Source of the DNA: Clostridiales bacterium
GTDB lineage: Bacteria; Bacillota; Clostridia; Oscillospirales; QAMX01
NCBI GenBank assembly: GCA_012800055.1
Contig: JAAZKA010000021.1
Span: 1 to 48,733, forward strand
DNA length: 48,733 bases
Reading direction: 5' to 3'
Position numbers and translations under genes: made by a program. The first letter of the stretch is position 1; every line of letters begins with the position of its first letter. Below the pieces are notes generated by a model. The model was given only the letters and a program-made list of their open reading frames with translations, ran no database searches and was not told the origin of the DNA. Of this stretch, positions 1 to 48,733 are shown one piece after another.

Positions 1-1
1 G

Positions 2-283
2 GCGCGGGAGTTCATTCTCAGCTTCACCCGCCGCAACGTCTCCGAAGCCGCCGAACGTGCGCAGCCTCACGACTATAAGACCGCGCTGCAGGAAATTGTC
101 CAGAAGAACCGTGAGGAGACGATTACCTACCGTCTGGTCGCCGAGGAAGGCCCCCACCATGACCGGCGCTTCACCGTAGAATTGCTTCTCAACTCCAATG
201 TCATCGCGACCGGCCGCGGCAACACGAAGAAGAACGCCGAGCAGGCCGCCGCCCATGATGCCCTTAAGCTGATGGGTTTTTAA
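2..283 (+). CDS. rnc: Ribonuclease III, C-terminal fragment (5' end lies outside the window)
   Basis: The frame is open from the window edge to TAA at 281-283. The translation ...YKTALQEIVQKNREETITYRLVAEEGPHHDRRFTVELLLNSNVIATGRGNTKKNAEQAAAHDALKLMGF is a typical RNase III dsRNA-binding domain end (KKxAEQxAA). Confidence 0.85.
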   Translation, partial: AREFILSFTRRNVSEAAERAQPHDYKTALQEIVQKNREETITYRLVAEEGPHHDRRFTVELLLNSNVIATGRGNTKKNAEQAAAHDALKLMGF

Positions 284-314
284 ACGCAGACGTCAATATA
301 ACGAAAATTTCTCG

Positions 315-344
315 AAAAAGCGTCTCGTTTGAGGCGCTTTTTTA
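315..344 (+). terminator. Rho-independent terminator after rnc
   Basis: Hairpin AGCGTCTC-GTTT-GAGGCGCT (319-338, one G-U pair) followed by a T-run (338-343). Confidence 0.6.
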
Positions 345-373
345 TTGCAATTTCGCGTCCGATTTGGTATAAT
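345..373 (+). promoter_or_regulatory. Sigma-70-type promoter for the DUF1385/prmC/recA gene string
   Basis: TTGCAA (345-350), exact 17-nt spacer, TATAAT (368-373), with TGg immediately upstream (extended -10). Confidence 0.5.
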
Positions 374-538
374 TACAAAGAATGAGTAAAAATGAAAAGT
401 TGAGGTACCCCAGCGGGGATATTTTATGCCGTGAAAAGAAAGCAGCGCGGGAGTCCCGCTGGAATTAACAAACGGAACAGAACGATAAAACCAAACAGGA
501 ATAAGAATACCGAATATAGAAAGACCAGGGAACGTTTT

Positions 539-1471
539 ATGGAGAAAAACAATGGTCCGTGCTTCCGAACGACCATAGGGGGGCAGGCGCTGATCGAGGG
601 GATCATGATGAGAGGGCCGGAGAAGTCGAGCATCGCGGTCAGGAAAGAGAACGGGGAGATCGTCACAAAGACAGAGCCGCTGAAGCTGACCACGACCGGG
701 AGCTTTCGAAAGTGGCCGTTCGTGCGGGGCGTGTTCATCTTCGGCGGGTCGATGATCAACGGAGTACGGGCGCTGTTCTACTCGGCGGACATCGCGTTCG
801 AGACGGTGCCCGGGGAGCAGTCGAAGCTGGAGAAAAAGCTCGGGACGAAGAAGTTCAACGACCTGCTGATGGGCGTTGCCGCCGCGCTCGGCGTGCTGAT
901 CCCGGTGGCGCTGTTCTTTGTGCTGCCGACACTGCTCGCCGGTGTGCTCAACGAAGCCGTCGGGTCGGGCTTCGTGCGCAACCTGCTTGAGGGACTGATC
1001 CGCATCGTGCTGTTTCTCGTGTTTATGTTCGCCGTTTCCCGGATGAAGGATATCCAGCGCACCTTCTCCTACCACGGCGCGGAGCATAAGTCGATTGCCT
1101 GCTACGAACAGGGCAGGGAGCTGACCGTCGAAAATGCGCGCGGCTGCCGGAAAGAACATCCCCGCTGCGGAACATCGTTCCTGCTCGTCGTCATGATTGT
1201 CAGCATCCTCGTCTTTTCCGTCGTACGGTGGTCAAACCCGCTGATTCGGCTTGCGCTGAGACTTGCTTTACTGCCGGTCGTCGTGGGCATCAGCTATGAG
1301 ATCAACCGCGCCGTCGGACGCCATGACAACGCCTTTACCCGCATCATCCGCGCGCCCGGACTGTGGCTGCAGAAGCTCACCACAAGAGAGCCGGATGACG
1401 GAATGCTTGAGGTTGCGCTCACCGCATTGAAAGAAGTGCTGCCCACCGTGCAGGGCACCGACCGCTGGTGA
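539..1471 (+). CDS. DUF1385 family membrane protein (commonly found upstream of prmC)
   Basis: The N-terminus ...TIGGQALIEGIMMRGP, the HGAEHK motif and several hydrophobic helices fit DUF1385. The stop overlaps the prmC start (GTGA). The ORF extends to a GTG at 431, but that stretch is A-rich with atypical codons, so the ATG at 539 is preferred. Confidence 0.8.
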   Translation: MEKNNGPCFRTTIGGQALIEGIMMRGPEKSSIAVRKENGEIVTKTEPLKLTTTGSFRKWPFVRGVFIFGGSMINGVRALFYSADIAFETVPGEQSKLEKKLGTKKFNDLLMGVAAALGVLIPVALFFVLPTLLAGVLNEAVGSGFVRNLLEGLIRIVLFLVFMFAVSRMKDIQRTFSYHGAEHKSIACYEQGRELTVENARGCRKEHPRCGTSFLLVVMIVSILVFSVVRWSNPLIRLALRLALLPVVVGISYEINRAVGRHDNAFTRIIRAPGLWLQKLTTREPDDGMLEVALTALKEVLPTVQGTDRW

Positions 1472-2352
1472 GCCGTATGAGCGAAAATAAAGCGCGTACC
1501 TATCGTGAACTCTATGACTATGCTTTCGATGCGCTGTCGGAGATGCCGATGCCCGACCTTGAGACGCGTGAACTGATCACCCTGGCCGGACGCAACTGCG
1601 GCGATCCAATAGACCCCAACACCGTTCAGAGCCGCTACCGGGAGATCGCGCCGCCGGATGCCTACAGCACGCTTATAAAACTGCTTGAGCGCAGACTGTG
1701 CGGCGAACCGCTGGCATATTTGCTCGGCGAGTGGGACTTCTGCGGGTTCACTTTACGGGTCGACAAGCGCGTGCTCGTTCCGCGCAGCGATACCGAGACC
1801 GTCGCGCTCAAAGCGGTGAAGACCGTGCGGGAGAGAAAGTATCAACGCGTGCTCGACCTATGCTGCGGCTCGGGCTGCATCGGTCTCGCCGTGCTGCACC
1901 ACACAACCGCGCATGTCACGCTTGCCGACATCTCGGAGGACGTACTCGATGTCGCGCGGGAGAATGTCGCGCTGATGGGATTTTCCGACCGTGCGGAGGT
2001 CACCATCGCCGACGCGCTCGACGATCCTTCACCTGCGCTCGGGATGTTTGACCTGATTATCAGCAATCCGCCGTACATCAGTGCGGACGAGATGAGCGTC
2101 CTGGATGCCGAGGTCGCGGCGTTCGAGCCGAGTACGGCACTCTACGGAGGTCAGGACGGGCTGAACTTTTACCGCGCGATCGCCGGATACTGGAAGGCCG
2201 CGTTGAAACCCGGCGGTGCGCTCGTGCTCGAAATCGGCGCGGAACAGGCGGAGGATGTGCGCGCAATTTTATTGAAGAACGGATACATCAATATAGAGAC
2301 AGGACAGGACCTCGCGGGACATGACCGCGTGGTCACGGCCTACAGAGAGTGA
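1468..2352 (+). CDS. prmC: Peptide chain release factor N5-glutamine methyltransferase
   Basis: SAM-binding motif [12 protein letters not shown] and the catalytic NPPY motif (IISNPPYI). Length is 294 aa. An alternative ATG start lies at 1477. Confidence 0.9.
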
Positions 2353-2362
2353 GGATATTAAA

Positions 2363-3514
2363 ATGGCGGAGAAGAAGAAGGAAACCATTTCGTACGTCCA
2401 TGTGGACGATAAAAAGAAAGCGCTGGATACGGCGCTGGCACAGCTCGAGAAGACCTATGGCAAGGGCGCGATCATGAGGCTCGGGGACAACGTGAACATG
2501 AATGTTGAGGCGATCCCGACGGGGTCGCTGGGGCTGGACATCGCGCTGGGGATCGGCGGCGTACCGAGGGGCCGTATCATCGAAATCTACGGGCCGGAAG
2601 CCTCGGGTAAGACGACGCTCGCGCTGCACATCGTTGCGCAGGCGCAGAAAAAGGGCGGAGAGGCTGCGTTCATCGACGCAGAACACGCGCTCGATCCGGT
2701 CTACGCAAAGGCTCTCGGCGTCGATATCGACCGTCTGCTCGTTTCGCAGCCGGACAACGGCGAGCAGGCGCTTGAAATCACCGAGGCACTCGTACGCTCC
2801 GGCGCGATCGACGTTGTGGTCATCGACTCGGTGGCGGCGCTTGTGCCGCGTTCGGAGATCGACGGCGAGATGGGCGATACATTCGTCGGGCTGCAGGCGC
2901 GACTGATGTCACAGGCGCTCAGAAAGCTGGCCGGCGGCATTGCAAAGACCAACTGTATGGTCATCTTTATCAACCAGCTGCGCGAGAAGATCGGCATGAT
3001 GTCTTACGGCGGGCCGACCGAGACCACCACCGGCGGACGCGCACTTAAGTTCTACGCGTCGGTGCGCATCGATATCCGGCGTACCGAGTATGTCAAAAGC
3101 GGCGGGGAGAATATCGGCAACCATGTGCGCGCGAAGGTCGTGAAGAACAAAGTCGCGCCGCCGTTCAGGATGGCGGAGTTCGATATCATGTACGGCAAGG
3201 GCATCTCGCAGGAAGCCGAGCTCATCGACCTGGGCGTGATGCACGGACTGGTGCAGAAGAGCGGTTCCTGGTTCGGTATGGGGAATACCCGTCTCGGTCA
3301 GGGACGCGAGAAGGCCGTGCAGTATATGATCGACAACCCCGATGTGGCCAGCGCGCTGCGGGAGGATATTGTGAAGGCCGCGCTGAGCAAATCCGGTTCT
3401 GCGGTGACACTGCCGGCGGAGGAACCGTCGGGCGTGAGCGCAGACGACTTCATCGAGGATGAGCCGCTCAACCCTCCGGTTCCGGATGGAAGTGACGAAA
3501 ATGAAGACGAGTGA
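2363..3514 (+). CDS. recA: Recombinase RecA
   Basis: Walker A motif [12 protein letters not shown], plus [19 protein letters not shown] and [10 protein letters not shown]. The ATG at 2363 follows a GAGTGAGGA ribosome-binding site. The ORF track's extension to 2321 is unlikely to be translated. Confidence 0.97.
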
Positions 3515-3959
3515 GCCGAGAACTGCCTACACGACGGCGGTGCGTCAGCTCGCGATGCGCGCGATGTCAAAGGCGGAGCTTTATGAGAAGCTGGTGCGTC
3601 AGGGCTACCCGGCGGAGGAAGCGGACGACGCGGTCGCGGCGGTGACCGAACGCGGTTATATCGACGAGGACGCCTACGCACGGTCGCTTGTGAAGCGCTA
3701 CGCGAAGCGCGGTTACGGACACCGTGCCGTCTTTGCACGTCTCCGCGCGCATGGGCTGGATGCAAAAGTCATCGAACCGGCGCTCGAGGAGCTCGAATAT
3801 GACGAAGATATGCTGGTAAAGCTGGCGCTCAAACACCTCAAGGGTGAAACCGGCGCCGAGGCCGTACGCCGTGCCGGAGCCGCCCTTTATCGCCGCGGAT
3901 ATACCCCCGAACAGATCAAAACGGCGCTCAGAAACGCCGGGACGGAGACCGACGAATGA
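3501..3959 (+). CDS. recX: Recombination regulator RecX
   Basis: Lies directly after recA. Repeated helical RecX-type motifs are present ([42 protein letters not shown]...). The start is uncertain, between 3459 and 3501. Confidence 0.8.
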
Positions 3960-5344
3960 CCAAAAAGTTTGCGATACAGTCTTTGGGCTGCGCGAAGAAC
4001 CTCACCGATACCGAGCAGATGCTCGCCAAACTTCTCACCGACGGCTGGGAACTGGTGGAGGATCCCGACGAGGCCGATATCGGCATCGTCAACACCTGCG
4101 CGTTCATCGAGGATGCGAAGAAGGAGAGCATCGAAGCCATCCTCGAGATGGCGCAGTGCCGCGACACCGGCGCGCTCGTCGCACTCGTCGTAACCGGCTG
4201 TATGGCACAGCGCTATCAGGAGGAAATCCGCAAGGAGCTTCCCGAGGTCGACGCGCTGCTCGGTACCGCGAACATCGCGGACATCGCGGAGGTGTGCGAC
4301 AGGCTGCTCGAGGAGTCCGAGCGCGGCCGGATGCAGAAGATCGCGCGCTTCGGGGACATCAACGCGGAGCTGCCGGAGATACCGCGCGTCCAGTCGACGC
4401 CGGAGTATACCGCCTATCTCAAAATTGCCGAGGGCTGTGATAACCATTGCGCCTACTGCGTCATCCCATCGCTGCGCGGACGCTACCGCAGCCGTACGAT
4501 GGAGAATCTTGTCGGCGAGGCCACCGCGCTTGCCCATACAGGCGTACGCGAGCTGATTGTCATCGCGCAGGACATCACGCGCTACGGCACCGACCTTTAT
4601 GGCGAGCAGAAGCTGCCGGAGCTGCTGACCCGTCTGTGCGCAATCGACGGCATCGAGTGGATTCGGCTGCACTACCTTTACCCGTCGGACATCACACCCG
4701 AAATGGTCGATGTAATTGCGCGGGAGCCGAAGATTCTCAAGTACCTGGACGTCCCGGTGCAGCACTGCTCCGACCGCGTGCTGGAGCGGATGAACCGCCG
4801 CGATACGAAGGCAAGCCTTGAGAGTACGATCGCGATGCTCCGTAAGCGCATCCCCGGCGTGGTGCTCAGAACAACGCTGCTCGTCGGCTTCCCCGGAGAG
4901 ACCGAGGACGACTTTAACGAGTTGTGCGAGTTTGTCAAGAAGCAGAAGTTCGAACGGCTGGGCGTGTTTCCGTACTCGCGCGAGGAAGGGACTCCGGCAT
5001 ATGATATGTCCGACCAGGTGGACGAGGATGAGAAGATACAGCGCGCCGAGACCGTGATGAAGCTGCAGGAGCGGGTGGTATCACGGTACAACACGCGGCA
5101 GCTTGGGACAAAGCGTCAGGTGCTTGTGGAGGGTTTCGACCGTGCGGGCGGCTGTTACTACGGCCGGTCATTCTCCGAAAGCCCGGACATCGACGGGAAG
5201 GTGTTCTTCCTTAAACCGAAAAAAGCACGCCCGCAGGAGGGCGAGTTTGTCACGGTCACGATTCGCGAGGATCTCGACGGCGACCTCGTGGGCGAGTATG
5301 CGGAAGCCGATACGACCGTGCTGACGGAAGGGAACGACGCATGA
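3956..5344 (+). CDS. rimO: Ribosomal protein S12 methylthiotransferase (radical SAM, MTTase with TRAM domain)
   Basis: N-terminal LGCAKN...NTCAF cysteines, the radical-SAM motif CDNHCAYC, and a C-terminal TRAM-like segment. Start and stop both overlap neighbouring genes (ATGA). Confidence 0.85.
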   Translation: MTKKFAIQSLGCAKNLTDTEQMLAKLLTDGWELVEDPDEADIGIVNTCAFIEDAKKESIEAILEMAQCRDTGALVALVVTGCMAQRYQEEIRKELPEVDALLGTANIADIAEVCDRLLEESERGRMQKIARFGDINAELPEIPRVQSTPEYTAYLKIAEGCDNHCAYCVIPSLRGRYRSRTMENLVGEATALAHTGVRELIVIAQDITRYGTDLYGEQKLPELLTRLCAIDGIEWIRLHYLYPSDITPEMVDVIAREPKILKYLDVPVQHCSDRVLERMNRRDTKASLESTIAMLRKRIPGVVLRTTLLVGFPGETEDDFNELCEFVKKQKFERLGVFPYSREEGTPAYDMSDQVDEDEKIQRAETVMKLQERVVSRYNTRQLGTKRQVLVEGFDRAGGCYYGRSFSESPDIDGKVFFLKPKKARPQEGEFVTVTIREDLDGDLVGEYAEADTTVLTEGNDA

Positions 5345-5907
5345 ACAGAAGACGGTTGACCACACCAAACGCACTCACCATCGGGCGCATTGCTCTCATC
5401 CCGGTGTTCGTATTGTTCGCGATGTCCTCGTGGACGTACGCGCCGTTTGTTGCGCTGTTCATCTTCTGCACCGCCGCGATTACCGACAAGCTCGACGGCT
5501 ATCTCGCGCGCAAGTATAACCAGGTCACGTCGTTCGGGAAGATCATGGATCCGCTTGCCGACAAGCTGCTCGTCATCGCGGCGTTTCAGGTCTTCCTTGC
5601 GCAGGGCAGAATAAGCGTTGTACCGCTGCTTCTGATCATTGCCCGGGAGTTGGCCGTGTCGTCGCTGCGTGTCGTGGCGATGAGCGAGGGAAAGCTGATG
5701 CCCGCCGCATGGTCGGGGAAGATCAAGACCGCCGTGCAGCTCACCGTTGCAATTGTCTACCTGCTGTGGCCGGAACGGTGGCTTTCCTGCGGGACGGTCG
5801 TACTGACAGTGCTCGCGTGGATCACCGCCGCCGTCACGCTGTGGTCGGGGTTTGACTACTTCTGGACCAACCGCGCGCTCATCCATACCAGCACCGACCG
5901 CACCTGA
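5341..5907 (+). CDS. pgsA: CDP-diacylglycerol--glycerol-3-phosphate 3-phosphatidyltransferase
   Basis: CDP-alcohol phosphotransferase motif DKLDGYLARKYNQVTSFGKIMDPLADK and multiple transmembrane helices. Confidence 0.9.
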   Translation: MNRRRLTTPNALTIGRIALIPVFVLFAMSSWTYAPFVALFIFCTAAITDKLDGYLARKYNQVTSFGKIMDPLADKLLVIAAFQVFLAQGRISVVPLLLIIARELAVSSLRVVAMSEGKLMPAAWSGKIKTAVQLTVAIVYLLWPERWLSCGTVVLTVLAWITAAVTLWSGFDYFWTNRALIHTSTDRT

Positions 5908-5936
5908 TATTTCTACACAAGGAGCTTATCATCACT

Positions 5937-7358
5937 ATGCTTTTATATAACAGCCTTTCCCGTACCCGTGAGGAGTTTGTGCCCAACAACCCGCCGGTTG
6001 TCAAGATGTACACCTGCGGCCCGACGGTCTACCACTACGCGCACATCGGAAACCTGCGCTCGTATATCTGCGAGGATGTGCTTGAGAAATATCTGCGCTA
6101 CGCGGGCTATGACGTCAAGCGCGTGATGAACATCACCGACGTCGGCCATCTGACGTCCGACGCGGACACCGGCGAGGATAAGATGCTGAAAGGTGCCAAG
6201 CGTGAGCACAAGAGTGTGATGGACATCGCGGCGTTCTACACCGACGCGTTCTTCGACGACTGCCGCAAGCTCAACATCCGCAAGCCCGACACCGTTCAGC
6301 CTGCCACCGGCTGCATCGCCGAGTTCATCCACCTCATCGAGGTGCTTATCGAGAAGGGCTATGCCTACTTCTCTGAGGGCAATGTCTACTTTGATACCGC
6401 AAAGCTCGACGAGTATTACGTGTTCAACAAGCATGAGCAGGAGAACCTTGTCATCGGCGCGCGCGAGGGCGTCGAGATGGACAAAGCCAAGCGCAACCCG
6501 ACGGACTTTGTACTGTGGTTCACGAAATCAAAGTTTGAGGATCAGGAGCTGAAATGGGACAGTCCGTGGGGCGTCGGCTACCCGGGCTGGCACATCGAGT
6601 GCTCCGGCATCAGCATGAAGTACCTCGGCGAGGACCTCGATATCCACTGCGGCGGCATCGACAACGCGTTCCCGCATCATACCAACGAGATCGCGCAGAG
6701 TGAGGCGTATCTCGGGCATAAGTGGTGCAACTTTTGGTTCCATGTGATGCACCTCAACGATGAGACCGGCAAGATGTCGAAGTCCAAGGGCGACTTCCTC
6801 ACCGTGAGTCTGCTCGAGCGGAAGGGTTATGATCCGATGGCATACCGGCTGTTTTGCCTGGGGTCGCACTACCGCCGGACGCTGGCGTTCTCGTGGGCGA
6901 ACCTCGACAACGCCGCCGCGTCGTATAAGAAGCTGATCGAACGCATCGCGAACCTGACACCGGGGGAAGGGTCAGCGGACGACGTGAGCGCCGCGCCGTA
7001 CAAGGCAGCGTTTAAAGAAGCGCTCGACAACGACCTGAACACGTCACTTGCGTTGACGGCGCTGTATGACCTGCTGAAGGCGGACATTGCGGATGGCGTG
7101 AAGCTCGCGGTAATCGGAGACTTCGATCGTGTGCTGTCCTTAAACCTGCTGGAAGCCGCGGCGAAGGTGCGGGAGAAGAAGACCGAGGAGTCTGCCGACG
7201 AGCAGCCGGACGCCGAGGTGGCCGCGCTGATCGAAGAGCGTACTGCGGCGAAGAAGGCAAAAAACTACGCCGAAGCCGACCGTATCCGCAATGTGCTCAA
7301 AGAGATGGGCATCCTCCTCACCGATACGCCGCAGGGCGTCAAATGGCAGCGTGAATGA
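5937..7358 (+). CDS. cysS: Cysteine--tRNA ligase
   Basis: Class I HIGH-type motif ([12 protein letters not shown]), the KMSKS motif, and the GWHIECS zinc-site region. Confidence 0.95.
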
Positions 7359-7399
7359 TGTACGCAACGTGCATAGTAACAAGATAGTGAGGTAAACGC

Positions 7400-10300
7400 T
7401 TGTTAGGCCTGTGCGAAGCGCTCCGAAAGATACCGGAAATTGAACAACTGATGCAGAAGATCCGCGACGGTACGACGACCGCCGTGGGAGGACTGGGACA
7501 GATCCATAAGGCACACATCATCGCAGCCGTCCGACGCTTCACCGGGCGGCCCTGCGTCGTGGTCTGCGCAGATGAACTTGCCTGCCGGCGCATCGCGTCG
7601 GACATTACAGCGCTTTCGGGTGAGGACGTCATCTCACTGCCCTACCGCGAGCCGGTGTTCCATCATGTTGAGAGCGCCTCACGCGACTGGGAAATTTTGC
7701 GCCTGCGTGCGATGTACGGGCTGTGCGTCGGCACCGTACCGATCGTCGTCACGACACCCGACGCTCTGCTGCTGCGTACACTGCCGCCTGACGTGCTGAT
7801 GTCCCGCACGCTGTCTTTAAAAATCGGGATGCGTCTTGACCCGCGGGAGCTGCAGAAAATGCTTGTCGCGTCGGGGTATGCGCGCTGCGATCGCGTTGAA
7901 GGTTTCGGCCAGTTTGCATCGCGCGGCGGTATTGTCGACTTCTTCTCGCCTGCATATGCCGCGCCCGTCCGCGTCGACTTCTTCGGCGATGAGATCGACG
8001 CGATGGGTTTCTTCGACCCCGAGACCCAGCGGCGCACCGATAATCTCCGGAAAGCAGACCTCCTGCCTGCGCGGGAGGTGCTGCCGGATGCCGCGCCCGG
8101 CGGGACCGATGGGCTGATCCGCGAGATCGAAAAGCTTATTGCGCAGACAAAACGCCGTAAAAAAGCCCCAAAAGAGCTCGAAAAGTGCCTGAGTACAGAC
8201 CTCGAGCGTCTGCGTGAGACCGGGCTGTTCCCGGGACTTGACCGCTATCTGCCGCTGGTGTATCCGGAGATGACTACGGCGTTCGCGTATGTCCCGCGCA
8301 CCGCCGTGGTCTTTTTAGAGGAGACCGGACGGCTCAAGGAGCGCGCGGAAGGGTTCACCTGGCAGATGAACGAGGATATCAAAGGTTTTCTCGAAGCCGG
8401 GACGCTCGCGCCGGGTCTGACGACATTCGCACGGTATTACGACGACCTTTTGGAGGAGTTGCCGGAGAAGGCGTGCGTGCTGCTCGAGAGTTTCATCGGC
8501 GGGAACCTGTTTCCCAGGCCGCGCGCCATCCTGACTGTCCTTGCCAAGCAGCTTCCGTCCTACGGCGGCAGTCTTGAGACCGCCGTCCAGGACGTCGACC
8601 ACTACCGGCGCGGAGGCTATACGACCGTCGTCCTCGCGACGTCCGACCGCCGTGTACAGCATCTCGAGGAACTGCTGCGTTCCGTCGCCGCAAGCATCGA
8701 CCTGAACCTCAATGAGCCGCCCATCCCCGGTACCGTTACCATCGGACGCGGAAATCTCTCCGGCGGCTTTGAGTACCCCGCCGCCAAACTCGCCGTCATC
8801 GTCGAGGGTCAGCTTTTCGTGCAGTCGGAGGTCAGGAAGGAGCGTCCGAAGAAGAAATCCGCAGGCGAGCGGATCAAGTCCTTCTCCGACCTCACTCCCG
8901 GCGACCTTGTTGTCCATGACCAGCACGGTATCGGACGCTTTGAGGGGCTCGAGAAAATCAAGACGGACAACGGACTGCGCGACTATATCCGCATCAGCTA
9001 CGCCGGAACCGATACGCTGTTCATCCCGGCAACACAGCTGGGAATGGTGTCGAAGTACATCGGCGGCGGTGAGGATCATTCGGTACGGCTCAATAAACTC
9101 GGCGGCGCGGAGTGGCAGAAGACCAAAACCCGTGCCAAAGCCGCCGCAAAGGATATGGCCAGGAAGCTCATCGCGCTCTACGCCGAACGCAAACGCCGTC
9201 CGGGATTCAAATTCCCCAAGGATGACGACTGGCAGAAGGAGTTCGAGGACGCGTTTGAGTACAACGAGACCGAGGCTCAGCTCCGGTGTACCCGTGAGAT
9301 CAAGGAGGATATGGAGCAGACCTTCCCGATGGATCGTCTGCTGTGCGGAGACGTCGGCTTCGGCAAGACAGAGGTCGCCTTCCGCGCGATCATGAAGTGT
9401 GTGCTGTCGAATAAGCAAGCCGCCATTCTTGTTCCGACCACCGTTCTTGCCCGTCAGCATTACCTCACAGCGACCCACCGGTTTGCCGGTTACCCGGTCA
9501 AAATTGCCGTGCTGTCACGATTCCAAAGCACCGGTGAAATCCGCGAGACACTCAGAAAGCTGACATCGGGGCTTGTTGACCTCGTCATCGGTACCCATAA
9601 GCTCTTAGGCAAGAGCGTCGTCTTTCACGACCTCGGCTTACTCGTCGTCGACGAGGAGCAGCGCTTCGGCGTCACGCATAAGGAGCGGCTGCGGGAGATC
9701 GCCCGCAATGTCGATACGCTGACGATGACCGCGACCCCCATCCCGCGGACCTTGAACATGGCGCTGACCGGCGTGCGCGATATGAGCACGCTCGAGGAAG
9801 CACCGCATGACCGCCAGCCGGTGCAGACCTACGTGCTTGAGTACGACATGGGTGTGCTGTGCGACGCCATCCGCAAAGAGGTCACGCGCGGCGGGCAGGT
9901 GTACTACCTCTATAACCGCATCGAGACCATCGAGCGTACCGCCGCAAAGCTCAAGGCCGCGCTGCCGGACATCACGCTCGCCGTCGCCCACGGTCAGATG
10001 AGTGAGGAGGCTCTCTCCGAGGTCATGCGCGCGATGTCCGACGGCGAGGTGCAGGTGCTCGTTTGCACCACCATCATCGAGACCGGCATCGACATTCCCA
10101 ATGTCAACACGCTCATCATCGAGGACGCCGACCGTCTCGGACTCGCACAGCTCCATCAGATTCGCGGACGCGTCGGCCGCTCGCCGCGCCGCGCGTACGC
10201 TTACCTCACCTACCGACGCGGAAAGGTGCTGTCGGAGGACGGCATGAAGCGCCTGTCTGCCATGCGCGAGTTTGCCGGTTTCGGCGCGGGGTTCCAGATC

Positions 10301-10888
10301 GCTCTGCGCGACCTGGAGATACGCGGTGCGGGAAATATCCTCGGTACCGAACAGTCCGGGCATATGCTCGACGTCGGGTATGACATGTACCTGCGTCTGC
10401 TGGAGGAAGCGGTGCTGGAGGAACGCGGAGAAGCTCCCAAAAAGCGCGCCGACTGTGAGATCACGCTGCAGATTCAGGCGCATATCCCCGACGACTACGT
10501 GCCCGTCGCGGAGGAACGCATGGATCACTATCGGCGCATCGCGTTCGTCAAGGAACAGGAGGACGCGCAGGATGTCATCGACGAGCTGTGTGACCGCTAT
10601 GGAGAGCCGCCGGAGTCTGTGCGCAATCTGCTGGATATTGCGCGGCTGCGGGCAGAGGCGTCGGCGGCGGATATCGTTGAAATCACGCAGAAGAACGGGT
10701 CGCTGATGCTGACACTCGCGATGCCGGACTTTGAGGCGATCGGGAGACTGTGCGCGATGCCGAGTCTGAAGGGCAGGGTGCTCTTAAACGCGGGAGATAA
10801 GCCGTATGTGTCGGTGAGAATACGCAGCGGGGAGAAGCCGTTGGAAATGGCGCAGAAAATGGTCGCGGCTTACGGCGGCAAAGCGTAG
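7400..10888 (+). CDS. mfd: Transcription-repair coupling factor
   Basis: 1162 aa with a UvrB-homology N-terminus, a CarD/TRCF-like segment (LVVHDQHGIGRF), helicase motifs (GDVGFGKTEVA, DEEQRFG, QLHQIRGRVGR) and a TRCF C-terminal domain. The start is a TTG at 7400 preceded by GTGAGG. Confidence 0.95.
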   Translation: MLGLCEALRKIPEIEQLMQKIRDGTTTAVGGLGQIHKAHIIAAVRRFTGRPCVVVCADELACRRIASDITALSGEDVISLPYREPVFHHVESASRDWEILRLRAMYGLCVGTVPIVVTTPDALLLRTLPPDVLMSRTLSLKIGMRLDPRELQKMLVASGYARCDRVEGFGQFASRGGIVDFFSPAYAAPVRVDFFGDEIDAMGFFDPETQRRTDNLRKADLLPAREVLPDAAPGGTDGLIREIEKLIAQTKRRKKAPKELEKCLSTDLERLRETGLFPGLDRYLPLVYPEMTTAFAYVPRTAVVFLEETGRLKERAEGFTWQMNEDIKGFLEAGTLAPGLTTFARYYDDLLEELPEKACVLLESFIGGNLFPRPRAILTVLAKQLPSYGGSLETAVQDVDHYRRGGYTTVVLATSDRRVQHLEELLRSVAASIDLNLNEPPIPGTVTIGRGNLSGGFEYPAAKLAVIVEGQLFVQSEVRKERPKKKSAGERIKSFSDLTPGDLVVHDQHGIGRFEGLEKIKTDNGLRDYIRISYAGTDTLFIPATQLGMVSKYIGGGEDHSVRLNKLGGAEWQKTKTRAKAAAKDMARKLIALYAERKRRPGFKFPKDDDWQKEFEDAFEYNETEAQLRCTREIKEDMEQTFPMDRLLCGDVGFGKTEVAFRAIMKCVLSNKQAAILVPTTVLARQHYLTATHRFAGYPVKIAVLSRFQSTGEIRETLRKLTSGLVDLVIGTHKLLGKSVVFHDLGLLVVDEEQRFGVTHKERLREIARNVDTLTMTATPIPRTLNMALTGVRDMSTLEEAPHDRQPVQTYVLEYDMGVLCDAIRKEVTRGGQVYYLYNRIETIERTAAKLKAALPDITLAVAHGQMSEEALSEVMRAMSDGEVQVLVCTTIIETGIDIPNVNTLIIEDADRLGLAQLHQIRGRVGRSPRRAYAYLTYRRGKVLSEDGMKRLSAMREFAGFGAGFQIALRDLEIRGAGNILGTEQSGHMLDVGYDMYLRLLEEAVLEERGEAPKKRADCEITLQIQAHIPDDYVPVAEERMDHYRRIAFVKEQEDAQDVIDELCDRYGEPPESVRNLLDIARLRAEASAADIVEITQKNGSLMLTLAMPDFEAIGRLCAMPSLKGRVLLNAGDKPYVSVRIRSGEKPLEMAQKMVAAYGGKA

Positions 10889-10936
10889 CCAAGCCCGTCC
10901 GCATTACAAATTTACGAATGTATGAGGCCAGGAAAC

Positions 10937-12043
10937 ATGACCACAGTGTATCTGATACGTCACGGAGAGAGTGAAGGCAATCTGTTCCGCGTCTGCCAGG
11001 GTCAGGACGATGAGCTGCTGTCCGTCACCGGCATCGCGCAGACGAAGGCGCTCGGACAGCGGTTCAAAAATATCCCGCTCGCGGCGATCTACGCAAGCGA
11101 CCTCTACCGCGCCGCGATGACCGCGCTTGCTGTCGCCCGGCCCAAGCGGATGCGTGTGCAGCCCGACGTACGCCTGCGGGAGATTGCGCTCGGCATCTGC
11201 GAGGGCGAGTCGTGGGGCAGCGTTTACCGGATGTTCCCGGAGCTGCACACGAAGCCGCTGCACGAGATCCCCGTCCCCGGTGCCGAAACCACCGCGCAGG
11301 TCATGGAGCGCATGACCGCCTGCATGAATGAGTTTGCCGCGCGAAACGAAGGTATGAGTGTCGTTGCCGTCAGCCACGGCGGCGCCATCTCCTCCTTCCT
11401 TGATGCCGTCATGCCCGACGTCAAACTTAAGATTGCCGGGAATACCGCCGTCATTACCCTTGGCTATCAGCAGGGGAAGTGGTCGCTCATCGCGCAGCCC
11501 GACTTGTCGCATCTGGAAAAAGCCGGACTGACCGCGCAGCCGCTGTTCCGTGAGGGCATCACCGACCTGTGGTTTAAGCCGATCGACCCTGTCGCCGACG
11601 CAGACGTAATCGAGCGCATCGGACGCGAGTCGTGGATGAGCGTTTTCGGCAGCCTAGCGGAGTACCGCGCCGACATCTTTATCGCCAACGCCCGGCGGCT
11701 TGCGGGACGCGACGGCCTCGCGTCGCTCTGCATGGACGGCGAACAGATCGCCGGGATGCTGCTGCTCGACGCCGATCAGACCGAACACGGCATCGGACAC
11801 ATCAGCCTTGTGTACCTCGAACCCGCCTACCGCTACCACGGCGTCGGGATGCAGCTCATCGGGCGCGCGACCACCGTCTACCGCAGGATGGGACGCAATA
11901 TCCTCCGACTCCAAGTCGCGCAGAAGAACAAACCCGCCATCCGATTTTACCAAAAGTGCGGCTTCCGCTTCTCGCCCCTTCCCTGCAGCCTGACAGGGCA
12001 GCTCATTATGAAAAAGAACATCACCGTCCCCAAAATCATCTGA
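10937..12043 (+). CDS. Fusion protein: histidine phosphatase (phosphoglycerate-mutase-like) N-terminal domain plus GNAT acetyltransferase C-terminal domain
   Basis: The N-terminal domain carries the VYLIRHGESEGN catalytic RHG motif and a downstream SHGG. The C-terminal domain carries the GNAT acetyl-CoA motif RYHGVGMQL and ...AIRFYQKCGF. An alternative start lies at 10922. Confidence 0.7.
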   Translation: MTTVYLIRHGESEGNLFRVCQGQDDELLSVTGIAQTKALGQRFKNIPLAAIYASDLYRAAMTALAVARPKRMRVQPDVRLREIALGICEGESWGSVYRMFPELHTKPLHEIPVPGAETTAQVMERMTACMNEFAARNEGMSVVAVSHGGAISSFLDAVMPDVKLKIAGNTAVITLGYQQGKWSLIAQPDLSHLEKAGLTAQPLFREGITDLWFKPIDPVADADVIERIGRESWMSVFGSLAEYRADIFIANARRLAGRDGLASLCMDGEQIAGMLLLDADQTEHGIGHISLVYLEPAYRYHGVGMQLIGRATTVYRRMGRNILRLQVAQKNKPAIRFYQKCGFRFSPLPCSLTGQLIMKKNITVPKII

Positions 12044-12060
12044 TATAGGAGGTATCCCTT

Positions 12061-13164
12061 ATGCGCCACGGAATCATCGCCCGCAACCCCGGCACCCCCT
12101 TCGGTTACTACGGCTGGGGCAGCGTCGCACGTATCGACGCTCACACACTCATCGCGGTCTGCTCAGGTTCCCGTATCTCCCACATCTGCACCTTTGGTAA
12201 GACCGAACTGTTCTACAGCTATGACGACGGCGAGACTTGGAGCTGCCCCAACATCGTCAACGACACCGTCCTCGACGACCGCGACGCCGGCATCGTCCAC
12301 CTCGGCGGCGATAAGCTGCTGCTGACCTGGTTCAACCACCCGCTGCGTTACTGTGAACGCGCCCTCAGAGAGGACGACGCCCGCGCACGGATTATCCGCG
12401 CCTACGCTGACCTCGCCGAGCCGTATGACACCTTTAAGCAGGGCTCGCACATCCGCTTAAGCTTCGACCGCGGCTTTTCCTGGACGCCGGAGCAGAAAAT
12501 CGAGGTCAGCTCACCCCATGGCCCCTGCGTGTTGAACGACGGCACCATTCTCTACCTCGGTAAGCAGATGTACTCGGATAAGAGGCTGCGCCCGAAAGAC
12601 GAGTACCATAGGCATGACGGCACTGTCATGGCGTATGCGTCGACCGACGGCGGGTTTACCTGGCAGGAGCGCGGCACCATCCCACTGCCGGAAGGCATCT
12701 GCTGGGACAATTTCCATGAGCCGCACGCCATCCAGCTCAACAGCGGCCGCATCCTCGGGATGATCCGCTGCCAGGGTCTTCCGAAAGACTCCATCTACTC
12801 CAAGAACTTTACGATGTTCCGTACGTTCTCCGACGACGGAGGCATGACGTGGAGCGTGCCGGAGTACACGGACGTGTCCGGCTCGCCGCCGCATCTGCTG
12901 CAGCATTCGTCCGGTGCGGTGATCTGCGCATACGGACGGCGGGAACAGCCCTTCGGTGAGCGCGTGATGATCTCCTATGACAACGGCCTCACATGGACAC
13001 GCGACGTCGAGCTGTACCCCGGAGAAGACATCGATCTCGGCTATCCCGCAAGCGTCGAGCTGCATGACGGCTCCATCCTCACGGTGTACTACCATAAGTA
13101 CCCCGGCGATAAAAACTGCTCGTTCCTCTATACACGCTGGAATTTGAAAGAAATTGACGCATGA
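12061..13164 (+). CDS. BNR/Asp-box repeat protein, sialidase-like beta-propeller, no signal peptide
   Basis: Five Asp-box motifs (SxDxGxTW): SYDDGETW, SFDRGFSW, STDGGFTW, SDDGGMTW and SYDNGLTW. AGGAGG ribosome-binding site upstream. I saw no FRIP motif. Confidence 0.7.
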   Translation: MRHGIIARNPGTPFGYYGWGSVARIDAHTLIAVCSGSRISHICTFGKTELFYSYDDGETWSCPNIVNDTVLDDRDAGIVHLGGDKLLLTWFNHPLRYCERALREDDARARIIRAYADLAEPYDTFKQGSHIRLSFDRGFSWTPEQKIEVSSPHGPCVLNDGTILYLGKQMYSDKRLRPKDEYHRHDGTVMAYASTDGGFTWQERGTIPLPEGICWDNFHEPHAIQLNSGRILGMIRCQGLPKDSIYSKNFTMFRTFSDDGGMTWSVPEYTDVSGSPPHLLQHSSGAVICAYGRREQPFGERVMISYDNGLTWTRDVELYPGEDIDLGYPASVELHDGSILTVYYHKYPGDKNCSFLYTRWNLKEIDA

Positions 13165-13463
13165 GTCCTGTGTCGGATATCAGGGATATCCTCGGCCGGA
13201 TGCTGCCGGCGGTGTATCTGCTGGCGGTGAACATTGTCTCGTTTTGTCAGATCGGTGCAGACAAGAAACTTGCGAAGACCGGTCAGCGGCGCATCCGCGA
13301 GAAAGTCATGTTTCTCACCGCCGCGATCGGCGGGTCGATCGGCGCAAACCTCGGAATGGCTGCGTTCCGGCATAAAACCAAGCATAAGTCCTTCGTCATC
13401 GGCATGCCCGTCCTCCTCATCGTCCATATCGTCATCGCCGTCGTCCTGATCAAATTGCTGTAA
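13161..13463 (+). CDS. DUF1294 family small membrane protein
   Basis: The segment DKKLAKTGQRRIREKVMFLTAAIGGSIGANLGMAAFRHKTKHKSF is the DUF1294 signature as I recall it. The start overlaps the upstream stop (ATGA). Confidence 0.75.
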   Translation: MSPVSDIRDILGRMLPAVYLLAVNIVSFCQIGADKKLAKTGQRRIREKVMFLTAAIGGSIGANLGMAAFRHKTKHKSFVIGMPVLLIVHIVIAVVLIKLL

Positions 13464-13522
13464 CCCTTGACTGGCGCGAACGGCGGAAAGCGGGCATCAT
13501 GCACCGCAAAACGGTACGCAAA

Positions 13523-13551
13523 CCCCCCGGTTGTGTAAAACAACCGGGGGG
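13523..13551. terminator. Strong hairpin between convergent genes (probable bidirectional terminator)
   Basis: Perfect 11-bp stem CCCCCCGGTTG / CAACCGGGGGG with a 7-nt loop. The flanking T/A runs are short. Confidence 0.55.
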
Positions 13552-13691
13552 GTTATGATCTTATATGTGTATGTGCATCTCGTCGATGAGCGTGATTCCC
13601 GGACCGATCGCCTGACGGAACCGCATGCCCATGAACGCATTGCGCAAGGTATTCACCGCCGTATGCAATAAAAACGACAGGCAGGTGTTCT

Positions 13692-15245
13692 TCAGAAAGT
13701 CTCTAGAAGCTCCCGGCGTACCTTCGCGAACGCGGCGGGATCACTCTCATAGTCGTCGAACGTCCGTGCGACCTTCGCGATCAACTGCTGACGCTTGTCC
13801 TCGGGGAGCTGCAGCAGCGCTTCATACTCCTCCGCGCCGGCGCGCTGCAGATGCGACCGCATGGAATCCCACGGCCGGTCATCTCCCGGGTAGACGATGA
13901 AGCCGTTGCCGGGAGGCAGCATATTCACGCTTCTGTGGTAGCAGTTGTACCGGAACGGATCGTTGCCGCCGTACGCATTGTAACCCCAGTGGAGGAAGCC
14001 GGTGAAACCGTACTTCGCGCACAGCCACATCGGCAGGCGTCCGGCGAGCAGCGGGAGGTCGGTTGCGCGGTTCATGCACTTCCCCGCCGGGAAGCCGCAG
14101 GTGTATACCCACATCTCTTCGCCCATCGCCTGCAGTTCCCGAAACGCGTCGAGATGCTTCTCATATACCGCCTGCTTCACGCACCAGATATCCGTCGCGC
14201 CGCCGATCTCGCTCGTCTCCACCGGGTCATGAATCTTCACGCCCGGCATCCATTTACGGCAGATGCACGACAGTGCGCGGTAGCTCTCGCTGTTGGGAAA
14301 CTGCGGCTCGTCTACCAGACACTGCATCCAGCGATCCTCCCATCCGCGTGCCCGGACGATGCTCCACAGCTTGCGAAAGTAAATACTGAGCTGCCAGTAG
14401 CCCTCGCGCGAGGATGTCGAGATGTCGCGATCCCACAGAAGGTACTGATCCGCGTCGCGCCAGTCCTTGAAGCGTGCGACAAAGCCGCCGTAGATGTACG
14501 AAAACCCCTTCGAAAGTGCCAGCTCGCCGAGCTTTTCGCACTCGGTGAAGTCGAAATCGACGACCTTGCCGTCTGGATCTCTGATCGGCACACCGGAGGA
14601 CAGCTTGAGATGGTTTGTGCGCATACCGAGCTGATGGTCGAGGTAGCGGCCGACAATCTTCCAGAATGCGTCGGCGCCCTTCTTGACTTTGTGTGACGCG
14701 GCGATGTCGTCGAGGGAGAGCCAGTTGACCATGCCGAACTCAGCGTCCGGGAGCGCCGGGATCACGCACGCCGAGACGGTCAGCGGCAGCGTGACGGTGA
14801 CCGTCTCGCCCATGCAGCTGCCCTGCAGCGTGATATCATATGTCCCCGGGACGGCGTCCGGCGCGACGGTGAGCAGCAGGTACAGCCCGATGCGTCCGGG
14901 CTTCAGCCTGCCGTCGAGCGGGCGGGTCACATCATAGACGTCGAACGGTGCCTGACGCGTGACATAATCGCGCACGAGGTCATAGTCGAGCGTCGTGTGG
15001 GTAGTGGGTGCGCTGTTTTCTTCGACGTGCGCGGGCAGGAGTTGATATGCCTGCAGCGTCACACCGGCCGGTGCGGTGAATGTGATGCCGACGGCTGCGT
15101 CGGTGTAAAGCGTGGCGTCGGTCAGAATCTGGAACGCGGCGGTGCCTCCGCGCGCGGCGATCAGCGGGAGCTTGTTATCAGGAGAGGTCAGCGCGGTGTC
15201 CGGGTAGAGCCAGGTATTGTCATCGAAAATCTGACAGCGCAGCAT
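13692..15245 (-). CDS. DUF4091-type protein (fold family that includes CAZy GH123), leaderless
   Basis: The overall pattern and a ...CLVDEPQF... Asp-Glu pair match my recollection of DUF4091/GH123-like proteins. The ATG at 15245 lies 9 nt after a GGAGG located in the 3' end of the upstream gene. The ORF track begins at a GTG at 15251. Confidence 0.55.
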   Translation of the reverse strand: MLRCQIFDDNTWLYPDTALTSPDNKLPLIAARGGTAAFQILTDATLYTDAAVGITFTAPAGVTLQAYQLLPAHVEENSAPTTHTTLDYDLVRDYVTRQAPFDVYDVTRPLDGRLKPGRIGLYLLLTVAPDAVPGTYDITLQGSCMGETVTVTLPLTVSACVIPALPDAEFGMVNWLSLDDIAASHKVKKGADAFWKIVGRYLDHQLGMRTNHLKLSSGVPIRDPDGKVVDFDFTECEKLGELALSKGFSYIYGGFVARFKDWRDADQYLLWDRDISTSSREGYWQLSIYFRKLWSIVRARGWEDRWMQCLVDEPQFPNSESYRALSCICRKWMPGVKIHDPVETSEIGGATDIWCVKQAVYEKHLDAFRELQAMGEEMWVYTCGFPAGKCMNRATDLPLLAGRLPMWLCAKYGFTGFLHWGYNAYGGNDPFRYNCYHRSVNMLPPGNGFIVYPGDDRPWDSMRSHLQRAGAEEYEALLQLPEDKRQQLIAKVARTFDDYESDPAAFAKVRRELLETF

Positions 15246-15247
15246 GT

Positions 15248-16735
15248 TCACACACCTCCAAACGGATTTTCGGACGGATAACGGACGGTCTTGGGTTGGT
15301 TATATGAGATTTCCGGGACACCGAGGTACTTGAGAAGCTCGAATACCTCGAATCCGCAGTGGGCGAACCCGACGGCGGTGTGATGCGGGAAGCGGTGTTC
15401 GATGAGGTCATGACGGTAGAAGCGCGCCATCTCCGGCACCGCCAGTATGCCGATGCCGCCGAAGCTGCGCGACGCGACGTTCAGGCTCTCACCCTGCGCA
15501 GCGTAGGCTCTCAGGGAACCGTCAGCCGCGCCCTGCAGACGGAACAGAGTCAACGCACTCGCCGCGAGGTCCCCCTCGAGCGTGCCGCGTGTGATGTCCG
15601 GTGTGCCTTTGTTCTCGAGCAGCCGGTTCTGGATGAGCTGGTAGCAGAGAGCCCCCTTTCGGAGCTTGCATAAGGGCGTATTGCCGCAGTGGAAGCCCAT
15701 AAACAGCTCGTCCGCGCGGTACGGGTACTTCCCCGCAATATCCTCATCGTACAACGCGCGCGGTACGGTGTTGTTGATATCGAGCAGTGTCACGGCATCC
15801 CCGGTCAGGCAGGTGAGGATGTACTCGCTTAAGCTCCCGTAGAGGTCGACCTCGCACGCCACCGGGATGCCTTTTGCCGCGAGACGCGAGTTGACATAAC
15901 AAGGCTCAAACCCGAACGCGCCCGGGAATGCCGGCCAGCACTTGTTCGCGAACGTCACATAGTCGCGCATCCCGCGGTGTTCCTTCGCCCAGTCAAGGAG
16001 CGTCAGTTCATACTGCGCGAGTTTCGGCAGCAGCTCGGGATAATGATTGCCCTCGCCCAGCTCCCGCGCCATGTCCGCCGCAACGTCCTGGATGCGCGCG
16101 TCGCCCTCATGTTTCCGATAGGCGAGCAGCAGGTCAAGCTCGGAGTTCTCCTCTACCTCGACGCCCAGATCGTAGAGCTGCTTGATCGGCGCATTGCAGG
16201 CGAAGAAGTCCTGCGGGCGCGGGCCGAACGAGAGGATCTTCAGCGCCCGCACGCCGATTGCCGCGCGCAGGACGGGTATATACCGTGCGATGACGTCCGC
16301 GAGCATGTCCGGCGTCCCGACGGGTGTCTCGGGGATGACTGCCCGAATGCCGCGCAGCCCGAGATTGTAGGAGCAGTTGAGCAGTCCGCAGTAGGCGTCG
16401 CCGCGTCCGTCGATGAGGTTATCTTCCTCTGCGGCGGCAACGTAGAGTGTCGGGCCGGGGAAACGCTGCGCAAGCAAGGTCTCGGGTGTCTCGGGGCCGA
16501 AATTCCCGAGGTAGACGACCAGTGCATTGCATTTCCCGTTGAGGTCGTCGAGCGCCTGCTTCGTGTCATGCTCATTTTCAACGAGCACCGGACATTCATA
16601 CAGCGGCAGCTTCCGCTTACGGCATTCGCTCGCCAGCGCTTCCCGCCGGGACCGTGCGAGACTCTTCAGGAAACAGTCGCGGCTCACAACAACCAGTCCG
16701 AGTGTCACACTTGGGATGTTGTTCATATGCCTCAT
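15248..16735 (-). CDS. L-fucose/L-arabinose isomerase family protein (COG2407-like)
   Basis: The N-terminal pattern VTLGLVVVSRDCF...LVVYLGNFGPE and the roughly 490-aa size are typical of FucI-related sugar isomerases. An alternative start lies at 16726. The gene is tightly packed between its neighbours. Confidence 0.6.
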   Translation of the reverse strand: MRHMNNIPSVTLGLVVVSRDCFLKSLARSRREALASECRKRKLPLYECPVLVENEHDTKQALDDLNGKCNALVVYLGNFGPETPETLLAQRFPGPTLYVAAAEEDNLIDGRGDAYCGLLNCSYNLGLRGIRAVIPETPVGTPDMLADVIARYIPVLRAAIGVRALKILSFGPRPQDFFACNAPIKQLYDLGVEVEENSELDLLLAYRKHEGDARIQDVAADMARELGEGNHYPELLPKLAQYELTLLDWAKEHRGMRDYVTFANKCWPAFPGAFGFEPCYVNSRLAAKGIPVACEVDLYGSLSEYILTCLTGDAVTLLDINNTVPRALYDEDIAGKYPYRADELFMGFHCGNTPLCKLRKGALCYQLIQNRLLENKGTPDITRGTLEGDLAASALTLFRLQGAADGSLRAYAAQGESLNVASRSFGGIGILAVPEMARFYRHDLIEHRFPHHTAVGFAHCGFEVFELLKYLGVPEISYNQPKTVRYPSENPFGGV

Positions 16736-16750
16736 CCTTTCTATGGGTCA

Positions 16751-17647
16751 TTATATCCGCATCAGCCTGTCGAGCCAGGCGGTGAGCGTATCGTCGGGGG
16801 CAGCCTGTATCAGATAACGCGACGTACCGCCGGAATTGACTTCGAACGCGCCGTTGTCCAGTACGCGGACGGTGACGGGGTCGGAAAGCGTGAAGTACGC
16901 GTCTGTCCCGTACGCGGCATAGGCGACGGTGACGGGATCCCAGCTCTCACGGGCAAGCTGCGGACGGTGGTTTTTCTGCATGTGCAGCGTATATCCGGCT
17001 CGGCAGGGATGATTTTCCGGCAGCCCGGCGAACTCCGCGCCGGTCATAAGATGCTTGCCCACTTCATAGCCGGAGTACACGATCGGCGCCGGGAAATGCT
17101 TGATTACGTACTTTGCTGCCGGGATATCCATCACGACATTGTATTCAGGACGCTCGGGATGTTCAAAGCCGCCGAGCATGAACACGCCCTCGCGGACGTT
17201 TTCCCGCACCAGCTCATCCCCGGTCAGCGGCGACAGGTCGTCCGGCGGCGAGAGCAGCAGTCTGTGGATGTTGCGCAGCGGCCCGATCGTGGCGAGTGTG
17301 ATATCGCGCAGTCTGCCGTTATCCGCGAGCGTGCGGCGCAGAAGTCTCACGGCATCCTCGAAGACATATGCACGGGACTCAGGATAAGCATCGCAGTAGG
17401 GCTTCGCGTAGCGCTCATATTCCTCACCATTCATGAAGGTGTCGTCGTACAGCACGCCGACCGGGATGTCTATTTGAGCATAATCGCACATCAACCGGAT
17501 GAACCGCGCGCCGTAGTGATTCCCGATGCAGTGGGTCAGGGCAAGCAGCCGGATATCACCCGCTCGGTGTGCATGGAGCGCCAGCGCACAGGCCCCGACG
17601 TCGTCGCAGTCGGAGCCGAGATCGGTGTCTAAAAGCAATTTGCGCAT
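16751..17647 (-). CDS. Nucleoside-hydrolase-like protein (inosine-uridine-preferring NH fold, variant Asp cluster)
   Basis: The N-terminus MRKLLLDTDLGSDCDDVGACALAL resembles the DxDxxxDD motif of nucleoside hydrolases. The ATG at 17647 follows a GGGAGG ribosome-binding site. The 66 upstream codons in the ORF track were rejected. Confidence 0.7.
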   Translation of the reverse strand: MRKLLLDTDLGSDCDDVGACALALHAHRAGDIRLLALTHCIGNHYGARFIRLMCDYAQIDIPVGVLYDDTFMNGEEYERYAKPYCDAYPESRAYVFEDAVRLLRRTLADNGRLRDITLATIGPLRNIHRLLLSPPDDLSPLTGDELVRENVREGVFMLGGFEHPERPEYNVVMDIPAAKYVIKHFPAPIVYSGYEVGKHLMTGAEFAGLPENHPCRAGYTLHMQKNHRPQLARESWDPVTVAYAAYGTDAYFTLSDPVTVRVLDNGAFEVNSGGTSRYLIQAAPDDTLTAWLDRLMRI

Positions 17648-17679
17648 AAGAACCTCCCGGATATGGTTTATATGGGTAC

Positions 17680-17708
17680 AGTATACCACAGTCAAACGGT
17701 TTTGGAAA
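17680..17708 (-). promoter_or_regulatory. Candidate promoter for the NH-like/isomerase/DUF4091 operon
   Basis: On the minus strand: TTTCCA, 17-nt spacer, TATACT, with TGg extended -10. It sits about 30 nt upstream of the ribosome-binding site. Confidence 0.4.
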
Positions 17709-17845
17709 GCACGGCGTAAGTGAAGAATCCTTGCAATTCGTTGGAAATTAAAACAAAATGATAAGAATCCGGCACGAGGATATGCTGTTTGATGCGAAAA
17801 ACGGAAAGCGGCGGAAATAATAGGAAGTTCTGTGAGAAAGATCAC

Positions 17846-17880
17846 AAAAGCCCCTGTTTCCGGTGAAACGGGGGCTTTTA
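17846..17880 (-). terminator. Rho-independent terminator after the DUF368 gene
   Basis: Hairpin GCCCC(T)GTTTC-CGGT-GAAAC(G)GGGGC flanked by AAAA/TTTT. The minus-strand reading ends in a TTTTGTG run. Confidence 0.65.
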
Positions 17881-17885
17881 TGTAC

Positions 17886-18734
17886 CTATACGACGTTCTT
17901 CCGTCGGCCGATGCGTTCGCTGCCCCACGCGATGAGGAAGCCTATGCCCGCCAGCAGCGCCGCGAGAATGCCCTCCCGGACGTTTTCATAGGTGCGCGGG
18001 ATGATCACGACGGTCGAGGCGATCACGAAGCCGAGAATGCAGTGGAAGGCGACGGAGTAGTGGCGCTCGAAGAACGCGTTGACCGTCCGTGCAAGCGGCA
18101 GCACCGTCGCAAGAATCCCGCAGCCCATCGGCAGCAGCACGAGCGGGTCGAGTGCCGCGATCCCCGCGGTCATCGGCGAGAACAGTCCCATGTAAATCAA
18201 AAGCGATGTCGAGGTCATGCCGGGGATGATCAGCGACAGACCCCACAGGATGCCGCAGAAGAAGAACCAGCCGATGTGCGGCGTCAGCGACAGGGACGAC
18301 GACTGCGCTTGAAGGATCAGGAAGAACGTCAACATCACCGCACAGCTCACCGCGAGCGCGATCCAGGACATCTTCGTGCGCGGTTCCTTCAACGCCTCCC
18401 GGTTCAGCGACGGGAATGACCCGGCGATCAAGCCGATAAACAACGCGATCGCGAGTGTCGCAGAAGCGGAGAACATCCACTCGATGAGCCGCGCGAAGAA
18501 CCAGAAGCCGACCAGCCATCCGATGAGAACGGGCAGAAAGAGCCGCCACGCGCTTTTAAAAGAACGGATCGGATGCGCGAGGAACGCCATCATCGCCGGA
18601 TACAGCCCGAACGTCACGCACAGCACGCCGCCGGAGATGCCCGGAAGGATTGCGCCCGAGCCGATAAGCATGCCCTGAAAGAAACGCAGCAGACTCTCGC
18701 GCAGGTTCGCCGGGGGAGTGGGTGCGACGGACAT
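17886..18734 (-). CDS. DUF368 family membrane protein (PopT-type polyprenyl-phosphate transporter family)
   Basis: Polytopic membrane protein with the GAILPGISGG and IIPGMTSTS motifs characteristic of DUF368. Confidence 0.8.
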   Translation of the reverse strand: MSVAPTPPANLRESLLRFFQGMLIGSGAILPGISGGVLCVTFGLYPAMMAFLAHPIRSFKSAWRLFLPVLIGWLVGFWFFARLIEWMFSASATLAIALFIGLIAGSFPSLNREALKEPRTKMSWIALAVSCAVMLTFFLILQAQSSSLSLTPHIGWFFFCGILWGLSLIIPGMTSTSLLIYMGLFSPMTAGIAALDPLVLLPMGCGILATVLPLARTVNAFFERHYSVAFHCILGFVIASTVVIIPRTYENVREGILAALLAGIGFLIAWGSERIGRRKNVV

Positions 18735-19021
18735 ACAAAGTCACCTCTGGTTTTGATATGACGTCCAGTATACAGGATAATTGTGAATAGAGCATCCGCG
18801 CGGAAGCAGGAATGTGTAAACAAACGGTTAATTCAACCGACGGCATAGCCGTACATTGTTGGCCCTCCAATATATCATTATGGGGTGTTGCTTTCGTCTT
18901 GCCAGCCGCAGCGGTATCAGTCCGGCGCGTCGTCGTACTCCCGCTCCCATGCGAACCCGTGGGGTAATAAACGGACATGACAGCGTTCTGCGCCTTCCCA
19001 TGGAAACCTCTCACGAAATTT

Positions 19022-19045
19022 CCCCCTCTCAGCATTGAGAGGGGG
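19022..19045 (-). terminator. Hairpin terminator after the 530-aa orphan gene
   Basis: Perfect 10-bp stem CCCCCTCTCA / TGAGAGGGGG with a 4-nt loop, 11 nt beyond the stop. The downstream T-run is weak. Confidence 0.45.
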
Positions 19046-19055
19046 AGTGATGATC

Positions 19056-20648
19056 TTACAGCTCGTCGAACTCCTCAAGGAGGACCGGTGGGACCCATCC
19101 GGTCGGGACGCGGTTGTCGGTATCGAGCATCAGGCAGGTCTGCAGCGGCAGCCGCAGCTTTTCGGTCATCTCTTCGAACTGATCGAACGCTTCATCGCTG
19201 TTGTACTTGATACGCGTCGGCAGCCAGCCCATCTTCTCATAGTGGAGCGTGTTCCCGAACGCATGGATGACCCGCTGCGGGTTGTTCCCGACAAACGTGT
19301 ACAGCAGCGGACGGGCGACGTAAATCCACGGGCCAACCTGGACGTAGAGATACTGGTCGATGCGCTCGAGACCGCGATCTTTGCGGATGTTGGTGTTCTC
19401 GATGTAGCAGATGCCCAGCGCAGCCTCTTTTTCACGGTTGTAGAGCACGACCCACGGCGTCGTGACCGGCAGACGCTGGCCCATGGTGGGATGGCGGGGA
19501 AGCTCGTCGACGTAGTGCGTCTCAACGGTGCCGTCCATGTTGCGCCAGGCGATTTCATCTGCAAGATCACGGTTGATCACGACCTCGCCGTTTCTGAGCG
19601 CGATGACGTCGCGATCCTTCGTGACCTCCATCGTCGACGCGACGATGACCGGCTGATAGGACGCGTAGAAGGTGTAGGTGACCGAGCAGAGGACGTCCTC
19701 GTACATCGGCATAAAGCCCCAGCGCTTGAACATGACGAAGACGGGGCCTTCGATGAACTCCCAGTTCTCCGGCGGGTCCCAGTCGGAGATATGGTTCCAC
19801 GGGGTGGGCGGCGCGTAGATGTCAGGGTTCCAGTTCATCGAGCCGTTGGTTTCGAGGTGATGCGCGAAGGTCTGGTTGACGCCCTGTTTGACGGTGACCT
19901 CGTCGATCGACCCGGACAGGTCATGGAGGGCGATCTTATAGTAGGCGTTCTCAATGGTACGCTTCAGACCCTCGCCGGTGAGCTTAAGGTCGGTGACGTA
20001 AACGGGCGCCTCGGCAGACGGGTTGCCGTAGAAGACAAGGTAGACGGCCTTCGAGAATCCGCGTACACTCGCAAGGAAGGCGACGTCAAAGTTCATGGTC
20101 GGCTGGCAATGGTCATCCGCGAAACCGTCCCACTTCGAGATGTTGTAGACCTGCGAGGGAATCTCCCGCATGACACCGGTTTCGGGACAGACGGCGACGA
20201 CGCGTACCTCACGTACGGGATCGGCGATCCGGTCGAGATAGACGGCCATGACCTGGTGGACAGGCTCATTGACGCGGTCGAGGCTGTTGGGGTTGTCGAG
20301 CACGACGGCGGCGCAGTATTTCCACTCCGGGAGGAACCAACCGTTCTCGCAGACGGGCGGGCAGGCTGCGGTGAAGTCGGAACCGTCGGAGAGGACGACG
20401 CGGACGGAGGGCGCATCGCCGTTGCGGGCGTCGGTACGGATACGCAGCTCGGCATAGCCGTCCGCGCGGAGGATACCCTTGCGGCATTCTTTACCGTCGT
20501 TGTAGACATGGACGTCGCGCATCCAGGTGCCGTCGACCTCGGCACGGGTGACGGTGAGGTCTTCGGTCAGTCCGGAGACGGCAATGCGGGCGCCGAAGAA
20601 GGGGAAATCGGGGGTGGGGTAGGTGTGGGCGATAAACAGCAGTTCCAT
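19056..20648 (-). CDS. Hypothetical 530-aa leaderless protein, possibly carbohydrate-active (beta-sandwich N-terminal pattern)
   Basis: Balanced amino-acid composition rich in W/Y/F/N/K. It has its own promoter, a GGGAGG ribosome-binding site and a terminator. The segment REIPSQVYNIS...FDVAFLASVRGFSKAVYLVFYG resembles N-terminal sandwich domains of polysaccharide lyase/hydrolase-associated families. I recognised no catalytic family. Confidence 0.6.
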   Translation of the reverse strand: MELLFIAHTYPTPDFPFFGARIAVSGLTEDLTVTRAEVDGTWMRDVHVYNDGKECRKGILRADGYAELRIRTDARNGDAPSVRVVLSDGSDFTAACPPVCENGWFLPEWKYCAAVVLDNPNSLDRVNEPVHQVMAVYLDRIADPVREVRVVAVCPETGVMREIPSQVYNISKWDGFADDHCQPTMNFDVAFLASVRGFSKAVYLVFYGNPSAEAPVYVTDLKLTGEGLKRTIENAYYKIALHDLSGSIDEVTVKQGVNQTFAHHLETNGSMNWNPDIYAPPTPWNHISDWDPPENWEFIEGPVFVMFKRWGFMPMYEDVLCSVTYTFYASYQPVIVASTMEVTKDRDVIALRNGEVVINRDLADEIAWRNMDGTVETHYVDELPRHPTMGQRLPVTTPWVVLYNREKEAALGICYIENTNIRKDRGLERIDQYLYVQVGPWIYVARPLLYTFVGNNPQRVIHAFGNTLHYEKMGWLPTRIKYNSDEAFDQFEEMTEKLRLPLQTCLMLDTDNRVPTGWVPPVLLEEFDEL

Positions 20649-20699
20649 ATGTACCTCCCTGTTGATTGTTATAGGCTGCTATGATGTTGTTATAAGAAC

Positions 20700-20728
20700 A
20701 GTATACACGGAGTTGCCGGGAAAATCAA
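20700..20728 (-). promoter_or_regulatory. Candidate promoter for the 530-aa orphan gene
   Basis: On the minus strand: TTGATT, 17-nt spacer, TATACT. Confidence 0.45.
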
Positions 20729-20848
20729 GCGTTTTGCGAAAATATCACGGTAAAAACGAAACCGGGACGGATAAGAGGCATCACACCCGGGAAATCTGCG
20801 CACAGCAGCCGATAAAAAGCCCGGGCGTGATTTTCTCCCATTTTTCAC

Positions 20849-20877
20849 TTGCATCCGTCCGGCTTTCATGGTATAAT
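20849..20877 (+). promoter_or_regulatory. Candidate promoter for the SAM-methyltransferase gene
   Basis: TTGCAT (20849-20854), 17-nt spacer, TATAAT (20872-20877), with TGg extended -10. Confidence 0.5.
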
Positions 20878-20908
20878 ATAACGATATTCCAACTACCCCC
20901 GAAAGGAA

Positions 20909-21799
20909 ATGTCTATGTGGTCCACCGATGCCTGGCGGGACTTCCGTCTCCTGGACTGCGGCTCCGGGGAAAAGCTCGAGCAGTGGGGCTCCTACGTGCT
21001 TGTGCGGCCCGACCCGCAGGCCATCTGGGACTCCCCGCGCACCTCTCCCCTCTGGAGAACGCCCCACGCCCGCTACATCCGTTCCTCTACCGGCGGAGGA
21101 CACTGGGACAATCTGACCCTTCCACCCGCCGCCGTATCTGCGGGCTGGGATATCCGCTACCGGAACCTGACTTTCCGCGTCAAGCCGATGGCGTTCAAGC
21201 ATACCGGCATCTTCCCCGAACAGGCCGTCAACTGGGATTTCATCACCGAACGTGTCACGCGGCGTCTGGCTATGGGGAAGCCGATGCGCATTCTGAACCT
21301 GTTCGCCTACACCGGCGCGGCGACAGTCGCGGCTTTGAAAGCCGGTGCCGAGGTCTGTCATGTGGACGCCGCGCGCGGGATGGTCTCCTGGGCGAAGGAG
21401 AATGCGCAGGTCTCCGGCGTCGCCGACCGTCCGGTGCGCTGGATCGTCGACGACTGCACGGCGTTTGTCGAGCGGGAGCTGCGGCGCGGGCATTCCTACG
21501 ACGCGATCATCATGGACCCGCCCTCCTACGGACGCGGCCCCACCGGGCAAATATGGAAGATGGAGGATTCCCTGTACCCGTTTGTGAAGCTGTGTGTACG
21601 GGCGCTGTCAGATGACCCGGACTTCGTGCTGCTGTCGGCATACACGGCGGGACTGAACCCGGGTGTCGCGGGCTACATACTTGGCGCGGCGCTTAAGAAA
21701 GAGCGCGGCGGCGAGGTCACATGCGAGGAACTGGGGCTGCGCTGCGAGAGTACCGGGCTGCACCTTCCCTGCGGCTGCTCCGCACGCTGGACGGCATAA
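20909..21799 (+). CDS. Class I SAM-dependent methyltransferase (RlmI/RlmK-like rRNA methyltransferase core)
   Basis: SAM-binding segment LNLFAYTGAATVAALKAGA.VCHVD and the IIMDPPSYGRGP motif. An alternative start lies at 20915. Confidence 0.75.
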   Translation: MSMWSTDAWRDFRLLDCGSGEKLEQWGSYVLVRPDPQAIWDSPRTSPLWRTPHARYIRSSTGGGHWDNLTLPPAAVSAGWDIRYRNLTFRVKPMAFKHTGIFPEQAVNWDFITERVTRRLAMGKPMRILNLFAYTGAATVAALKAGAEVCHVDAARGMVSWAKENAQVSGVADRPVRWIVDDCTAFVERELRRGHSYDAIIMDPPSYGRGPTGQIWKMEDSLYPFVKLCVRALSDDPDFVLLSAYTAGLNPGVAGYILGAALKKERGGEVTCEELGLRCESTGLHLPCGCSARWTA

Positions 21800-21887
21800 C
21801 CCCTATAAGGAACGTCGATGACGGCGTTTCTCAGACATGACCAAAAGACCTCCGTGCGGCAGCGCACGGTGAAGGATTGAGATAGAT

Positions 21888-22733
21888 ATGATCGAGACCA
21901 AAGACCTTCGTTTTCGTTACTCCGACACCCTCCCCTTCGTACTCGAAGGGCTGAACGTGACCATCAAACGCGGCTCTTTCGTCGCGATACTGGGGCACAA
22001 CGGCTCCGGAAAGTCGACGTTTGCCAAGCATCTCAACGCGATTCTGCTGCCGTCGGGCGGAAAGGTGCTCGTCGACGGTATGGATACCGTGGATGAAGAC
22101 AGGCTCTATGATATCCGGCAGCACGTCGGAATGGTGTTCCAGAACCCCGACAATCAGATCGTGGCGACCCTCGTAGAGGAGGATGTTGCGTTCGGACCGG
22201 AGAACCTCGGCGTCCCGCAAAAGGAAATCCGTGTCCGTGTGGATGAGGCGCTGCGTGCCGTCGGCATGTACGACTTCCGCGACCGCGCGACCTACCAGCT
22301 CTCCGGCGGGCAGAAGCAGCGGGTTGCGATCGCCGGCATCATCGCGATGCGTCCGCGCTGCGTCGTGCTCGACGAGCCGACCGCGATGCTTGACCCCGTC
22401 GGCCGCCGGGAGGTCATGCGCGCCATCCACGACATGAACCGCACCCTCGGCATCACCGTCGTACTCATCACCCACCATATGAACGAGGCCGTCGACGCTG
22501 ACCGTGTGCTGGTCATCGACCACGGGAAACTGCTGCTCGACGGAACCCCGCGTGAGGTCTTCTCGCAGGCCGAGACGCTCTACCGCGCCGACCTTGCCGT
22601 TCCGCAGCCCGTCGAACTGATCTACGCCCTCCGCCGCGACGGCGTCGACATCCCCGGGGATGTGCTCACCGTCGACGAGTGCGCCGAGGCGCTGTATCAT
22701 CTGCTCAAGAGTCGAACCAATACACGAGGATAA
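21888..22733 (+). CDS. ecfA1: Energy-coupling factor transporter ATPase
   Basis: Walker A GHNGSGKST, ABC signature LSGGQKQRVAIA, Walker B VVLDEPTAMLD. It is followed by a second ATPase gene and ecfT. Confidence 0.9.
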   Translation: MIETKDLRFRYSDTLPFVLEGLNVTIKRGSFVAILGHNGSGKSTFAKHLNAILLPSGGKVLVDGMDTVDEDRLYDIRQHVGMVFQNPDNQIVATLVEEDVAFGPENLGVPQKEIRVRVDEALRAVGMYDFRDRATYQLSGGQKQRVAIAGIIAMRPRCVVLDEPTAMLDPVGRREVMRAIHDMNRTLGITVVLITHHMNEAVDADRVLVIDHGKLLLDGTPREVFSQAETLYRADLAVPQPVELIYALRRDGVDIPGDVLTVDECAEALYHLLKSRTNTRG

Positions 22734-22734
22734 C

Positions 22735-23604
22735 ATGAACACAATTTTGGAGACGCGCGATCTGCACTTTGTCTACGGCGGCAATTCACCGACCGCGCAG
22801 ACCGCGCTCAACGGCATCAATCTGACAATCCGTGAGGGCGAGTTCCTCGGGCTGATCGGACATACCGGCTCGGGGAAGACCACCTTCGTCCAGCATCTCA
22901 ACGGCCTGCTGACGCCGATCTCCGGCCAGATACTCTACCGCGGTGAGGACATCCACGCAAACGGGTTCAAGCTGCGCGGCCTGCGTTTCAAGGTGGGACT
23001 GGTATTCCAATACCCGGAGCACCAGCTCTTTGAGGAGACCGTCGCGCGCGACATTGCGTTTGGGCCGAGGAACATGGGGCTGTCTGACGCCGAGGTCGCC
23101 GAGAGGGTGCGTCAGGCGGCGGCGTTCGTGGGACTCGGCGACGATGTGATGGATAAGTCGCCGTTTGACCTCTCCGGCGGACAGAAGCGCCGCGCGGCGA
23201 TCGCCGGGGTCATCGCGATGCGCCCGGAGGTGCTCATCCTCGACGAGCCGACCGCCGGACTTGACCCCTACGGCGCGTTCCAGATCCTCTCGCAGATTCG
23301 CGAGTTCCGTGACAAGTCCGGTTCCACCGTTGTGCTCGTCACGCACAATATGGAGACCGTCGCGCGTGCGGCCGACCGACTTGTCGTCTTCTCCCAAGGC
23401 ACCGTCGCGATGGACGGGACACCCGAGCAGATTTTCGGGCAGCCGGAACGTCTCGAGGCGCTGGGATTGGATGTCCCCCAGGTTTCGAAGGTCTTCATGA
23501 AGCTGCGCGAGCTGGGCATCGACGTCGAGACCTCCGTCTATACGGTCAAATACGCCAAGAATCTTGTGGAAACACTGCTGCGGGAAGGTGGACAGGTATG
23601 CTGA
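22735..23604 (+). CDS. ecfA2: Energy-coupling factor transporter ATPase
   Basis: Walker A GHTGSGKTT, ABC signature LSGGQKRRAAIA, Walker B LILDEPTAGLD. The ATG lies 1 nt after the ecfA1 stop. Confidence 0.9.
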   Translation: MNTILETRDLHFVYGGNSPTAQTALNGINLTIREGEFLGLIGHTGSGKTTFVQHLNGLLTPISGQILYRGEDIHANGFKLRGLRFKVGLVFQYPEHQLFEETVARDIAFGPRNMGLSDAEVAERVRQAAAFVGLGDDVMDKSPFDLSGGQKRRAAIAGVIAMRPEVLILDEPTAGLDPYGAFQILSQIREFRDKSGSTVVLVTHNMETVARAADRLVVFSQGTVAMDGTPEQIFGQPERLEALGLDVPQVSKVFMKLRELGIDVETSVYTVKYAKNLVETLLREGGQVC

Positions 23605-24404
23605 AGGACATCTCTCTGGGGCAGTACATCCCCGGTACCAGCGTCATCCACCGGATGGATCCGCGGCTTAAGATCGTGCTCACTCTTGCATATATCGTCG
23701 TACTGTTCATGGCGAAGGGGCCTCTGTCCTATGGGTTGGTGCTGCTGACGCTCGGGCTGATTATCGTGCTGTCACGCATCGGGGTGCGGTTCGTGCTGCG
23801 GTCGGTGCGTCCGCTGCTGTTCATCATCCTCTTTACAGCCGTGTTGAACATGTTCCATGTTGACGGGGATGTGCTGTGGTCGTGGTGGATTCTGAAGATC
23901 ACGCGGCAGGGAATCGAGACGGCGATCTACATGGCACTGCGCATTGCGATGCTGATTTCGGGGACATTCGTCCTTTTGAACTACACGACATCGCCGATCA
24001 TGCTGACCGACGGGATCGAGCAGCTTCTCGGGCCGCTTAAAAGAATCCATGTGCCGGTGCATGAACTGGCGATGATGATGACGATTGCGCTGCGGTTTAT
24101 CCCGACGCTGATCGAGGAGACGGATAAGATCATGTCGGCGCAGAAGGCGAGGGGTGCGGACTTCGAGACGGGGAATGTCATACGAAGGGCAAAGGCGCTG
24201 ATACCGATGTTGGTGCCGCTGTTTGTCAGCGCGTTTCGGCGGGCAGATGAGCTGGCGGTGGCGATGGAGTGCAGGTGTTATCGGGGAAGCGAGGGCAGGA
24301 CGAGGCTAAGAACGCTGAAGCTGCAGGGGCTGGACTATGTGGCGATTGCGATAGCGGCGGTACTCGCGGCGGGGATCATTACACTGGGCGTGGTACTGCC
24401 GTAA
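23598..24404 (+). CDS. ecfT: Energy-coupling factor transporter transmembrane component
   Basis: Polytopic membrane protein with the CbiQ/EcfT-type motif ...MSAQKARGADFE... Its start overlaps the end of ecfA2. Confidence 0.9.
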   Translation: MLKDISLGQYIPGTSVIHRMDPRLKIVLTLAYIVVLFMAKGPLSYGLVLLTLGLIIVLSRIGVRFVLRSVRPLLFIILFTAVLNMFHVDGDVLWSWWILKITRQGIETAIYMALRIAMLISGTFVLLNYTTSPIMLTDGIEQLLGPLKRIHVPVHELAMMMTIALRFIPTLIEETDKIMSAQKARGADFETGNVIRRAKALIPMLVPLFVSAFRRADELAVAMECRCYRGSEGRTRLRTLKLQGLDYVAIAIAAVLAAGIITLGVVLP

Positions 24405-24438
24405 CCCGGCATCCCGTACATTACTTTTTCTCGGGGAA

Positions 24439-24466
24439 GCTTTCTTTTTCCAGTGAAAAAGAAAGC
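24439..24466 (+). terminator. Perfect 12-bp hairpin after ecfT (possible terminator or processing site)
   Basis: GCTTTCTTTTTC-CAGT-GAAAAAGAAAGC. The stem is AT-rich and there is no clear T-run. Confidence 0.35.
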
Positions 24467-24587
24467 GCGCATTCAACCCCCGTCGTACTCTACCCCGCGC
24501 ACAAAGCATCTTGGTGATTACGGAATCTCTTGTTAACGAGAGCTTGGAACGGGGGGTGTACGCTCCCGCTTGAAAGGATTTTCCGCT

Positions 24588-25349
24588 ATGAATATCGCTC
24601 TCTTCCTCTCCTACGTCGGCTCCCGCTACCATGGCTGGCAAACCCAGGCCAACGGCGATACCATCCAGCAAGCCCTTACCTCTGCCGTGCTGAAGACTAC
24701 CGGCTGTCATGTCTCCCTTTCCGGCTGCGGTCGTACCGACGCCGGCGTCCATGCCCGCGTCTACTGCGCAAATGCCCGCTTCTCTACCTCCATCCCCCTG
24801 TCCCGTCTTCCTCTCGCCCTCAACGCACGCCTTCCCGACGATATCGCCGTCCGCGAGGCGCGCATCGTCCCCGATGATTTCGACTCCCGCTTCTCCTGTA
24901 AGCGCAAAGAGTATACCTATACCGTCTACAACTCCCGTATGCGCGACCCATTCCTCCTCGAACGTGCCTGTTTCTTCCCCTATCCCCTCGATTTCTCCCG
25001 TGTCCAGGCTGCTGCGGGGATGTTCGAGGGAACCCATGACTTCAAAGCCGTCCGCCGCGTCGGCAGCCCAACAAAAACCACCGTCCGCACCATCTTCTAC
25101 TGTACCGCCGAAAAGTCGGGAGACCTCATCACCGTCAAAATCTGCGGCGACGGTTTCCTTTATAATATGGTCCGTGCCATTACCGGGACTCTACTCTACG
25201 CCGGGATGAACAAGCTCAACCCCGAGGATATCCCCGCCATCCTTGACTCCGGCGACCGCGCACTCGCCGGGCCTACTCTCCCGGCTGCCGGCCTTGCGAT
25301 GACCGGTCTCTGGTACGACGACTTCACCCTTCCGCTTCGATCGGAGTGA
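24588..25349 (+). CDS. truA: tRNA pseudouridine(38-40) synthase
   Basis: The N-terminus MNIALFLSYVGSRYHGWQTQ and the catalytic GCGRTDAGVHA motif. The ATG at 24588 follows GAAAGGA. Confidence 0.9.
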   Translation: MNIALFLSYVGSRYHGWQTQANGDTIQQALTSAVLKTTGCHVSLSGCGRTDAGVHARVYCANARFSTSIPLSRLPLALNARLPDDIAVREARIVPDDFDSRFSCKRKEYTYTVYNSRMRDPFLLERACFFPYPLDFSRVQAAAGMFEGTHDFKAVRRVGSPTKTTVRTIFYCTAEKSGDLITVKICGDGFLYNMVRAITGTLLYAGMNKLNPEDIPAILDSGDRALAGPTLPAAGLAMTGLWYDDFTLPLRSE

Positions 25350-25356
25350 GTTATTT

Positions 25357-26559
25357 ATGAACGCAACCTCCTACGCCAACCCCGCGTCCGAGAAACCGCC
25401 GGTCAAACGCGACAGACGGCTTGACCTGCTGCGCTTCCTGCAGCAGCTGATGCTGTTCTGCATGGTTGCCACGATTGTGCTCTCGGCCTATATTTTCCGT
25501 GCCGATATCCTCGAAGCCTATGCCGCCTACCGCGCCAGCGTCCAGCTTGTGGAATCCCGCGCCGAATCCCGCATCAACTTCGAGCCTGACTCGTCCAATA
25601 TCTTCGCCCTCTATGGAAATAATCTGGCCGTGCTCAACCGAGGGACGTATAAGCTCTATACGCCCGCCGGCGACGAACAGCTCGCCATTCAGTATATCAG
25701 CGCCAACCCTGCCATGTCCGTCTCGGATACCTATGTCTGTCTCTATAACCGAGGTTCCGCCGAGATCACCGTTACCTCTCTGACCTCCACCGTCGGGAAG
25801 ATCACCGTTTCCGGCGCGATCATCTCCGTCTCGCAGAACGACTCCGGCTGCATCGCCGTCCTCCATGATGACGACCGTTACCGCAGCGTCCTTTCCGTAT
25901 ACGACCCGCAGCTCAACCTCATCTATCAATGGAAGACCTCCGAGTATTATCTGCTGACCGCCGCACTCTCGCCGGACGGAAAGACGCTCGCTGCCGTCGC
26001 GATGACCCAGGACGACGCCGTCTTTATCACCCGCGTCATCACCTTCCTGCTCGAGGAGGAGTCTTACCACGCCGTCTGCGACCTCCCCGGAACCCTCGTC
26101 ACACGCCTGCAGTTCTTCGACAATACCGCGCTGTGCGCCATCGGCAATACCCGCGCCTGTGTCATCACCACCGACGGAAAAATCCGCTATGAGTTCCCTT
26201 ACAGCGGCTGCTCCCTGCGCACCTGTGCGTTTGATACCGCCGCCTGTGTTCTCGCGCTCGTTGACCGCACCTCCGGCCTGTCTTCATACCTCGTCTCCCT
26301 CACCGCCGACCGTGAGCCCGTCACCCTCGACGCGTCCGATGTCCGCTGGATCGACGTCAACGACGGCTACGTCGCCATTCTCTATACCGATACCGCCGAA
26401 ATACGCGATACCGCGTTCAATAAGCTCAGCGCGCCTGTCACCATCTTCAATGTACGGCGTATTTTCGTGACCGACGGCGGACGTGCGCTCGTCGTCTACA
26501 CCTCAGAGGCCGGCGTCGTCGACCTCGTCACACCGTTCATCGGCAGGGAGGTCAGTTGA
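25357..26559 (+). CDS. Hypothetical membrane-anchored protein with a repeat-rich (propeller-like) ectodomain, possibly DUF5711-like
   Basis: One N-terminal transmembrane segment (LMLFCMVATIVLSAYIF) is followed by about 340 aa of beta-rich sequence. The family name is from memory only. Confidence 0.55.
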   Translation: MNATSYANPASEKPPVKRDRRLDLLRFLQQLMLFCMVATIVLSAYIFRADILEAYAAYRASVQLVESRAESRINFEPDSSNIFALYGNNLAVLNRGTYKLYTPAGDEQLAIQYISANPAMSVSDTYVCLYNRGSAEITVTSLTSTVGKITVSGAIISVSQNDSGCIAVLHDDDRYRSVLSVYDPQLNLIYQWKTSEYYLLTAALSPDGKTLAAVAMTQDDAVFITRVITFLLEEESYHAVCDLPGTLVTRLQFFDNTALCAIGNTRACVITTDGKIRYEFPYSGCSLRTCAFDTAACVLALVDRTSGLSSYLVSLTADREPVTLDASDVRWIDVNDGYVAILYTDTAEIRDTAFNKLSAPVTIFNVRRIFVTDGGRALVVYTSEAGVVDLVTPFIGREVS

Positions 26560-26560
26560 T

Positions 26561-27220
26561 ATGGCCATTGCCTGGAATATCATCATCATCTGTGTCTTCG
26601 CGCTGATCGTCTGTGTCTGTATTCGCCAAGGCTTTACACGCATCCTGCTGTCTGCGGTCTCGCTGCTGGTGGCGCTGCTGTTCGCCGTGCTTGTCACTGC
26701 CTTACTGGCCAAACCCATCGCTCGCGCCGCTCAGGATGCCACCGAACGTTTCATTGTCCACCAGGCGCAGCGATACCTCCCCGATGAGAATGCCCTCGAT
26801 ACCATTGTCTCCACCTCCGACAAGGTTGTCACCATTATGCAGGCCGTAATCAATAAGATGAACGGCGGGAAGACGCCCGATGTCCCCGATACACGCACGT
26901 CGCTGCAAAAGGTCGCCTATATTGCCGCGCTCACGGTCTACGGCTTCCTGATGTTCGTCGTCACCTTCTCCCTCGCACTTGCGATCCTGAAGGTGCTTGC
27001 AGAAAGGCTGGAGGCGTCCGAACGGCTGCCGGGACTGGGGAGGCTCGATACCGTCCTCGGTGCGGCGGTGGGGGTCGTGCTTGGCTTCTGCGTCGTGATG
27101 CTGCCCATCGCCGTGATGGTCACGGTGCTGCCGAAGGTCATCGGTTTCCGCGCGTCTTCTGAAGTTTTCCAGGGCGCATTCATGCTCCGGCTGCTATACG
27201 CGCTGTACCCGTTCAAGTAG
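26561..27220 (+). CDS. CvpA-family membrane protein
   Basis: The N-terminus MAIAWNIIIICVFALIVCVCIRQGFTRILLS and a four-transmembrane layout are typical of colicin-V-production (CvpA) proteins. The ATG lies 1 nt after the preceding stop. Confidence 0.6.
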   Translation: MAIAWNIIIICVFALIVCVCIRQGFTRILLSAVSLLVALLFAVLVTALLAKPIARAAQDATERFIVHQAQRYLPDENALDTIVSTSDKVVTIMQAVINKMNGGKTPDVPDTRTSLQKVAYIAALTVYGFLMFVVTFSLALAILKVLAERLEASERLPGLGRLDTVLGAAVGVVLGFCVVMLPIAVMVTVLPKVIGFRASSEVFQGAFMLRLLYALYPFK

Positions 27221-27230
27221 GAGGATCACT

Positions 27231-28130
27231 GTGTACTTCATTATTGCGGCGGCGACGCTGTTCTGTACGCTGCTTGTGAATATTCTGTTCGGTGCCCGTC
27301 TGCAGACCGCCTTCGGGATCTGGGGCATTGCGATGCTCGAGCTGCTCTACGCCCTCATCGCCCTCCTGGGCGGCTGTGCGATGGTCATCGCCGCAAAGAA
27401 GACCCGCCAGCCGGGCGTCGATTGTATCGAAATTTTCTCGTTCCGACCTCCGAGAATCCGTCATCTGTTCGGAGGCGCGCTGCTCATCGGCGCGACCTAC
27501 TTTGCCTCCGCGCTTTACACCAACATCCTCTACGCGTTTTTCCCCACACTCGTTGAATCGACCGCCGAAGCGCTCCGAAAATCCTTCTACGCGCAAAACA
27601 TGCCCACGGTGATCGCGGTCATGGCGCTGCTGCCGGCGGTTTGCGAGGAGCTGGTTTTTCGCGGAATCACCCAGTATGCGCTTGACCGTCATGGCTCCGC
27701 ACGCGCCGCCGTCCTCTTTACCGGACTTATCTTCGGACTGTTCCACCTCGACCCCGTCCGTATCCCCATCGCCGTGATGACCGGCGTCGCGCTGTCCTAT
27801 GCCCTCTGGCGATCACGCTCGATTGCCATTCCGATGCTCATGCACTTTCTCAACAACGCCTCATCCGCCGTGCTGTCCTCCCTTGCAGATACCATCCGGA
27901 TGGACGAACAGACCGCCGAAACGCTCGCGCAGATCCCCGAACGCTGGCTCTACCTCATCTCAGCCGGTGAGACGACGGTCCTTGTCCTGATCTGTCTGAG
28001 CGCCGGGCTGGCACTGCTGGAGCCGGATATCCTCGCATCACTCAAACGTCATAAGATCACGGCGGTTATCCTCGGCGGCACGGTGCTTCTGCTCGGTGTC
28101 GGGTATTACCTGACCGCCGTGCTGCTGTAG
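27231..28130 (+). CDS. CPBP-family intramembrane glutamic endopeptidase (CAAX protease-like)
   Basis: Motifs CEELVFRG, FGLFH and HFLNN. The GTG start lies 6 nt after AGGAGG. Confidence 0.8.
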   Translation: MYFIIAAATLFCTLLVNILFGARLQTAFGIWGIAMLELLYALIALLGGCAMVIAAKKTRQPGVDCIEIFSFRPPRIRHLFGGALLIGATYFASALYTNILYAFFPTLVESTAEALRKSFYAQNMPTVIAVMALLPAVCEELVFRGITQYALDRHGSARAAVLFTGLIFGLFHLDPVRIPIAVMTGVALSYALWRSRSIAIPMLMHFLNNASSAVLSSLADTIRMDEQTAETLAQIPERWLYLISAGETTVLVLICLSAGLALLEPDILASLKRHKITAVILGGTVLLLGVGYYLTAVLL

Positions 28131-28166
28131 TATCCCACATCCTCCGCAGAAAGGGGTGTATCTCCC

Positions 28167-29621
28167 ATGTATTATATCGGTATAGACGTCGGTACCTCCA
28201 GCGTCAAGGCTGCCGTCCTCGAGCACGGCAGTGTCCGAACCGTCCGCGCGGTCTACGATTCCCACGGCAATACACCCCTCGGTTGGTGGGACGCACTCTG
28301 CCGCGCCGTCCGTCAGGTTTCCGGCGAGATGGGACCGGACTGCGGAGGATTGGGCCTTACCGCGCAGGTCGGCACCTATCTTCTTGCGAACCCCGGCATC
28401 CCCGTCGAACAGTGGCCCGTCTACGACTGGGGCGGTCCCGGCGGTACCGATGAACGGGAGGAACTCCAGCGGCGCTTCGGTACCGATTTCTTCCTTGCCT
28501 ATACCGGGATGCCTCTCCCGAAGGTTCCCAGCTTCCCCGCGTCACGCCTCCTCTGGTTCCGGCGCAAAAAAGCCTCCGAATGGGAAACCGCCACCCGTAT
28601 CCTCGCTCCCAAGGACTTTCTCTATGAAAGGCTCACCGGTCAGTGCTACACCGACACATTCACCTGGAACGGTCTGTCCAATCCGCGTACCGGCTCCGTT
28701 TCGCAGGCATTCCTCGACGCGCTCGAACTGCCCGCGACCCGCTTCCCCCAGATGTTCTCGTCGCTCACCGCACCCGGCGGACTGACCGTCCATGCAGCCG
28801 AATTACTCGGACTGCGGCCTGCGACGAAGGTCTACCTCGGCTGCAACGACTCTCACGCGTCCTTCGTCGGCATGGGCATCACCGAGATCGGTCAGGCATT
28901 CGACCTCACCGGCACCTCCGAGCATGTCGGACTTATCACTCCCGAACCGTTCGGCGACGGTGAGGTAATCTGTTCGCCTTTTTTCCGCGGCTGCGCTACC
29001 TTTGGCGTCACCGCGTCGTCCGGCATGTCCATCGACTGGGGCTTCCGGATGTGGGGAAGCTTCGCCGACGGCGTCTCGGAGGACGATGTACGCGGACGCT
29101 TCCTTGCTTTTCAGCGCGGAGAAACTCACCCGCCGGTGTTCCTTCCCTACGTCAACGGCGAGCGGACACCGATCTGGGACGGCAACGCGCGGGGTGTTTT
29201 CGCCGGCGTGTCGGAGAACCATACGCGTGCGGATATGCTCTACAGTGTGCTGGAGGGTGTGGTGTTCTCTGTAGCGCACATCTGGGAGGGACTGCCGGAA
29301 GAGCTGACCTCGCGCGCGGAATACATACGGCTGGGCGGAGGCGCTTGCGAGAACACGCTGATGAATGAGATGAAGGCGGCGCTGCTGGGTGTGACATTGG
29401 AGATACCGAAGGAAAAGAACTCGGGCGCGCTGGGTGCGGGAATGATTGCCGCCGTAGGCGCGGGAGAGTACGAGAATCTCGGGATGGCAGCGCGTGCGTA
29501 TGTGCGGCTGAGCCATAGCGTGCGGCCGACGGCCGACGCGCAGGGGCTGAAGCGCAGGTTCCGGCTTTACAAGCGTATGTCGACGCTGAACCGAGATCTG
29601 AGGATTCCGGAAAGCCTGTAG
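28167..29621 (+). CDS. FGGY-family carbohydrate kinase (xylulokinase-like)
   Basis: The N-terminus MYYIGIDVGTSSVKAAVL, and two-domain FGGY motifs (...GCNDSHASFVGMG..., ...RLGGGACEN...). Confidence 0.85.
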   Translation: MYYIGIDVGTSSVKAAVLEHGSVRTVRAVYDSHGNTPLGWWDALCRAVRQVSGEMGPDCGGLGLTAQVGTYLLANPGIPVEQWPVYDWGGPGGTDEREELQRRFGTDFFLAYTGMPLPKVPSFPASRLLWFRRKKASEWETATRILAPKDFLYERLTGQCYTDTFTWNGLSNPRTGSVSQAFLDALELPATRFPQMFSSLTAPGGLTVHAAELLGLRPATKVYLGCNDSHASFVGMGITEIGQAFDLTGTSEHVGLITPEPFGDGEVICSPFFRGCATFGVTASSGMSIDWGFRMWGSFADGVSEDDVRGRFLAFQRGETHPPVFLPYVNGERTPIWDGNARGVFAGVSENHTRADMLYSVLEGVVFSVAHIWEGLPEELTSRAEYIRLGGGACENTLMNEMKAALLGVTLEIPKEKNSGALGAGMIAAVGAGEYENLGMAARAYVRLSHSVRPTADAQGLKRRFRLYKRMSTLNRDLRIPESL

Positions 29622-29793
29622 CGTGTTCCCCGTTCCGAACTCCCGTACATATCCCTCTGCACAACAAAGACACAGCGGAAAAGAAGAACGTGAAGACATA
29701 TCAGAGATATCTCGCAATCACTGAAATGCATTAGCCGCTATTCCCTCTTTTAAAACGAAATATTACATTTTGGAAACATTATTAAATTACCTC

Positions 29794-29822
29794 TTGCAAT
29801 CACGCATCAAATCTGTTATAAT
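29794..29822 (+). promoter_or_regulatory. Near-consensus sigma-70 promoter with no ORF behind it
   Basis: TTGCAA (29794-29799), exact 17-nt spacer, TATAAT (29817-29822), TGt extended -10, and an AT-rich UP-like tract upstream. Confidence 0.6.
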
Positions 29823-29829
29823 AAAAACA

Positions 29830-30140
29830 GTAAGACAGCGGTTGAAGCGATCCCGGGAAACCGGGAAAGCCTCCGGCCGTCTATCTTGAAAGCATTCCTC
29901 CTGCGCGGTGCGTGTAAGAGTTTTGTTATTAACCCACAATTAATAACATAAGGAGATCGGGCTTCCTCTGATGGTTTGCAGGCCTCCCTATCCGTCCGTA
30001 TACCGGATGCAAAGGACGTTGGAAGCAGTAAACAGAGGAGAGATACTCCGCCCTACACAAGTAGGTTATTAATTCAACTCAGATTACGGCTGATGCGGGA
30101 AACCATGGGCGCGGGTGTCAAAACTCGCGCCCGTGTTCTA
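29830..30140 (+). ncRNA. Candidate structured non-coding RNA of unknown class (boundaries approximate)
   Basis: The region lies between the orphan promoter and a 7-bp GC hairpin (30107-30132, GGGCGCG/CGCGCCC). It contains a GAAA-tetraloop hairpin (29851-29866), an 8-bp hairpin (29925-29947) and nested pairings 29964-29970/30033-30039 and 29975-29980/30008-30013. There is no credible ORF. The degV gene has its own separate promoter downstream. Confidence 0.3.
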
Positions 30141-30211
30141 TAACCGGACATACCATAGATTATTGTATTAAAAACATTTCCATAAAACACCGTTCGGGGC
30201 GAGGACATGCC

Positions 30212-30240
30212 TTGACAAAAGTTTTCAAAAGAGGTATACT
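30212..30240 (+). promoter_or_regulatory. Promoter for degV
   Basis: TTGACA (30212-30217), 17-nt spacer, TATACT (30235-30240). Confidence 0.6.
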
Positions 30241-30271
30241 GACTGCGTAATCTCGTATGGAGGAAAGCGCA

Positions 30272-31123
30272 ATGAAGAAAGTCATCCTGACCACCGAGAG
30301 CGCGTGCGATATGGGCACAGATCAAATTGCCATGACCGGCGCGCGGATCATCCCCTACCACATCGAGCTTGACGGAAAAAGCTTCCTCGACGGCATTGAT
30401 ATCAATGCCGACGATATATTCCAGACCTATTTCAAGAAAAACATCCTTCCGCAGACCGGTGCGGTCAACGTTCAGGAGTTCACCGAGCTCTTCACTCCCT
30501 TTGTCGATGCCGGCTGCGAGGTCGTCCATGTCTCCCTCGGCAGCGGCTTGTCGAGTTCCTATCAGAATGCCGTCATCGCCGCGAAAGCCCTCCCGGGCGT
30601 CTACCCCGTCGACAGCCGCAACCTTTCCACCGGCATCGGCACCCTGTGCGTCTATGCCAAAAAACTCATCGACCAGGGTATGTCCGGCGCTCAGGTGCAG
30701 GCTGCGCTCGAGGAACTGCGTATGCGCGTTCACGGCTCCTTCGTGCTCGACACCCTCAGATTCCTCGCCGCCGGAGGCCGCTGCTCCGCCCTTGCAGCGT
30801 TCGGCGCAAACCTGCTGCAGCTCCGCCCCTGCATCGAGGTCGATACCGAGACTTCCACCCTCAAGGTAGGAAAGAAGTACCGCGGGACCATGCCCTGCGT
30901 CATCCCCAAATACTTCACCGACTTTGTAGGCCGTTATTCGGATGTCGAGACCGACTTCATCTTCCTCACCCACTCCGGATCCTCGGAGAAGGAAGTCAAC
31001 CTCGCCCGCGACGCCATCCTCCGCGCCCATCCATACAAAGAGGTCTACGTCACCCGTGCCGGCTGCACCATCTCCACCCACTGCGGCCCCGGATGCATCG
31101 GCTGCTTCGTCGTCAGTAAGTAA
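30272..31123 (+). CDS. DegV-family fatty-acid-binding protein
   Basis: MKKVILTTESACDM...IPYHIELDGKSFLDGIDI... matches the DegV fold pattern. The ATG at 30272 lies 8 nt after GGAGGA. Confidence 0.85.
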   Translation: MKKVILTTESACDMGTDQIAMTGARIIPYHIELDGKSFLDGIDINADDIFQTYFKKNILPQTGAVNVQEFTELFTPFVDAGCEVVHVSLGSGLSSSYQNAVIAAKALPGVYPVDSRNLSTGIGTLCVYAKKLIDQGMSGAQVQAALEELRMRVHGSFVLDTLRFLAAGGRCSALAAFGANLLQLRPCIEVDTETSTLKVGKKYRGTMPCVIPKYFTDFVGRYSDVETDFIFLTHSGSSEKEVNLARDAILRAHPYKEVYVTRAGCTISTHCGPGCIGCFVVSK

Positions 31124-31283
31124 GCGCGTATAGGCGGCGGTGTTGCGGATTCTGTCCGATCAGTGTTGACATTTACACAATGGTCTTCAAGCTGCAAGCC
31201 CCTCTGTATTTCACGGAGGGGCTTGTTTTACATATGAGGCTGTGATATACTGGGCACATCCAAACAATCAGGAGGGTTCTATC

Positions 31284-33050
31284 ATGACTTATCCGATCGT
31301 GACCAACGGGATCTGTAGATACAGCGTCGTATGCGCAAAAACCGCCGACGAGACGGTGCGCTATGCCTGCAATGAGCTGCGCCGCTTCCTGTTCGAATGT
31401 ACGGGCGCGGCGGTACCGGTGCTGTCGGACATCTGTCCGTATACGCGTCCGGAGCTGCGTATCGGGCCGGATGTCCGCGACGACCCGTTCTACCGGACTT
31501 TGGACATCGCCGCACTTGGGGATGAAGGCTTCACCATCCGTACCCATGGATCAGACATCTATATCACGGGCGGCGGCTCGCGCGGGACGCTCTACGGCGT
31601 CTATGCGTTTCTCGAGCGGTTCCTTGGATGCCGGTGGTTCACTCCTACGGTCTCCCGCATCCCGAAGCGCCGGGAGCTGATTCTCGAAGATGTCGACATC
31701 ACCGAACGTCCGGCATTCGAGTCGCGCGACGCGTACTGGGGCAGCGCGTTCGACGGAACCTTCTGCGCGCGCAACCGGCTGACATCGTCCAAAGCGCTCA
31801 TCGCAAACGAGCAGGGCGGTAAGCTGCGCTGGTTCAACTTCCACCACGCGATGTATGACCTCGTCCCGCCGAGCAAGTACGCGCAGGAGCATCCCGAGTA
31901 TTACGCACTGGTGGACGGGAAACGTCTCACCGAACATGCGCAGCTTTGCCTCTCGAACCCCGACGTCGTGCGCATCGCAGCCGAAACGCTCAAGGGATGG
32001 ATCCGTGCAAACCCCGACTGCACAGTTTTCTCCGTCGCGCAGAACGACGGCTCCGGCTACTGTACCTGCAACGCCTGCCGGGCACTCGATGAGGCCGAGG
32101 GGACGCCGTGCGCGAGTCTGCTCAACTTCGCCAATCAGCTCGCCGACGCTGTCCGCGGCGAGTTCCCGCACGTGCTGCTGCACACCTTCGCGTACTATTA
32201 CAGCGTCGTGCCGCCGAAGACGCTGCGGCCAAGGGAGAACGTGATCGTCCGGCTGTGCAACATCTCCTGCGACTTCGGACGGCCGTTCACCGAAGGCGCG
32301 CGGCTCGATCCGAAACCCTACACGCGTGAATTCATCGAAAGCCTCGAGAAGTGGGGACAGATCGCGCCTCGGCTCTACATCTGGGACTACTGCACCGACT
32401 TCCGCTGCTACCTGCAGCCGTTCCCGAACCTGGATGCGCTGGGTGAGAATATCAGGCTCTACCGCGACATGGGTGTGCGCGGGGTATTCATGGAGGGTGA
32501 CTTTTCCCACGGCTGTGCGGCGTATATGAACGAGCTGCAGGTGTATTTACAGGCGCGGCTGATGTGGAACCCCGATCTCGATATCAAGGAGGAGACAGAC
32601 GTTTTCCTCTCGGGTTACTACGGAAACGCCGCGCCGTATATCAGACGCTTTCTCGACCTGACGCAGGCGGTGGTACGGGATGCCTATCGCGACCCCGCGT
32701 TCCGCATGACGATCTACGAGTGGCCGGACAGCGCGTTCATCACCGACGCGTATGTGGATGAGGCGGAGCGGCTGATGAACATGGCAACTGCCGCGGCGGA
32801 GGATGATGCGGTGCGGTACCGCGTGGAGCGGACGCGGCTGAGCGTGGAGTTCTTGAAGCTGACGCGGATGCCGACGGACACCCCCATGCGCAGCGCCCTG
32901 ATCGACGCGTTCGGGCAGAGGCTGAGAAAGTACGGCGTGTCGGAGATCACCGAGCGCGGATGGCTCGACCCGAGTATCGAAGGGCTGAAGAAGTCCCGAT
33001 ATGCGCGGGATATCCGGGACAATTATCTGTGGATGTATTACAGAATGTAA
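31284..33050 (+). CDS. DUF4838-domain protein (glycoside-hydrolase-like), leaderless
   Basis: The segments ...FHHAMYDLVPPSKYAQEHPEYYALVDGKR...QLCLSNPDV...SVAQNDGSGYCTCNACRALDE... match the DUF4838 pattern as I recall it. The ATG at 31284 follows CAGGAGG. Confidence 0.65.
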   Translation: MTYPIVTNGICRYSVVCAKTADETVRYACNELRRFLFECTGAAVPVLSDICPYTRPELRIGPDVRDDPFYRTLDIAALGDEGFTIRTHGSDIYITGGGSRGTLYGVYAFLERFLGCRWFTPTVSRIPKRRELILEDVDITERPAFESRDAYWGSAFDGTFCARNRLTSSKALIANEQGGKLRWFNFHHAMYDLVPPSKYAQEHPEYYALVDGKRLTEHAQLCLSNPDVVRIAAETLKGWIRANPDCTVFSVAQNDGSGYCTCNACRALDEAEGTPCASLLNFANQLADAVRGEFPHVLLHTFAYYYSVVPPKTLRPRENVIVRLCNISCDFGRPFTEGARLDPKPYTREFIESLEKWGQIAPRLYIWDYCTDFRCYLQPFPNLDALGENIRLYRDMGVRGVFMEGDFSHGCAAYMNELQVYLQARLMWNPDLDIKEETDVFLSGYYGNAAPYIRRFLDLTQAVVRDAYRDPAFRMTIYEWPDSAFITDAYVDEAERLMNMATAAAEDDAVRYRVERTRLSVEFLKLTRMPTDTPMRSALIDAFGQRLRKYGVSEITERGWLDPSIEGLKKSRYARDIRDNYLWMYYRM

Positions 33051-33053
33051 CAA

Positions 33054-33085
33054 AAAACGGCGGTTCCATAAGGAACCGCCGTTTT
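33054..33085. terminator. Bidirectional rho-independent terminator between convergent genes
   Basis: Perfect 14-bp stem AAAACGGCGGTTCC-ATAA-GGAACCGCCGTTTT flanked by A-runs and T-runs. Confidence 0.75.
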
Positions 33086-33095
33086 CGTTATCCGT

Positions 33096-35651
33096 TCAGT
33101 TCGCGCATTCCCGCAGACGTCGTTTGCGGGAACGCGCGCGGGAGACTGCCGCGCAGAGGAGCACGGTCACAAGGCATACGCCGCTGATGCCCGCGCCGAT
33201 GAGGAAGCCTTTGGGAATGTAGCGCATCGTGACGGTATGCATTCCCGCCGATACGCGGATTGCGCACATCGCGCCGCCGACCGTCTCGGGCGTGACCGGT
33301 ACGCCGTCGAGCGCGATCTGCCAGCCGGTGTCGTAAGGGATGGAGAGGTACAAAAGTCCGTCCACGGCAGTGTCGACGGTACCGGTCAGCGAGGAGCCGG
33401 TGCGGGAGGTGACGGTGAATGGCGAGCGCGCGAGTATCGCAAGCCCGTGCTCGAGCACATCGCGGTTGAGCATACAGACGCGTACCGTCGCGTATCCGGC
33501 CAGCCCCGGGTTGATGTTGCTGTAGAGCGAGACAAGATCGCCTGCCGAGAACGTCCCCATCGGGTAGATGTACGGCCGCGTCTGCTCGTAGTACCAGCTC
33601 TCGGTACCGTCGAGGACGTGGATGTACCGGATGTGGTCGATGTCGGTGTAGGCGTAGAGGGTGGCGTCCTGCGGGAGCCGGTAGTTCCACTTGAGTGAGC
33701 AGCTCTCAACGCCGGCGACCGGCTGGAAGGAGTAGCTGCCGTAGTCGAGACGGCAGACGGTATAGCCCTCATGCTTGACGTGGATGATGTCGAGCGGGGT
33801 AAAGAGGTCCTCGTCCAGCCCGGTCATCAGGCGGAAGAGGCGGTTCTGATTCTCGAAGGGTGTCTCGCCGTCGGGTACATATGCAAGCGCGGTGTCGGCT
33901 GTGACGAAGCCGAGCGACGTTCCGACGGTCTGATAGAGCACGACATTTCCGGCAAACCCGGAGCTTTCCCGGGTGAGCGCGTCGCGGACGATTCCGTCGC
34001 GGGAGATGAGCCGGCGGATGCCGAGGACGGCGTCGGTGAAGGGCGAGGATTCCTGGTAGCCGTAGCGGTTGCCGGCGTCCCAGGCAGGCAGACCCAGACC
34101 CTCGAGGAAGCGTGTGACGCAGACATCGGCGGAGGATGAGAACAGGTCGATACCCGTGCAGCCGTAGAGCGTGGGGTCGTTGTAGGTAAAGCGGCCGGTA
34201 AACGCGGTGCGGGTATCGGAGTCCGCCTCGTCGGCACGATTGAGCAGCGCCCGAACGTTGTTATAATTGTCGGGGTAGGCGGCGCGGTCGGTGGTACGGA
34301 CGGTCTTGACACCGATCCAGGCGTTGACACCCAGCTCAGCGGTGATGAGGACGACAAGAAGGATGGGGACCAGGGACTTTGTACGGGTACGCGGCAGTGC
34401 GCAGATACCGGTGAAGGCGACGGTGAGCGCGGCGTTTGCAAGCAGGATGGGGAGGGAACGCCGGGCGAGGTAACCGAGTGCGCAGAGTGCCGCGCCGGTC
34501 AGCAGCATCCCCGGGAGCGCCCGGCGGTCAAGGCTGTCGGGCGTGTTCATCGCGCGGTAGGCGATGAGAATCAGCGTGAAGGGGACGAGGTAGGCAAAGC
34601 GGTAGGGGATCATGTTGGTGATGTGGAACGCGTGCCAGACGAAGTTGAGGATGTTGAGATTGAGCGAGAGGATCAGCAGCAGCAGCATCCCGCCGGCGCA
34701 GAGTTTCTCCCGCAGCGTCACATCCTTGCGGAACATATACGGAATCAGCAGCAGCGTACACAGCAGCGATGAAGCAATATTGGGCAATCCGACCTTATCG
34801 GTGGGCGGTGAGAAGGACAGGAGGTTTGCGAGGAGATTGGGGAAGGATTCATAGAGTCCGGGCGGCGACGGGAAAGCGTGGAAGGAACTGTAGGCATTGC
34901 GCAGCGCGAAGAAGGCCGGGAGTGTGAGCACGGCGGTCATACCGAGCGCGAGAACAGAGCTGCCCGCGAAGAGAAGAAAACGCCGCAGCAGGAATTTCCC
35001 GGTATGCTTTTGGATGATGCACAGACAGACGAACGCGAGCAATGTGAACAGGCAGACGCCGTAGCCGATGTAGTAGTTGGTAAAGACGCAGAGGCCGAGG
35101 GCAAAGGTATAGAGCGTCCATTTTCCGCTGCGCGTGAGCCGGAGGAGTCCGAGCATGACGAGCGGCATGAGGGCGAAGGCGTCCAGCCAGATGATGTTCC
35201 AATAGTAGCCGAGGATGAAGGCGCACAGAGCGAACATCGCACCGAAGACGGCGGGGAGACGGTCGTCACGCGGCTCAATTTCCTGCAGGAGCGCGGTTAT
35301 TGTGACGCCGGCGAGCCCGACACGTACAAGCAGCAGCAGTGTGACACCTTCACGCAGCATGGTTTCCGGCAGCAGCGCGAGCAGGAGATTGAGCGGGCTT
35401 GCAAGATAGTAGGCGGCGAGGGCGATGTAGTTGATGCCCATGCCGATATCCCACGAGTAGAGCAGTGACTCTCCGGCGCGCAGCTTGCGGCAGAGGGATG
35501 CGAGAAAGGGGTAATACTGCTGCCAGAGGTCGGTGACGAGAATCTGGCGATCGCCGAAGGGATAGACGCCGTGGAGGGCAAACGCGATGCCGAGCAGCAG
35601 CGCGGGGATGAAAAACGCGAGGGTATACAGACCGCGGGGGGATTTACGCAT
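33096..35651 (-). CDS. YfhO-family polytopic membrane protein (GT-C-type glycosyltransferase family)
   Basis: 851 aa. The N-terminus MRKSPRGLYTLAFFIPALLLGIAFALHGVYPFGDRQILVTDLWQQYYPF is typical of YfhO. There are more than 10 transmembrane helices, then a C-terminal extracytoplasmic domain and a final transmembrane helix. The ATG at 35651 follows AAGGAGG. The ORF track's extension to 35921 was rejected. Confidence 0.8.
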   Translation of the reverse strand: MRKSPRGLYTLAFFIPALLLGIAFALHGVYPFGDRQILVTDLWQQYYPFLASLCRKLRAGESLLYSWDIGMGINYIALAAYYLASPLNLLLALLPETMLREGVTLLLLVRVGLAGVTITALLQEIEPRDDRLPAVFGAMFALCAFILGYYWNIIWLDAFALMPLVMLGLLRLTRSGKWTLYTFALGLCVFTNYYIGYGVCLFTLLAFVCLCIIQKHTGKFLLRRFLLFAGSSVLALGMTAVLTLPAFFALRNAYSSFHAFPSPPGLYESFPNLLANLLSFSPPTDKVGLPNIASSLLCTLLLIPYMFRKDVTLREKLCAGGMLLLLILSLNLNILNFVWHAFHITNMIPYRFAYLVPFTLILIAYRAMNTPDSLDRRALPGMLLTGAALCALGYLARRSLPILLANAALTVAFTGICALPRTRTKSLVPILLVVLITAELGVNAWIGVKTVRTTDRAAYPDNYNNVRALLNRADEADSDTRTAFTGRFTYNDPTLYGCTGIDLFSSSADVCVTRFLEGLGLPAWDAGNRYGYQESSPFTDAVLGIRRLISRDGIVRDALTRESSGFAGNVVLYQTVGTSLGFVTADTALAYVPDGETPFENQNRLFRLMTGLDEDLFTPLDIIHVKHEGYTVCRLDYGSYSFQPVAGVESCSLKWNYRLPQDATLYAYTDIDHIRYIHVLDGTESWYYEQTRPYIYPMGTFSAGDLVSLYSNINPGLAGYATVRVCMLNRDVLEHGLAILARSPFTVTSRTGSSLTGTVDTAVDGLLYLSIPYDTGWQIALDGVPVTPETVGGAMCAIRVSAGMHTVTMRYIPKGFLIGAGISGVCLVTVLLCAAVSRARSRKRRLRECAN

Positions 35652-35664
35652 GACACCCTCCTTA

Positions 35665-36438
35665 TCAGGCATTCGGATGCGTGGGCGGGGTGAAGGTCCA
35701 ACCGAACTCACCGTGGTAGATGAGCCGCGCGGACATGCCGCCGTCGATGTTGAGGTTTTGGCCGGTGATGAAGCGGGCGTCGCGGGAGCACAGGAAGCAT
35801 ACGGCGGCGGCGATGTCGTCGGCGTTGCCGATGAAACCGACGGGCTGCTGCCGCTCATCGGGTTCGGAATAGAGACCGGTGTTCCATCCTTTGATCCAGC
35901 CCGGGGAGATGCAGTTGACACGTACCTTGGGGGCGAGACTCATGGCGAGGGCGCGGGTGAGGGAGAGGATGGCACCCTTTGCGGCGGAATAGGCTTCGGT
36001 GTTGGGTTGGGAAGCGTGTGCGCGGATCGAGGAGATATTGACGATGGCGGCGTCCGGACGGAAGAAGTCACGGAAGCGCAGGGCGAGGTAGAAGGGTGCG
36101 GCAGAGCAGACGCGCTGGATATAAAGGAAGTCGTCGTAGGTGCAGTCGGAGAGGATTCCGAAGTGACCGATGCCGGCGTTGTTGATGAGGAAGTCGACAC
36201 CGCCCCAGCGTGCGAGAGTCTCATCGGCGAGGCGGTCGAGTACAGCGCGGTCGCCGACATCTCCGGGGACGAACAGTACGCGGTCGGGGCAGAGATCGGC
36301 GAAGGCATGGCCGGCTTCCTCGTTGATATCATTGACGGCGACATACGCGCCCTCACGGAGGAACCAATCGGCGCACGCGCGTCCGATGCGCCGGGCACCT
36401 CCGGTGATGACAGCGACCTTATCGGTGTAGCGATTCAT
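35665..36438 (-). CDS. SDR-family oxidoreductase
   Basis: Cofactor motif ITGGARRIG, NNAG, and the catalytic S...YSAAK. Confidence 0.9.
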   Translation of the reverse strand: MNRYTDKVAVITGGARRIGRACADWFLREGAYVAVNDINEEAGHAFADLCPDRVLFVPGDVGDRAVLDRLADETLARWGGVDFLINNAGIGHFGILSDCTYDDFLYIQRVCSAAPFYLALRFRDFFRPDAAIVNISSIRAHASQPNTEAYSAAKGAILSLTRALAMSLAPKVRVNCISPGWIKGWNTGLYSEPDERQQPVGFIGNADDIAAAVCFLCSRDARFITGQNLNIDGGMSARLIYHGEFGWTFTPPTHPNA

Positions 36439-36565
36439 AAAAACCCTCCTTCAAGTAATCAGGATGCAGGAGACGGGGGATGCCGAGTGCAGCGGCGTCC
36501 CAACCGACGCGCGCGTGCCTGAATGATGGTGCCGGAGAACGGAAATCCATGGAAGCGTAAAGCAA

Positions 36566-37933
36566 TTACACTTCCACCTTTTTGATCCACCGAAAGCGGT
36601 TGACTTTGACAACCGCGACGAAGCACTTGAGTATCTGGTCACTCTTAAGGCAGGCAAATACGACCAGCGGCCCAAGCTTCCAGACGAATGCCGAGAGCGC
36701 GGAGATCGGAAGGACAATGAGCCACATAAAGATCAGATCGTTATAGAGAACGAAGTCGGTCTGACCGCCGCCGCGCACGATTCCGCAGAGGCTGGGCATC
36801 TGGTAGGATGTCCCGATAGAGGTAATCGACAGCACAAGCATAAACCGACGGGCAAGGGCGAGCGTTTCCGGAGTGAGAGAGTAGAAGCTGAGCATCACGT
36901 CACGCAGAAGAAAGATTGTCATGCCGGTACACAAACCGATGCCGAGGTAGAGAAGCTGAACGGTCTGAGCGTAGGACTTGACATCGGCGATACGGCCTTC
37001 CCCGATGGTTTTGCCGATGAGGACGGAGGTACCGTTGGCGGAACCGTAGGCAACGACGGAGACCATGGAAAAAAGCGTACCGGAGACGGAGCTTGCGGCA
37101 ATGGCAGCCTGCCCCATATGACCGAGGATGCTCGACTGTATCCCCATCGCGATGCCCCAGGTGGAGCCGGATGCCATCATCGGCCATCCGACCTTGAAGA
37201 ATGACTTCACCGACGCAAGCGGCGTCTTCCTGAGAAAGTCTCGCAGACGGAGGTTCAGGCGGCGGTCGAAGAAACGGCAGTAGACGGTGACAACCAGCAG
37301 CTCGACGATACGCGCGGTGACGGTGGCGATGGCAGCGCCCTCGACGCCCAGCCGCGGAAAACCGAGACGGCCGTAGATCAGGCACCAGTTGAGCACGACA
37401 TTGACGGCGAGGGCGGTCAGGCTGACCCATAGTCCGATGCGTACGGTCTCGACGGAGCGCAGGGACGCCAGCAGGACCGCAGATGCGGCGTAGAAAAAGT
37501 AAGAGAAACAGACGATGCGCAGGTAGAGCATTCCCTCGGAGATGACAGCGGGATCGTCAGTCAGCAGCGTGAGGGTGAAGTGCGGAAAGAAGAACGCGGC
37601 GGCAAAGAGGAGCGTCGCGACGGAGAGGGAGAAGCGCATCCCGACGTTCGCAATCCCGGCGACGGGAGATAAATCGCGGCGTCCCCAGGCACGGGAGGCG
37701 AGGATGACGACGGCCTCGCACGCACCGCCGACAATCATCTGCAGCAGGAACTGTATCTGGTTGACAAGCGCGACACCGGCGAGCGCGGTTTCACTGTAGG
37801 CGCCGATCATTACGTTGTCGGCGAGGTTGACCGAGAAGGTGATGAGATTCTGCAGGGCGATGGTGAGCGTGAGAGTGAAGAAGCGTTTGTAGAAGTCGCG
37901 GTCACGGGTGATCATAGCTCGGCCTGCTTTCAT
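36566..37933 (-). CDS. MATE-family efflux transporter
   Basis: 455 aa with twelve transmembrane segments. The N-terminus ...FYKRFFTLTLTIALQNLITFSVNLADNVMIG is typical of MATE transporters. GAGGA ribosome-binding site. Confidence 0.9.
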   Translation of the reverse strand: MKAGRAMITRDRDFYKRFFTLTLTIALQNLITFSVNLADNVMIGAYSETALAGVALVNQIQFLLQMIVGGACEAVVILASRAWGRRDLSPVAGIANVGMRFSLSVATLLFAAAFFFPHFTLTLLTDDPAVISEGMLYLRIVCFSYFFYAASAVLLASLRSVETVRIGLWVSLTALAVNVVLNWCLIYGRLGFPRLGVEGAAIATVTARIVELLVVTVYCRFFDRRLNLRLRDFLRKTPLASVKSFFKVGWPMMASGSTWGIAMGIQSSILGHMGQAAIAASSVSGTLFSMVSVVAYGSANGTSVLIGKTIGEGRIADVKSYAQTVQLLYLGIGLCTGMTIFLLRDVMLSFYSLTPETLALARRFMLVLSITSIGTSYQMPSLCGIVRGGGQTDFVLYNDLIFMWLIVLPISALSAFVWKLGPLVVFACLKSDQILKCFVAVVKVNRFRWIKKVEV

Positions 37934-38016
37934 AAGACAGTATCCTCATTATACCACGATCTTTTGAAAAATGAAACGGTTTTTTTACTAAGCGGCGTTT
38001 AATTACATGTCAACCC

Positions 38017-38045
38017 TTGCAATGAAACGGGAAATATGATAAAAT
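38017..38045 (+). promoter_or_regulatory. Promoter of the three-paralogue operon
   Basis: TTGCAA (38017-38022), exact 17-nt spacer, TAAAAT (38040-38045), with TGa extended -10. Confidence 0.55.
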
Positions 38046-38128
38046 ATGAAACAGACAAAACGGTTCTGCTTGTATAATAATGCGGAAAATCTTCCAAGTA
38101 CGCGAATCCTTTGCGCAGGAGGTTGTTT

Positions 38129-40387
38129 ATGAGTATCCCAAAGGGAAAAACCAGCTTTTTCGGCCGCTTTGACAATCCCGAAAAATTCCGCCTGATTCCT
38201 CAGGCCGGCATCCGTATCCGCATCGATCCCGCCGGTACCGGCTACCCGAGCTGCTGGGACATGAATGTCTCGCAGGAAACCGGCGTGCTGTACTTCTCAC
38301 CTTGCGACGAGACCGGACGCGGCGCACATACCCGGTTGTGCTGCTACGACTACGACTCCGATACTTCGAAGGTCTGCACGGAGCTGGAGCGCTACACACT
38401 CCCGCGTGAGCGCCATATGCCGCACTCCAAGCTCCACGAGAGCATCACCTGCCTTCCGAACGGCCACATCATCGCCTCTACCCACTCCACCGACCGCGGC
38501 AAGTTCCAGCCCGAGTGGATGCCGTTTGCTCACGTCGACCACGTCTGGGACGGCTTCCCCGGCTCCTATGTCATCGACTACGACCCCGCCACCGGAATCA
38601 CCCGCAACCTCGGGATGCCCGTCCCGCGTGAGAGCATCTACGGTATGACCTACGACGCCAGGCACAACTGTTTGTACATGATCGGCTTCATGCGCGGACA
38701 TGTTTACCGCTTCAGCTTGGACGACAGGAGCGTAAAGGATCTGGGCAAGGCGGCGGAAGTCTTCTGCTACCGGCTCCACCGCGGCCCCGACGGTCATATC
38801 TACGGTATGACCAAGTCCGGGTTTCTCTGGCGCGCGAACGTCGATACGCAGCAGCTTGAGGATATGGGCTGGCGGCTTCCGGCGCAGGAGCATAACTATA
38901 CCAACAACACCTGGTACCGCTACCTCTCCCAGGCACAGAACGTCTCCGACCATGAGTTCGTTTTTACCTCCGACTGCCACAACAACTTCTACCTCTTTGA
39001 TACGAACACCTGCAAGGTGCGCGACTTGGGCCGCTGCCACGACTTCGACTTCGAGAGCGACTTCAACACCGCGAGTTACGGTATGAACGAGCTGGAGGTC
39101 GATCAATATGGCGTGCTGTGGTATTATGTCGCGCCGCAGACCGCCGGCCCGCAGTACGATGACTTCTATAAATACCCGCGCTCGCTGGTGATGATGCGCT
39201 GGGACTATCGTGCAGGGAAGAAGCCCGAGGTCATGGGTCTGATCGGTACGCAGGAGGAAGCGCTCGTGCGCATCACCTGCATCTCGCTCGACCGTCCGCG
39301 TGACCGGCTCTATTTCATCGGGGAACTGCGTGAGGTCAAGGGTGACCGTGCCGACCGTCCGAACAAGTCGCGGCAGGGCATCTTCATGATCGACCTGGCT
39401 CAGATGAGAAACCTTCCCGCGCCGGGGCCGCTGTGGGAGCGCGACATGAGCATCTTCCCGTTCTCCGACGACGAGAAGAAGGCTGCGCTCGAACGTGCGG
39501 AGAAGTACAACTCTTACGCCGGTGAGGAAGTCGCGGGGGAGAATCCCGTGACGGCATTCCCGATCTCGAAGGTCACGCCGATCCGCCTGTGGCGCGCGCT
39601 TGCCGGCGGTCGCGTCGAGGATGCAGAGGCCAACGGCATCGCCTGGGACGGTGAGAAGCTCTGCGGTGTATCGGGCGAAAACGGTGAGCGGAAGTATTAC
39701 TTCGAGCTGTCCCCGCGCGGCTCGCTGGTTTTCCCGTCCGGGAAGGAAGCCGATCGCGACGAGACCGTCTGGGTCTGGCGCTCGATCCTGCAAAAAAGCA
39801 TCATCGAGAAGTCAACCGACGCGGGCTATGAGGTTTACCCGCCGACATCGTTCGCGTATGAGCTGACGAAGTTCATACCGTACACCGAGATCCCCGTCGG
39901 ACGCGAGAAGTGGCTCGACGCGAACCTGTACCCGAAAGCGTACGATGTGGATGAGAACCTGAAGCTGCCGGAGGTTGCCGGCCGCCGTTATCTCGCGAAA
40001 GCATCCGCTTGCATCGACTTCTCCGACAACCGTCAGATCATCGGCACAAAGGACGGACTGCTGTGCATCGCGAAGTACGGCAATGTGTTCAACCTCGGCA
40101 ACGCGGCGCCGCTCGGCCCGGTGCGCTGCCTGTGCACGAACGCCGACGGCACCGTCCTCTACGGCACCGCGGGCGACATCGAGGATATGGGCACGGTCTT
40201 CACCTATGACGATCGCAGCGGCCTGCGGCAGCTCGGCGTCATCAGTTACAACTCCCACGGCTGGATGGACGGCCCGACCGCCGCGCATGTGCTCACCTGC
40301 TGTGCGCTCAGCCCGGATGGGAAGTACCTCGCCGTCGGCAACGCCGATCGCCTCGGTTGCGTCCATCTGTTCCGGATCGAAGATTAA
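38129..40387 (+). CDS. Uncharacterised 752-aa leaderless beta-propeller-like protein, paralogue 1 of 3
   Basis: AGGAGG ribosome-binding site 6 nt upstream. The protein aligns over its full length with the next two ORFs. Conserved blocks include RHMPHSKLHESIT, THSTDRGKFQPEWMPFAHVDHVWDGFPGSY, PRESIYGMTYD, LYMIGFMRGHVYRFSLDD and ALSPDGKYLAVGNADRLGCVHLFRI. Confidence 0.85.
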   Translation: MSIPKGKTSFFGRFDNPEKFRLIPQAGIRIRIDPAGTGYPSCWDMNVSQETGVLYFSPCDETGRGAHTRLCCYDYDSDTSKVCTELERYTLPRERHMPHSKLHESITCLPNGHIIASTHSTDRGKFQPEWMPFAHVDHVWDGFPGSYVIDYDPATGITRNLGMPVPRESIYGMTYDARHNCLYMIGFMRGHVYRFSLDDRSVKDLGKAAEVFCYRLHRGPDGHIYGMTKSGFLWRANVDTQQLEDMGWRLPAQEHNYTNNTWYRYLSQAQNVSDHEFVFTSDCHNNFYLFDTNTCKVRDLGRCHDFDFESDFNTASYGMNELEVDQYGVLWYYVAPQTAGPQYDDFYKYPRSLVMMRWDYRAGKKPEVMGLIGTQEEALVRITCISLDRPRDRLYFIGELREVKGDRADRPNKSRQGIFMIDLAQMRNLPAPGPLWERDMSIFPFSDDEKKAALERAEKYNSYAGEEVAGENPVTAFPISKVTPIRLWRALAGGRVEDAEANGIAWDGEKLCGVSGENGERKYYFELSPRGSLVFPSGKEADRDETVWVWRSILQKSIIEKSTDAGYEVYPPTSFAYELTKFIPYTEIPVGREKWLDANLYPKAYDVDENLKLPEVAGRRYLAKASACIDFSDNRQIIGTKDGLLCIAKYGNVFNLGNAAPLGPVRCLCTNADGTVLYGTAGDIEDMGTVFTYDDRSGLRQLGVISYNSHGWMDGPTAAHVLTCCALSPDGKYLAVGNADRLGCVHLFRIED
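39905..40375 (+). repeat. Near-identical coding tract, copy A (3' end of paralogue 1)
   Basis: Aligns without indels to 42291-42761 at an offset of 2386 nt. For 39965-40375 against 42351-42761, my hand count gives about 30 mismatches in 411 nt. Confidence 0.85.
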
Positions 40388-40511
40388 GATATCGGGGTAT
40401 CCGTTCCCATACGTCATCAACCGCACCGTCTGTTTTTCCGACATCCCCGAAGGAAGCTATGAGATAAAGGTATCCCGCCCTATACCACAATAAAAGAGGA
40501 GGATCAAACAC

Positions 40512-42767
40512 ATGAGTATCCCGAAATGTACGAAAAGCTGGTTCGGGCGTTATGACGACCCGGAGAAGCTGCGCCTGATCCCGCAGGAAGGCGTCCGTAT
40601 CCGCGTGAACGCAGGAGGTACCGGCTACCCGAGCTGCTGGGACATGAACGTCTCACCCTACGACGGCGATCTCTACTACGCGCCGTGCGACGAGACCGGA
40701 CGCGGCGCGCATACCCGGCTCGTACGCTACAACTGGGAAAGCGACTCTGCGCGCGTGGTCGTGAAGGCTGAGGAGCTTGTGCTTCCGCGTGAGCGCCATA
40801 TGCCGCACTCCAAGTTCCATGAGAGCATTACCTTCCTCCCCAACGGCCATGTCGTCATGTCCACCCACTCCACCGACCGCGGCAAGTTCCAGCCCGAGTG
40901 GATGCCGTTTGCCCACGTCGACCACGTCTGGGACGGCTTCCCCGGCTCCTATGTCATCGAGTACGATCCCGTCACCGGTCGCTCGTGGAACCACGGCATG
41001 CCCGCCCCGCGTGAGAGCATCTACGGCATGACCTATGACCCGAAGTACAACGCGCTCTATATGATCGGTTTCATGCGCGGACATGTCTACCGGCTGAGCC
41101 TCGACGACAAGAGCGTGAAGGACCTGGGCAAGGCTGCGGAGGTCTTCTGCTACCGGCTCCACTGCGCCCCTGACGGCCATATCTACGGCATGACAAAGAC
41201 CGGCTTCCTCTGGCGCGTTAACGTCGATACGCAGCAGCTTGAGGACCTCAACTGGCGGCTCCCGGCGACCCGCTGGAGCTATGTCGCCGATACCTGGTAC
41301 CGCTACATGGCGCAGGCGCACAACGTTTCCGACCATGAGTTCGTCTTCTGCGGCTGCTCACAGGATAACTTCTACCTCTACGACTGCAGTACCGGCAAGG
41401 TGCGCGATCTGGGACCGAAGATGCCGTGCGAGTTTGAGAACGACATCGAGATGGCCAACTTCTCAAACAACGAGTTCGGTGTCGACCGTGACGGCGTGCT
41501 GTGGTATACGCAGAAACCCGAACGCTACCACAATCCGTCGGACGAATACTATAAAATTCCGCGGGTGCTGCTGCTGTGCCGGTTCGACTATAAGAACGGC
41601 AAGCCCGCCGAAGTCGTCGGCATCCTCGGAACGCAGGATCAGGCGCTGGTACAGGAGACCTGCTCGTGCCTGGACGCCGCGCGCGACCGCTTCTTCATCA
41701 TCGGGCAGATTCTCAAGTTTGGGAAGCCGGATGCCCAGAGTGAGCAGGGTCTGTTTATGCTTGACCTGACGAAGACCCGCGAAGCACTCAAGAAGGGACG
41801 CGGCCCCGTCTGGGTACGCGATCTGAAGTCCGAGATCGTTCCGATGAACGAGACCGAGGTCGCCGCCGCGAAGAAGAAGGCTCTCAACTATAACAAGTAC
41901 GCCGGTGAGGAAGTCGCTGAGAAGAACCCCGTCACCGCGTTCCCGATCAGCGATGTCATCCCGATACGGCTGTGGCGTCAGCTCGCGGGCGGACATATCG
42001 AAGACTCCAAGGTCTCCGGCATCGCGTGGGACGACCTCGGAAATCTGCACGGTGTCTGCGGCGAGAACGGCGAGCGGAAGTATTACTTCAAGATATCTCC
42101 CGCGTCCGATATGCTCTTTCGGGACAAAGCGGAGGCCGACAACTGCGAGACCGTCTGGATGTACCGGATGATCCGCAAGTTCGATCTGTCAGAGCGTCAG
42201 ACCGAACAGGGATATGCCGTCACCCCGCCGGACGCGTTCTCCTATAAGGTCGAGACGTTTATCCCGTACGAGAAGATCACCGTCGGGCAGGAGAAGTGGC
42301 TCAACGCGAACCTGTTCCCGAAAGCGTACGATGTGGACAAAGACCTGACGCTGCCGGAGATCGCCGGACGCCGCTACCTTGCGAAAGCGTCCGCCTGCAT
42401 CGACTTCTCCGACAACCGTCAGATCATCGGCACGAAGGACGGACTGCTGTGCATCGCGAAGTACGGCAATATCTTCAACCTCGGCAACGCCGCGCCGCTC
42501 GGCCCGGTGCGCTGCCTGTGCACGAACGCCGACGGCACCGTCCTCTACGGCACCGCAGGCGATGAAGAGGATATGGGCACCGTCTTCACCTATGACGATC
42601 GCAGCGGTCTGCGGCAGCTCGGCGTCATCAGCTACAACTCGCACGGCTGGATGGACGGCCCGACCGCCGCACATATACTCACCTGCTGCGCGCTCAGCCC
42701 GGATGGCAAGTACCTTGCCGTCGGCAACGCCGACCGCCTCGGCTGCGTGCATCTGTTCCGGCTGTAA
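40512..42767 (+). CDS. Uncharacterised 751-aa leaderless beta-propeller-like protein, paralogue 2 of 3
   Basis: GAGGAGG ribosome-binding site. Same blocks and architecture as paralogue 1. The last 140 aa or so are almost identical to paralogue 1. Confidence 0.85.
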   Translation: MSIPKCTKSWFGRYDDPEKLRLIPQEGVRIRVNAGGTGYPSCWDMNVSPYDGDLYYAPCDETGRGAHTRLVRYNWESDSARVVVKAEELVLPRERHMPHSKFHESITFLPNGHVVMSTHSTDRGKFQPEWMPFAHVDHVWDGFPGSYVIEYDPVTGRSWNHGMPAPRESIYGMTYDPKYNALYMIGFMRGHVYRLSLDDKSVKDLGKAAEVFCYRLHCAPDGHIYGMTKTGFLWRVNVDTQQLEDLNWRLPATRWSYVADTWYRYMAQAHNVSDHEFVFCGCSQDNFYLYDCSTGKVRDLGPKMPCEFENDIEMANFSNNEFGVDRDGVLWYTQKPERYHNPSDEYYKIPRVLLLCRFDYKNGKPAEVVGILGTQDQALVQETCSCLDAARDRFFIIGQILKFGKPDAQSEQGLFMLDLTKTREALKKGRGPVWVRDLKSEIVPMNETEVAAAKKKALNYNKYAGEEVAEKNPVTAFPISDVIPIRLWRQLAGGHIEDSKVSGIAWDDLGNLHGVCGENGERKYYFKISPASDMLFRDKAEADNCETVWMYRMIRKFDLSERQTEQGYAVTPPDAFSYKVETFIPYEKITVGQEKWLNANLFPKAYDVDKDLTLPEIAGRRYLAKASACIDFSDNRQIIGTKDGLLCIAKYGNIFNLGNAAPLGPVRCLCTNADGTVLYGTAGDEEDMGTVFTYDDRSGLRQLGVISYNSHGWMDGPTAAHILTCCALSPDGKYLAVGNADRLGCVHLFRL
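42291..42761 (+). repeat. Near-identical coding tract, copy B (3' end of paralogue 2)
   Basis: Counterpart of 39905-40375; see copy A. Confidence 0.85.
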
Positions 42768-42799
42768 GCCTTACATAAACAAGATAAGGAGTGACATAT

Positions 42800-45091
42800 A
42801 TGGCCCCGAACCGCACTTTCGCGTTTGATTATTCCGGTGCGATCCCCGAGGAAGCATACCGCAACATCGCCGACGTCGGCGTACGCTACTCCCGCTTCAA
42901 CGTGGGTCTGGACGTCCGCGGCACCTGGGACGTCAACATCTCCCCGGACGGCATCGTCTATACGGCTCCCGCCTGCGAAGGCACCAAGGAGCAGCAGACC
43001 TCCCTGCTCGCCTATGACTTCGATCAGGACAAGAGTTACATCTGCTACAACTCCGAGAAGTACACGCTCGCGAAGCCCCGCGCGCTGCCGCATACCAAGC
43101 TCCACGAGAGCATCACCTTCATCCCCGAGAACGCGCCGTCCTTTGGAGGATGGGTCTTCGCGACCACCCACTCCACTTCCAAGGCCGAAAGTCATCCCGA
43201 GTGGATGCCGTTTGCGCATATGCACCACGCGCATGAAGGTTTCCCCGGCTCCTACATCCTCGCCTACAATCCCAAGACACAGGAGACCGTCAACCTCGGT
43301 ATCCCTGTCCCGCGTGAGAGCATCTACGGCGCAACCTACGACGTTAAGCACCACTGCCTGTACATGATCGGCTTCATGCGCTCCCATGTCTACCGCTTCT
43401 CCATCGACGAGCGCACCGTCATCGATCTGGGCAAGGCAGCGGAGGTCTTCTGCTACCGGCTCCACCGCGCCCCCGACGGAAACATCTACGGCATGTCCAA
43501 GTCCGGCTATCTCTGGCGCGTCAATGTCGACAAGGTCGTGCTCGAGGACATGAACTGGCGGCATCCTGCGTACTACAACAACTCCTTCAACAACTCCTGG
43601 TACCGCTACATGGCCCACGCACAGAACATCTCCGACCATGAGTTTGTCTTCACCTCCTACACCTCCGACGATTTCTATGTCTTCGATACCAACACCCTCA
43701 AGGTGCGTTCTATCGGCCGCAAGTTCACCCACGACGACCACAACAACATCCGCCATACCGAGTTCTGTCTCAACGAGCTGGCCGTCGACAAGTACGGCGC
43801 GCTGTGGTATCAGATCATGCCGGTCGTTCTCGGCACCCCCGCGCCCGAGGACTACCGCAAGTACACCATCCCGTCCTACCTGATGTATTGGGACATCCGC
43901 CGCAATAAGAAGCCCGTCAATCTCGGCTACGTTTCAAACAATGTCGACGCGATGCCCTATTCGACCGGCGTCTGCTATGACCCGACACGCGATATCCTCC
44001 ACCTCGTCGGCGGCATGCAGAAGAACAACGGCGCCGACCGCGTGCTCGGCGTTGTGAGCATTGAGCTTGCGAAGTTCCGCCCGGAGATGCTCAAAAAGGG
44101 CGCGCTCTCCAACGACCCGAACTTCAAGGCTGTGCCCTTCACGCCCGAGCAGATTGCCGAGGCGAAGAAGAACTACAAGCCCGGCTTTAAGAAGTATTCC
44201 GGCGAGGAGATCTCCGGCAATAACCCCTTCCAGGCGTTCCCGGAGGACAAGATCACGCCTATCCGTGTCTGGCGCGCGGTGCCGTACACCGATATCCCGG
44301 CGTCAAAAATCATCGGACTGGCGTGGGATGACGCAGGTGTGTTGCACGGTGTCTGCGGAGACAACGGTCAGCCTCAGTATTACTTCACCGTCGAGGAGAA
44401 CCTCTTTGAGGTACTCGGCAAGACGCTCGACGAGGCCGACATGAACCCGACCGCGTGGGTCTACAAGAGTATCCTCCCGCTGAACATCGAGCGGCGCGGG
44501 GACTACTACGGCGCGGTGCCGCCGAAGTCGTTCGCGTACAAGCTCAAGACGATTGTACCATATGCAGAGGTGAGTGCCGAGCGGAAAGCATGGCTCGACG
44601 AGAACCTGCTGCCCGGTAAGAACCGGAGTGCGGTAAAGCTCCCCGAGGGCGTCAAGCTGCCCGAGGTCGCCGGACGCCGGTACCTTTCCAATCCCACCTG
44701 CGTGGTTGAGTGGCAGGACGGCAGCTGGATTGCCGGGACGCAGGACGGTCTGCTCGGCATCGTCCGCGCGGACGGCAGCGTCTACGCACTGGGCAACTGT
44801 GCGCCATACGGACCGGTGCGCTGCATGGTCACCAATGCCGATCGTACGAAGGTCTGGGGCGTCGCCGGCGACGTCGAGGATATGGGTATGGTCTTCAGCT
44901 TCGACGACGAGCACGGCGTCATTCAGATCGGCCATCTCAACTACAACAGCCCGAACTATATGGACGGCCCTTCGGCCGCGAACGTCCTGTCGAGCATCGC
45001 GCTGTCCAAGGACGGCAAGACGCTCGCCATCGGCGGCATAGACCGCATCGGCAGCGTCCACATCGGCAACATCGCGGATACAAGACTGTAA
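42800..45091 (+). CDS. Uncharacterised 763-aa leaderless beta-propeller-like protein, paralogue 3 of 3 (most divergent)
   Basis: AAGGAG ribosome-binding site 8 nt upstream of the ATG at 42800. It retains LPHTKLHESITF, THSTSKAESHPEWMPFAHMHHAHEGFPGSY, PRESIYGATYD, LYMIGFMRSHVYRFSIDE and ALSKDGKTLAIGGIDRIGSVHIGNI. Confidence 0.85.
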   Translation: MAPNRTFAFDYSGAIPEEAYRNIADVGVRYSRFNVGLDVRGTWDVNISPDGIVYTAPACEGTKEQQTSLLAYDFDQDKSYICYNSEKYTLAKPRALPHTKLHESITFIPENAPSFGGWVFATTHSTSKAESHPEWMPFAHMHHAHEGFPGSYILAYNPKTQETVNLGIPVPRESIYGATYDVKHHCLYMIGFMRSHVYRFSIDERTVIDLGKAAEVFCYRLHRAPDGNIYGMSKSGYLWRVNVDKVVLEDMNWRHPAYYNNSFNNSWYRYMAHAQNISDHEFVFTSYTSDDFYVFDTNTLKVRSIGRKFTHDDHNNIRHTEFCLNELAVDKYGALWYQIMPVVLGTPAPEDYRKYTIPSYLMYWDIRRNKKPVNLGYVSNNVDAMPYSTGVCYDPTRDILHLVGGMQKNNGADRVLGVVSIELAKFRPEMLKKGALSNDPNFKAVPFTPEQIAEAKKNYKPGFKKYSGEEISGNNPFQAFPEDKITPIRVWRAVPYTDIPASKIIGLAWDDAGVLHGVCGDNGQPQYYFTVEENLFEVLGKTLDEADMNPTAWVYKSILPLNIERRGDYYGAVPPKSFAYKLKTIVPYAEVSAERKAWLDENLLPGKNRSAVKLPEGVKLPEVAGRRYLSNPTCVVEWQDGSWIAGTQDGLLGIVRADGSVYALGNCAPYGPVRCMVTNADRTKVWGVAGDVEDMGMVFSFDDEHGVIQIGHLNYNSPNYMDGPSAANVLSSIALSKDGKTLAIGGIDRIGSVHIGNIADTRL

Positions 45092-45106
45092 GCCACTGAT
45101 TTCCAA

Positions 45107-45137
45107 AAACGCGCGCGTCTTCGGATGCGCGCGTTTA
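45107..45137 (+). terminator. Terminator of the three-paralogue operon
   Basis: GC-rich stem AACGCGCGC / GCGCGCGTT (45108-45116 and 45127-45135) followed by TTTATATA. Confidence 0.6.
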
Positions 45138-45210
45138 TATAACCGGATTTGATGACAAAATGCATACAATAGTTACAAAAGAGTAACAATATCTTTGTTG
45201 GTTATACAGA

Positions 45211-45239
45211 TAGACAACATGCGCGGGAAATGGTATACT
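45211..45239 (+). promoter_or_regulatory. Candidate promoter for the yabE-like/rsmA pair
   Basis: TAGACA, 17-nt spacer, TATACT, with TGg extended -10. Confidence 0.4.
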
Positions 45240-45337
45240 AAGCGTGTAAAAATGAATCGGCTTTCACATCCGAAGCCGGTTCGCACTGTCCTCAGGGCGG
45301 CGGTTTTCCGCAATCCTGACCGATGAGAGGTATACAT

Positions 45338-46315
45338 ATGAAATTGAACCCATACGACCGCGCGCCGCACAGCCGGGTCACGGGTATTCTGCTGCTTTTG
45401 GGTTTCACCGGTCTGCTGTACGCACTGATGATGCCGTACGCACTGCCCGCGCCGGTTGAGCTGCCGACGCGTCATTATGTCTTCAGCACCGGGCTGTCCG
45501 GCTCACGCAAGCAGATCATTGACACCGGCGGCGCATATTCGCTGACCATCACCGACGCCGATCAGACCGTCTATATGACCTTCCCTGCCGGAACCGTCGC
45601 CGACGCGCTCGAACGTGCCGGGATCACCGTCCATGAGTACGACACCGTAGAGCCGTCCCTGGATACCGCGCTCACCGAGGGTCAGGGAATCATCGTTACA
45701 CGCATCGAACCCTCCCGCGAAACGTTCTACTCCGACATCCCTTATGAGACTGTCACCGTCGAGAACGAATGGCTGGTCTCCGGCGCGACGAATACGCTGC
45801 AGGAGGGCGTTACGGGCATCCGGCGGGAGGTCTACGACATCGTACGCTACAACGGCGAGGTGCGTGAGCGGACGCTTGTCGAAAGTGTTGTCGAAAAAGA
45901 ACCGACCGAGGAAATCGTTGAGGCCGGCGTCTTCGTGCCGCCCGTCGTCGACGCCGAGAACAAGACCCTGACGCTCTGGGACGGCACCGTCGTCGACTAC
46001 CGGTATTACATAGACGTCGAGGCGACGGCGTACACCTGCGAGGGACAGGAGTGGAACATCACCAAGACCGGTACCATCGCACGCGTCGGAGAGATCGCGG
46101 TCGACCCGCGCTACATCCCGCTCAATTCGAAGCTCTATGTTGTCGCACGCGACGGCACCTGGGTCTACGGACTGTGCAAGGCCGAGGATACCGGCGGCTT
46201 GATCAAGGGCTACCGCATAGACCTCTACTACGACACAGAACACGAATGCTGGCAGTTCGGACGCCGCAATGCGCGCGTCTATGTGCTCCCGGACGACTAC
46301 GTGATCGACAATTGA
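45338..46315 (+). CDS. YabE-like cell-wall protein (N-terminal transmembrane anchor, DUF348-like, G5 and 3D domains)
   Basis: Transmembrane anchor ILLLLGFTGLLYALMM. G5-like segment TVENEWLVSGATNTLQEGVTGIRREVYDIVRYNGEV..EEIVEAG. 3D-domain end ATAYTCEG...GEIAVDPRYIPLNSKLYV...AEDTGGLIKGYRIDLYYD. The ATG at 45338 follows GAGAGG. Confidence 0.85.
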   Translation: MKLNPYDRAPHSRVTGILLLLGFTGLLYALMMPYALPAPVELPTRHYVFSTGLSGSRKQIIDTGGAYSLTITDADQTVYMTFPAGTVADALERAGITVHEYDTVEPSLDTALTEGQGIIVTRIEPSRETFYSDIPYETVTVENEWLVSGATNTLQEGVTGIRREVYDIVRYNGEVRERTLVESVVEKEPTEEIVEAGVFVPPVVDAENKTLTLWDGTVVDYRYYIDVEATAYTCEGQEWNITKTGTIARVGEIAVDPRYIPLNSKLYVVARDGTWVYGLCKAEDTGGLIKGYRIDLYYDTEHECWQFGRRNARVYVLPDDYVIDN

Positions 46316-47148
46316 TTAATCAAAATCTCTATAAGCCCACAGCAATCCTTGAGCTGCTGAACCGTCACGGGTTCACGTTCCGCAAGCGGATGGGACAGAA
46401 TTTCCTCACCGCTTATGATGTCGCGGAAAAAGCTGCCGCGACGGTGGATAAAACCTGCGGCGTGCTGGAGATCGGCCCCGGCTACGGTGCGCTGACGGCT
46501 CCGCTGTGTGAGCATGCGGGGAAGGTCGTTGCGGCCGAGCTGGACGAACGGCTGCTGAACGTCCTGAAAGAGACACTCGCGGGATATGACAATGTGCGGG
46601 TAATCCTCGCAGACGCGATGGAGCTTGACCTGACGGAACTGTGTCGGGAGGAGTTTGCGGGACTGACCCCGTGTGTCTGTGCGAATCTGCCGTACAACAT
46701 CACGACGCCGGTGCTGACAAAGCTGATCTCACACGGCGGCTTCCGGACGATCACGGTGATGGTGCAGAAGGAGGTCACGGCACGTCTGACGGCGGTGCCG
46801 GGTCAGGAGCGCTACGGTGTGCTGCCGGCTCTGCTGAGGGGCCGCTATACGGTAAGGGTGCTGTGCGACGTTCCGGCGGGGCGATTTTACCCGCCGCCGC
46901 ATGTGGATTCCGCCGTCGTGACGCTCGAGCGGCTTACTCCGCCGGTCGTGCCGGAGGGTTTGTGGGACAGGTACGCGCGGGTAATCACGGCGGCGTTCGC
47001 GAAGCGGCGCAAAACGATGACAAACGCGCTGACCTCGGCGGGCATCCCGAACGCAGCGGAACTGCTGACGGCGTGCGGCTATGACCCGCGCATCCGGGGC
47101 GAGATGCTCGATGCGGCCGATTTCGTGAAGCTTGCGGAATGTATATAA
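46312..47148 (+). CDS. rsmA: 16S rRNA (adenine1518/1519-N6)-dimethyltransferase
   Basis: Motifs RKRMGQNFL, VLEIGPGYGALT and ANLPYNITTP. I propose a TTG start at 46312, overlapping the upstream stop; this gives a normal 278-aa length. An ATG at 46390 is the alternative. Confidence 0.88.
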   Translation: MINQNLYKPTAILELLNRHGFTFRKRMGQNFLTAYDVAEKAAATVDKTCGVLEIGPGYGALTAPLCEHAGKVVAAELDERLLNVLKETLAGYDNVRVILADAMELDLTELCREEFAGLTPCVCANLPYNITTPVLTKLISHGGFRTITVMVQKEVTARLTAVPGQERYGVLPALLRGRYTVRVLCDVPAGRFYPPPHVDSAVVTLERLTPPVVPEGLWDRYARVITAAFAKRRKTMTNALTSAGIPNAAELLTACGYDPRIRGEMLDAADFVKLAECI

Positions 47149-47154
47149 TGTAAG

Positions 47155-47190
47155 AGACCCTTCCGTTAAAAAGGAAGGGTCTTGTTTTTT
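47155..47190. terminator. Bidirectional rho-independent terminator shared by rsmA (+) and trmB (-)
   Basis: Stem AGACCCTTCC-GTTAAAAA-GGAAGGGTCT followed by TGTTTTTT. It sits between convergent stop codons. Confidence 0.8.
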
Positions 47191-47899
47191 ATTCGGCGGG
47201 TTTGATACGCTGCATCCGGCGGCGGTACTCGGCGGTTGGGTCGGTGATCGGCTCAATGTGCAGACCAGCAGGAAAGTATGCCTCGACGCGGTGGATGGGG
47301 AGTCCCGCGGAGGTGAAGCGCGTCTCGTACTCGGTCATCACGTTGGGGATGGCGGTCGCGTGGAGATCGTGTGTGACGTCCGTGACCTTCAGGCCGCAGT
47401 CGACAAACTCCGTGACGGAATCGACGAACAGCTCGCGGTTGTCGGTCTTGAAGACGACATGCGCACCGGGTGCGACAATGCCGTTATAAAGCGCCAGGAA
47501 GTTGCGGTGGGTCAGGCGGCGGTTCTTGCGGTTGCCGCGTGTCCAGGGATCGGCGAAGTTGATGTACAGCACATCGACCTCGCCGGGCGCGAAGATTTCC
47601 GGCAGCAGCGCTGCATCGCCGACGATGAAGCGGATGTTGGGGATCCCGTGTGCGACCGTCTTCTCCATTGCCATAAGAATCGCCGACGGTTCCTTTTCCA
47701 TCGCGATAAACAGTGTATCGGGGTATAAGACCGCCATCTCCGTGACGAATTTGCCCTTACCGCATCCCAACTCCAGCGCGAGCTTTTCCCCGCCGTACCG
47801 CGCGCGCCAATGCCCGCGTAAAAGCGACGGCTCCTGCTCCGTCACACCCGCACAGCGCTCCAGCCGCACGTCCAGATTCTTCTTTTTGCGCATCCGCAT
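47189..47899 (-). CDS. trmB: tRNA (guanine46-N7)-methyltransferase
   Basis: Segments LELGCGKGKFV, ...YINFADPWTRGNRKNRRLTH... and ...FKTDN..LF are hallmark TrmB motifs. Confidence 0.9.
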   Translation of the reverse strand: MRMRKKKNLDVRLERCAGVTEQEPSLLRGHWRARYGGEKLALELGCGKGKFVTEMAVLYPDTLFIAMEKEPSAILMAMEKTVAHGIPNIRFIVGDAALLPEIFAPGEVDVLYINFADPWTRGNRKNRRLTHRNFLALYNGIVAPGAHVVFKTDNRELFVDSVTEFVDCGLKVTDVTHDLHATAIPNVMTEYETRFTSAGLPIHRVEAYFPAGLHIEPITDPTAEYRRRMQRIKPAE

Positions 47900-47946
47900 G
47901 ATTTGTGTTCCTCTCTAATCTCTGAAAACATCTGTATTCCGAAACA

Positions 47947-47975
47947 ATTATAGCATGGATGGATGCCGCATGCAA
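47947..47975 (-). promoter_or_regulatory. Promoter for trmB
   Basis: On the minus strand: TTGCAT, exact 17-nt spacer, TATAAT. Confidence 0.55.
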
Positions 47976-48404
47976 GAATCATTACGTAAATTTAATATCT
48001 GTCGATTCCGCTGCCGATCATGCCTGAGCAATTCCCCAAAACCTCGGATGTTTTTTGTTTTAAAAAAGGATTCGTGATATATTATACAACATTTTGTACA
48101 GAAAAGGGCGGATGAGATTACGTTATCTATACAACATCACATAGCAAATGGCAAAACGCATAAAAAAACAGGGTTAAGATTGTGCAAAGTGACACTTGAA
48201 CAATGCACAATAATATGATACTATAAAACAGATTCATTGAGGGGATTCCACTATTCCTTGTTGCTATTTGGTGAACAACCAAAATGCGGTTGTTTTTATA
48301 TTATGAAGCAAGTAAAAGAGGTTGCGCGACGCCGGGAAAAGTACCCGGATAAAATAAAAAACCTCCCGCTGTCGCGGGGAATCATCAGTGAAAGGTGGAA
48401 AACC

Positions 48405-48733
48405 ATGTTTTTCAAAAAAGTTGCCAAACACATCAGAGACTACTGGGCTCTGCACGTAATGGCACTCCCCGGGGTCATCGCCGTCTTTATCTTCAGCTAT
48501 TTGCCGAAGTTCGGCGTCATCGTCGCGTTCCAGAGGTTTAACTACAAAAAGGGCTTCTTTGGCAGTAAATTCGTTGGGCTCGACAACTTCAAGTTCCTCT
48601 TTCAGACCACCGACGCATGGATCATCACCCGTAATACCGTCTGCTATAACGCCGTCATGATCCTGCTCAATACCACCCTCGCCGTTATCCTTGCGATGAT
48701 CCTCAATGAGGTCAAGAGCAAAAAGCTCGCCAA
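48405..48733 (+). CDS. Carbohydrate ABC transporter permease (LplB/MsmF-like), N-terminal fragment running off the window
   Basis: The ATG follows AAAGGTGGA. The translation MFFKKVAKHIRDYWALHVMALPGVIAVFIFSYLPKFGVIVAFQRFNYKKGFFGSKFVGLDNFKFLF is typical of polysaccharide/sugar ABC permease N-termini. Confidence 0.8.
   Translation, partial: MFFKKVAKHIRDYWALHVMALPGVIAVFIFSYLPKFGVIVAFQRFNYKKGFFGSKFVGLDNFKFLFQTTDAWIITRNTVCYNAVMILLNTTLAVILAMILNEVKSKKLA

Follow-up and report, generated by a model that had tools for sequence, protein, structure and literature searches.

What do three consecutive paralogous genes encode when their proteins match no recognised family? An earlier note on this locus, made from the sequence, had described such genes (here A, B and C) in a 48,733-nt stretch of Clostridiales DNA, the whole of which we call the window. 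It had proposed either a new cytoplasmic propeller-type glycoside hydrolase or polysaccharide lyase family or a hetero-oligomer of three paralogous subunits.

Structure and maintenance of the gene array

The features of the array and its upstream flank are as follows.

36566-37933, minus strand: divergent MatE efflux gene, directly upstream of the array and conserved in five genomes
38017-38045, plus strand: sigma-70-like promoter candidate TTGCAA-17-TAAAAT, a consensus match only
38073-38078, plus strand: alternative perfect -10 element TATAAT with TG before it, 50 nt 5' of the gene A ATG
38117-38122, plus strand: ribosome-binding site of gene A, AGGAGG, read from the sequence
38129-40387, plus strand: gene A, ATG start, 752 aa, A-type double-propeller paralogue
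40496-40502, plus strand: ribosome-binding site of gene B, GAGGAGG, read from the sequence
40512-42767, plus strand: gene B, ATG start, 751 aa, second A-type paralogue
42787-42792, plus strand: ribosome-binding site of gene C, AAGGAG, read from the sequence
42800-45091, plus strand: gene C, ATG start, 763 aa, C-type paralogue
45107-45136, plus strand: intrinsic-terminator candidate, a GC-rich 13-bp hairpin with flanking A-/U-tracts, from folding

As the earlier note had described, the three ORFs lie on the same strand, each with its own AGGAG-type ribosome-binding site (6-9 nt from the ATG), and the unit holds no other gene, the gaps being 124 bp (A-B) and 32 bp (B-C). The promoter and terminator that it had named were both recovered as candidates. 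A promoter scan of the sequence found TTGCAA-17-TAAAAT with 9/12 consensus matches and a TG ahead of the -10 element, one of 7 promoter-like sites in total compared to 2.3 expected in shuffles. TATAAT at 38073-38078, upstream of which no good -35 element was found, is an equally good promoter candidate. The downstream hairpin folded with an energy of -23.4 kcal/mol (z = -4.3; 0/200 shuffles folded as well) and had been missed by a simple terminator scan because its U-run lies partly within the stem. This layout suggests that A-B-C is probably co-transcribed as one operon.

The three proteins are alignable end to end, with pairwise identities of 68.5% (A/B), 48.8% (A/C) and 45.6% (B/C), and contain every motif block listed for them previously. 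Over its last ~110 codons, B shows 96-98% protein identity to A, and the A versus B dS is 0.27 in this stretch and 0.82 elsewhere. Orthologue pairs gave dN/dS values of 0.03-0.11, and the array genes are under strong purifying selection. All three genes are intact in a second strain of 98.2% identity, where 12 of the 77 differences are non-synonymous.

The earlier note had named decay of the duplicates as an outcome that would overturn its proposal. A few split copies in other metagenome-assembled genomes (L015, 623+122 aa; L016, 631+171 aa; L047, 162+518 aa), which may be pseudogenes or assembly errors, are what could suggest that the array consists of decaying or non-functional duplicates, or of ORFs that are not real genes. 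The three window genes, however, are full-length and keep all the invariant residues of the family, and the dN/dS range together with the intact second strain contradicts a pseudogene reading, which we regard as extremely improbable. A-B-C is a real, maintained three-gene array.

Membership in a rare, unnamed family

A, B and C belong to a rare family without a name, whose proteins are leaderless and ~700-790 aa long; among 1.84 billion representatives, searched exhaustively, there were 269 hits. Against the family profile they matched over positions 1-739, 1-739 and 7-739, respectively, and every invariant family column is present in each, including K101-x-H103, T118-H119-T121, E168, H191, D204, E210 and R215. 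The absence of a signal peptide or transmembrane segment from A, B and C was confirmed (19-residue Kyte-Doolittle maximum 0.93). Pfam and hydropathy revealed no output, DNA-binding, membrane or signalling domain in the three proteins. Their chains stop after the final blade, at ~750 aa.

The description of the family as unrecognised also held up. Pfam and NCBIfam scans of A, B and C gave nothing above a curated cut-off. WD40 (PF00400) stayed below its 27-bit gathering threshold (A, 24.6 bits; B, 22.3 bits; C, no match) and covered a single stretch, residues 720-742. Neither Reg_prop nor the Pfam glycoside hydrolase and polysaccharide lyase models matched any of the three at E <= 1. PDB sequence searches, run with one sequence and with profiles of the full length and of the N-domain, returned no relative, just marginal WD40 matches and designed 'Cake' propeller repeats. 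The blade repeats at residues 184-239 resemble the latter (E 1.5e-5), which presumably derive from PQQ/BamB-like blades. Our literature search found no relevant characterised double-propeller glycoside hydrolase or propeller-plus-AKR gene cluster. An anti-phage defence role for the array was considered and dropped, as PADLOC-DB models gave 0 families at E <= 0.1 for A, B and C.

Among named families, SGL (PF08450) raised the question whether A, B and C are sugar lactonases of the SMP-30/gluconolactonase or the 7-bladed lactonase type. The model matched residues ~172-343 of A (13.9 bits) and B (17.6 bits) and scored 30 bits in the distant relative P0242, and the automatic annotations label a few members 'lactonase family protein', 'sugar lactone lactonase YvrE' or 'PQQ-like'. 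Neighbouring genes for AKR, GFO/IDH/MocA and Amidohydro_2 proteins would also suit oxidative sugar pathways with lactones as products. Yet all three window proteins fall below the 26.3-bit SGL gathering threshold, C without any match, and NCBIfam yielded no match for any of them. Known lactonases are single propellers of 300-400 aa, whereas the array proteins are double propellers of ~750 aa, and Amidohydro_2 lactonases are already present in some of the same operons. What is shared with SMP-30/gluconolactonase/LRE-like SGL proteins is the generic blade motif DGxIY...G.L..ln and not an active-site likeness; the array architecture is twice as large. We thus consider a lactonase identity very unlikely. 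SGL proteins are six-bladed single propellers with a divalent-metal site on the axis; the array N-domain fits 7-bladed propellers best.

Family records found so far all come from metagenome-assembled genomes, of Oscillospiraceae, Faecousia, Butyricicoccaceae, Lentisphaerae and Kiritimatiellae. The names of the distant relatives' cluster members are all 'hypothetical' or generic. Two of these relatives are secreted and fused to Tannase/feruloyl-esterase and GlcNAc-2-epimerase-like domains, and weak Reg_prop matches occur among them.

Predicted fold

The AlphaFold2 model of the gene A protein (pLDDT 92, pTM 0.92) consists of a 7-bladed N-terminal propeller packed on a smaller, propeller-like C-terminal part. 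From the strand pattern of the model, the blade count would be 7 + ~5. The N-domain was also modelled separately so that single-propeller enzymes could rank in Foldseek, and it formed a 7-bladed propeller on its own (pLDDT 85.5). Both models are all-beta with 4-strand periodicity, in agreement with the repeated four-stranded antiparallel blades around an axis that define beta-propellers. Foldseek returned >1200 matches at E <= 0.001, with a propeller protein in every one of the top 50 rows. One or two beta-propellers had been guessed from repeated sequence blocks; the models and their matches bear this out, with two propeller-like parts.

The matches of the full-length model were generic tandem propellers (TMq 0.31 or less), and those of the N-domain were generic too. 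Identities over both Foldseek searches were 8-13%, and many of the matched proteins are non-catalytic scaffolds. No characterised enzyme was matched by sequence or with structural confidence. A confident HMM or structural match to a family already characterised would have spoken against the novelty claimed for these proteins, and none came from the HMM and Foldseek searches.

The top-ranked E-values belonged to tandem propellers of doublet microtubules (~600-630 aa; PDB 8SNB chains 4A/4B, 9E2G chains 2B/2C), which may be EML-type TAPE domains. These resemble the array proteins in having two propellers packed closely within a single chain of 600-750 aa but are eukaryotic microtubule-associated scaffolds with 9-11% identity and TMq of 0.23-0.31. 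Also among the best matches, for both the full-length model and the N-domain, were the periplasmic sensor domains of Bacteroides BT4663 (PDB 4A2L/4A2M) and BT4673 (PDB 3OTT/3VA6), tandem propellers of similar size built from Pfam Reg_prop repeats. They and the array family both occur in glycan-related genomic contexts, but identity is ~10% and global TMq 0.31 or less. Unlike such hybrid two-component sensors, A, B and C lack Reg_prop, Y_Y_Y, transmembrane and kinase/regulator domains and a signal peptide, which indicates that they are cytoplasmic stand-alone proteins.

These matches are one reason to ask whether A, B and C are non-catalytic binding or scaffold double propellers, comparable to WD40/EML scaffolds or to the glycan-sensing propellers of the Bacteroides sensors, with A- and C-type proteins joined in a hetero-oligomer. 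The weak Reg_prop matches in distant relatives point the same way, whereas the lack of any output, DNA-binding or membrane domain, and the enzyme domains to which distant relatives are fused, argue against it.

The N-domain matched 7-bladed WDR5 and Vgb, the virginiamycin (streptogramin) B lyase, with TMt of 0.71-0.77. Vgb (PDB 2Z2N/2Z2O/2Z2P, 2QC5), also 7-bladed, was its best enzyme match (E ~1e-10; TMt 0.74-0.77) and the sole enzyme near the top of the N-domain search; TMq was just 0.51-0.53, lowered by large insertions in the query. Elimination by Vgb relies on Mg2+ together with His and Glu residues, resembling in this respect the His/Glu-rich conserved set of the array family. Vgb is, however, a single domain of ~298 aa with 10% identity, and no sequence or profile search matched the Vgb chains. 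The array proteins thus resemble the virginiamycin B lyase family at the fold level only.

Propeller folds also serve carbohydrate cleavage in known CAZymes, namely the PL22 oligogalacturonate lyases (cytoplasmic, with a His-bound metal), the PL24/25 ulvan lyases and the GH74 double-propeller xyloglucanases, in which two 7-bladed propellers occupy ~750 aa. The array proteins share the fold with them, but PL22, PL24/25 and GH74 were absent among the best 50 Foldseek matches of either search, and no Asp-box/BNR repeats have been reported in the array proteins.

Conserved residues and a putative pocket

Across 104 family sequences, with identities reaching down to ~30%, 84 columns show 95% identity or more. 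These columns cluster in residues 95-265 and contain many H, E, D, K, R and Y residues. The near-invariant set of the N-propeller comprises R95, K101-x-H103, T118-H119-T121, E168, H191, D204, E210, R215, D221, K229 and several Tyr residues, and a linker loop contributes the conserved E466, N472, R486 and W488. R619, D642, D694, D740 and R741 are conserved as well. Even the remotest relatives examined (E ~1e-14) almost all keep K101, H103, T118, H119 and T121, and likewise Glu/Asp168, His191 and Asp204.

Model confidence in the most conserved loops, 94-96 and 132-142, dropped once the C-terminal part was removed, which suggests an interface location for the conserved site. Judging from sequence position and these confidence changes, we infer that the conserved residues form one polar/aromatic pocket, which in the model would probably face the C-terminal part and the conserved linker loop. 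This conservation bears on the scaffold alternative as well, since the invariant set, mostly His, Glu, Asp, Lys and Arg within one 170-residue stretch, departs from the Gly/Trp/Asp positions typical of scaffold propellers.

Copy number and genomic context

Uncultured Clostridia carry recurrent arrays, from 2 copies up to 6 or more, with positional orthology of paralogue types, and some genomes hold family arrays of 10-15 kb plus several further family loci. In the window's own clade (six genomes), A- and C-type copies are always paired, adjacent and in fixed order, and the array always ends with the C-type gene. This arrangement favours an A-/C-type assembly, and the positional orthology in other arrays would fit co-evolving subunits. 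In contrast, many genomes have a single copy only; such copies in Lentisphaerae, Kiritimatiellae and one 8.2-Mb genome show that one family protein is functional on its own. The hetero-oligomer offered as an alternative in the earlier note is weakened by the latter while keeping the constant pairing in its favour, and a non-catalytic scaffold role overall seems to us unlikely.

The surroundings of the array in the window are not those first reported. A context rich in glycan-processing candidates had been described, but the array of the window, like those of its closest relatives, is isolated, with the MatE gene and housekeeping genes next to it. The sugar ABC permease said to lie nearby is real, but it is ~3.2 kb downstream of the array, cut by the window end, with three unrelated genes between. 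The other ABC genes of the window (21888-24404) form a housekeeping ECF module, whose ATPase (21888-22733, plus strand) was rejected by Pfam as a sugar permease candidate. Pfam also identified a SAM methyltransferase at 20909-21799 (plus strand) and gave no match for the minus-strand ORFs at 19-22.7 kb or the plus-strand ORF at 19035-20684.

Five genomes keep the MatE-array module despite different outer flanks, and the MatE gene is possibly linked to the array in function. This raises the alternative that A, B and C act with the MatE pump on a xenobiotic or a secondary metabolite of plants, modifying or detoxifying it; examples would be phenolic esters, glycosides or cyclic ester antibiotics of the kind that Vgb cleaves. 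The rank of Vgb as best enzyme match and the Tannase/feruloyl-esterase fusion in one distant relative would agree with such a role. The MatE linkage, however, is confined to the window's sub-clade and absent at about 60 other loci, most other contexts concern sugar uptake and catabolism, and the Vgb likeness is generic. We therefore judge a detoxification role to be quite unlikely.

Elsewhere, a Pfam census of 109 operon-like partners (raw, background-uncorrected counts) listed 7 sugar ABC permeases, 5 Amidohydro_2 proteins, 4 DUF3502 binding proteins, 4 PHP proteins, 3-4 GFO/IDH/MocA proteins, 3 aldo-keto reductases, 2 fucosidases and 2 GntR regulators. GFO/IDH/MocA proteins and ABC sugar permeases are common in such genomes. 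Neighbour families are heterogeneous and no partner is universal. Family genes occur in operons of the order ABC transporter-family-AKR, ROK-DUF4432-deacetylase-family and GntR-F5/8C-GH42-family, and at one locus two PHP genes and an alpha-galactosidase are embedded among five family copies. Further flanking genes in other genomes encode GFO/IDH/MocA, DUF4838, AraC, FGGY and BNR proteins. Unannotated 700-aa operon partners at L041, L078, L059 and L063 proved not to be family members; PDB sequence searches identified one of the four, that of L063, as acetyl-CoA synthase, an unrelated neighbour.

Proposed function

The carbohydrate-related neighbours in other genomes, the Tannase and GlcNAc-2-epimerase-like fusions and the universally conserved, putative polar pocket lend indirect support to the earlier idea of a cytoplasmic glycoside hydrolase or polysaccharide lyase. 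Drawing on sequence and models, we favour with moderate confidence the reading that A, B and C are leaderless, carbohydrate-active double-propeller enzymes of the cytoplasm, His- or metal-assisted and diverged in specificity. They would act on imported carbohydrates or glycosides, cleaving or converting them in a hydrolase-, lyase- or lactonase-type reaction that His or a metal probably assists, and the tandem copies would be old, non-redundant specificity variants.

If they are enzymes, current annotation wholly misses a structurally distinct cytoplasmic class of carbohydrate- or glycoside-processing proteins, and the 10-15 kb arrays with their extra loci could account for an important unseen share of the hosts' substrate range. 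The K-x-H...T-H-T, Glu and His site offers immediate targets for mutagenesis, and with a few hundred clusters the family is within reach of a complete survey. Should A, B and C turn out to be non-catalytic, they would still be unusual, as a conserved double-propeller scaffold of the bacterial cytoplasm that occurs in arrays of several paralogues.

More tentatively, the family may constitute a new, CAZy-absent glycoside hydrolase or lyase family in which a double propeller carries an interdomain His/Lys/Glu site, possibly metal-dependent. The arrays would then equip the cytoplasm with a set of distinct specificities toward imported oligosaccharides, and MatE could export an aglycone or by-product in the window's clade. 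The array-bearing uncultured Clostridia considered here are those of gut and digester.

Layout and expression signals of the array

Three open reading frames, A, B and C, each preceded by its own Shine-Dalgarno sequence, make up the array in the window, as the earlier note had described.

38017-38045: promoter-like TTGCAA-17-TAAAAT (consensus scan, 9/12 matches)
38073-38078: alternative -10, a perfect TATAAT
38117-38122, + strand: Shine-Dalgarno of A, AGGAGG
38129-40387, + strand: gene A, ORF with ATG start, 752 aa
40496-40502, + strand: Shine-Dalgarno of B, GAGGAGG
40512-42767, + strand: gene B, ORF with ATG start, 751 aa
42787-42792, + strand: Shine-Dalgarno of C, AAGGAG
42800-45091, + strand: gene C, ORF with ATG start, 763 aa
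45107-45136: 13-bp GC-rich hairpin 3' of C (-23.4 kcal/mol, z = -4.3)

The proposed promoter was recovered by the consensus scan, though the TATAAT offers an alternative, and the region held 7 promoter-like sites vs 2.3 expected. The GC hairpin after C was likewise present, with none of 200 shuffles equally stable; a simple terminator scan made no call there because the U-run lies partly within the stem. No other gene was found between A, B and C, and with gaps of only 124 bp (A-B) and 32 bp (B-C) their co-transcription is plausible. The proteins aligned end to end (identity 68.5% for A/B, 48.8% for A/C and 45.6% for B/C) with every proposed motif block. No 19-residue window exceeded a Kyte-Doolittle mean of 0.93, which bears out the absence of signal peptides and membrane segments. 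The observation was therefore confirmed as a whole. Its interpretation was supported in part: the propeller fold held, and the reading as new cytoplasmic glycoside hydrolases or polysaccharide lyases stands as a proposal.

Database searches

The family stayed below the cut-off of every model in the profile libraries searched. With Pfam, sub-threshold scores were obtained for WD40 (A 24.6, B 22.3 bits vs a cut-off of 27) and SGL/lactonase (A 13.9, B 17.6 bits vs 26.3); C gave no Pfam match, not even these. NCBIfam gave no meaningful match and PADLOC none for any of the three, and searches of every PDB chain, by sequence and by profile, returned nothing beyond marginal WD40 stretches and repeats of designed 'Cake' propellers, in agreement with the earlier view of the family as unrecognised. 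Searching 5.8 billion proteins by word index brought up 173 relatives, of which nearly all were full-length (680-790 aa). With phmmer, run exhaustively against 1.84 billion cluster representatives, there were only 269 matches at E <= 0.001, 83 of them at E <= 1e-30. The family is genuine but small. Relatives were unnamed or labelled generically ('hypothetical', 'lactonase family', 'PQQ-like', 'WD40 repeat'), and names of distant cluster members were equally uninformative. We consider it very unlikely that these proteins are sugar lactonases, the label that some annotations carry. A literature search for a characterised double-propeller glycoside hydrolase or a propeller + AKR cluster found nothing corresponding.

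Predicted structure

The full-length AlphaFold2 model, built on a 40-sequence alignment, had a mean pLDDT of 92.1 and a pTM of 0.92. Residues 1 to ~430 were all-beta, the linker at ~460-480 was of lower confidence, residues 482-620 were mixed alpha/beta, and residues 625-749 formed three clear four-strand blades; from the strand count we infer ~7 + 5 blades. For this model, the PDB structures matched by Foldseek were only generic tandem propellers (identity 8-11%, TMq <= 0.31), among them ~600-630-aa doublet-microtubule chains, SSU-processome WD40 proteins, tricorn protease, and the periplasmic domains with which BT4663 and BT4673 sense glycans. The N-domain modelled separately (pLDDT 85.5, pTM 0.88) matched 7-bladed propellers (TMt 0.71-0.77, identity 8-13%), including WDR5, a bacterial WD40 protein, YncE, BT4663 and virginiamycin B lyase, the sole enzyme near the top. 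'One or two beta-propellers' was thus right, and neither model had a specific characterised structural relative in the PDB. The fold is already known; the family itself is undescribed and has no solved structure. Loops 94-96 and 132-142, the most conserved, fell below pLDDT 50 once the C-terminal part was removed (block means of 86 for 91-100 and 58 for 131-140 in the full-length model), which hints that they may contact that part.

Conserved residues and selection

Among 104 full-length members from 70 loci, with identity down to ~30%, 84 columns were >=95% identical and clustered in residues 95-265. They include polar residues (R95, K101, H103, S105, T118, H119, T121, D152, E168, H191, D204, E210, R215, D221, K229) and tyrosines (Y171, Y175, Y183, Y193, Y225, Y263). 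Also conserved were E466, N472, R486 and W488, which form a motif in the linker loop, and, towards the C-terminus, R619, T640, D642, D694, D740 and R741. In the remotest relatives (E ~1e-14, 750-1100 aa; 18 tested), K-x-H-[SA] and T-H-T were kept almost throughout (H119 was Tyr in 2/18), and E/D168, H191 and D204 in most. This pattern looks like a catalytic or ligand-binding site, not a structural repeat. The double-propeller architecture is unusual, with a sharply conserved putative pocket.

Orthologue pairs had dN/dS of 0.03-0.11 at dS of 0.6-1.0. In L081, the locus of a near-identical second strain (98.2% nucleotide identity over 20.6 kb), all three genes were intact, with only 12 amino-acid differences among 77 nucleotide differences across A-C. 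The check for frameshifts and relaxed selection thus found no decay; these data contradict decaying duplicates, and we give non-functional duplicates a negligible chance.

History of the copies

In a neighbour-joining tree, C grouped in a distinct clade with members from L011, L012, L013, L015 and L016, the clade member being the final array gene in every case, the window included. A and B fell in a sister 'A-type' clade. L011 and L012 each carry one A-type and one C-type copy, and L013 (= L001) carries four and one; B is an extra A-type copy of old origin. At the 3' ends (A ~40060-40387, B ~42440-42767) the final ~110 codons were 96-98% identical in protein, with dS 0.27 vs 0.82 in the remainder (dN 0.024). 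This indicates an old partial gene conversion between the tandem paralogues.

Arrays of 2 to at least 6 copies occurred in other Clostridia clades (L005, L046, L050, L052, L053, L054, L056, L059, L062-L064), and there too the copies at matching positions were orthologous from one genome to another. All Lentisphaerae, Victivallis and Kiritimatiellae loci and one 8.2-Mb genome had one copy per locus. A single family protein is therefore functional alone, and the sets of copies in arrays are old, have been maintained and are not redundant. A non-catalytic binder or a hetero-oligomeric scaffold seems to us rather unlikely. Split copies in two adjacent ORFs at L015:5115-7355 (623+122 aa), L016:8145-10399 (631+171 aa) and L047:8148-10238 (162+518 aa) have arisen either by frameshift, as pseudogenes, or through faulty MAG assembly.

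Genomic context in the window

The window is largely housekeeping (RecA, CysS, Mfd, an ECF transporter module, TruA), with a few scattered glycan-related genes.

12061-13164: BNR sialidase-like gene
13692-15251: GH123
15248-16735: fucose-isomerase-like gene
21888-25349, + strand: ecfA-ecfA'-ecfT (CbiQ)-truA housekeeping cluster
28167-29621: FGGY kinase
31242-33050, + strand: DUF4838 protein with a GH67-N-like domain
36566-37933, - strand: MatE efflux gene, divergent, upstream of the array
48300-48733, + strand: N-terminus of a BPD_transp_1 sugar ABC permease, running off the window end

Downstream of the array come genes for a cell-wall protein with G5/3D domains, for KsgA and for a methyltransferase resembling TrmB. 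The sugar permease that had been cited as nearby is real, its N-terminus being encoded by the final ~430 bases, but lies 3.2 kb from the array past three unrelated genes; in L081 the next genes encode a further permease and a solute-binding protein of the DUF3502 family. The ABC genes at 21888-25349 are not sugar transporters. DUF4838 genes adjoin family members in three other loci, a possibly recurrent association. Two further observations concern uncharacterised genes: opposite-strand overlapping ORFs at 19035-20684 (+) and 19056-20648 (-), of 549 and 530 aa, both lack a Pfam match, and 25357-26559 (+) encodes a member (E 8e-26) of DUF5711, which is likewise uncharacterised.

Beyond MatE lie an SDR gene and then YfhO. 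The MatE-array adjacency was kept in five genomes (gap 113-272 bp), at the window locus and also L011, L012, L013/L001, L019 and L081, while outer flanks differed where annotated (window/L081 vs L001/L013). MatE and the array may have a common regulatory region or a functional link. An enzyme that modifies xenobiotics or plant metabolites and works together with MatE would fit this adjacency, and we hold it to be quite unlikely.

Genomic context in other genomes

Several clusters elsewhere were clearly carbohydrate-related: AKR, family gene, aminotransferase, FGGY kinase and AraA-like isomerase; two sugar ABC permeases with a DUF3502 binding protein, family gene, unannotated gene and AKR; ROK, DUF4432, polysaccharide deacetylase, unannotated gene and family gene; GHL6, unannotated gene, GDSL, AKR and family gene; and sugar-binding protein, GntR, unannotated gene, family gene and three amidohydrolases. 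Upstream of one single copy lay genes for GntR, for an F5/8-type-C protein and for a GH42-domain protein of 1368 aa. In one array, two genes with PHP domains and one for a Melibiase_2 alpha-galactosidase are interspersed among five family copies. PHP domains are metal-dependent phosphoesterases.

L005:12109-13901: PHP-domain genes inside a family array, adjoining a Melibiase_2 alpha-galactosidase
L059:12736-13587: PHP-domain gene inside a family array
L060:2608-3468: PHP-domain gene directly upstream of a single family copy

Such neighbours hint at phosphorylated or galactosylated substrates. Raw counts among 109 operon-like partners were BPD_transp_1 7, Amidohydro_2 5, DUF3502 4, PHP 4, GFO/IDH/MocA 3-4, AKR 3, fucosidase 2 and GntR 2; among 86 flanking genes they were GFO/IDH/MocA 4, DUF4838 3, AraC 3, FGGY 2 and BNR 2. 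No neighbour was universal among the partners examined and the counts are raw, without a genome-matched background, so this context is suggestive rather than decisive. It resembles that of other cytoplasmic glycan-processing loci. The best-supported reading, to which we give about an even chance, is that the family consists of leaderless, probably His- or metal-assisted enzymes whose substrates would be carbohydrates or glycosides taken up by the cell, with a different specificity for each paralogue.

Directly 3' of orthologous family members, at L041:12102-14378 and L048:2926-5241, there is a further unannotated protein of ~760 aa. Neither copy matches the propeller family, the L041 protein has no Pfam or PDB sequence match, and the two share 70% identity. 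Two distant relatives of the family carry signal peptides and are fused to a Tannase/feruloyl-esterase domain (P0193, 995 aa) or a GlcNAc-2-epimerase-like domain (P0195, 1113 aa); both retain the K-x-H and T-H-T motifs.
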